From: a virus
Strand: one strand, 5' to 3'
Length of the DNA: 33,356 nucleotides
IMG/VR virus record: IMGVR_UViG_2757320712_000001
Location: 1-33,356 of that record
Positions within the stretch are counted from its first letter, which is position 1, and each line of letters begins with the position of its first letter. Positions 1 to 33,356 of this stretch are shown one piece after another. The notes under the pieces are model-generated. The model was not told the DNA's origin, made no database searches, and worked only from the letters and a program-made list of their open reading frames with translations. The translations under genes and the position numbers were made by a program.

Positions 1-538
1 TAGGAATTTACAATTTTTCTCATTTTTTGCACAATTTACGCAAAATGACAGATTAATTGGAATTTTGGAATTTTGAATTTTTTGCACCGCTCCAATTATT
101 ATTTGGAGGTGTAGAATTAATTGGAATTTTCAATTTGGTGCATAAATTGGGAAATTTGCGAAAAAAACGAAAAAAACGAAAGAAATTGGAATTTTCAATT
201 TTTTGCGTTAGTTGTGAAATTTTCGCAGAAAATGAAAAAAACTACAGTTTCCTAATTAAGCCTTTGCAATTGCAGAATATTAACTAGGTATTTGTAGTTT
301 TTTTCATTTTCTGCGAAAATTTCACAACTAACGCAAAAAATTGAAAATTCCAATTTCTTTCGTTTTTTTCGTTTTTTTCGCAAATTTCCCAATTTATGCA
401 CCAAATTGAAAATTCCAATTAATTCTACACCTCCAAATAATAATTGGAGCGGTGCAAAAAATTCAAAATTCCAAAATTCCAATTAATCTGTCATTTTGCG
501 TAAATTGTGCAAAAAATGAGAAAAATTGTAAATTCCTA
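1..538. repeat. Terminal palindrome centred at 269/270 (hairpin end read through, or head-to-head replicative junction)
   Basis: Position n pairs with 539-n (1 TAGGAATTTACAA pairs with TTGTAAATTCCTA ending at 538). The mirrored ORFs 57..287 and 252..482 share the same N-terminal sequence. Eight mismatched pairs lie within 247-292. Rudiviruses have covalently closed ends. Confidence 0.9.
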
Positions 539-550
539 ATTTCCTAAATT
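530..550 (-). repeat. Rudiviral terminal motif AATTTAGGAAATTAGGAATTT; partial copies near 594-607 and 661-677
   Basis: 20/21 match to the AATTTAGGAATTTAGGAATTT motif recalled near SIRV genome ends, where it is proposed as a resolution or replication signal. Confidence 0.7.
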
Positions 551-1154
551 TGAAATAATCTATCATTTTCTGCAAAAAAATAAAAAAATTGGAAATTCCT
601 AAATTCCAAATAATTCTACATTTCCAAATAATTTTCCAACTATGATAAAAAATACTAATTTTCTAAATTCCTAAATTACAATTAATCTGTCATTTAGTGA
701 AATTTGTAATATAAAATTTGCAAATTCAAACTTTGGAAATTTGTAATAAATGTTAATTTGGAGATATTAATAACTACTAACTATAAATTATAAATTTATA
801 AATCTGAGGCAACCAAAACCTCAATTTAAAGTTAAAAAGTTACTAAACATATTCCAAAATTATTATATTTATTCATTTCGTTATGTGTTAGTAGTTTTTT
901 GCGTTTAGTGTTGGAGAAATTGGAAGTTTAGAAAGAAAAGTTTATAAGGTAGAAGAAAGCATTTAATAATGTTAGTGGGCATTATCTTTCTTCTTATTAT
1001 TATTTTTTTATATATATTATTATTAACATTTAAAGTAAAAAATTATATAACTACATAGTTATTATATTATATAATTAGCTAATTAGTTAATTAGTAGTTA
1101 TAATTTAATAATTATAGTTTTGTAGTTCAAGTGTAAAATATAGTTTCTTTTTTT

Positions 1155-1178
1155 CTTTCAATTCAATAGAAGATGCTG
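1155..1178 (-). other. Solitary CRISPR-repeat-like sequence (left ITR copy)
   Basis: CAGCATCTTCTATTGAATTGAAAG. The last 20 nt match 18/20 to the recalled Sulfolobales repeat GCTAATCTACTATAGAATTGAAAG. No second repeat or spacer array is seen. Confidence 0.4.
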
Positions 1179-1257
1179 TATACAGTTTGAATTTATCTAA
1201 GTTTCTTGTGGTAAAAATTGTAAGGAGATTTAGCAAATTGGAGAATTAGATAATTAT

Positions 1258-1305
1258 ATAGTTATACAATATAATAGTTATATAGTTATGCAATATAGTA
1301 GTTAT
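1258..1305. repeat. Tandem 2 x 24-bp repeat in the ITR (mirror at 33187-33234)
   Basis: ATAGTTATACAATATAATAGTTAT and ATAGTTATGCAATATAGTAGTTAT, 22/24 identical. Confidence 0.8.
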
Positions 1306-1472
1306 AAATTATTAATTATGTTTTAACCCGAAATAGATATTTTTACGCGATTTCACCGTTAGGAAACAATTTATCTCTGCAGTATTGAAATAAATTGGAG
1401 AGACAGAATTCATACGTTCTCTTTGTAGAGAGTTGATGGAGAGAGTTAAAAAGATAGAGATGTAAAAAGAGA

Positions 1473-1500
1473 GAGAAAGATTTATATATGTGTTTTTACA
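1473..1500 (+). promoter_or_regulatory. Strong (probably early) promoter, BRE + TATA, duplicated in the right ITR (32992-33019, minus strand)
   Basis: GAGAAAGA-TTTATATA...GTTTTTACA, followed by the SD GAGGAG just before a start codon. Confidence 0.75.
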
Positions 1501-1521
1501 AATGATATAATGAGGAGGAAA

Positions 1522-1824
1522 ATGGCACAAGAAAAAAGTCAAAATTCGTTTAAAGAAATTACACAACAAGAAATTAAGTTAGTTTTTTCAATTCAGTTAG
1601 AACAGGTTAAGGGAAGACATATAGAATATAATAAGTTGAATATAAGAATAAATGAAATTAGCTTTACTTATTTAAATCCAGAGAATATAGATTTCATAAA
1701 GACGCTACAAAAAATTGCAAAATTATACCAAATTTCACAAACTGTGGATAATGAGAAAGTAATTCAAGGTAGTAAAGAAGAAATTTTAAAGCTAATAGCG
1801 TTACTAATTTATAATTTACAATAA
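1522..1824 (+). CDS. Hypothetical protein, 100 aa; paralogue of 29053..29358
   Basis: Start moved from 1510 to ATG 1522, behind the SD GAGGAGG. Shares FSxQL..VK...EYNKLxIRI and LIALLI with ORF 29053..29358. Confidence 0.8.
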   Translation: MAQEKSQNSFKEITQQEIKLVFSIQLEQVKGRHIEYNKLNIRINEISFTYLNPENIDFIKTLQKIAKLYQISQTVDNEKVIQGSKEEILKLIALLIYNLQ

Positions 1825-1990
1825 TTTTTTTCTTTCGTATTCTTTATTTTTAGTTTTTGTGTTCTTTTTTTTAATTTATTATTTTCACTTTTACAATTCT
1901 GTTTTTGCATTTTTTGTTTTCTTTTTCTATGATATATTATTTCTAAATTGGAGGAATTAAAAGAGCGTAATTTATGAATGTAAAAAGATA

Positions 1991-2018
1991 GAGAAAGATT
2001 TATATATAAGTTTTTACA
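1991..2018 (+). promoter_or_regulatory. Second copy of the strong promoter
   Basis: GAGAAAGATTTATATAT is identical to 1473-1489 and is followed by GTTTTTACA. Confidence 0.75.
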
Positions 2019-2038
2019 TATTATATATTAGTGATAAA

Positions 2039-2284
2039 ATGACTGAAACACAAAACAGAAAAGTTAGGTTAGGAAAAAAAGAAAAAGCAATATTGGATTT
2101 TTTAAAAGAACATCCGGAAGGAGTTTGGAAAGATGAAGTTATCCGACATTTTTCATGGGCTAGCAAGTATGATGGTGTGGTTTCAAAAAGACTGTATAAT
2201 ATGCAGAAAAAAGGATTAATAATAATAAAAAGTGAAATAAATCCTGAGACCGGAAGAAGTAAGCAAAGAGTTTATTTAAAGTAA
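2039..2284 (+). CDS. Winged-helix DNA-binding protein, 81 aa
   Basis: ILDFLKEHPEGVWKDEVIRHF...VSKRLYNMQKKGLI plus a wing (RSKQRVYLK) fits the wHTH pattern. Has its own promoter. Confidence 0.7.
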   Translation: MTETQNRKVRLGKKEKAILDFLKEHPEGVWKDEVIRHFSWASKYDGVVSKRLYNMQKKGLIIIKSEINPETGRSKQRVYLK

Positions 2285-2320
2285 TAATTTTTTTCTTTAA
2301 GCTTTTTCTTTTTTTTAATT

Positions 2321-2512
2321 CTATTTTAGTTCTCTAATTATATCTTCTATCGTATAAATAATATTTTCTATTTCTTCAATTTTTTCTTTTTCAAAATTAT
2401 GTTCTTCATAGTTTTCAATAAGTTTCATAATTTCTTCTAATTTTTCTTTTGCATTTTGCAATTCTTTTATTGCATCTTCAAGATCTGTTATTATTTCATC
2501 ATAATTTATCAA
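2321..2512 (-). CDS. Small acidic coiled-coil protein, 63 aa
   Basis: Heptad pattern; co-oriented with the upstream ORF, 3-nt gap. Confidence 0.65.
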   Translation of the reverse strand: MINYDEIITDLEDAIKELQNAKEKLEEIMKLIENYEEHNFEKEKIEEIENIIYTIEDIIRELK

Positions 2513-2515
2513 TTT

Positions 2516-2782
2516 TTACACCTCTTTTATTCTTTTCCAAACCTTTCCAATTGTTACACTTATATCAATTGACATTACAGAAAACCAAATTTCAAAATTT
2601 AATAGTTTATTATCAATTTCTAAATAACCAGCAATTTTATTTTTATTTTTTGTATAAAATATTATTCTCGGTTTTTCGTTAAAAATAAAAGCTTTATTTA
2701 GTAAATTTAAAATATCTTTTTCATTCATATTTTCAACTTTGTTTTTTATTTTTTCCATTTGTTCTAAAAATTTTTCACTCAT
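2516..2782 (-). CDS. Hypothetical protein, 88 aa
   Basis: ATG ORF preceded by a TATA-GTC promoter (TGAC at 2809-2812). Confidence 0.7.
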   Translation of the reverse strand: MSEKFLEQMEKIKNKVENMNEKDILNLLNKAFIFNEKPRIIFYTKNKNKIAGYLEIDNKLLNFEIWFSVMSIDISVTIGKVWKRIKEV

Positions 2783-2834
2783 GCTTTCACAATTAATGTT
2801 GTATTATATGACATATAAAAAGATTTTTATTTTT

Positions 2835-3452
2835 TCAAAATAAGGAACCATAACATTTTGCTTTGAATTCACAATTTTTACATAAATAATTATTTGCACC
2901 AGGTATAGTTTTATAATCTTGCAATTTTATAAATTCTTTAAATTTCTTAATCCATTCTATCGCTTTTTGTATATATTCATCTATTAATTTTTTATCTATT
3001 AGAAATTGTTTAACTTCTCTGTTTAATCTATTTAAATATATGATATAAACATTATCAATTTTATAATTCTGTTGTTGTAATAAATAATAGTAGATTGAGA
3101 CTTGATAAAGATGATATTCTTTTATTTGGAAATAGTTAGTTGAAATAGTTTTTAACTCTATAAGATCGTTATTACAAATTAAGTCAATTCTTCCAGAAAT
3201 TTTTATATTTTCAATTTCACCATTTATTTCAATTTCAGTTTTACAATTTAGTTTTTCTTCAAAATAATGCTCAACTTTCTCATGATACTGTTCACCTAAA
3301 TCCAAAACTAGTTCATTAATTCCTCTTTCAAACTCAAATTTTCTACTTAGATAACTTTTTCTGAAACAAATTCCAATTTCTGATGGAAATATTGTATCTT
3401 CAGGATATTTAACTTTGAAACTTTGTTTTACGAAATCTTCATAATTTGTCAT
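2835..3452 (-). CDS. Cas4/RecB-like nuclease (SIRV2 gp19-like)
   Basis: N-terminal Cys (ICFRK), G..H, GRIDL, IELKT, YQ..Y and C-terminal CxxCxxxxxC Fe-S ligands. Confidence 0.9.
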
Positions 3453-3454
3453 TT

Positions 3455-4762
3455 TTAACCGCCTAAATTACTAAATCTCATTAAATTTATTATTCTATTA
3501 CAAATTTCTTCGTTTTGTACTTTTTCAATTTGTAAATCTATATCTAGAGCTTGTAATATAATTTGTATATCAATACTTTGCTCTTGTCTTCTAGATTCCA
3601 AATTATTGCAATTTACATAATTATTAATGCTATTTATTTTCTGTTGAATTAATTCGATTAAAGCTTTTAAAATTGAAGGGTATAATACTCTTGCATTTAT
3701 TATTTTCTCATAAGTCTTTTTAATTGCTAACTGAATAATATGAATTCTATCTAAAATTGCTGAAGTAAATATTTGATAATTTTGTAAATAATCTTCTATA
3801 TCTGGATTTACTAATTTATTAATTGTATATGCATATGGATTTCCAGCGTAAATTATTGGAATACATTTTTGTATTGTCGCTGATTTGGATTCTGTTCCTG
3901 CTCCACGTGTCCAAATACAATTTTCTATACCAGTTGATAAAGTTGCGTTAATTGAGCCTAATTCTTTTGCACTAAAACCTTCTTTCCAATTCTGAATTTC
4001 ATCAAAAATTAGACCATTCGACAAAAATACAGCTCCATACATATTGTTTCGAGCATCATAGACTAAATTGGCATAAGTTGGTGATTCGGTATAATAACGA
4101 AAGTTAAAAACTTCTTGTAAAATCATGAAAGTTGTAGTTTTTCCAGTTCCGCGGTTTGAAATTTCAATATAGTTTATTTGGCGTTTTGTAATTGGGGATT
4201 TGAAGAGTGGAAATAATCTTGGGAGAAATAGGAAAATATCATTTATTTCCATTTTTGAAGGATCATATCCAAAACTTTGAAGTAATAAAGCATATGTTTG
4301 ATATTCTGAATTTGCTAAATCAAAAAGTTCTTTTGCAATTTCGTAATTATTTGGTGGTTCTATAGAATAAATGTCATTAATATACCAACTATTTGAATTT
4401 TTCTTGATTTTTACAAACATATAACTAGTTATCAAATTGTAGAAATCTTCGGGATTATCAGCTATAAAATGTGGATCAAAATTTCCTATAAATCCATTTT
4501 GGAATTTCGCTATTACTGATCCATCTTTTACCTTAAATTGAGTTATTTTTGAGATAAATTTTACTTCATTATTATAAAGTAAATAGCTTTGGAAATATTG
4601 ATGATCAATTCCGCGTTTGTAAGCCTTTAAAATTTCAATTTTTTTTGAGTCTTCTATTTGTTTTCCAGAGAGAATTATATTTAAAACTCTTTCTGTATCT
4701 CTTGGATTATAAAAAAAAGAATGAGATTTCATTTTTTCAAGAAGTTGATTTGAACTACTCAT
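3455..4762 (-). CDS. AAA+ ATPase / putative helicase (SIRV2 gp18-like)
   Basis: Walker A NRGTGKTT, Walker B LIFDE, sensor AGNP, Arg finger ILDR. Sits in an operon between the SSB and the nuclease. Confidence 0.85.
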
Positions 4763-4787
4763 GAAAAAAAAATTATCTTATGACGTT

Positions 4788-5189
4788 TTAAAATTCATCT
4801 TCTACGTTTTTCTTTTCTCTTTTTTTCTCTTTCTTTTGCTCTTTTTCTTCTTGTTCTTCTTCATTTAATTCCAATTCTTCTTCTTCAACTCTATTGCCAT
4901 TTCTTGGTGTGAATTTTACATATTCATTTAAAATATCAGCATATTTATTTAAAAAGTCTGCAATTAGTTTTAAATCTTCAGCATCATTTGCAGTTATTCC
5001 TAATTGCTTTCTAAAGTTATTTTGACTATGAATGGTCATGGAATATCTTATTTTTCCATTGTCAGGGACTGCATTTAACTGAACTACTAGTCTTTTTAGA
5101 CCTTTGATTTTTAAAATTCTTGAAGCTATCTTATTTTGTTCTTTTGCTGTTTTGCCTAACTCATCTATTATTTCCTTCAGGCTTGCCAT
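4788..5189 (-). CDS. Single-stranded DNA-binding protein (SIRV2 gp17-like)
   Basis: MASLKEIIDELGK...RYSMTIHSQNNFRKQ closely matches recalled gp17. Acidic disordered tail ending EDEF. Confidence 0.85.
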   Translation of the reverse strand: MASLKEIIDELGKTAKEQNKIASRILKIKGLKRLVVQLNAVPDNGKIRYSMTIHSQNNFRKQLGITANDAEDLKLIADFLNKYADILNEYVKFTPRNGNRVEEEELELNEEEQEEKEQKKEKKREKKNVEDEF

Positions 5190-5289
5190 TTTTTTCGCCT
5201 TATTTAAAACTTATAATATGACATATTTATATATTTATAAAAGTACAAGTCATGATATTTAGAAGTTAAAAAAGAAGAGAAAAAAATAT

Positions 5290-5562
5290 TTAAATTAACT
5301 TAAAGAATATAGATCTTATTATCTTAGCTATTTTAGTATTATATTTTCTAGATAGTTCTTCTAATTTTTGGTAATATAGCTCATCCACTGTAAAAAATAC
5401 TCTTTCATCATATATATCTTTACTTTCGATTTCTCTGAACGGGCTTTGAGAATTTAATATTTTGTCAATTTCCTGTTTTATTAACTCTCTCTTCTGATAA
5501 AAAAGATTTTTATACTTTGCGGGTATACGTAATTCGATATACTTATTTTTTTGCTTTTTCAT
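5290..5562 (-). CDS. Probable tandem ribbon-helix-helix protein, 90 aa
   Basis: Two strand-helix-helix-like units (YIELRIP...; VFFTVDELYYQKLEELSRKYNTKIAKIIR). Confidence 0.6.
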   Translation of the reverse strand: MKKQKNKYIELRIPAKYKNLFYQKRELIKQEIDKILNSQSPFREIESKDIYDERVFFTVDELYYQKLEELSRKYNTKIAKIIRSIFFKLI

Positions 5563-5633
5563 AATTTTAGATATTTTAGAATACTATAAAAAGATGACAT
5601 ATACATTTAAATGTCAGGTTTTCATTTTCGAAT

Positions 5634-5981
5634 GTGGAAAGTCAAAAAGTTTTTACTTATCACTTTCTTTATTCTTATACATATTTTGTCACTATCACTA
5701 CGAATTATCGATATAATTCAACGACTGAAATTTTTCAGAAATTTCGACAATATATCTACAATCATGATAGAAATTCACATGTATTCAGTGTTAAGGAATA
5801 TACTACTAAATTGAAAGGACTGCATTATCATTTACTTGTATTTACAAATAAGAAATTGGATTATTCTAGAATCCATGAAAAAATGCTGAAACATAGTGAT
5901 ATTAGAATTCAATTAGTTCCAAAAACAAAAAGTGATATAAAAAAAGTTTTGACTTATATATTAAAAAATCAAGTTGTGTAA
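5634..5981 (+). CDS. HUH-family replication initiator (Rep)
   Basis: Motif 1 FVTIT, motif 2 LHYHLL, motif 3 YILK. GTG start. Resembles SIRV1 ORF119 Rep. Confidence 0.85.
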   Translation: MESQKVFTYHFLYSYTYFVTITTNYRYNSTTEIFQKFRQYIYNHDRNSHVFSVKEYTTKLKGLHYHLLVFTNKKLDYSRIHEKMLKHSDIRIQLVPKTKSDIKKVLTYILKNQVV

Positions 5982-5982
5982 A

Positions 5983-6279
5983 TTATTTAGATGTTTGAGT
6001 TTGCTGATTTTGTTGTTGTTCAGTTTTCTTTTGTGCTAATGAATTTACATCTCTTAATGTATCCATATTCAATAACGCATTAACTCCAAGAGTTGTTGTG
6101 TCTTTTATGCTTTCAACTGCTGAAATTGTACTTTTTGTCATTTCGTTAATAGCATTTTGGAAAGTTTCATTATTTTGCTTTTGGTTGAAAAGATGTACAA
6201 CTTCGCCGACAACATAGCTAGCAATTAATACTCCCATTAATGTTAGAAATCCTTCTAATGCGACTGTACTTAGCGTCAT
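5983..6279 (-). CDS. Virus-associated pyramid protein PVAP (lysis/egress; SIRV2 P98-like)
   Basis: 98 aa, N-terminal transmembrane helix, ESIKDTT..G.NALLNMDTLRDVNSLA signature. Confidence 0.92.
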   Translation of the reverse strand: MTLSTVALEGFLTLMGVLIASYVVGEVVHLFNQKQNNETFQNAINEMTKSTISAVESIKDTTTLGVNALLNMDTLRDVNSLAQKKTEQQQNQQTQTSK

Positions 6280-6377
6280 TTCAATTCTATTTTTAGAAAG
6301 ATGGTCAATAATAAACTTTTCTCAAAAAATCAAAATATATAAATATGTCATAATATGCATTTGATGAATGAGGAAAA

Positions 6378-6539
6378 ATGACAGAAAAGTTAAAAACCCA
6401 AAAAGTAGTTTTTGGAATTAATATAAATAAAGAATTAAAGCTAAAGTTGAAGAAGTATTGTGTTGAACAGGATAAAACGCTTACTGAAGCTATAGAAGAG
6501 GCATTAGTTGAATATTTGCAAAAGAGAGGAGTAAAATGA
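6378..6539 (+). CDS. svtR: SvtR-like RHH repressor, 53 aa (not in the ORF track)
   Basis: Hand translation: MTEKLKTQKVVFGININKELKLKLKKYCVEQDKTLTEAIEEALVEYLQKRGVK, similar to SIRV1 ORF56b. SD TGAGG and a TATA-GTC promoter lie upstream. Confidence 0.85.
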   Translation: MTEKLKTQKVVFGININKELKLKLKKYCVEQDKTLTEAIEEALVEYLQKRGVK

Positions 6540-6694
6540 GAGTAATAACAGTAAAACTTGAAGAAGATTTACTTAAGGAATTAGATAATTACGCAATGAA
6601 TAAAAAATTAAGTCGTTCTGATGTTGTCAGAATGGCAATTGATGAATTTTTAAGAGTAAATGTAAGGATGACAAAAGCTATGTATAATAGCTAA
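6536..6694 (+). CDS. CopG-type RHH protein, 52 aa (not in the ORF track)
   Basis: MRVITVKLEEDLLKELDNYAMNKKLSRSDVVRMAIDEFLR... is a classic RHH. ATGA overlap with the svtR-like gene. Confidence 0.85.
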   Translation: MRVITVKLEEDLLKELDNYAMNKKLSRSDVVRMAIDEFLRVNVRMTKAMYNS

Positions 6695-6731
6695 AAAATA
6701 AGAATTTTTTAAGTTAATTCAACTTTTTTTC

Positions 6732-6800
6732 TTAAGTTTTCTTTTCAAATTTTGGTAATGTTACATTTTAATACTTTAAATCACGGTCACTTAAGATCAT
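6732..6800 (-). pseudogene. dUTPase / dCTP deaminase-family gene scar
   Basis: In-frame MILSDRDLKY*NVTLPKFEKKT*, resembling the N- and C-termini of the recalled SIRV dUTPase. TATA-GTC promoter retained at about 6828-6840. Confidence 0.7.
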
Positions 6801-6845
6801 ATTTGTTCAAGTCAAAAAGACAGAATATGACAAATATATTTTCAT

Positions 6846-7088
6846 TTATCTCTTCTTTTTTAATCTCTCAATTTCTTGTTTAAGTTCATCAATTTCATCA
6901 TAAATATCAGCAAATGCGTTTACAATTTCTAAAAACATAAGTGCAAAAACTCCAGATGCAAAAACTATTGAGATTATAATTTCTAACGTATTTTTTGTTA
7001 GAATTCCTAATGATAAAATTCCTATAGCTGGTAATATAAAAATTAGAAAAATTAAGAAAACTATTATTTCACGGCATGTTCTATTCAT
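6846..7088 (-). CDS. Small membrane protein with coiled-coil tail, 80 aa
   Basis: Two hydrophobic segments followed by DEIDELKQEIERLKKKR. Confidence 0.7.
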   Translation of the reverse strand: MNRTCREIIVFLIFLIFILPAIGILSLGILTKNTLEIIISIVFASGVFALMFLEIVNAFADIYDEIDELKQEIERLKKKR

Positions 7089-7100
7089 TTTTTCTCATTT

Positions 7101-7418
7101 TTATTTTTCGTTTTCTGACAAATTTATACTTTTATTGACCTCACCACAAAATACATTAATGTTAAATATATTTCTATTATATCTCCAATTTATTTTTATA
7201 TATTGTGGATATTTAAAAGTCTTTATTATATATCTTAAAATTCCAATTCCTCTTTTTTCGTAAAATTCTTTTGTTGTGTTCATTATAATTTTTATAGTTA
7301 CTAAGTTCTCATCTTCTAAAACTAGAAAATCATAAACACTGTCAGAATAACGACTTTTTAACCATTCAAAAATTTGAATTGTATACTTTCTACATTCATA
7401 TTTAACAAAATCATTCAT
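7101..7418 (-). CDS. Hypothetical protein, 105 aa
   Basis: ATG ORF with a TATA-GTC element upstream (about 7437-7447). Confidence 0.7.
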   Translation of the reverse strand: MNDFVKYECRKYTIQIFEWLKSRYSDSVYDFLVLEDENLVTIKIIMNTTKEFYEKRGIGILRYIIKTFKYPQYIKINWRYNRNIFNINVFCGEVNKSINLSENEK

Positions 7419-7561
7419 ATTTTAAATTTCATGATCTGACAATTTAATAGTTTGATATTACTTTAGATATAGTATATTATATAGTATATAATTCTTTCAA
7501 TTATTATGATTTTTTAATTCATAAATTGTCAAGACTGATTCACCACATAAAGAAAAAGCAA

Positions 7562-7581
7562 TATACATAATATTATGTATA
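7562..7581. promoter_or_regulatory. 20-bp palindromic operator, copy 1
   Basis: TATACATAATATTATGTATA, a perfect palindrome identical to 19088-19107. Confidence 0.65.
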
Positions 7582-7621
7582 TAACTTTGAGTTTGAATTT
7601 TACATCAATTTCATCAACTTA

Positions 7622-7641
7622 TATACATTATATAATGTATA
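7622..7641. promoter_or_regulatory. 20-bp palindromic operator, copy 2 (upstream of the capsid gene)
   Basis: TATACATTATATAATGTATA, perfect palindrome; TTTATATT follows 11 nt downstream. Confidence 0.65.
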
Positions 7642-7690
7642 AGACGTGAAAATTTATATTGTAGCAATTTTAAATATTAATTGACCAAAA

Positions 7691-8095
7691 ATGGCAAAAG
7701 GAAGAACACCAAGATCATATAGTCAAAGATATGCAAAATGGTCAGCTAAATTTGCATCATTTTCAAATCCTACCGTAGCTTCGACAATTTTAAGTAATGT
7801 TGCACCAGTTGCACAGCAAAATTTCCAAACTAACGTTCCAAAATTCACTTCTGTGAATGAACAAGTAGCATCAGTTTTAAGCGAATATGGAATAACTGGT
7901 CCCAATAGAGCGATTTATCAAGGTTTCGGTCTTAAGGTAGCTAGAGCTTTAAATAGACTTGGCGGTGGACCGGCGTTAGTTAATATGATAAATGGTCTCA
8001 AAGCATATTATATCTCTGCATTTAATGCAAATCCAACTGTTCTTGATGCTGTGACAAATATAATAACTGGAAGTCCAACTGGATATGTAAGCTAA
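7691..8095 (+). CDS. Major capsid protein (SIRV2 gp26-like)
   Basis: 134 aa, MAKGRTPRSYSQRYAKW...IITGSPTGYVS, highly similar to the recalled SIRV capsid protein. Confidence 0.98.
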   Translation: MAKGRTPRSYSQRYAKWSAKFASFSNPTVASTILSNVAPVAQQNFQTNVPKFTSVNEQVASVLSEYGITGPNRAIYQGFGLKVARALNRLGGGPALVNMINGLKAYYISAFNANPTVLDAVTNIITGSPTGYVS

Positions 8096-8194
8096 AAAAT
8101 TATAGAATATCTTTTAAGCTATTTTATTTTTTTATTTTTTCTTTTTCAGAACGTTAGTTCAAATTTAAAATTTTAAAAAAATTATTTTTAACTT

Positions 8195-8365
8195 TTAGTC
8201 ATTATCTTCTACTTTTGTTTCTACATATTCATAAGTTTTTTTACTAATTCTTTTACAATCACTAATTCTTACACCTGGATGATGTTTTTTCAAATGTGTA
8301 ATCATAGCTTTTCTAGTTTTTGTTATTCTTTTACAAACTGGACACTCAAATAAAAAGATGTCCAT
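8195..8365 (-). CDS. C2H2 zinc-finger protein, about 56 aa
   Basis: CPVC-x12-HLKKHH. Second ATG preferred because ATG 8383 overlaps the promoter GTC box. Confidence 0.8.
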   Translation of the reverse strand: MDIFLFECPVCKRITKTRKAMITHLKKHHPGVRISDCKRISKKTYEYVETKVEDND

Positions 8366-8375
8366 GATATTTTTT

Positions 8376-8389
8376 AATGTCATGACATT
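8376..8389. promoter_or_regulatory. Palindromic bidirectional TATA-GTC promoter core
   Basis: AATGTCATGACATT between the divergent Zn-finger and glycosyltransferase genes. Confidence 0.65.
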
Positions 8390-8401
8390 TAAAAGCTTAA
8401 T

Positions 8402-9430
8402 ATGAAAACGACAATCCTGACTATGAATTATTCTTCCATAAGAAATGTTTCAGAAGATATAGCTCAAGTTCTAAGAAATCATGGTGAAATTGTAACAATT
8501 TCAACAAATCCATATTTAATTCCACAATCTGATAAATTAATAATTTTTATGCCTTTTCACCCTCCTTCATTAAATCCCTACTTATATACATTTAGAGAAT
8601 TTAAAGGCAAAAAATACTTTTATACAACTTGTGACGGTCAGCCTAATACAAATATTATAAATCAATATCTATTAAAAGAAATAAAATTTATTCCAAATTC
8701 AAAATTCTCAGCTCAAAATCTTCAAGAAGTCGGGTTAGAAGTTGATTTGCCAGTTTTCCATGGAATTAACTTTGAAATTGTAGAAAAAGCTGAAAAATTA
8801 GCTATTCAATTAAAGCAAAAGTTAGATAAAGATTTTCCAAACACTGTGAAATTTGGCATAGTTTCTGGTCTAACTAAGAGGAAAAACATGGATTTGATGC
8901 TTAAAGTTTTTCAGGAGATAAATACTAAAATTCCAGATTTAGCTAAAAAGATTCACTTTTTCGTGATTTCACATAAGGACTTTAAGAATTTTGAAGTTCC
9001 AGCAAATGTTCATTTTGTTAGCGAATTTGGGCTAAATCCAAGGGAGTATATATTTGCTTTCTATAGAGTTATGGATTATATGATAGTTCCTTCAGGAACT
9101 GAGGGCTTTGGACTTCCAGTTTTAGAAAGCATGGCTATGGGAACGCCGGTCATTCATCAATTAATGCCCCCATTTGATGAATTTACTTCATGGCAATGGA
9201 ATTTACTAATTAAATCTAGTGAAGTTGAAGAATATTATGACAAAACTCATGGTCAAAAATGGAAAATATATAAATTTGACATTCAAGATATGATAAATGC
9301 AATTATGATAGCTACAGAACTTCAAGATAGAGAAGAAAGAAGTAAAAATTTGAGAGAATTAGCTAAGAGATATGATATTAATAATTTGTATGTTAGATTC
9401 TTAGATAATGATGAACAAAGTTCATCATAA
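8402..9430 (+). CDS. GT-B (GT4-like) glycosyltransferase
   Basis: PSGTEGFGLPVLESMAMGTPVI signature, RKN motif. Next to the capsid gene as in other rudiviruses. Confidence 0.92.
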   Translation: MKTTILTMNYSSIRNVSEDIAQVLRNHGEIVTISTNPYLIPQSDKLIIFMPFHPPSLNPYLYTFREFKGKKYFYTTCDGQPNTNIINQYLLKEIKFIPNSKFSAQNLQEVGLEVDLPVFHGINFEIVEKAEKLAIQLKQKLDKDFPNTVKFGIVSGLTKRKNMDLMLKVFQEINTKIPDLAKKIHFFVISHKDFKNFEVPANVHFVSEFGLNPREYIFAFYRVMDYMIVPSGTEGFGLPVLESMAMGTPVIHQLMPPFDEFTSWQWNLLIKSSEVEEYYDKTHGQKWKIYKFDIQDMINAIMIATELQDREERSKNLRELAKRYDINNLYVRFLDNDEQSSS

Positions 9431-9481
9431 TGATTTATATTCGTCATTTTTTATGATTTTAAATTAAGGAGTTGGTATGAT

Positions 9482-9691
9482 ATGAGTTTTGAAATTGAAA
9501 GAAAAGAGGATAAAATTTTTATTACATATAAAAATCTTGATTATGAAATAGAACCTATTTCAATAAATGTAGAAATTGAAGTTAAAAAATTTGAAGAATG
9601 TGTTCAGAAATTTAGAGAAAAAGGAATTATAAAACCAGAATTAGAAGCTATGATAAGATTTGTATTTTATGGGGATTGTGTTGAGTACTAG
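9482..9691 (+). CDS. Hypothetical protein, 69 aa
   Basis: ATG ORF with a purine-rich SD-like sequence (GGAGTTGGT) upstream. Confidence 0.7.
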   Translation: MSFEIERKEDKIFITYKNLDYEIEPISINVEIEVKKFEECVQKFREKGIIKPELEAMIRFVFYGDCVEY

Positions 9692-9719
9692 ACCTACTTT
9701 ACTTATAATAAAAAATAAA

Positions 9720-9926
9720 ATGATTAGACAATATTTTTGTAGTGAATGTGATATAATGTTAGCAGAAGTAGAAAATAATACAATTAAAAAGTTTCAATCA
9801 TGTTTACATTTTCGTATTGAAAAATTCGGAAAAGAATATTATTTCCGTAAATTCATAAGACCTAGGAAAATTATTGCTGAAGAAAAAGATTATTTTTATT
9901 TATTGATTCCAAATGACAAAAACTGA
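9720..9926 (+). CDS. Small putative Zn-binding protein, about 68 aa
   Basis: Start moved to ATG 9720 (MIRQYFCSECDIM). CxxC...CxH. Confidence 0.6.
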   Translation: MIRQYFCSECDIMLAEVENNTIKKFQSCLHFRIEKFGKEYYFRKFIRPRKIIAEEKDYFYLLIPNDKN

Positions 9927-9976
9927 TTAATCGAAAAATCTATGAATGTCATAATATATATAATTGTTGTGGAAAC

Positions 9977-10102
9977 ATGAGTGAGATCATAATTGAGTGC
10001 AAGGATTTAACACGTTTTCATGTTAAAAAAGAAGACGGTGAACTAATGAGACGTATAATAAATATGTGTCAAGATTTCGGATTAGAAGTTAAGGTGTATT
10101 AA
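9977..10102 (+). CDS. Small hypothetical protein, 41 aa (not in the ORF track)
   Basis: MSEIIIECKDLTRFHVKKEDGELMRRIINMCQDFGLEVKVY. GTCATA element about 30 nt upstream; ends 3 nt before the next ATG. Confidence 0.6.
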   Translation: MSEIIIECKDLTRFHVKKEDGELMRRIINMCQDFGLEVKVY

Positions 10103-10105
10103 AAA

Positions 10106-10405
10106 ATGCCAAAATTCTATTATTGTTATATTTGTAAAATTTCAATATCTGGAAAAAAAGAATTCAAAAAGCATGCACAAATACACTTTAAAAATAATAG
10201 ATGTCCATATTGTAATATGAAGACTAAAAATTTATCAATTCATTTAGCATATTATCATTTACAATATAGAAGAAAAGCAATTTTATTAAGAGATTTAGCA
10301 ATTTTGTGCAAAGAAGCAAATAGTACAAATATTTTGAAAGATGAAAATTTAAAACTTGACAACTATATCAAATTTCATATAAAAAGAATGATGAATAAGT
10401 TATAA
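10106..10405 (+). CDS. Double C2H2 zinc-finger protein, 99 aa
   Basis: CYIC...HAQIH and CPYC...HLAYYH. Confidence 0.8.
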   Translation: MPKFYYCYICKISISGKKEFKKHAQIHFKNNRCPYCNMKTKNLSIHLAYYHLQYRRKAILLRDLAILCKEANSTNILKDENLKLDNYIKFHIKRMMNKL

Positions 10406-10429
10406 TTCTTTTTTTAGTTTGTATTTTTT

Positions 10430-10627
10430 TCACTTCTTATTTTCTGAATTTTTGTTTAATAAAACTGCTATATCTTTGCTTATTTCTTCAGATATATTTT
10501 TAATTATTCCTAAAGCTTCTAATATTTCATCTTCTTTAAGATCTTTATTTTCACTAATTTCATTAATTAGACCAAGTTGTAATTCAAGCAAAACCTCAAA
10601 TTTTATTAAATCTATCTTTTTTACCAT
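10430..10627 (-). CDS. Hypothetical protein, 65 aa
   Basis: SD AGGTG upstream and a TATA-GTC element at about 10656-10665. Confidence 0.7.
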   Translation of the reverse strand: MVKKIDLIKFEVLLELQLGLINEISENKDLKEDEILEALGIIKNISEEISKDIAVLLNKNSENKK

Positions 10628-10664
10628 CTTTCCACCTAGTTAGAAATTTAAAATATGACAAATA

Positions 10665-10892
10665 TCAAGTTTTATCTAGTCTCATTTTTATTTCTTCAAT
10701 TTGTTGTTTTAATTCATTCTGATTTATCTTTAATTCTTCAATTTCTATTTTTAAATTTTGTAATTCTGAGTTTACAATTTCTTTTACAGCATCTTTTAGA
10801 GCTTGTTTTATCTTAAGATAAAGTTGAACAATTGCAAATAATGTAGTTGCAAATGTGGAAATTACAGTTAAAATTAGTGTATATTCACTCAT
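10665..10892 (-). CDS. Membrane-anchored coiled-coil protein, 75 aa
   Basis: N-terminal transmembrane helix followed by heptads; 8-nt overlap with the upstream ORF. Confidence 0.75.
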   Translation of the reverse strand: MSEYTLILTVISTFATTLFAIVQLYLKIKQALKDAVKEIVNSELQNLKIEIEELKINQNELKQQIEEIKMRLDKT

Positions 10893-11268
10893 TTTTCATT
10901 TCCTCCATTTGTTCTTCTAAATTATCTAAATTTAAATTTTCATCTTCTTTAAATTTTTGATATACTGAATCAACTTGTTTCGCATAAGGCTGAGGATAAA
11001 CTACGCGAAAATCTGCGATATCAATTCTACCAGTTTTAGGATCTTTAGCTATTAAAAATTGAAAATAGAAAGTAAATCCGGGAATATATAGATCTACAAC
11101 CATAGGTAATTCTGAATTTTTTAAAATTATAATTGAATGAGACAAATATTTTGATAACCCATATATTTGTCCTCTATTTTCTAGTTCTCTAATTTTATCT
11201 ATCGCGATTCTTACAGGCCCAAAAATATTAGCAAATTCATCTTTAACTTGCATAATTATATATTTCAC
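10885..11268 (-). CDS. Conserved-looking hypothetical protein (start GTG 11268 or ATG 11253)
   Basis: Long ORF with globular composition; operator copy upstream. Confidence 0.75.
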   Translation of the reverse strand: MKYIIMQVKDEFANIFGPVRIAIDKIRELENRGQIYGLSKYLSHSIIILKNSELPMVVDLYIPGFTFYFQFLIAKDPKTGRIDIADFRVVYPQPYAKQVDSVYQKFKEDENLNLDNLEEQMEEMKNE

Positions 11269-11304
11269 AAAACAAGAATAAATAAACTCAAAGCAAATTT
11301 GCTA

Positions 11305-11324
11305 TATACATTATATTATGTATA
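11305..11324. promoter_or_regulatory. 20-bp operator, copy 3
   Basis: TATACATTATATTATGTATA. Confidence 0.6.
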
Positions 11325-11374
11325 TGCATTTGTTAATTGATATGTAAAGCATGAGCAAAAGATTTTTATAAATT

Positions 11375-11506
11375 TTAAGTTAATTTTCTTTTTTGTTTTT
11401 CTTTTATCTTTTTAACTATATCTTCTTTTAATTTCTCTAATTCTTCTTTATTTTCAATCTCAAGAAAATAATATTTTCCATCTTTTACAATTCTCATAAT
11501 TATCAT
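11375..11506 (-). CDS. Small hypothetical protein, 43 aa (not in the ORF track)
   Basis: MIIMRIVKDGKYYFLEIENKEELEKLKEDIVKKIKEKQKRKLT; starts 9 nt after ORF 11516..11722. Confidence 0.55.
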   Translation of the reverse strand: MIIMRIVKDGKYYFLEIENKEELEKLKEDIVKKIKEKQKRKLT

Positions 11507-11515
11507 TTCGATTGT

Positions 11516-11722
11516 TCAACTAGTTAATATTTTTAAAATTTTTTTCTTATCAATCTTTTTATCAATTTTTTGAGGTATATAAAATCCTTCATGAAAATCA
11601 TACGGTTCACTGTACCATATTTTTATTTTAGGATAAACTGGTTCACCATACCATAAGTTTTTATTCAAATTACATGGCTCAATATTCCACTCTTTTTTCT
11701 TCTTAATGATCATGTTTATCAT
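11516..11722 (-). CDS. Hypothetical protein, 68 aa
   Basis: Co-oriented, 4 nt after the virion-protein gene. Internal repeat WYGEP / WYSEP. Confidence 0.55.
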   Translation of the reverse strand: MINMIIKKKKEWNIEPCNLNKNLWYGEPVYPKIKIWYSEPYDFHEGFYIPQKIDKKIDKKKILKILTS

Positions 11723-11726
11723 CTCT

Positions 11727-13142
11727 TTATCTTCCAGCTATATTTTTAAAGTTTTTGTAGTAGAAAATTGACTTATATTGTTTAGCTTTTATACTTTTTT
11801 GTGCTAATTTTATTGAATTTTCAATTTTTGCTTGACCCTGTAATTGCTCACCAAGTTGTTGTGCAAATTGTAAATCAGTATTTGAAATACCGTAAAATGA
11901 CCATTTTGTTCTCCAATAATTTAGAAAGTCATTATACGAAAGCGTTCTTTTTCCCGAATTATAACTGTAATTTTGTTGATAAGGATATCTTGCAATTTCT
12001 AAAATAGCTGAAGCTATCATTTTTGCATACCAAATATTTGGATATTTTTGATTTACAATTCTTTGAACTTGTAAAAATTGCTCATATGAAACTGCATAAT
12101 TCTCAATTTCAGAACTATAAGTTATATTTATCCCACCGGGACTAGAATCATATAAATGTAATTTAAACAAACTTCCAAAAATTGAGATTATTGTTTTATC
12201 AGCTGTTAAAATTGTTACTAAATCTAATTGTATAACATTATTAGGATTAAATTCAGGAATGAGAATAGCTAGGTCTAAAGGAGTATAATCTAGGATCATT
12301 CCAAATACATCAGCAAAATTTTGCAAAATCATATTGTTTTGTAATTGTACCTTATACGTCGGATATTCTTCAATTTCAGGAGCTAAAACACATCTATCGA
12401 GCCATCCAACATCTAACGCAAAACCGCTGTTTATTATATTATTTAAGTTAGGAATAAATGAAACTATGAATTTAGCTAAATCTGGAAGTTGATTATAGTT
12501 TAAATTTAAAGCATTTAATAAATCCGAGATTCCAGTATCTTGAATATTATTAAGTGAATAATTATCAACATTTGGAATTTGAGTATTTCCAATTCCCAAA
12601 GTTGAAAGATTAATAGATATATTTGAATAACTTAAACTATTAAAATATTGTTCTATTTTTTCACATGCTTGATTTCTATTTATAATTGTATTAGAAGGTT
12701 GAAAAACTGATAGATCAAAATAAGTTTCATCGAAAACCGCTGGTTGATAAAGTATACTACAAAGATTTACATAATTATCATAAAGTTTTGTAAAGCTATT
12801 AATAAATGCAAGACCAGATGTTTGCCCATAAATTGGACTTTGGCCTAATTGTAGAAAACTAAATGAATTTGCATTTGAATTAAATGTAGAAATTGCTAAA
12901 TTATTTAAAGCTGAAAGTAAAGCTGAAATAATTGTAGCATATGCAATTCCATAATTAGTATTTATACCTTTAGGAACTGAAATGTTCTCAAGTGGAGTTG
13001 GCAAAACTGATGAAACTCCAGCGTTAAACATTACAGAAAAAGCGGGGAAAGTATTTCTATTCAATACTTTTTGATAAAGATGATACTTCATCGATGCAAT
13101 TGATCTTTTGCCAACTTTCTTTCCCATAATTATTATATTCAT
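11727..13142 (-). CDS. Minor virion protein (SIRV2 ORF488-like); start may be ATG 13127
   Basis: Size, position and N-terminus (MKYHLYQKVLNR...FNAG) fit the conserved rudiviral structural protein. Operator upstream. Confidence 0.75.
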   Translation of the reverse strand: MNIIIMGKKVGKRSIASMKYHLYQKVLNRNTFPAFSVMFNAGVSSVLPTPLENISVPKGINTNYGIAYATIISALLSALNNLAISTFNSNANSFSFLQLGQSPIYGQTSGLAFINSFTKLYDNYVNLCSILYQPAVFDETYFDLSVFQPSNTIINRNQACEKIEQYFNSLSYSNISINLSTLGIGNTQIPNVDNYSLNNIQDTGISDLLNALNLNYNQLPDLAKFIVSFIPNLNNIINSGFALDVGWLDRCVLAPEIEEYPTYKVQLQNNMILQNFADVFGMILDYTPLDLAILIPEFNPNNVIQLDLVTILTADKTIISIFGSLFKLHLYDSSPGGINITYSSEIENYAVSYEQFLQVQRIVNQKYPNIWYAKMIASAILEIARYPYQQNYSYNSGKRTLSYNDFLNYWRTKWSFYGISNTDLQFAQQLGEQLQGQAKIENSIKLAQKSIKAKQYKSIFYYKNFKNIAGR

Positions 13143-13168
13143 AAAATGTTAATATAAAACTCAATTCT

Positions 13169-13188
13169 AATACATAATATAATGTATA
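13169..13188. promoter_or_regulatory. 20-bp operator, copy 4
   Basis: AATACATAATATAATGTATA; TTTATATT follows 10 nt downstream on the minus strand. Confidence 0.6.
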
Positions 13189-13261
13189 TTAGTTTTACAT
13201 TTTGATCTCATCATATTCAATTCGTAAAGTATATATTTGTCATAATTTGAGTTACAAATAT

Positions 13262-13720
13262 ATGCAATTACAATTTAGAATAGAAGAAGCTAAAAGTAAA
13301 GAATTAATAAAATTTGTAAGAATGTTGATAGATTATTATCATTCTCAAGGAATGCCTTTAGGGGGGGGAGCTGGAAAAAATAGCAGATATTTTATGTATT
13401 TAGCTAATGATGGAGAACAAGATTTTATTGTAGCAGTAGCATGGCTTCATGATAATACTCCTTTTCGTTACATAGCTCAAGATTATAAAATTCCAAATGA
13501 TAGATCATATTTTATTAGAAGAGTTACAAAAACAGCTCCTGGAGATTATGGCATTAATTTTCTAGTTGACTTATCTAAGAAATTGAAAAATGATGGATTT
13601 GAAGTACTTTGGACACTTGGATTTCCAGATCATTCAAATGCACTTTACAAGAAAGCTGGATTTCAAGAAGTAGGAAAAACAAATAGAACTGGGCATCCAA
13701 TTTTCATTAAAAAATTATAA
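13262..13720 (+). CDS. GNAT-like acetyltransferase, about 152 aa
   Basis: Start moved to ATG 13262, behind TATATATTTGTCATA. C-terminal SNALYKKAGFQEVG is a typical GNAT motif B. Confidence 0.7.
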   Translation: MQLQFRIEEAKSKELIKFVRMLIDYYHSQGMPLGGGAGKNSRYFMYLANDGEQDFIVAVAWLHDNTPFRYIAQDYKIPNDRSYFIRRVTKTAPGDYGINFLVDLSKKLKNDGFEVLWTLGFPDHSNALYKKAGFQEVGKTNRTGHPIFIKKL

Positions 13721-13996
13721 CTTGTGTTTTTTAATGTTTTTTGCTACATATACAGATTCAATAATTGCAAGAAGTGTTTCAAGTTGAACATCATCTTCTA
13801 TAAGCATTCCAAAAAAATAACCAAAGAAAATAATTAAAGAATCCATACTTATTTTTTCATCTTTGTAGCTTTCTAGTATATCGTAAAAAGCATATTCTAG
13901 ATAGCTTACTTGTTTTTCTATAATTTTAAGTGAGTTTTCATCTGGATGAAAAGTTTCTTTGAAAACTTCTATTATTTTTTCTAAGCCTTTGTCCAT
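13715..13996 (-). CDS. Hypothetical protein, 93 aa
   Basis: ATG ORF with a TATA-GTC element upstream (TGAC at 14023-14026). Confidence 0.7.
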   Translation of the reverse strand: MDKGLEKIIEVFKETFHPDENSLKIIEKQVSYLEYAFYDILESYKDEKISMDSLIIFFGYFFGMLIEDDVQLETLLAIIESVYVAKNIKKHKL

Positions 13997-14068
13997 ACTT
14001 ATCTATATAAAAATTTTCATTATGACAAATTTAAACATATATATGTCATAATTTTAAAAGTTTAGCTG

Positions 14069-14434
14069 ATGAATTTTAGACAATCTGGAAAATATTATGA
14101 GTATAAGACACTTAATTATCTAGAAAAAAACGGTTATAAAGCTATAAGAATTCCAACATCGGCAACTGGAAAACAGCCAATTCCAGACATTATAGCAACT
14201 AAGAATAATATAATTTTTCCAATTGAAGTTAAATCAACTTCACAAAGTTATGTTATAGTTGATAATTTTCAAATTGATAAATTGTTTAAGTTCTGTGAGA
14301 TATTCAATTTTTGTAATTGTAAACCGTTAATACTAGTTCATTATAAAAAATATAAAAATGTCATAATATATAATTTGAGTCAAGATGTCAGAGAAAAAAG
14401 TAAAATCAAATTTACCTTCAGAGCTAACAGCTAA
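14069..14434 (+). CDS. hjc: Holliday junction resolvase (Hjc-like)
   Basis: GKYYE...L.KNGY..IR, PDIIA, IEVKST PD-(D/E)xK motifs; 121 aa. Confidence 0.93.
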   Translation: MNFRQSGKYYEYKTLNYLEKNGYKAIRIPTSATGKQPIPDIIATKNNIIFPIEVKSTSQSYVIVDNFQIDKLFKFCEIFNFCNCKPLILVHYKKYKNVIIYNLSQDVREKSKIKFTFRANS

Positions 14435-14594
14435 ATTGTATTTAGCACTTGATGACTTAACTATGGCATTAGCTACTTGCGATGATGAAAATATCCGAAA
14501 GTCTGAAGTTTTCAAAAAAGCTCTTGAAGTTGTGAAAATTGTAAAAGAGATGAGAAATGCTAAAATAAAAACTGATGAAGAAGAAAAATCCTAA
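14385..14594 (+). CDS. Hypothetical protein, 69 aa
   Basis: GTCATA promoter element inside the resolvase gene (about 14360). Resembles a small conserved SIRV ORF next to the resolvase. Confidence 0.7.
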   Translation: MSEKKVKSNLPSELTAKLYLALDDLTMALATCDDENIRKSEVFKKALEVVKIVKEMRNAKIKTDEEEKS

Positions 14595-14924
14595 ATTCCA
14601 ATTTTTTTCTTTTTAAGTAGACAACACATTTGATATAACCCTTTTCATCTAAAATTTTTTTCTTTATAAATCTTTTTACGCCGATATTTTACGTAATTTA
14701 TCGTTAGCAAAAACAAAAATCTCGAGAGATAAGAATTTAAAAAGATTTCTTGTAAATTTACGACTTTAGTTTATATACTCATCATTACAATTTCTTAGCA
14801 AGATGATGAGAAAAAATATCATCTGAAGAATTGAAAGAACTTTTATTCTTGTATTTTTTTACATAAAACAATTTTTACTTTTACAACAACATTTATAATT
14901 TTATAATATACACATGATAATAAT

Positions 14925-17900
14925 ATGAGTTTCTTATTAAATCTTGGAGATTTAGGTACATTTTTTTCAGATGAGCTAACAGCATTAGAGAATTTTGCAA
15001 ATTTCTTAAGCTCTGAGTTTATAAATTTTTTTAGTGCAGTAGTTAATGATATTGAAAATGTTGTAAGTTTCATAGGTCAAGCAATTAGTGATATTCCAAC
15101 TTTTATGCAAAAAATTGCTAACAATTTCTTACAAATTCTACAAAACTTCGTACAAACTGCAATTCCAGTAGTTTCAGGATTTTTAACATTTCTTGAACAA
15201 CAAATTATAAATGTATTTCAAGATTTGTCTTCTTTAGCTTCTACATTTATTAATGATGCATATTCATTTTTACAAGGTGTTGTAAATGCATTTGCAAATT
15301 TAATAAGTACAATAGTTCAAGATTTTCTAAATAATTTTGGTCAAAATATGAAACATATTAGTTCTGCAATTTCTCAACTTACTCAATTCCTAACGCCGTT
15401 TATCGCTCCAGTTACTTTAGGAAAATTTTTGCCAGCAATAATAGATAAATTAGCTGAAATTTTGCCAGAAGTTGAAATAGATTTAGCGCCAGTTGGCCTA
15501 GGTGGAAAAATTCCAATTAACTTTGGAGAAATTGTAAAAGCTTTCGCAGAGACAACTGTTGATTTTCTTAATGAAGTTAGACAAGAAATTCAAACTACGC
15601 TTAAGGAGTTTATAAAAGAGCCATTTATTTCAGATTTTAAAATTACTGCGAGAGAAATATTTAATGAAATTGGACTTGGAGATTTACCATTTGCTGATCC
15701 ACCATTTAAACAAATTGCAAATTGGGTAGGTGCAAGATCTTTTAGTGAAATTAAAGATCATTTAAGAGAAACAATACTACTCACAGGATTTCCCGCATGG
15801 TTCACAGATGCATATCTAGAATCTCCAGTAGATGATTATATACCAAGAAATCCCTTATTTAGACCAGTAAATATAAGAGATGTAATTCTAGCTTCACAAT
15901 ATGGAATTTTAGACTTTAGTGCAGTTTCACAATATGCAGAAAATAATTTAATAACTCCAAAAACTGCAAAATTAATGTATAATAATCAAACTGCTAGACT
16001 TTTGCAAAGAGTAGTTGAAGAAGGAATTAGGCAATTTGTTGTAACTCCAGATAAAGCATATGAAGAAATTATAAATAATGTTAATTTAGCAGGTAAAGAT
16101 TTATATTTAAAAGTTTTCTCTCTCGAGTACAATTACTCTGTTCAGAGAATTGTTAGACAGTTCTTGAGATCACTTTTATCGAGAGCATTAACAAATTTTG
16201 GAAGGCCTTACATTGACTTAAAATTCCTAGAATCAACAGTTCAAAAATTATTTAAAGAATTAAATTATCCCGCTGAAGTTCAAAGTGTTTTCAACGTGAT
16301 GATTGAACAATCTCAAATAGTTTACACTAATCAACTTCTTCTAACACAATTAGAACAAATTACCAGATTAGGAATATTTGATGAAAAGAAAATAAAAGCA
16401 GAGTTAAAAGCTAATAACTTTAATGAGCAAATAGCACTTACAATTTTGAATTATGAACTTCAATATGTAAAATTGCAGTATATCTTAAAAGAGTTTCAGT
16501 TTAAACTACAAAATTACATTATTAGCACAAAAGACGCAGAACATCAATTAAAGAGTTTAGGATTTGATTCTTCCATAATTTCTGAAATCCTATTTGAATA
16601 TCAAACTGCACCATTAGTGAAATATCAAATTTCACAAATTGAAAGTCTAGCTAAAAAAGGATATTTATCAGTTGATGAAATTAAAAAACAATTACATGCA
16701 CTAGAAGTTATAAAAGAGTTTGAAGATATATTTATCAATTACACAAATCAAGAAATTCAAATATCATCAACTTTAAGTATTGCAAAAGAACAATTAAGAA
16801 ACTTTCTAATAGATTCAAAAGCTGTAGAAAATGAATTAAAAGTGTTGAAAATTAACGAATATCTGATAAACGAGATAATTCAAGAAGAATATAACATAAA
16901 TATTGCTAAATTACAATTATCATATATAGAAACTTTAGCTAAGAATTTATATTATGATCAAGCTCAATTATCTGGAGAATTATCTAAAATTTTGAAAGAT
17001 AAAACTGCAATAGATCTTTATACTCAAAAATTCTATTATGAATACATATATCCAAAAATTATAAATTATTATACACAATTAGCAAGACATGGAATAATTA
17101 CAGATATTTCAAAACTTCCAAAAGAAATTGTACAATATGAAATTAATCCAGAAATCCAAATTTTCCAACTTACAACAGAATTAGAATATATAAAGTCTTT
17201 ATTAAAAGATTTACAAATAACTCCAGATAAAGCAATTCAAGAATTAGAAAAATTAGGAATGCAAAAAGATTTAGCTAATTTAATTGTTCAAACTTACATT
17301 CCTACAATTTATAGTTTACATACAATTATTGGAAATATTGTAAATGGACAACTCTTCAAAGTGGGAAAAGTTCCCGTAAATCTAGGAAATGCAGAAAGTG
17401 AACTTAGAAAATTAGGAATTCCAGAAAATCAAATAAAAGTTATCTTGGATCAATATGCCTCCAGTTTTGGACTTGAAATTTGGAGAAAATTCTTGCCTTC
17501 ACTTTCTCATATTGAAACTGCAATAAAATATAACTTTCCAGATAAACAATTAATTGACTATTCATTTATACCTTCTGAATTTCTAAATCTTTATAGTAAT
17601 TTATATCAACATGAAATAATAGGACAATATGTACAATCCTTGAAATCTGAATATGTAGAACTATTAGTTTATGGAGTTCAAAATATCCAATTAGAGAATT
17701 TATTAAAACAATATGGAATAAATGAAGCATTATTAGGAGTTCTAAAATTATCAGCTCAAATTAGAAAAATATTAACGGCTTACCAAGAACTTTACATTAC
17801 ACCATCTAAAGCATTACAAATTTCGGAATATGTATCAAATCCAACACAATTATTACAAAAAGTATTTTCAGAATTTCAAGTTCCTAGCGATTTACAAAAT

Positions 17901-18101
17901 ACTTACTTGGAATATGCAAGAAATAGAAGACTTAGGACATACGTAAACGACATAATTTCAACAATTAATTTATTGTTTGAAAAGCAGAAAATTGATTTAA
18001 ATACAGCACAATCTTATTTACAACAATTAAAACAATACGGTTTAACTAATGAAGAAATTCAATTAATCTTACTAAATTGGCAATTACGTTCAAATTACTG
18101 A
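14925..18101 (+). CDS. Large virion / terminal fibre protein (SIRV2 ORF1070-like)
   Basis: 1058 aa, helical, amphipathic N-terminus, 48-aa internal repeats from aa 483. Confidence 0.85.
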   Translation: MSFLLNLGDLGTFFSDELTALENFANFLSSEFINFFSAVVNDIENVVSFIGQAISDIPTFMQKIANNFLQILQNFVQTAIPVVSGFLTFLEQQIINVFQDLSSLASTFINDAYSFLQGVVNAFANLISTIVQDFLNNFGQNMKHISSAISQLTQFLTPFIAPVTLGKFLPAIIDKLAEILPEVEIDLAPVGLGGKIPINFGEIVKAFAETTVDFLNEVRQEIQTTLKEFIKEPFISDFKITAREIFNEIGLGDLPFADPPFKQIANWVGARSFSEIKDHLRETILLTGFPAWFTDAYLESPVDDYIPRNPLFRPVNIRDVILASQYGILDFSAVSQYAENNLITPKTAKLMYNNQTARLLQRVVEEGIRQFVVTPDKAYEEIINNVNLAGKDLYLKVFSLEYNYSVQRIVRQFLRSLLSRALTNFGRPYIDLKFLESTVQKLFKELNYPAEVQSVFNVMIEQSQIVYTNQLLLTQLEQITRLGIFDEKKIKAELKANNFNEQIALTILNYELQYVKLQYILKEFQFKLQNYIISTKDAEHQLKSLGFDSSIISEILFEYQTAPLVKYQISQIESLAKKGYLSVDEIKKQLHALEVIKEFEDIFINYTNQEIQISSTLSIAKEQLRNFLIDSKAVENELKVLKINEYLINEIIQEEYNINIAKLQLSYIETLAKNLYYDQAQLSGELSKILKDKTAIDLYTQKFYYEYIYPKIINYYTQLARHGIITDISKLPKEIVQYEINPEIQIFQLTTELEYIKSLLKDLQITPDKAIQELEKLGMQKDLANLIVQTYIPTIYSLHTIIGNIVNGQLFKVGKVPVNLGNAESELRKLGIPENQIKVILDQYASSFGLEIWRKFLPSLSHIETAIKYNFPDKQLIDYSFIPSEFLNLYSNLYQHEIIGQYVQSLKSEYVELLVYGVQNIQLENLLKQYGINEALLGVLKLSAQIRKILTAYQELYITPSKALQISEYVSNPTQLLQKVFSEFQVPSDLQNTYLEYARNRRLRTYVNDIISTINLLFEKQKIDLNTAQSYLQQLKQYGLTNEEIQLILLNWQLRSNY

Positions 18102-18134
18102 ATTTGTAATTTGAAAATGTTTTTTTATCCTTCA

Positions 18135-18218
18135 AATTTACAATTCCAAACGTTCACTAGTTCAGCCTTAATTTAGAAAAAAAGAACTTCTAATTTGGCT
18201 TCACTGAGATCTAACTAT
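18135..18218 (-). ncRNA. Putative structured non-coding element, copy A
   Basis: Intergenic and homologous to 24017-24078 (3' block 30/35 identical). Core GTGA-AGCC...GGCT-GAAC. Confidence 0.4.
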
Positions 18219-18252
18219 TAAATAAATTTGTCATATTTTTTAACTTTTACAT

Positions 18253-19065
18253 ATGAGTGTAAACTTGTGTCATTATGAAGCTGAAAATATATCATTTAAA
18301 GATTTAGAAAATTTACAAGGTATGATATATTATGAAATTAAATACGACGGAACTCATATCTGTTTAAAATATGAAAATGAGTTAAAAATTAACACCAGGA
18401 AAGACATTCCACATGATAAAGGATTTCAAAATTTATTTTATCAAGTTCTAAATATTGATGAAATTATAAAATATATAAAACAAAATCCACAATATATTAT
18501 CCATGGAGAACTTATACATAAAAAGACATCAGCACTACAAATCCATACAAATGAAATTCCGAAATTTATCATATATGATGTCTTTGACAAAGAAGATAAT
18601 AGATATTTAAATCCAACTGAAGTTGATAGCGAAATTTATTATTGGTATCCTGAAATTTGTTTAGATTTAGATGATTTGATTGATATTATAACTAAAGAAA
18701 AACTTGAGGGTTTAGTAGCTAAAATTTACAATTCACAAACTATAAACTGTGAAGAAGGAAAGAATTTCAATTTATGCGTTTACAAATATAAGCCATATTT
18801 TTCAACTTTAGGAGTAATATTCAAACCAATTAAAAGAGAAATTGATATTAGACAATTATCATTTTTATTAGGAGAAATTGATAATGACTTAAAGAATAAT
18901 AAAGATGGTTGGTACGAAAATCATCAAGATCTTTACAAGTTCTTTATCGAAAATAAAGATAAAATAATACAGATACTACAAAACGAAAACTTTATATCAC
19001 AAATTGAGAAAGAAACACATTTAGACATTAAGAAAATAAAAGAATACATTATAAACTTCAAATGA
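18253..19065 (+). CDS. ATP-dependent ligase-family nucleotidyltransferase (Rnl2-like, RNA ligase-type architecture)
   Basis: Motif I EIKYDG (K30), Ia R49, III IHGE (E86), IIIa FIIYD, IV EGLVAK, V YKYK. Helical-looking C-terminus with no evident OB fold. Has its own TATA-GTC promoter. Confidence 0.85.
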   Translation: MSVNLCHYEAENISFKDLENLQGMIYYEIKYDGTHICLKYENELKINTRKDIPHDKGFQNLFYQVLNIDEIIKYIKQNPQYIIHGELIHKKTSALQIHTNEIPKFIIYDVFDKEDNRYLNPTEVDSEIYYWYPEICLDLDDLIDIITKEKLEGLVAKIYNSQTINCEEGKNFNLCVYKYKPYFSTLGVIFKPIKREIDIRQLSFLLGEIDNDLKNNKDGWYENHQDLYKFFIENKDKIIQILQNENFISQIEKETHLDIKKIKEYIINFK

Positions 19066-19087
19066 TGATAACAATTACAACTTGCTA

Positions 19088-19107
19088 TATACATAATATT
19101 ATGTATA
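19088..19107. promoter_or_regulatory. 20-bp palindromic operator, copy 5
   Basis: TATACATAATATTATGTATA; TTTATTTT-TGTC follows 11 nt downstream. Confidence 0.65.
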
Positions 19108-19149
19108 AGCTATGTGTGTTTATTTTTGTCAAGTTAATAATTTTTTCAT

Positions 19150-20886
19150 ATGAGCTTACCTTACAAAGTACGTTTTAAATTGCCATTAGAATTTCTGACT
19201 TTGCAAGACTGGAATAACTTTGTACAAAATTTACTATTTATAAATCAATATGGTCCTGCTAAACTTCTCCAGTATTATCAAAATGGCAATTTTCAGAATC
19301 TGGATGAAGTTATTGCAAAATATCTATATGTTTCAGCTTTGAAAGTTATGGGATATAATGTTCTTCATAATTTATCACAACCTCAGGCTTATACATTTGG
19401 TGAAGGAAATCAACAGCCATTTAAAAGCATGGCAAATAAATCTACTGTAAGCTTTCCATATTCAATACCATTTGAATTTATACAATTTTATCCGATATCT
19501 GAATTGTCTAACTATAAATTTCCAGTTTTTCCAGTTGAGAAATTACAAGTTCAATTATCACAAGTTAGTAAACAATTACAATTATTAATTCCTAGACTAG
19601 TTTCGAAAATTATAACTCCAAATCAAATTGCTGGAACACAATTCCAATTTTCTGGTACTGCAAATGTACAAACATTAATAGAAGACTATCTAGATTCTCA
19701 ATATTTGCAAACTTGGAGAGAAATTACAATTCAGAATTTAGGCAGTTCTGCAGTTCAGATAAACAATTCAATTTATTTAATGCCTAAAAATTGTTTAAAA
19801 ATAACTGCAAGTTCTCCATCAGAAATTCAACTAACTGCTCAAACTCCAACTTTACTAAGTGAAGAAATTGAATTTGTTGGAACTCCCATAACATTTTATA
19901 CAATTACAATAACAAATAGTCAATCAGACCCGACTCCTTCACCATTTCAACAATTACTAAATTTAAATTTATCATCTATATTATCAAGCTCATCACAACT
20001 TTTGAATTTACAATTTTGTTTAGACGTACAATGTCAAACTCCGCTTTACGCGTGGATTGAAAGTTACAATTCTAATTTATCAAGTGTTTATATTTGGATT
20101 AATTTGCCAACTTCAATTCCTGCTAATTCATCAATTACAATATATATGTTTGTTAGAAATTCAAATCAATACCCTTATACTGGGATAGCTCCGCAACTTA
20201 CTTCTACATACGCACAATATGATAATGGAGAAAATGTATTCTTAGATTACTGGAATTTTCAAGGTACATCAGTACCAAATGGAATAAATGTATATGAAAG
20301 TGACGGAACTGTAACATTCAATAATGGTGTAACAATAAAAGGCGGAACCTCAGCAATTGGTGGTGAAAACGGTATAGCAACTGTTAAATCATTTTCTCCT
20401 CTAATAATAATTGATTATTATGGAACACAATCAACTAGTCCGTCTGGAGAATCTTGGGCATGGAATATGGTGGGATTTAGTAATTATATATCCAGTAGTG
20501 ATCAACATCCGGCTGGCGGTGGGACATATACACTTATAGATTTTGAAGATGGATATAATGCAAAGCCAGAGTCAAGTCAAGGCGGAAGCGTTACAGATGG
20601 AACTCTTTCCACACCTTCTAACAATTTATTTCCAGCATCAGTTTGGACACATATCTATACTTCTTCAGCATATTATACTTATCAAAATTATCAAACTAGT
20701 ACTGGATATATAACTGGGGCATCAAACACCGCATCTCTACCTTTTGAAATAATGGTAGGAAATAATGAGGCAAGTTATGCCCCTGATGGAATGACAGTTT
20801 ATTGGTTAAGAGTTAGGGCTTATCCACCAAACGGTACAATGCCTTCAAATTCACAACCACAAAAGACAATAATTCTAATAGGCTGA
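19150..20886 (+). CDS. Virion protein with DUF2341-like / lectin-like C-terminal half (SIRV2 ORF564-like)
   Basis: ITITNSQS..TPSPFQQLL...LYAWIE...IWINLP..IPANSSITIY...YDNG..VF pattern; Ser/Thr/Gly-rich beta region; operator upstream. Confidence 0.75.
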   Translation: MSLPYKVRFKLPLEFLTLQDWNNFVQNLLFINQYGPAKLLQYYQNGNFQNLDEVIAKYLYVSALKVMGYNVLHNLSQPQAYTFGEGNQQPFKSMANKSTVSFPYSIPFEFIQFYPISELSNYKFPVFPVEKLQVQLSQVSKQLQLLIPRLVSKIITPNQIAGTQFQFSGTANVQTLIEDYLDSQYLQTWREITIQNLGSSAVQINNSIYLMPKNCLKITASSPSEIQLTAQTPTLLSEEIEFVGTPITFYTITITNSQSDPTPSPFQQLLNLNLSSILSSSSQLLNLQFCLDVQCQTPLYAWIESYNSNLSSVYIWINLPTSIPANSSITIYMFVRNSNQYPYTGIAPQLTSTYAQYDNGENVFLDYWNFQGTSVPNGINVYESDGTVTFNNGVTIKGGTSAIGGENGIATVKSFSPLIIIDYYGTQSTSPSGESWAWNMVGFSNYISSSDQHPAGGGTYTLIDFEDGYNAKPESSQGGSVTDGTLSTPSNNLFPASVWTHIYTSSAYYTYQNYQTSTGYITGASNTASLPFEIMVGNNEASYAPDGMTVYWLRVRAYPPNGTMPSNSQPQKTIILIG

Positions 20887-20893
20887 CATTAAA

Positions 20894-22552
20894 ATGTCTT
20901 CAAATTATTGTGTTAAATTAACGCAAGAAATTTTAGTATTGTCTATGACTACAGCAAATCCTATAAATTTTACATCTTTACAATTTTCATTATCTGTAAA
21001 TTCTTTGGTTATTTTCCTATTCTCGAAATATCCATTTAATTCTGGTTATGCAAATAATTTTTGTGTAAATCAAGACGAATTTGGTTTCGCTCAGGTTGGA
21101 CAAAGTTTCAACATAGATTTAACAAATTATCAAGGATATTATATGTTAATTTTAATTTATCCTGAAGGAATTAATTTAACTAGTGTTAGAAGTTGTGATA
21201 TTGTTCCAAATTTAACTATGACTTTTCAAAATACAACAATTTCGCCAATTGAAAGTGAAACAATAATTAATAATTTTGATGGACAATTTGAAACAGATTT
21301 TTGTGCATGTTATCAAGGTCAAAGTCATACAATAGGAACTACATGTTCAAATTCAAATTATGTTCCAGCAATTTCATTAAATAATCTAAATAACCAATTA
21401 GTAATTATAACTTGTCAAGCATTTTATCCTACAAGTAATACAACTGTAGAATTTGTAACGCCAACTACATGCTCTTATTTTGGTGCATATTTAACAGCAG
21501 AAATAACATTTATTGGAAATCAACAAGTCATAGATTTTCTAAATAGTAACAATATATCATATTCTATTTCTTCTTCTACTTCATGTCAAGCATTTTCAAG
21601 TATATCGCCATGCGGATTACCTTGCAGATCAGTTTACCAAATTTCACAATTATTATCTCCGCCGCTTAAATATTCATTGATTACCTCAAAATTGTGGAAT
21701 GAAATAGTTAATGATTTATATTTAGCTTACACCATATTTAAATATATTAATTATTTATCTCAATTTCCATATATACAAAATATATATCATGCAATTTCAG
21801 ATTTCTACAATTTCTATGAAAACTTTCAACCTTACGTATTTAAACCACTTATTCATGCTAGAAAAGGACTTCCTTTGACAGCTGATTATTTCAATTCTTT
21901 AATAGATACAATTATAGAATTAGCAAATTTTGCTAATATACAATTACGACAAGGAATTTCTCATGTCCAGCCTGACCAAATCGTAAAATCTTTACAATTC
22001 GATAATATAATATATAATGTAAATCAACTTCTAACTTTTAATTATAATCAATACTTTTTACTTAGTTGTTATGGGAATGAATTTAATAATTTATTGAGTT
22101 CAATAACTACATTCCTAAATGTCTTAATTTCGAATCCTATGATCAATATCACAATTCCAAATAATGTCTATATTAAAAACTTCCTAATTTATAATAATTT
22201 TAACACTATTACTATTTATGGGACAATTGCTAATCTTGTAATGAATTTAAATTCTGGAACTATACAATTACAAGACTTTTCATCTATAAATTTTCTCGTT
22301 TTACAAAATAATTCAGGAATAATAGAACTCAATAATGAATCCAATATACATAATTTATCAATTAATCAAAATCCCGGAACTATTAATATCAACAATAATT
22401 CAACTGTAAATACAATACAAATTCAAAATAATAGTGGAATAATTAATATCAATGATAATGCAATAATTGAAAATCTAATTTGTAGTCAAAATATTGGAAC
22501 TGTAAATATTTCATCGAATGCGATAGTTATAAATAATCAGTGCAGTTCATAG
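20894..22552 (+). CDS. Putative virion / adhesin protein with Cys-rich N-terminus and C-terminal beta-solenoid repeats
   Basis: Co-transcribed with the 578-aa gene. About five 20-aa Asn/Ile repeats at the C-terminus. Confidence 0.7.
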   Translation: MSSNYCVKLTQEILVLSMTTANPINFTSLQFSLSVNSLVIFLFSKYPFNSGYANNFCVNQDEFGFAQVGQSFNIDLTNYQGYYMLILIYPEGINLTSVRSCDIVPNLTMTFQNTTISPIESETIINNFDGQFETDFCACYQGQSHTIGTTCSNSNYVPAISLNNLNNQLVIITCQAFYPTSNTTVEFVTPTTCSYFGAYLTAEITFIGNQQVIDFLNSNNISYSISSSTSCQAFSSISPCGLPCRSVYQISQLLSPPLKYSLITSKLWNEIVNDLYLAYTIFKYINYLSQFPYIQNIYHAISDFYNFYENFQPYVFKPLIHARKGLPLTADYFNSLIDTIIELANFANIQLRQGISHVQPDQIVKSLQFDNIIYNVNQLLTFNYNQYFLLSCYGNEFNNLLSSITTFLNVLISNPMINITIPNNVYIKNFLIYNNFNTITIYGTIANLVMNLNSGTIQLQDFSSINFLVLQNNSGIIELNNESNIHNLSINQNPGTININNNSTVNTIQIQNNSGIININDNAIIENLICSQNIGTVNISSNAIVINNQCSS

Positions 22553-23029
22553 TTTACAAAATACACATTCTTTATTATCATCAGTTATAAAAGTTAGAAC
22601 TGTTCCGTATAATTTTCTCATTAATTCAAAACGATTTTCTGTCCAATCGTGAATAGCTATACAAAATTGTTTATACTTTTGCAATTGAGAAAAATCTAAC
22701 TTAGCCTCACATCCTTCACAATCCATTATAAAAATGTCAGTATTTGGATATTGATTTCCAGTCCATTCTCCATTTACATCAACTTTATCGCAAATATTAA
22801 AGTCTTTACAAACTTTTTCTTTAAATCTTTTATTTAACTCATCACTTTTTTCATAGCCAACAATTTTTTTAGCACCTTTTAACAAAAAATATAAAGCTGA
22901 ACTTCCACAATCATTACCAATAATTGTAATTGTCTTATTTTCAACTTGCAATTTTCCATAAGCTAGATCAAACTCGTGCCAATAACAGCATTCCAATTTA
23001 CAAAAATAATCTTTATAATTAAAACTCAT
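22547..23029 (-). CDS. SAM-dependent methyltransferase (FkbM-like)
   Basis: IIGNDCGSSALYFLLKGAKKIVGYE motif I region, and MDCEGCE. Confidence 0.85.
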   Translation of the reverse strand: MSFNYKDYFCKLECCYWHEFDLAYGKLQVENKTITIIGNDCGSSALYFLLKGAKKIVGYEKSDELNKRFKEKVCKDFNICDKVDVNGEWTGNQYPNTDIFIMDCEGCEAKLDFSQLQKYKQFCIAIHDWTENRFELMRKLYGTVLTFITDDNKECVFCKL

Positions 23030-23031
23030 GA

Positions 23032-23955
23032 TTAAATGACCTCAAATAGAGCATAAACTTTAGCTTTTCCAGTTGCCCAAGCATAAACATTACTAGGATT
23101 ATTTACATGAATTTCTATTGAATCATTTTGGAGAATTGGAAAGTTATTATATAAATTATTGCCAATATAAACGATATAATTACTGAGATTTTGGAGAATT
23201 ATTCTTACAGTTTCTATGGATGGGCCTGTATATAAAGGACTTGGAGTAGTAGAAACATCAAGTTGAAGGCCTTCTATAGTTGGCGGACTTAAGTACAAAC
23301 CAAGTTTATTAATTGTATTTGCCAAACCGACAGTTGCTAAATATACATATGTAAGTGTATAAGCTATAGAATTCGCAATAAAATATATTGCACTTTGTAA
23401 CGAAATTCCTAATTTTTTAGCTATTGAGTTTATAGTTTCGTAAAATGAAATATAGAAATTCTGTAAATCTTCTTTTATTATAGTCCTAGATTGTTCAATA
23501 TTTGAAATTAAATAATTTACGACACTATATATCGTTTCGTATAAAGCCTGAGTATCTTTGCTTAAAATTAAAGTAGCAGTTGGAACAGCAACTATAATTT
23601 TCTCGTAAATTTCCTGAGGAAGTTTAACAATTGAATAGTATAATTGTTCATTAGAGTATAAAATTGCATTTATTTGTTGATTTGCAGTAGCTATAAATCC
23701 AGCGATATATATCGGATCTAACTCTGTAAGTACTGGTTGTCCAGCTACATAAATTTCATTATAAAAAAATCCGGAACTAGCATTTATTGTTCCTGGAATT
23801 GTTAAATTTCCATTTTTCAAAATTGAAGTTACTGCATTTCCGCCTGTCTCATACAATTGAATTAAAAGCAAAGATGCGGTATTCCACATTCCAGATGTCA
23901 ATCTCTGGAAAGGCGAAGCCAACAAACTCGAAATTGAGGCATATGTAATGCTCAT
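23032..23955 (-). CDS. Probable virion protein, 307 aa, partly paralogous to 19150..20886
   Basis: Shares an LT...WN N-terminal motif and an IxxQNL...V.I.N...PS module with the 578-aa protein. Operator upstream. Confidence 0.75.
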   Translation of the reverse strand: MSITYASISSLLASPFQRLTSGMWNTASLLLIQLYETGGNAVTSILKNGNLTIPGTINASSGFFYNEIYVAGQPVLTELDPIYIAGFIATANQQINAILYSNEQLYYSIVKLPQEIYEKIIVAVPTATLILSKDTQALYETIYSVVNYLISNIEQSRTIIKEDLQNFYISFYETINSIAKKLGISLQSAIYFIANSIAYTLTYVYLATVGLANTINKLGLYLSPPTIEGLQLDVSTTPSPLYTGPSIETVRIILQNLSNYIVYIGNNLYNNFPILQNDSIEIHVNNPSNVYAWATGKAKVYALFEVI

Positions 23956-23997
23956 AGTTTAATATTTCTGAAATGACAAAAATAAGAACTCATAGCT

Positions 23998-24017
23998 TAT
24001 ATATCATATAATGTATA
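23998..24017. promoter_or_regulatory. 20-bp operator, copy 6 (2 mismatches)
   Basis: TATATATCATATAATGTATA; CTTATTTT-TGTC follows 11 nt downstream on the minus strand. Confidence 0.55.
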
Positions 24018-24078
24018 TAGCTTGATCTAATTGTGAGGCCGATAAGGCCGAACTAGTACAAGTTTGGAATTATAAATT
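24017..24078 (+). ncRNA. Putative structured non-coding element, copy B
   Basis: GTGA-GGCC-GATAA-GGCC-GAAC hairpin, which can be drawn as a kink-turn. Homologous to 18135-18218. Confidence 0.4.
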
Positions 24079-24182
24079 AGAAAAACATGCTTAAAATTTT
24101 AGTTTATGAATTCAGAATCAAGTACGCAGTTCTCATAACGAATTAACAATATTTTAATCTGTCATATCAGTGAAATTTAATT

Positions 24183-24788
24183 ATGAAAATCTTTACTTTT
24201 GCAGGATATACAAAACATTTAGAAGAATTAAATTTTGATTATGTAGTTGTAGATAAAACTTTTAATGATTTAACTCAAGAGTTAGAGCAAAAATTTAAAG
24301 ATAAAATTATTTGGAATGAGACAAATAGTGATATAAGATGGATCAGAATTGCTAAACAATTGTTAAAAATTCTAGATATAGCAAAAGAACAAGATGATGA
24401 TATATTTGCAATCATAGATAGTGATTTAATTGTTCCAAAAATTAGAGAAATTAATCCACAAAATAGAATTCTCACGCTTTGCTATTGGCTTTATTATGAT
24501 TGGACAAATGAAATAAGACCTTTCTGTTCAGGAACAAATTATATATTTAATAAAAAATATATTGCAATTTTTGAATCTGTAATTAATGTTTATCTAGAAA
24601 AAGAATATTATAAAGAATTTCCAATAGATATATTTCTACATGACCATATTCTACATTTAAATGTAGCTAAGTTAGGGACTATTCATTATGTTAAAACTCC
24701 TGAAGGAGAGAAAAAAATGGAATTTAAATTTGAAGATATTCCCCAAATTGTAAAGCATATTCCAGAATTTGTTTTAATATCTTGGTGA
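24183..24788 (+). CDS. GT-A-like glycosyltransferase
   Basis: VVVD...IIDSDL DxD motif; paired with a GT4 gene as in SIRV. Confidence 0.7.
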   Translation: MKIFTFAGYTKHLEELNFDYVVVDKTFNDLTQELEQKFKDKIIWNETNSDIRWIRIAKQLLKILDIAKEQDDDIFAIIDSDLIVPKIREINPQNRILTLCYWLYYDWTNEIRPFCSGTNYIFNKKYIAIFESVINVYLEKEYYKEFPIDIFLHDHILHLNVAKLGTIHYVKTPEGEKKMEFKFEDIPQIVKHIPEFVLISW

Positions 24789-24795
24789 GGACAAA

Positions 24796-25860
24796 TTGTC
24801 AAATATTATTTATTACGTTTATCCTCAACATCATGATGTTTCATTTAAATTTGTGGCTAAAGAACATATAAAAATGTTAAGAGAAAAATATACAGTTTAT
24901 GAAATTCCAGCTTTATCATTTTATCAATTTACTCCTTTCAGATACCCAATTTCAATTATTCACCCGTTTTTTTATTCTATGTGGCACTGGGGAAAAGTAG
25001 AGTTTTCATTTTTTGAACAATATAGATCTAAAGTTAGTCAAATTATTGGAGTTGAAGTAGCTGACAGTGATAGAATTTCAGAAAAATTTATAGATTATGC
25101 AAATAATTATGCAGATAGACTAATTGGAAATTCAGAATGGACTGTAAACGCTTTTAAAAATTCTGGACTAAAAATTCCAATTTATAAAGTTGTACATAAT
25201 TTTAATGAGAGATTATTGGCAAAAGATAATGAGTTAAAAATTGATGAACAAGTTAAATATATTGAAAAAGTTAAAAATGAGAAGAAAATTAAGCTAATTT
25301 TCATATCGCTATGGCATTCTGATTTTAGAAAAGGTGCCGATTTATTCCATGCAATAGCTAGACAACTTCAGAAAGAAAGAGATGATATTTATTTCCTAGT
25401 AAAAAGTGGAGGGCCTAGGACAGATTTCCAAGATTTGAGAATGTTTAATTTCACGGGAAATACAGATTTTGATAATATAGTTAAAATGTACAGAATTTCA
25501 GACTTATATCTTCTGACTTCCCGTGGTGGAAGTTTTGAATTAAATGGACTTGAGGCATTTATTTCAAAAATTCCGACAATCGCCACAAAAGGCGGTGCAT
25601 GGGAAGAATATTTTCCATCTCAATTGAAAGATTTGTTAGTTGATAGTTGTAGATTTCCAGACGTTTTGTGGAATAATCCAATTCATATTGGTCAAGGAGT
25701 AGAAATGTGCATGGATAAAGCAGTAGAAAAAATATTAGAAGTTCTGGACAATTTAGACAATTACAAAGCAAAAATTGAAGAAAATTATAATTTTTGGTTA
25801 GAAAATTTCAGCTATAACGCCGTAAAAAAGCAACTTTTAAATGCAATTGAAAAATCTTAA
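24796..25860 (+). CDS. GT-B (GT4-like) glycosyltransferase
   Basis: FRKGAD and SRGGSFELNGLEAF signatures. TTG start behind SD GGTGAGG overlapping the upstream stop. Confidence 0.9.
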   Translation: MSNIIYYVYPQHHDVSFKFVAKEHIKMLREKYTVYEIPALSFYQFTPFRYPISIIHPFFYSMWHWGKVEFSFFEQYRSKVSQIIGVEVADSDRISEKFIDYANNYADRLIGNSEWTVNAFKNSGLKIPIYKVVHNFNERLLAKDNELKIDEQVKYIEKVKNEKKIKLIFISLWHSDFRKGADLFHAIARQLQKERDDIYFLVKSGGPRTDFQDLRMFNFTGNTDFDNIVKMYRISDLYLLTSRGGSFELNGLEAFISKIPTIATKGGAWEEYFPSQLKDLLVDSCRFPDVLWNNPIHIGQGVEMCMDKAVEKILEVLDNLDNYKAKIEENYNFWLENFSYNAVKKQLLNAIEKS

Positions 25861-25886
25861 ATTGGTCATAAAACTCAAACTGTAAT

Positions 25887-27083
25887 ATGGGATTTCAAAG
25901 AAAAAGTTCAGGAAGTATAAAAAGCTTTAGTTCATTGGACATTTTTTCAATTAATTTGTTATATATGGGAATTTTAAGCGGAATAAGTTATCCATTATTT
26001 GTCTCTGAAATGATGAAAAATGTAAATCTATTATTTGCTATTTTAATAGCATCAGTCTTTGAAATTCCGCTTTTAGTAATGTATTATATACTGACAAAGA
26101 AGATACCGCTTAACGGCGGAGATTATGCTTATATTCGTTCTACATTTTCGTCAAAATTCTATACAGTTTTTGGAATTTCACTCTGGCTAATTTACGTATT
26201 TTCTGCACCAGTATTAGCGAACTTAGTACTCCTAAATTTCAATATTCCAATAATTGATAAGTTCTTTATTTCAGAATTATTATTCGCTATTGCTTTATTT
26301 AGTATAATTAAAAAGTCAGTGTATGCATATTTAGTAGACGGATTAGCAATTCTACAAATACTTGTATCATTAATTTTGCCAATTTCAAGTTTTCATTTTG
26401 AGATACAGAATTTTACAATATCTAATACTTTACTTTCAGCTTTACTATTTGACTTGTCAATGTTTCTATTCTTGAACGCTATAAGTTATATAGCTGGAGA
26501 GACAAAGAATGTAGATAAAAATGTGAAAATTGGATATTTTTTGAGTTACTTTGTAGTTACCATATTAGCAATTTTCGATAGTTTTTCAAACCTAAATATT
26601 CTATTTGTTCTATTTCCGATATGGTATATGAGCTATTTATTTGTAACTTCCATGATACAAAGTCGTTTAGTGCAAAATTTAGCATTTGATAAAATCTTAC
26701 CTGAGAAATTTGCAAAAATATCGCCAAATGTCTTACTATTGATCTTTATCGGTGATACTATTACAAATATTCTAGAAAATTTGTTAAACTTTTCAATTTC
26801 ATTTGGATTTGATGGCTTATTATTTATTTTCTGGAACTTTATAATTGTAAGTTTTGCATTTCTAAAATTAACAAATAATAAACTGTTATTTTCAATAGTA
26901 ATGATTAGTCTAATTTTACAGATCTTCATATTTTTCTATCTAGGAATGCAAAATCAAATATTCTATAATTTCGTAATTGAGGGAAATATCATATATGCAA
27001 TATTGAGAATTGTAATAATGCCGATCATTGGAGGAATTATGTATTTAATAAGAAGAAAAGTTATAAACGCTGAGTTAAAATGA
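25887..27083 (+). CDS. APC-superfamily (amino acid / polyamine permease-like) membrane transporter
   Basis: Many transmembrane helices; GGDYAYIRSTF, AGETKN..KN and SR....AFDKILPEKF.K match APC family loop motifs. Confidence 0.75.
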   Translation: MGFQRKSSGSIKSFSSLDIFSINLLYMGILSGISYPLFVSEMMKNVNLLFAILIASVFEIPLLVMYYILTKKIPLNGGDYAYIRSTFSSKFYTVFGISLWLIYVFSAPVLANLVLLNFNIPIIDKFFISELLFAIALFSIIKKSVYAYLVDGLAILQILVSLILPISSFHFEIQNFTISNTLLSALLFDLSMFLFLNAISYIAGETKNVDKNVKIGYFLSYFVVTILAIFDSFSNLNILFVLFPIWYMSYLFVTSMIQSRLVQNLAFDKILPEKFAKISPNVLLLIFIGDTITNILENLLNFSISFGFDGLLFIFWNFIIVSFAFLKLTNNKLLFSIVMISLILQIFIFFYLGMQNQIFYNFVIEGNIIYAILRIVIMPIIGGIMYLIRRKVINAELK

Positions 27084-28015
27084 AATTGGTATTTGGCGTT
27101 AATACTTCTACAAGTTATTTTTTTAAAACTAATTTTCCAGTTCTAATTAATCAGTTAAGATTTAAGAAAAAAACATGGAAAAATGAAACATGGGTCGATA
27201 GTGGCGGATTTCAAATTATAATGCATAATCTAAAAATTTCTGTAAATGATGTCTTACAAAAGTATAAAAGTGTTAATGCTTATGCTTTCTTTTCGCTGGA
27301 CATACCAAGTATTTTTTCACCTCTTAACAAAAAAAATTTCGAATATTTTGAGTATCTATATACGAAACTCGAGTATATAGAAAAAATTATACCTGTGATA
27401 CATATTTATCCACTTCAAGATGTAGACGAAGCTATAGATTTTTATAAACAATACTCTTACTATTTCGCAATTGGTGGAATTATGACTTCCAGCAAAATGA
27501 AAGTTTTAATTTATACATTTCCATGGATTTATTATATAAGAAAAAAAGTTCCTTATCTGCACGTTTTAGGCATGTCAGGCCCATATTTTTTACAAATTTT
27601 TAATAATATGCAAAGTATGGATACCGCAATTTGTTCAACAATTTCAGCATTTAAAGAAATAATTTGGTTTAATGGATCTAGGAGATATATTGGAAATATG
27701 AAAACAAAAAGGGAAAGATATAAAATTACAAAAGACGAAAAAGAACAACTTTTTAAATTTTTAGACAAACATAACTTTCCATTTGAATATGACTTGAGTA
27801 ATAGAAAAATTATAGAGCTTATTAATGCTTACATTTTATTCTATAATAATTGGAAAATTAAGAATAAATATACAGAATATTCAGAAAAACTTAAGAGAAT
27901 GGGAATGGATAGTTTAACAAGTGAGTTAATTAGAAATTATAAATTTGCTAATGAAATATTGAAAGAGAAAAAGAATAAAAAGAAAAAAGAAGATGAATTA
28001 GAAATACAGATATAA
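27080..28015 (+). CDS. Guanine transglycosylase, TGT/DpdA-like
   Basis: DSGGF (D40), SLDIP (D74), IPVIH, IGG, HVLG, SMD (D181). No CxCxxC Zn site. ATGA overlap with the transporter gene. Confidence 0.85.
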   Translation: MKLVFGVNTSTSYFFKTNFPVLINQLRFKKKTWKNETWVDSGGFQIIMHNLKISVNDVLQKYKSVNAYAFFSLDIPSIFSPLNKKNFEYFEYLYTKLEYIEKIIPVIHIYPLQDVDEAIDFYKQYSYYFAIGGIMTSSKMKVLIYTFPWIYYIRKKVPYLHVLGMSGPYFLQIFNNMQSMDTAICSTISAFKEIIWFNGSRRYIGNMKTKRERYKITKDEKEQLFKFLDKHNFPFEYDLSNRKIIELINAYILFYNNWKIKNKYTEYSEKLKRMGMDSLTSELIRNYKFANEILKEKKNKKKKEDELEIQI

Positions 28016-28089
28016 AAAAGAATTAAACCTTTACATTTTTCAGTGTGCTAATTTTTTAATGTCATACTACAAACTTTACTTGAACAAAA

Positions 28090-28800
28090 ATGAGAAAGAT
28101 ATACGCAAATATAAAACAAATTAGAGTTAGTACGTCTATACCACAAAACGCACAACTTCTATGGCAAAATAATAACTTAGCTCTATATTATACCTATGAT
28201 CCTTCTCAAGGAGAAGTTGACTGGATTATGCAAAATAATACAAATTCTTCTATATTAGTGTCATTGTTAAGAGGTGCTGAATTAAATATTAATGGACAGA
28301 CTTATACAATTCCAGATTATCTATTTGGAAATGCTTTTGCTGAGGTTTACTTTGCTAACGGTCTGTCTAATTTTATAACTGACTTAAACAATATTCCGCT
28401 TTATTCCTTAGCAATTATAAATAATAATGATGGAGTTAGAACTATAGCTTTTGTCTTCCAAATACTACCAAATTCTGTGATAATAGCACCAGAATATGGA
28501 TTTACTGGATTACAAAACATAAATGGACAATTGTTAGAAACAACTCCAATTAATCAAAATCTATTCGGAATAATTTATGATTTTAGTGAAATTATAGAGT
28601 ATAAATATCAAACTGGAATTAATGTGAATTATCCTCCAGACCCATACATGGTTCAAAGTTACCAATTTCTAGTTAATAATCTAGGTCAAATCATGACTCA
28701 AAGATTAATACTAGAAATACCAGAAAGCGATATAAATGCTGTAAAATCCCTAGTTTCAGATTTTCAAAAAGTAATAGATAAATTAAAGAAGATATTTTGA
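28090..28800 (+). CDS. Hypothetical beta-rich protein, 236 aa
   Basis: Long ORF with its own TATA-GTC promoter. Asn/Gln/aromatic-rich like the virion proteins. Confidence 0.8.
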   Translation: MRKIYANIKQIRVSTSIPQNAQLLWQNNNLALYYTYDPSQGEVDWIMQNNTNSSILVSLLRGAELNINGQTYTIPDYLFGNAFAEVYFANGLSNFITDLNNIPLYSLAIINNNDGVRTIAFVFQILPNSVIIAPEYGFTGLQNINGQLLETTPINQNLFGIIYDFSEIIEYKYQTGINVNYPPDPYMVQSYQFLVNNLGQIMTQRLILEIPESDINAVKSLVSDFQKVIDKLKKIF

Positions 28801-28822
28801 GCTAAGTCAATTTTTCATTTTT

Positions 28823-29095
28823 TTAATGATGGAAACAATGAGACCATAAGTCTACGAAAATTCCAGCTATAATTATCAGTTGAAAAATTATGATCAGTTT
28901 CAAGATTTCATTATGAACTGAGAAATAGAGAATAAAAGACAAAATAAAGAGAATTATTAAGCCGTAAAGGTCATGGGTTTTTCCATGTAAAAAATAATGA
29001 AACATGTTACAACTCATAAATTTAAGTTGAAAAATGACAATTAAAAAATTACTTAATAATATGTTTTCCAAATTAACAAAGCTATTAAATACCAT
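28823..29095 (-). CDS. Putative small membrane protein (start uncertain)
   Basis: Hydrophobic; fills the gap, but overlaps the upstream ORF by 43 nt. Confidence 0.4.
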   Translation of the reverse strand: MVFNSFVNLENILLSNFLIVIFQLKFMSCNMFHYFLHGKTHDLYGLIILFILSFILYFSVHNEILKLIIIFQLIIIAGIFVDLWSHCFHH

Positions 29096-29358
29096 AATTG
29101 TTCTTTTGGTATTTCGGCAAATATACCGTTTTTAGCAAATTTATACGCATTATAAAGTCCTTCTATTTCATGTGTTATATCTTCAATTTTCCATTTTTCA
29201 GGTTCCATAATTCCATTTTTTGTTTTAATTTCAATTGATGTTTTCATGTCCTTTATCCGTATTTTTAATTTATTATATTCATTATTTCCTTTCTTAACTT
29301 TTACTAATTGCATAGAAAAATTTAATTCTAAATCCTTTACAACTCCTTCTTCTGTCAT
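29053..29358 (-). CDS. Hypothetical protein, 101 aa; paralogue of 1522..1824
   Basis: Start moved to ATG 29358. TATA-GTC promoter at about 29390-29403. Shared motifs with ORF 1522..1824. Confidence 0.8.
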   Translation of the reverse strand: MTEEGVVKDLELNFSMQLVKVKKGNNEYNKLKIRIKDMKTSIEIKTKNGIMEPEKWKIEDITHEIEGLYNAYKFAKNGIFAEIPKEQLWYLIALLIWKTYY

Positions 29359-29472
29359 TTTTTCATTCCCATAAAAAAGCATATAATTTATGACAAATTT
29401 AAAAATGTCTCAAGTTTTTAATTTTCAAAATAATAAGTTAAGAAAAAGAAAAAAATATAAAATAAGAAAAGA

Positions 29473-30027
29473 TTAACTTAACAATTGATCTAACTCTTCA
29501 TCAAAAATTATATCAATTTTTCCATCTTTAATCACTATTTTACCTGACAAATTTTCTCCGAAATAATGCGGCAACATTCCAAATCCCACTGTTCTAGTTC
29601 TTCCGCTAATTTTGTATTCAATTTCTGCATTATTATTACACCAAAGATGTTTCACATAACCTAATGAACCTGCAGGAGACATTAACACACTGGTTTGTTG
29701 ACATTCGCCAGATAATACTTTAACTGAAACATCGCCTCTAAATCCACTAGGAATTTCAATAACATATAATACTGAATTTGGCTCATATTTTATTACTAAA
29801 GTTCCTTTTTCTGTAACTGTCATTTTCGCATTTTGTAATTTAAGTGAAATTGAATTAACTGACTCAAATTCTATGAAACTTCCATTTTCATAATTTTTGA
29901 CAAATCTTCCGCTGATATAGATAATTCTTCCTCTCTTTCTGGAACCGATACCAGTAAGATCTAATTGTTTATCTTCAAAATATGGATATTTTCCATCTTT
30001 TAATTGAATTGGTAATTTGTAATTCAT
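29473..30027 (-). CDS. Hypothetical beta-rich protein, 184 aa, co-transcribed with the acrIIIB1 homologue
   Basis: SD GAGGTGA overlapping the upstream stop. Motifs PSGFRG and SPAGSLG. Confidence 0.8.
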   Translation of the reverse strand: MNYKLPIQLKDGKYPYFEDKQLDLTGIGSRKRGRIIYISGRFVKNYENGSFIEFESVNSISLKLQNAKMTVTEKGTLVIKYEPNSVLYVIEIPSGFRGDVSVKVLSGECQQTSVLMSPAGSLGYVKHLWCNNNAEIEYKISGRTRTVGFGMLPHYFGENLSGKIVIKDGKIDIIFDEELDQLLS

Positions 30028-30037
30028 TTTTTTCACC

Positions 30038-30760
30038 TCAATCAACTTTATTTTTCCTAGGTCTTGGATGAGTTATTAAATAATATTTATTTCCGCTTAG
30101 CATAACTGAATTTTCACCATGATCTGGTGATTTCATAACAAATACAGTAGCGTCTTGCGGATGTACTAAAAACGTAGAACCTGGCACTGGAAACAAATCA
30201 GTAGCTAACACAGTATTTGAAAATTGTATTTCATGATTATAAATCGTTATACTGTTTACATGATTGAAATTAAGATTTAATTCATTATCCGGCGGTGGGA
30301 CTTCATAAATTTCTAAATTTCCTTGATTATACGTTAAATTAAATTCGTATAATTGACCTTTTATGAAATAATCATAAACTTCTATTGCATAATTGGTATA
30401 ACTAATAAGCAATTTTTTAGAATTAAGATTTAAAAGTTCTAGTTCTTTTAATATAATACTTTTCATATCCTCAAGATTTCTTGTGATTTTGCTTCTTCTA
30501 TAAATTGAAATTATTGGTGAAACAGGTGTATAATATATGCCTTTAATTTCCGTAAGTTGGCCCTCATTACTCCTAAAACATCCATTAAATGTCATACCGC
30601 TCCTTGAAACATATTTTGAACAATTAATAAAATGATTTGAAATTAACGAAATTTTAGTAACTTGACCATTCATATGTTTTAGCATAAAAACAACTGGTAA
30701 ATATTTTATTTGTTTCAAAATTTTAACTTCATATTTTTTAACTTGTTCTTCTTGGGACAT
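30038..30760 (-). CDS. acrIIIB1: Anti-CRISPR AcrIIIB1 homologue (SIRV2 gp48-like); alternative GTG start at 30772
   Basis: Colinear motifs recalled from AcrIIIB1: SRSGMT..GC, GIY.TP, Y.NY.IE.YD...KG..YEF.L...QG.L..Y.VP, IYNH, DH, C-terminal HPRPR. Confidence 0.85.
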   Translation of the reverse strand: MSQEEQVKKYEVKILKQIKYLPVVFMLKHMNGQVTKISLISNHFINCSKYVSRSGMTFNGCFRSNEGQLTEIKGIYYTPVSPIISIYRRSKITRNLEDMKSIILKELELLNLNSKKLLISYTNYAIEVYDYFIKGQLYEFNLTYNQGNLEIYEVPPPDNELNLNFNHVNSITIYNHEIQFSNTVLATDLFPVPGSTFLVHPQDATVFVMKSPDHGENSVMLSGNKYYLITHPRPRKNKVD

Positions 30761-30957
30761 ACGACCTGACACCCGTAAATGAAAATATGCTATATGACAA
30801 ATATAAAGCTTTTTTTATCTTTCGATTTCGAAATTTATCAAAACTTTTGTATTGATATTTCAAGACTAAAAATAATCAAACATAAAAATAAGAAGCAGAA
30901 AAATGTTACGTAAAAAATGAAAAAATCGAAAAATAAAAAAGAAAGATAAAATTGACA

Positions 30958-31410
30958 TTACTCTTTAATTAAATCTATTGGATAATGTTTTTTCAAAATA
31001 TAATATAATTTGAAATATCTCGGTTCTGCATAATCAATATTCGACTCTGGTAATTTCTCTAATATTTTTATAATATCTTCTGGAATATCATATTCTTTGA
31101 AATATCTTAATTGTAATCTTCCTTTGATAATTGAATATTCATAGAAATAATATGCCTTATTATTTAAAATGACAAGAGTTTTATATCCAGTGCTATCTGA
31201 ACGAATTGCAACATATTTTACTTCACTGTTTGAAACAAAAATTATACCATTAATTAAATGATCATCTGCAATTTTTCTTAATTTTTCAAAAACATTTTCT
31301 ATATCTTTATCATGATTTGTAGATATTAATTTTGTCTTAATTTCATCAATTTGTTGTTTTAAAACTTCCAAACTGTTAATTATCTCATTTATAAGTTTAT
31401 TTTCACTCAT
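30958..31410 (-). CDS. Hypothetical protein, 150 aa
   Basis: Start moved to ATG 31410, behind SD GGAGG. Promoter AAAAAAAGTTATATATTTGTCATA. Confidence 0.8.
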   Translation of the reverse strand: MSENKLINEIINSLEVLKQQIDEIKTKLISTNHDKDIENVFEKLRKIADDHLINGIIFVSNSEVKYVAIRSDSTGYKTLVILNNKAYYFYEYSIIKGRLQLRYFKEYDIPEDIIKILEKLPESNIDYAEPRYFKLYYILKKHYPIDLIKE

Positions 31411-31602
31411 TTTCTTTCCTCCAAAAAACAACTAGCTAGATATGACAAATATATAACTTTTTTTCTTTTTCGGTTTATAAACTTCTTAAACTGGTAGAAT
31501 TATTATTTGAAATTTGAAAAAAATTATTGATAAAGATAAATAATAAAGACAACAAAAATATAAAAATAAAAGAGAAAAATAGAAGATAAAAAAAGAAATA
31601 AC

Positions 31603-31770
31603 TTACCAACACTCATTCATAAATTTCTTAACTTGTCTCTCTGTTACACCTAATATTTTAGCGATTTCAGAGATTGAATATCCTTTCCTAGCTAACTCAT
31701 GACTTAGACTTACCATGTCATCTCTTGACTGAATATAATATCTTGTTTGACCTATTTGAACTGTTTTCAT
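31603..31770 (-). CDS. HTH DNA-binding protein, Gp1 family, short SIRV1 ORF56a-like form, 55 aa (not in the ORF track)
   Basis: MKTVQIGQTRYYIQSRDDMVSLSHELARKGYSISEIAKILGVTERQVKKFMNECW. Confidence 0.85.
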   Translation of the reverse strand: MKTVQIGQTRYYIQSRDDMVSLSHELARKGYSISEIAKILGVTERQVKKFMNECW

Positions 31771-31791
31771 TTTCTCATTCACAATATAATC

Positions 31792-31821
31792 TATGCAAAG
31801 ACTAGTATTTAAAGTTTTCTC
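31792..31821 (-). promoter_or_regulatory. Third variant of the strong promoter
   Basis: GAGAAAACTTTAAATACTAGTCTTTGCATA aligns with GAGAAAGATTTATATATAAGTTTTTACATA at 1991. Confidence 0.65.
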
Positions 31822-31869
31822 TAATCTTTTACCTTTATAGATTACACCATTTTTCTTATAAAAGAGTAT

Positions 31870-32031
31870 TTAATCTTTATATTTCTTTTTTAACATTCTG
31901 ACTAATTCTTCTTCTTCAATTCGTTTCATTTCCTGCCTAAATTCCAATAAGAAAAAGATAAATAACGATTCATAAAAAATTCCAGCAATAATTAAAAGCC
32001 ATATTGGATCTAATGATGCATTTAAATTCAT
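31870..32031 (-). CDS. Small membrane protein, 53 aa (not in the ORF track)
   Basis: MNLNASLDPIWLLIIAGIFYESLFIFFLLEFRQEMKRIEEEELVRMLKKKYKD; GTGAG SD-like sequence upstream. Confidence 0.6.
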   Translation of the reverse strand: MNLNASLDPIWLLIIAGIFYESLFIFFLLEFRQEMKRIEEEELVRMLKKKYKD

Positions 32032-32046
32032 AATCTCACATCTCAT

Positions 32047-32571
32047 CTATACTTTTTCATTCATAATTTTCTCTAGCTTATCCCTAAATTTTATTTTTAT
32101 CTCATCAGGACTCAGAATTTGATAAACTTCATCACTGAGAAGTTCAACTAATATATCTATGTCTTTTTCTTCTAAATTGTCAAAAATACACTCATCTAGA
32201 TAATGAAAATCATTAAGTATATTATCTAAATATATTTTTGCAATTTCCTTTTTCTCGATTTCTGAAAAATCAAATTTAACAATAGTTTCTTTAAAATCAT
32301 AATTCAATTCATCTATCTTTTTATTTAATCTTACTGTAATTTTAGAATTTTTCATAAATGCATTAAATAATTTTTCTTCTTCATCTTTCTCAAAATATTG
32401 TAAATCCCAGCCATCTTTTTCTACAATTTCAGAAATCATTTGAATTATTGTAACTATCGTAATTTCTTTAAAATTTGTATAACAACTTTGAATATTATTA
32501 TCAATATCTAACCATGCAGTGATATTTATATTAAATTTTTCTTTATCCAATTCTCTCAAAACTATATTCAT
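32047..32571 (-). CDS. Acidic hypothetical protein, 174 aa
   Basis: Long ORF with promoter GAGAGAAACATAAATATGTCATA. Confidence 0.8.
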   Translation of the reverse strand: MNIVLRELDKEKFNINITAWLDIDNNIQSCYTNFKEITIVTIIQMISEIVEKDGWDLQYFEKDEEEKLFNAFMKNSKITVRLNKKIDELNYDFKETIVKFDFSEIEKKEIAKIYLDNILNDFHYLDECIFDNLEEKDIDILVELLSDEVYQILSPDEIKIKFRDKLEKIMNEKV

Positions 32572-32689
32572 ATCAAATCATTTTCCTTTTACATTTATGA
32601 CATATTTATGTTTCTCTCAATAAATGTTAGTCATGAATTTTTATTTCAAACTTGAGAAAAATTTGACATAAAAAAAATAACTTAAAAAA

Positions 32690-32968
32690 TTATTGGCTAA
32701 AACTAAGATATTCATTAATGATTTCTAAGAATGTATTAAATCCGCCAACATCTTTTTCACTTTCATACAAAGTATTGCTAAAATCGCCATTGAAAATATA
32801 TTTTAGCTTGTAACCGTTGTCATATATTAAAAAAATATCTACAAACTGAAAATTAAAAAATTCTTTTTCTTCTTCAAATCCTGTACTTTTCAACTCTTCA
32901 GGCGTAAGCGAAACTAAAAAAACTTCTCCTTTTTCTTTTGCTTTTTGCAAGATTTCGAATGCTTTCAT
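32690..32968 (-). CDS. Acidic hypothetical protein, 92 aa, driven by the ITR promoter
   Basis: ATG 7 nt inside the ITR boundary, behind the duplicated promoter and SD GAGGAG. Confidence 0.8.
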   Translation of the reverse strand: MKAFEILQKAKEKGEVFLVSLTPEELKSTGFEEEKEFFNFQFVDIFLIYDNGYKLKYIFNGDFSNTLYESEKDVGGFNTFLEIINEYLSFSQ

Positions 32969-32974
32969 TCTTTT

Positions 32975-33356
32975 CTCCTCATTATATCATTTGTAAAAAC
33001 ACATATATAAATCTTTCTCTCTCTTTTTACATCTCTATCTTTTTAACTCTCTCCATCAACTCTCTACAAAGAGAACGTATGAATTCTGTCTCTCCAATTT
33101 ATTTCAATACTGCAGAGATAAATTGTTTCCTAACGGTGAAATCGCGTAAAAATATCTATTTCGGGTTAAAACATAATTAATAATTTATAACTACTATATT
33201 GCATAACTATATAACTATTATATTGTATAACTATATAATTATCTAATTCTCCAATTTGCTAAATCTCCTTACAATTTTTACCACAAGAAACTTAGATAAA
33301 TTCAAACTGTATACAGCATCTTCTATTGAATTGAAAGAAAAAAAGAAACTATATTT
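32975..33356. repeat. Right inverted terminal repeat (inner 382 bp; truncated by the window end)
   Basis: Reverse complement of 1136-1517. The shadow ORFs 1312..1569(-) and 32938..33180(+) share their C-terminal sequence. Confidence 0.92.
33314..33337 (+). other. Solitary CRISPR-repeat-like sequence (right ITR copy)
   Basis: ITR mirror of 1155-1178. Confidence 0.4.

Follow-up and report, generated by a model that had tools for sequence, protein, structure and literature searches.

A lineage-restricted family of non-coding two-hairpin cassettes at gene junctions in rudiviruses

A short intergenic sequence carried twice by a Sulfolobus rudivirus genome belongs to a real, undescribed and lineage-restricted family of non-coding cassettes, each made of two hairpins and located at gene junctions. 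The hairpins covary, the copies are present or absent between relatives, and sequence is exchanged between sites. With somewhat less than even confidence, we favor the reading that the cassette is a protein-assisted spacer of operons that acts at the RNA level and is spread by recombination, in the manner of the PeSL motifs of T4-type phages. The annotation of these genomes is also corrected, since none of the matching GenBank records annotates the element.

Source genome

The window analyzed here, the whole stretch of 33,356 nt, is the near-complete genome of a Yellowstone Sulfolobus rudivirus of the genus Usarudivirus. Its nearest public relative is Sulfolobus islandicus rod-shaped virus 4 (SIRV4; 92% identity over window positions 17001-25000), followed by other Yellowstone isolates of Usarudivirus; identity to the Icelandic SIRV1, 2 and 3 is about 75%. 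Positions 1-538 form a 97% palindrome, with arms 1-269 and 270-538, apparently because the assembly ran on past the covalently closed end of the genome. A perfect inverted terminal repeat is formed by two arms of 386 nt, 1136-1521 and 32971-33356. Relative to SIRV4, identity is 100% over approximately 23900-24130 and 80-88% beyond; relative to SIRV5, it is 99% over approximately 23900-24500 but 40-55% upstream of 23600. Judged from these alignments, the window genome is a recombination mosaic.

Two related copies in the window

An earlier note on this DNA had described two similar hairpin-forming copies, A and B, one of them beside a ligase gene. Their similarity was confirmed. Comparison by BLAST within the window yielded 85% identity over 40 nt (E = 3e-7), far beyond chance, and a repeat finder returned a 73-nt inverted pair, 18098-18170 and 24043-24115, with one arm in each copy. 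A covariance model built from other copies gave 80.3 bits for copy A and 44.9 bits for copy B. The runner-up in the window scored 15 bits and, by this model, the window holds two copies of the element and no more. Using nhmmer, copy A scored 71.7 bits over profile positions 1-108.

Copy A occupies 18083..18204 on the minus strand and represents the full-length 'long form' of the element. This extent is based on the covariance model, nhmmer, a gap longer than in relatives, and orthologues. Hairpin 1 (18160..18204, minus strand) was assigned from the fold and from family covariation, and comprises GUGA, stem AGCC, inner stem UUAGAA/UUCUAA, stem GGCU and GAAC. All 12 of its 12 modelled pairs are Watson-Crick, and the minimum-energy fold has the same shape. 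Hairpin 2 (18086..18153, minus strand) is long and imperfect, with an A-rich apical loop, as indicated by the single-sequence fold, RNAalifold on 20 long-form copies and family covariation. Its 3' arm overlaps the final six codons of a 1058-aa minor-capsid gene encoded on the opposite strand (18084..18101, plus strand; L R S N Y stop, as read from the sequence), an overlap that recurs in L050 and L084. A decaying duplicate of these six codons, still reading L R S N Y stop, lies at 18204..18221 (plus strand) and was recognized by comparison with the single copy in SIRV4. At site A, the end of the 1058-aa gene is thus found on each side of the element, in use on one side and decaying on the other, and three other lineages share this arrangement. 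The six-codon remnant is increasingly degraded in L050, L084 and L075.

Copy B occupies 24033..24128 on the plus strand, as delimited by an exact 96-nt insertion relative to the isolate V60 and by the covariance model. Its hairpin 1 (24033..24053, plus strand; alignments and fold) is truncated to GUGA, GGCC, a 5-nt loop, GGCC and GAAC. The absence of the inner TTAGAA/TTCTAA stem from this copy, pointed out in the earlier note, corresponds to a 24-nt apical deletion. Hairpin 2 was placed at 24056..24125 (plus strand) by folding the whole copy.

The boundaries originally proposed for the two copies stood in part. The blocks reported as shared are indeed related, but the element is longer, and the 35-nt '3' block' is just the 5' arm of hairpin 2. 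The motif ATAG.TT.GATCT, taken at first as the start of the element, is flank instead: V60, whose site B is empty, has it there too, and at site A it is the decayed second copy of the 1058-aa gene's final codons. We considered the shared 5' flank of A and B as a target site and rejected it, the similarity being pre-existing flank at both places.

A separate palindromic motif of approximately 20-27 bp, with core ATATACATnATATTATGTATA, occurs between genes at 7553-7584, 11296-11327, 19079-19110 and 23979-24033. One of these ATATACATnATATTATGTATA-core palindromes stops 8 nt upstream of copy B; it is distinct from the element because V60, in which site B is empty, also has it.

Size and distribution of the family

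The first nine copies aligned as one element of approximately 110-125 nt starting with GTGA; the length of the cassette in the family is 97-125 nt. Further copies were added by pattern scans, from IMG/VR and from 43 hot-spring metagenome contigs. A profile search gave 85 hits, corresponding to 56 distinct copies, with a maximum of five on one 5.7-kb contig. The description of a two-copy element thus holds for the window genome alone and not for the family. In the Usarudivirus genomes and hot-spring rudiviral contigs gathered, the 56 distinct copies occupy at least 15 intergenic sites, which adjoin many different genes along the genome. The carrier contigs were considered rudiviral because nearly all of them encode homologues of window proteins.

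The covariance model, a search tool that had been suggested as a check, gave background scores only in five rudiviruses of other genera: SIRV2, SIRV3, SBRV1, SRV and ARV2 (best score, 18.9 bits). Scanning 185,579 representative prokaryote genomes with the family pattern gave one chance, degenerate match and no others. When one consensus-like copy was used as a blastn query, the plasmid collection contained no match, and the virus collection returned Usarudivirus records only, always without an annotated feature. Rfam cmscan of the whole window gave no match to either copy at the gathering score or at E values up to 10, and a tRNA/tmRNA search found none. The element is not mentioned in the papers describing the Yellowstone SIRVs, and a full-text literature search found none.

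Hairpin structure and covariation

Hairpin 1 (nt 1-45) begins with G-U and a putative tandem G.A/A.G, followed by a covarying stem of 4 bp, an internal loop (AAA/AAUUAA) and a second covarying stem of 6 bp. It follows the pattern GUGA-RGYC...GRCY-GAAC, in which GUGA and GAAC are invariant. Hairpin 2, of up to ~70 nt, is closed by GUGC/GCAC and contains the same AAUUAAG motif; the 3' end of the cassette is usually a GGUGA resembling a Shine-Dalgarno (SD) sequence. The two hairpins are alike in their 5' arm (AAAUUUGRAAUU type) and in their 3' arm (UUCAGAAUUAAG type). This resemblance suggests an old tandem duplication.

The proposal of variable loops on helices maintained by compensatory change held for both hairpins across 52 aligned copies. 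In hairpin 1, 92.0% of cells were paired versus 83.2% in shuffled alignments, and there were 72 double-sided changes versus 23 in shuffles, with none of 500 shuffles reaching 72. Sliding the partner strand by 1-3 columns reduced pairing to ≤50%. In hairpin 2, the corresponding values were 88.4% versus 78.5% for paired cells and 96 versus 34 for double-sided changes (0 of 500 shuffles), and the helices share alignment columns in the long, 12-nt-shorter and 24-nt-shorter forms. By the shuffle and slide controls, both hairpins display the helix-keeping compensatory changes of a structured RNA or single-stranded DNA (ssDNA) in the generic sense. The swap noticed between the two window copies, AGCC/GGCT in A and GGCC/GGCC in B, concerns the first stem pair and is one case of this family-wide covariation: the pair is GC in 31 copies, AU in 17, GU in 4 and broken in none. 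The 12- and 24-nt indels take out the tips of hairpins.

Folding is favored on one strand, that starting with GTGA. On this strand, G.U pairs outnumber A.C pairs by 44:13 in hairpin 1 and by 115:46 in both hairpins together. The ratio was 20:7 in copies antisense to both neighboring genes and 34:15 in sense copies; the G.U excess is thus independent of the direction of the neighboring genes. For copy B, the predicted fold of the GTGA strand has an energy of -24.6 kcal/mol (z = -4.5), versus -13.2 kcal/mol (z = -1.3) for the complement. For copy A, both strands have the same z-score, about -2.0.

These patterns bear on whether the element is a small protein gene, decayed or still active, that starts at the GTG, which we consider very improbable. 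Some copies are open for 31-58 codons (43 in V3, 58 in SIRV9/10 and 43 in V60), tblastn connects the open-frame copies of V3, SIRV9/10 and V60, and the indels, of 12, 24 and 45 nt, are all multiples of three. Column entropy by codon position was nevertheless 0.77/0.74/0.71, with no third-position excess in any frame. One 'codon', NAG, has all four first bases at near-equal frequency (TAG, AAG, CAG and GAG), TAG being the consensus triplet, and stops occur in many otherwise intact copies, the two window copies containing 3 and 2 in-frame stops. As for the indels, those of 12 bp are a general trait of rudiviruses (PMC4390879) and here remove hairpin tips. Based on the absence of codon periodicity, the frequent stops and the free NAG position, the protein-coding reading was rejected. 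The remnant of a protein gene that the earlier note had allowed for is thereby discounted, and the non-coding status of the element is borne out.

The suggestion that copy B folds as an L7Ae-type kink-turn fared less well. The element does have in common with kink-turns and box C/D RNAs a candidate 5'-GA/3'-AG tandem flanked by helices, and the GUGA and CUGA strands of copy A resemble parts of box C and box D. Nucleotides G3, A4, G42 and A43 are correctly placed for tandem G.A pairs and are almost invariant; invariant bases, however, cannot show pairing. Beyond them, the helix is extended by G1-C45 and U2-A44 in 49 of 52 copies. On both strands the 4-bp stem abuts the tandem G.A, and since the 3-nt bulge is missing there, the structure is not a canonical kink-turn. 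The element also lacks a C'/D' pair, a guide region and an Rfam C/D match. Kink-turn and box C/D identities were accordingly rejected, for want of the bulge and of an Rfam match.

Relation to the ligase gene

The 270-aa product of the gene next to copy A (window 18253-19065) matches Pfam RNA_ligase (PF09414) with 37.8 bits. This neighbor had prompted the idea of viral RNAs circularized by the viral ligase. In its broader form, this idea takes the element as a stand-alone small viral RNA that has its own promoter, is bound at its tandem G.A motif by L7Ae or another host RNA-binding protein, and is possibly joined or circularized by the ligase. The invariance of GUGA and GAAC and a strand bias that is independent of orientation are in keeping with such an RNA, as is the parallel absence of ligase gene and element from SIRV2, SIRV3, SBRV1, SRV and ARV2, in which the ligase gene was not detected.

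The ligase gene is present in V60, SIRV9 and SIRV8 and absent from V3 and V65 (OM401712.1, OM401714.1). An obligatory link fails because V3 and V65 keep intact elements, three and two, respectively, without a ligase gene, while SIRV8 has the ligase gene and decayed remnants only. Moreover, the element occurs at many sites besides site A, and SIRV4, SIRV5, SIRV8 and V60, all of which have the ligase gene, carry no copy at site A. Other observations weigh against a stand-alone RNA. There is no canonical kink-turn and no box C/D or other Rfam match at E values up to 10. No conserved promoter lies upstream of the element, since the flanks differ at every site, and many copies sit tightly between a stop codon and an SD sequence. 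Together, these make a free-standing small RNA improbable.

Position between genes and expression signals

In seven copies, the stop codon of the upstream gene is the element's own TGA (UGA; nt 2-4). At the other end, 12 of the 25 copies examined have a real gene or long ORF starting 6-11 nt past their 3' GGTGA; such genes include a methyltransferase gene, a glycosyltransferase gene, a 552-aa gene and a zinc-finger ORF. With respect to their neighbors, 18 copies are oriented same/same and nine opposite/opposite. An AT-rich box followed by GTC/GTCAT is present in the tip of hairpin 2 in nine of 52 copies, all nine preceding genes or long open frames, namely those of a methyltransferase, a glycosyltransferase and two small ORFs, and hairpin 1 contains a T-run of ≥5 in 14 of 45 copies.

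These signals, together with the GGTGA at the 3' end, raise the alternative that the element is a composite signal at the DNA level, terminator plus promoter plus SD, that would be PeSL-like in the strict sense, its inverted repeats being incidental or bound by a regulator. The promoter-like box and the T-runs are each found in a minority of copies, so a terminator-promoter role is not general. Compensatory changes and a one-strand G.U excess would be unexpected for a double-stranded protein-binding site, and copy B lies upstream of a separate, intact promoter of the 201-aa gene. A role of this kind is accordingly doubtful, and we rank it well below the RNA-level spacer.

Presence, absence and movement of copies

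Aligned with close relatives, copies A and B are insertions. Copy A is missing from SIRV4, SIRV5, SIRV8 and V60, and copy B from V60. At site A, the distance from the end of the 1058-aa gene to the promoter of the ligase gene is 31 nt in SIRV4 and V60 versus 151 nt in the window, and orthologues of copy A occupy the same site in L050, L084 and L075. At site B, V60 lacks exactly 24033-24128, and SIRV4, 5, 6 and 7 keep copy B at 99% identity. Special conservation of copy B was considered and rejected, as this identity extends over longer recombination blocks (230-600 nt). With SIRV4, the stretch of 100% identity stops at the 3' edge of copy B. The element accounts for several length differences among the Yellowstone SIRV genomes. 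Since copies A and B are insertions, the small mobile element that had been mentioned as a fall-back comes closest to these comparisons.

The insertion sites have little in common. The 12 nt upstream of the element have no consensus across 56 copies. The flanking duplication is 0-1 nt at site B and ~18 nt at site A, and sites C and D have an ambiguous junction of the GTGA type. Where the latter two sites are empty, they carry ordinary stop/SD/start junctions, GGTGAGGNCAAA..ATG, which resemble both ends of the element. These ends, 5' GTGARGYC and 3' ..AAGCACGTR(GTGA), are not complementary to each other, so there are no terminal inverted repeats. Sequence similar to copy A occurs at other positions in V3, V60 and V65. 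A copy in L069, upstream of a glycosyltransferase gene, has a 3' arm of the site A type; sequence therefore passes between sites.

Small mobile elements of known kinds provide a standard of comparison. Sulfolobus MITEs and IS200/IS605 derivatives are small, non-coding, multi-copy and strain-variable; IS200/IS605 derivatives depend on hairpins of one strand, and IS200/IS605-type elements require a fixed target tetranucleotide. The cassette resembles them in being small, non-coding, multi-copy, and present or absent between strains. In contrast to them, it has no terminal inverted repeats, no fixed target-site duplication and no conserved target. No parent element with a transposase was found by the pattern scan of prokaryote genomes or by the plasmid and virus searches with one copy, the matches in viruses being short unannotated copies only. 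An IS-derived MITE or an IS200/IS605-type element was rejected, there being no terminal inverted repeats, fixed duplication or target consensus.

The main rival to the RNA-level spacer is nonetheless a selfish, non-autonomous mobile element that moves as ssDNA and has no function where it lands. While the viral DNA replicates by strand displacement, the element would require its strand-specific hairpins in order to be copied or inserted, for instance through the viral HUH Rep, the Holliday-junction resolvase or template switching. We regard this as credible but rather unlikely. It would be consistent with the presence or absence of copies between close relatives, with the clean insertion without duplication at site B, with the occurrence of both orientations and a strand bias that ignores neighboring genes, and with the tandem or abutting arrangement of some copies and the passage of sequence between sites. 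Rudiviruses also have abundant ssDNA intermediates and a nicking Rep (PMC5062984). Opposing this alternative are the lack of a conserved 5' target sequence, of terminal inverted repeats and of a fixed target tetranucleotide of the IS200/IS605 type, and flanking duplications that range from 0 to ~18 nt, unlike those of any one transposase. In addition, prokaryote genomes gave only the one chance match to the pattern, and plasmid records gave none to the single copy searched.

A possible role as an RNA-level spacer

Under the explanation that we prefer, the cassette would act single-stranded, most likely as RNA within viral transcripts, where it would form an intercistronic spacer between an upstream stop codon and a downstream SD and start. 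A protein would recognize the hairpins and the invariant unpaired bases. Such a protein is invoked because, on their own, the A/U-rich stems have only marginal predicted stability at 75-80 °C. The calculated stability of naked RNA at these temperatures is about 0 to -1.6 kcal/mol; any fold in vivo thus probably needs a protein or other stabilizer. Recombination at SD-like junctions similar to the two ends of the cassette would spread it and, as a by-product, the cassette may offer portable homology for the shuffling of gene cassettes, as PeSL motifs do in T4-type phages.

Some observations fit less readily. As copies occur in both orientations and the G.U excess is equal in antisense copies, a role purely in sense mRNA cannot explain every copy, copy A included. 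The strand bias could have been inherited from source copies rather than selected in place. The SD-plus-gene arrangement is found in only about half of the copies examined, and spread of the spacer by recombination does not readily account for the target duplication of 18 nt at site A.

Among known systems, the promoter-early stem-loop (PeSL) of T4-type phages (PMC2839356, PMC4122927) is similar in several respects. Both PeSL and the element are short, conserved, intergenic stem-loop motifs repeated at gene boundaries. Both are concentrated beside variable genes, and the element may also resemble PeSL in being tied to indels and recombination break points and in carrying expression signals for the next gene. 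The element differs in having no sequence relation to PeSL, an archaeal host, both orientations, two covarying hairpins and a one-strand G.U bias. Moreover, its promoter- and terminator-like signals are found in a minority of copies, and recombination through it is deduced from few cases. In one such case, the block of identity with SIRV4 stops at the edge of copy B; in another, the related contigs L060 and L062 differ by a gene adjoining an element.

Bacterial REP/BIME sequences, which are associated with RAYT transposases, are dispersed, extragenic, imperfect palindromes, often located between cistrons, and REPs can stabilize upstream mRNA. The element likewise consists of dispersed extragenic imperfect palindromes kept as hairpins. 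It differs from REP/BIME in residing in a virus genome and not being detected in host genomes, in having no GTAG-type head and no associated RAYT gene, and in its much longer unit with two hairpins.

To our knowledge, descriptions of structured non-coding elements in archaeal viruses are few. That the family constitutes a new class of virus-resident structured nucleic acid, functioning through its GTGA strand either as an RNA module or as the first non-autonomous mobile element of an archaeal virus, seems to us unlikely, though far from negligible. If true, it would represent a protein-bound RNA module by which rudiviruses control or protect transcripts at 80 °C or, alternatively, the first such mobile element inside an archaeal virus, moving via the ssDNA replication intermediates of the virus. 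The family offers 56 natural variants, two covarying hairpins, invariant unpaired motifs and presence/absence alleles, and the cultured carriers include V3, V60, V65 and numbered SIRV isolates. With these carriers, variants and alleles, questions about A/U-rich RNA and DNA structures at 80 °C, the punctuation of rudiviral operons and the swapping of small genes in mosaic genomes are directly testable.

Variable regions that contain the element

Four of the hot-spring metagenome contigs, L060, L062, L076 and L086, contain 3-5 copies per 4-7 kb, in both orientations, among small variable genes that include C2H2 zinc-finger ORFs and a repeated 56-aa ORF. At the place of an element fragment in L060, L062 has an extra 78-aa ORF.

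In V3, V60 and V65, the methyltransferase and acetyltransferase genes are separated by ~300 additional nt, absent from the window and SIRV5. This stretch comprises a copy of the element and ~190 nt of other sequence (L003 24590-24900, L004 24150-24460 and L005 22773-23084). In SIRV9 (L057 1501-1677) and SIRV10 (L058), the element lies between two large late genes and has a 45-nt insertion inside hairpin 1. This insertion partly repeats the adjacent sequence, and the GTG frame is open for 58 codons.

What the first reader, a model, noticed from the sequence alone, without database searches (positions are those of the whole stretch)
25887..28015. Transporter coupled to a DpdA-like transglycosylase: possible precursor-import plus DNA-modification module
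The 311-aa protein keeps the TGT catalytic set (DSG, LD, PVxH, GG, HxLG, SxD) but lacks the Zn site and PUA domain of tRNA-modifying TGTs. That pattern resembles viral DpdA enzymes, which insert 7-deazaguanines into DNA; an archaeal-virus subfamily, DpdA4, is known. It is translationally coupled (ATGA at 27080-27083) to an APC-type permease. No folE/queD/queE/queC genes are present, so the base must come from the host archaeosine pathway or from uptake. The permease may supply it (inference). Modified DNA could resist restriction or Cas nucleases. The pair is recalled from SIRV2, but to my knowledge its function is unresolved.
Basis: partly seen in the sequence, partly recalled or inferred. 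Interest (0 to 1): 0.72.

Follow-up and report, generated by a model that had tools for sequence, protein, structure and literature searches.

The report
Rudivirus permease plus DpdA-like transglycosylase operon
A Sulfolobus rod-shaped virus carries a two-gene operon, a slimmed-down host-type amino-acid-family permease followed by an enzyme of the kind that swaps guanine in viral DNA for a 7-deazaguanine; the enzyme was catalogued in 2019, and the idea that the permease feeds it is new but only weakly supported.

Summary
Window 25887-27083 encodes a 398-aa, 12-helix APC-fold permease. Window 27080-28015 encodes a 311-aa TGT-fold enzyme. The two genes overlap in ATGA.

The enzyme keeps the catalytic Asp set and the DpdA-type His. 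It has no Zn site and no PUA domain. It falls in the same PHROG as phage 9g DpdA and STSV2 DpdA, not in DpdA4 (DUF6610). Hutinet et al. 2019 already list rudiviral orthologues as DpdA-only viruses and report that Sulfolobus islandicus encodes all archaeosine-pathway genes, so preQ0 import is not needed.

Linkage to the permease is real but not obligatory:
- All SIRVs have the pair adjacent, and it moved between genome arms as a unit.
- A metagenomic lineage and SRV have the pair adjacent in other arrangements.
- SBRV1 has the two genes 4.6 kb apart.
- SSRV1 and ARV2 have only the permease.
- STSV1 and STSV2 have only DpdA.

The permease derives from Sulfolobales APC permeases and resembles AdiC, ApcT and SLC7, not nucleobase carriers. 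SIRV2 lost both genes spontaneously without a growth cost in a CRISPR-null host.

Verdict: a known DpdA-type singleton, probably modifying viral DNA with a host-made base. The permease coupling is unproven (about 15%). No earlier scan note covered this locus.

The parts
25857..25862 (+). TATA-like box TTAAAT, ending 25 nt before the permease ATG. It is the candidate promoter of a near-leaderless bicistronic mRNA.
   Evidence: Sequence. A TT(A/T)A(A/T) box plus a GTC motif at the same distance is conserved in American and Icelandic SIRVs although the upstream genes differ. Promoter function is inferred, not shown.
25887..27083 (+). Minimal APC-superfamily permease (398 aa, 12 TM helices, loops trimmed), orthologue of SIRV2 gp14/ORF399.
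   Evidence: phrog_8289 E 2e-200. Pfam AA_permease_2 scores only 16.5 bits, below the cut-off of 27. AF2 pLDDT 87.7. Foldseek top hits are AdiC, GkApcT, ApcT and SLC7. It sits in one clade nested in Sulfolobales APC permeases. dN/dS 0.08-0.17.
27080..27083 (+). ATGA start/stop overlap joining the two genes.
   Evidence: The junction ranges from -4 to +24 nt in all SIRV-type loci.
27080..28015 (+). DpdA-like (9g/DpdA1-type) guanine transglycosylase: TGT TIM barrel, a helical C-terminal extension and a Lys-rich tail. Orthologue of SIRV2 gp13/ORF310.
   Evidence: phrog_887 E 4e-70, the same PHROG as 9g DpdA and STSV2_15. VIA Z 19.9 to TGTs. Invariant D40, D74, H108, G132, D181. No Zn motif. dN/dS 0.09-0.21.
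28036..28040 (+). T5 run 21 nt after the stop codon: candidate archaeal oligo-T terminator of the operon.
   Evidence: Sequence only. Inferred.

Best explanation
This is a two-gene accessory operon of a Sulfolobus islandicus rod-shaped virus.

The enzyme. The second gene encodes a DpdA-type (phage 9g/DpdA1-like) transglycosylase. By analogy with TGT and DpdA chemistry:
- Asp181 attacks C1' of a flipped-out deoxyguanosine in viral dsDNA and forms a covalent enzyme-DNA intermediate.
- Asp40 acts as the general acid/base.
- A 7-deazaguanine made by the host's own FolE-QueD-QueE-(Gat)QueC pathway (preQ0, or CDG as in STSV2) is inserted in place of guanine.

The likely result is sparse or motif-specific modification that blunts host nucleases.

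The permease. The first gene is a host-derived, loop-trimmed APC permease. It is co-transcribed and translationally coupled. Its substrate is most likely an amino-acid-like or polyamine-like solute, so it is an auxiliary uptake function. It is not required to supply the base.

Shown: gene structure, folds, catalytic motifs, family placement, gene linkage pattern, host pathway presence, dispensability in SIRV2.

Inferred: DNA as the substrate in SIRVs, the identity of the base, the protective role, the permease substrate.
For: - TGT fold: Z 19.9, rmsd 3.1 A over 260 residues; Foldseek E 2e-6 to arcTGT.
- Motifs are invariant. Their spacing, 40/74/108/131-132/181, mirrors the bDpdA active-site residues D95/D130/H181/G206-207/D256 (PMC10164549).
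- The His replaces the Gln of tRNA TGTs and aligns with PCFH of phage 9g DpdA.
- The protein shares PHROG 887 with 9g DpdA (E 2e-98), which inserts preQ0 into DNA, and with STSV2_15. STSV2 virion DNA contains dCDG (PMC10516641).
- There is no PUA or other C-terminal tRNA-binding domain, and there is a Lys-rich tail.
- In other lineages the gene sits beside dCTP deaminase/dUTPase or thymidylate synthase.
- Host preQ0 genes are present: Hutinet 2019 for S. islandicus; QueC and arcTGT in two Sulfolobaceae genomes and in the S. acidocaldarius control.
- The permease has the APC fold and its nearest structures are AdiC, ApcT and SLC7. Its cellular kin are Sulfolobales APC permeases.
- Some viruses have only the permease and others only DpdA.
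- SIRV2 lacking gp10-14 grows like wild type (PMC6315595), as expected for an accessory or counter-defence function.
Against: - No one has measured modified bases in any rudivirus DNA.
- At least one DpdA singleton virus, Mycobacterium phage Orion, has unmodified DNA.
- STSV2 is modified at only 0.04% of G, and the source of its base is unknown.
- The sequence link to TGT/DpdA is remote: no Pfam, NCBIfam, PADLOC or PDB-sequence hit.
- The structural Zn site conserved in bDpdA and in the TGTs is absent.
- Tight operon coupling and adjacency retained in three different arrangements hint at a functional tie to the permease that this explanation leaves unexplained.
Confidence: 0.5

Rival explanations
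1. Import-and-insert module. The APC permease imports the 7-deazaguanine base, or another substrate base, that the transglycosylase inserts into viral DNA. This would make the virus independent of host precursor supply.
For: - ATGA-coupled operon in every SIRV-type locus, 17 of 17 IMG/VR contigs plus all isolates.
- The pair lies in opposite genome arms in Icelandic and American SIRVs while the backbone is collinear, so it moved as a unit and kept its own TATA-like box.
- The genes are adjacent in two further, different arrangements: DpdA then permease with a 1-nt overlap in L024/L026, and convergent with overlapping 3' ends in SRV.
- Some phages encode the preQ0 transporter YhhQ, so a virus-encoded precursor carrier has precedent (PMC6884629).
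Against: - The hosts make preQ0.
- SSRV1 and ARV2 keep the permease without any DpdA; ORF28-207, next to the permease, is unrelated.
- STSV1/2 have DpdA without the permease, although the STSV2 host is reported to lack the pathway, which is exactly where import would be needed.
- In SBRV1 the two genes are 4.6 kb apart on opposite strands.
- L025 has DpdA and no permease within 8.9 kb.
- The nearest structures and sequences are amino-acid/polyamine carriers, with no NCS1-type hit in the top 50.
- Local inversions keep neighbours adjacent without any selection for it.
Confidence: 0.15
2. tRNA (or other RNA) modification, as in the classical annotation. The enzyme is a trimmed archaeosine-type tRNA-guanine transglycosylase that alters host tRNAs to favour viral translation.
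For: - The best structural matches are tRNA TGTs, including arcTGT at Z 19.7.
- The databases name it queuine tRNA-ribosyltransferase.
- From my own knowledge, not checked here: the PUA domain of arcTGT is reported to be dispensable for archaeosine formation.
Against: - The host already has a full-length arcTGT of 510 aa.
- The viral protein lacks all C-terminal tRNA-binding domains and the Zn site.
- It carries the DpdA-type His and clusters with DNA-acting DpdA.
- Its STSV2 homologue accompanies dCDG in DNA, in a host reported not to modify tRNA with 7-deazaguanines.
Confidence: 0.15
3. Different chemistry on the TGT scaffold. The enzyme might be a DNA glycosylase that removes G without re-insertion. 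It might instead conjugate a base to a protein, like CBASS Cap10, or insert a non-deazaguanine base, possibly a solute brought in by the permease.
For: - TGT-fold enzymes have been remodelled for nucleobase-protein conjugation (abstract of bioRxiv 10.1101/2025.04.06.647259, seen).
- The family is very divergent.
- The base source and product in STSV2 are unexplained.
Against: - The full base-binding and catalytic set of DpdA and TGT is retained.
- The Gly-rich loop after the sixth strand resembles that of 9g DpdA.
- No PADLOC match.
Confidence: 0.08

Closest known systems
Phage DpdA1 (Enterobacteria phage 9g and Escherichia phage CAjan DpdA)
   Same: About 310 aa, made of the TGT TIM barrel only, with no PUA domain and no CxCxxC Zn motif. 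Same PHROG 887. Shares DSG, P-x-x-H, GG, H-x-x-G and (S/C)-x-D motifs.
   Different: Phage 9g and CAjan co-encode FolE, QueD, QueE and QueC and modify 25-32% of G. The rudiviral gene is a singleton with no pathway genes. Pairwise similarity is detectable only by profile methods (hhalign E 1.4e-4). Activity is untested.
STSV2_15 / STSV1 DpdA (Bicaudaviridae)
   Same: Closest homologue outside Rudiviridae whose virus's DNA has been tested for modified bases: 36.5% identity over 87% of the protein. It also comes from a Sulfolobales virus. STSV2 virion DNA carries dCDG at 0.04% of G (PMC10516641).
   Different: It is paired with ArcS2 (DUF5591 core) and sits beside thymidylate synthase, with no permease. 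Its host is reported to lack the pathway.
Bacterial DpdA (Salmonella Montevideo; structure described in PMC10164549)
   Same: Same fold, same catalytic Asp pair and base-binding Asp/His with matching spacing, and dsDNA as substrate.
   Different: bDpdA has large insertions and a conserved CXCX2CX22H Zn site, and it needs the DpdB ATPase. None of these is present here.
DpdA4 (Halovirus HVTV-1 gp69, DUF6610/PF20314)
   Same: An archaeal-virus DNA transglycosylase distantly related to TGT.
   Different: A different family. The window protein has no PF20314 hit at E<=1. DpdA4 viruses are haloarchaeal tailed viruses, many of which carry preQ1 genes.
APC transporters AdiC, ApcT, GkApcT and SLC7, and Sulfolobales APC permeases
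   Same: 12-TM LeuT-type fold with TM1 and TM6 breaks. Conserved P-x-x-G-G-D-Y, A-G-E-x-K and F-D-x-x-L-P-E motifs shared with cellular Sulfolobales homologues.
   Different: 398 aa against 466-554 aa in the cellular homologues aligned here. The external loops and the C-terminal GI(D/E)L...EIPPE tail are deleted. It scores below the Pfam cut-off. No member of this subfamily has a known substrate.
YhhQ (COG1738) preQ0 transporter, encoded by some phages
   Same: Precedent for a virus carrying a 7-deazapurine precursor importer (PMC6884629).
   Different: An unrelated fold and family. Hutinet et al. saw no correlation of YhhQ with any group of the phages they analysed, including the DpdA-only group.

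Membership tests
TGT superfamily | (beta/alpha)8 TGT-type barrel | tested here: met
   VIA Z 19.9, rmsd 3.1 A over 260 residues (7nq4); Z 19.7 (1j2b). All top hits are TGTs.
TGT superfamily | Three active-site Asp residues: general acid/base, base-binding, nucleophile | tested here: met
   D40, D74 and D181 are invariant. They align to the DSG, LD and S-x-D motifs of a Sulfolobaceae arcTGT.
TGT superfamily | Structural Zn site CxCxxC...H | tested here: not met
   No CxCxxC and 0-3 Cys in 16 archaeal-virus homologues. The arcTGT CxCxxC aligns to non-Cys residues.
TGT superfamily | Pfam PF01702 match above the gathering score | tested here: not met
   No Pfam hit at E<=1. A profile search of PDB sequences also finds nothing.
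DpdA (phage 9g/DpdA1 type) | Sequence-family link to phage 9g DpdA, the validated DNA-modifying enzyme | tested here: met
   Both are in phrog_887 (3.7e-70 and 2e-98). hhalign E 1.4e-4 over 148 columns. Listed in the DpdA column by Hutinet 2019.
DpdA (phage 9g/DpdA1 type) | Conserved His at the base-binding position (H181 of bDpdA) where tRNA TGTs have Gln | tested here: met
   H108 is invariant. It aligns with PCFH of 9g DpdA. The identity of the TGT residue as Gln rests on my own knowledge.
DpdA (phage 9g/DpdA1 type) | Inserts a 7-deazaguanine into DNA | not testable with these tools
   Needs LC-MS of virion DNA or an enzyme assay. The only indirect support is dCDG in STSV2 DNA (PMC10516641).
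DpdA4 | DUF6610 (PF20314) domain | tested here: not met
   No Pfam hit at E<=1.
bDpdA / Dpd system | Zn site, Ins1-Ins8 insertions, DpdB partner | tested here: not met
   No Zn motif. No PADLOC match. At 311 aa the protein is too short for the insertions.
APC superfamily (AA_permease_2) | LeuT-type 5+5 fold with 12 TM helices | tested here: met
   AF2 pLDDT 87.7 with 12 helices and TM1/TM6 breaks. Foldseek hits AdiC at E 7e-8 with TMq 0.67.
APC superfamily (AA_permease_2) | Pfam PF13520 match above the gathering score | tested here: not met
   16.5 bits against a cut-off of 27. Most cellular homologues pass: P0171 42 bits, P0177 45 bits.
Known 7-deazapurine transporters (YhhQ/COG1738, ECF QueT/QrtT) | Homology to those families | tested here: not met
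   The only Pfam hit is AA_permease_2. Atlas neighbours are all AA_permease.

The most novel reading that the evidence does not exclude
The trimmed APC permease could be a dedicated carrier for the transglycosylase's base substrate, either a 7-deazapurine or another guanine analogue. The pair would then be a self-contained 'import and insert' DNA-modification cassette, and the permease would be the first APC-family 7-deazapurine transporter. This would also explain why the two genes travel together in most rudiviral lineages.
Probability: 0.15. Interest if true: 0.7.

Novelty: new member of a known kind. Interest (0 to 1): 0.35.

Why it matters
No rudivirus DNA has been examined for 7-deazaguanines. 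This is so even though SIRV2 is the main model for archaeal virus-host conflict and its DpdA-type gene has been on record since 2019.

If SIRV DNA is modified, that would bear on how CRISPR and restriction results in Sulfolobus are read. It would also extend DpdA chemistry to hyperthermophilic, A-form-packaged genomes.

The test is unusually cheap. A spontaneous SIRV2 mutant lacking exactly gp10-gp14 already exists alongside wild type. The permease question, why a non-enveloped archaeal virus keeps a host-type solute carrier under purifying selection, is open either way.

Tried and rejected
- Pfam, NCBIfam and PADLOC scans of the enzyme gave no hits.
- A profile search of PDB sequences returned only chance IMPDH matches at E about 2.
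- I tested SSRV1 ORF28-207, next to the permease, as a cryptic DpdA or as the homologue of the window's 201-aa upstream gene. It is neither.
- I tested ARV1 ORF318 as a cryptic DpdA. It is not.
- The gene neighbourhood of the cellular permease homologue has no queuosine or archaeosine genes and was uninformative.
- The search for related loci with the diverse permease alignment failed because no conserved stretch was available. With the DpdA alignment it found no lineages beyond SIRVs and STSV1/2.
- Sequencing runs: no RNA holder is listed, and only small-share hot-spring metagenome contigs hold the stretch. I laid no reads.
- Literature searches for SIRV2 ORF310/ORF399, for rudivirus DNA modification, or for a paper linking the permease and the transglycosylase found nothing beyond Hutinet 2019, Cui/Hutinet 2023 and Mayo-Munoz 2018.
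- The supplements of PMC10516641 are not held.
- I did not fetch HVTV-1 gp69. The DpdA4 test rests on the absence of a PF20314 hit.
Full report
**What the window is.** The window is a complete rudivirus genome of 33,356 bp at about 25% GC. The finding region is 92% identical in DNA to SIRV4 and 73% to SIRV1. SIRV11 is the only virus of the SIRV4-11 series missing from the hit lists. This is an inference.

**Check of the observation.**
- Two ORFs lie at 25887-27083 (398 aa) and 27080-28015 (311 aa) on the + strand. They overlap in ATGA.
- Both N-termini are conserved in homologues, so the start codons are right.
- dN/dS against six SIRV-type loci is 0.08-0.21 for both genes. dS is near saturation for most pairs.
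- A TATA-like TTAAAT at 25857-25862 ends 25 nt before the permease ATG. The same box and a GTC motif recur at the same distance in Icelandic SIRVs, where the upstream gene is different. The pair therefore probably has its own promoter and a near-leaderless mRNA. This is inferred.
- The junction between the genes ranges from a 4-nt overlap to a 24-nt gap in every SIRV-type locus.

**The enzyme.**
- Pfam, NCBIfam, PADLOC and a profile search of PDB sequences find nothing. PHROGs places it in phrog_887 (E 4e-70).
- An AlphaFold model built on 13 homologues (pLDDT 75, pTM 0.76) matches only tRNA-guanine transglycosylases. Foldseek gives E 2e-6 to arcTGT. VIA-align gives Z 19.9 with rmsd 3.1 A over 260 residues to human QTRT1, and Z 19.7 to arcTGT.
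- D40-S-G-G43, L73-D74, P105..H108, G132, H161-x-L-G164 and D181 are invariant down to 35% identity.
- Profile alignment to a Sulfolobaceae arcTGT (510 aa) pairs DSG, LD, H-x-x-G and S-x-D. It places the arcTGT CxCxxC Zn motif opposite non-Cys residues.
- The residue spacing reproduces the bDpdA active site D95/D130/H181/G206-207/D256 (PMC10164549).
- No homologue has a CxCxxC motif, and neither does phage 9g DpdA.
- Phage 9g DpdA inserts preQ0 into DNA (PMC6884629, PMC10516641). It is in the same PHROG (E 2e-98), as is STSV2_15 (E 6e-56).
- hhalign pairs the rudiviral P-V-I-H, GG, H-V-L-G and S-M-D with PCFH, GG, HGFG and CDS of phage 9g DpdA.
- STSV2_15 is 36.5% identical over 87% of the protein. 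STSV2 virion DNA contains dCDG at 0.04% of G.
- The protein is therefore a DpdA of the 9g/DpdA1 kind, in a clade specific to Sulfolobales viruses.
- It is not DpdA4. DpdA4 is DUF6610/PF20314 of haloviruses, and there is no such Pfam hit.
- It is not bDpdA, whose Zn site and insertions are absent.

**Prior art.** Hutinet et al. 2019 list SIRV1, 2, 4, 5, 10, 11 and SRV (among '12 Ligamenvirales') in the DpdA column of their Supplementary Data 1, in the 'DpdA only' group. They state that S. islandicus encodes all G+ pathway genes. The enzyme assignment is therefore already published. I found no measurement of modified bases in rudiviral DNA in the searchable literature.

**Precursor supply.**
- The viral genome has no QueC, QueD, FolE, DUF5591 or radical-SAM match.
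- Two Sulfolobaceae genomes carry QueC in 488- and 501-aa frames, the size of Gat-QueC, and also carry arcTGT.
- The S. acidocaldarius control is positive for QueC, PTPS and GTP cyclohydrolase I.
- The host can therefore supply preQ0 without import.

**The permease.**
- An AlphaFold model (pLDDT 87.7, pTM 0.89) shows 12 TM helices with breaks in TM1 and TM6.
- The best Foldseek hits are AdiC (E 7e-8, TMq 0.67), GkApcT, ApcT and the SLC7 transporters. No nucleobase carrier appears in the top 50.
- An exhaustive profile search of 1.84 billion representatives finds only 66 relatives. The non-viral ones are Sulfolobales and other APC permeases carrying PF13520.
- In a maximum-likelihood tree all viral permeases plus one cellular Sulfolobaceae cluster (P0171) form one clade with 99/99 support. 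This clade is nested among Sulfolobales APC permeases.
- The SIRV protein keeps the family motifs but has lost the external loops and the C-terminal tail.
- No member of this subfamily is characterised. NCBIfam gives only a far sub-threshold TIGR00909 match.
- The chromosomal neighbourhood of P0171 is uninformative.

**Linkage across genomes.**

| Lineage | Arrangement |
|---|---|
| SIRV-type contigs and isolates | Adjacent, same strand, permease first; 17 of 17 contigs that extend far enough |
| L024 and L026 (metagenomic rudivirus-like) | dCTP deaminase, then DpdA, then a 483-aa permease with a 1-nt overlap |
| SRV | Adjacent and convergent, with overlapping 3' ends |
| SBRV1 | Both present, 4.6 kb apart on opposite strands |
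| SSRV1 and ARV2 | Permease only |
| STSV1 and STSV2 | DpdA only, with ArcS2 |
| L025 | DpdA, no permease within 8.9 kb |
| ARV1 | Neither gene |

- Against SIRV2, the backbone (window 7110-25860) is collinear with SIRV2 13561-29513. The pair, however, lies after the ORF356-type glycosyltransferase in the right arm here, and in the left arm on the other strand in SIRV2. It therefore moved as a unit.
- The association is stronger than chance neighbourhood but is not obligatory. Each gene is evidently useful alone.
- The DpdA gene is just as consistently found beside nucleotide-metabolism genes: dCTP deaminase/dUTPase in SRV, SBRV1, L024 and L026, and thymidylate synthase in STSV2. This fits a DNA-directed role.

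**Experimental data already published.** SIRV2 gp13 (ORF310) and gp14 (ORF399) are the two genes. A spontaneous deletion of 5678-8557 removed gp10-gp14 during passage in CRISPR-null hosts. The resulting SIRV2MII yields as much virus as wild type in S. islandicus LAL14/1 delta-arrays (PMC6315595). The pair is dispensable in that setting. This is what one expects of a counter-defence or niche function, but it says nothing about the function itself.

**Verdict.** The best reading (about 0.5) is a DpdA-type DNA guanine transglycosylase that uses a host-made 7-deazaguanine. It is co-expressed with a host-derived APC permease whose substrate is probably an amino-acid-like solute and whose role is separate.
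- The import-module idea keeps about 0.15.
- tRNA modification keeps about 0.15.
- Other chemistry on the TGT scaffold keeps about 0.08.

The decisive experiment, nucleoside LC-MS of wild-type SIRV2 against SIRV2MII virion DNA, needs only material that already exists.

Noticed in passing
window 5917-6312 and 25885-28019, against SIRV2 31599-31994 and 6446-8583: Relative to SIRV2, two modules have swapped genome arms while the central backbone stays collinear. One is the pyramid-protein (PVAP/ORF98) gene and the other is the permease-DpdA pair. The gp16-gp19 block (window 2830-5973) is also inverted.
   Followed up: partly
window 18106-19064: No tblastx match to SIRV2 between the ORF1070 and ORF564 homologues, so this is an insertion relative to SIRV2.
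   Followed up: no
window 6312-7110: No homologue of SIRV2 gp23 (dCTP deaminase/dUTPase) is detected anywhere in the window by tblastx. In SRV, SBRV1 and the L024/L026 contigs that gene sits next to the DpdA gene.
   Followed up: partly
L024:234-3160 and L026:49-3014: Two short metagenomic contigs define a divergent rudivirus-like lineage. Its DpdA is about 39% identical and its permease 27-31% identical to the window's. The operon is dCTP deaminase, DpdA, permease, and the permease is full-length (483 aa), not loop-trimmed.
   Followed up: partly
L029:8001-9467 (Sulfolobus sp. MAG, 583-kb contig): A chromosomal 488-aa APC permease (cluster P0171, 34 members) falls inside the otherwise viral permease clade with 99/99 support. 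This suggests gene transfer between Sulfolobaceae and rudiviruses. The direction is unresolved.
   Followed up: partly
L003:3378-5465 (SSRV1): In SSRV1 the permease, without any DpdA, directly follows a gene annotated as a putative transcription initiation factor B homologue.
   Followed up: no
window 24183-25860: Only 7 nt separate the phrog_5113 gene from the GT4 glycosyltransferase, and only 26 nt separate the glycosyltransferase from the permease. Read-through from these genes into the pair is possible in addition to the pair's own TATA-like box.
   Followed up: no
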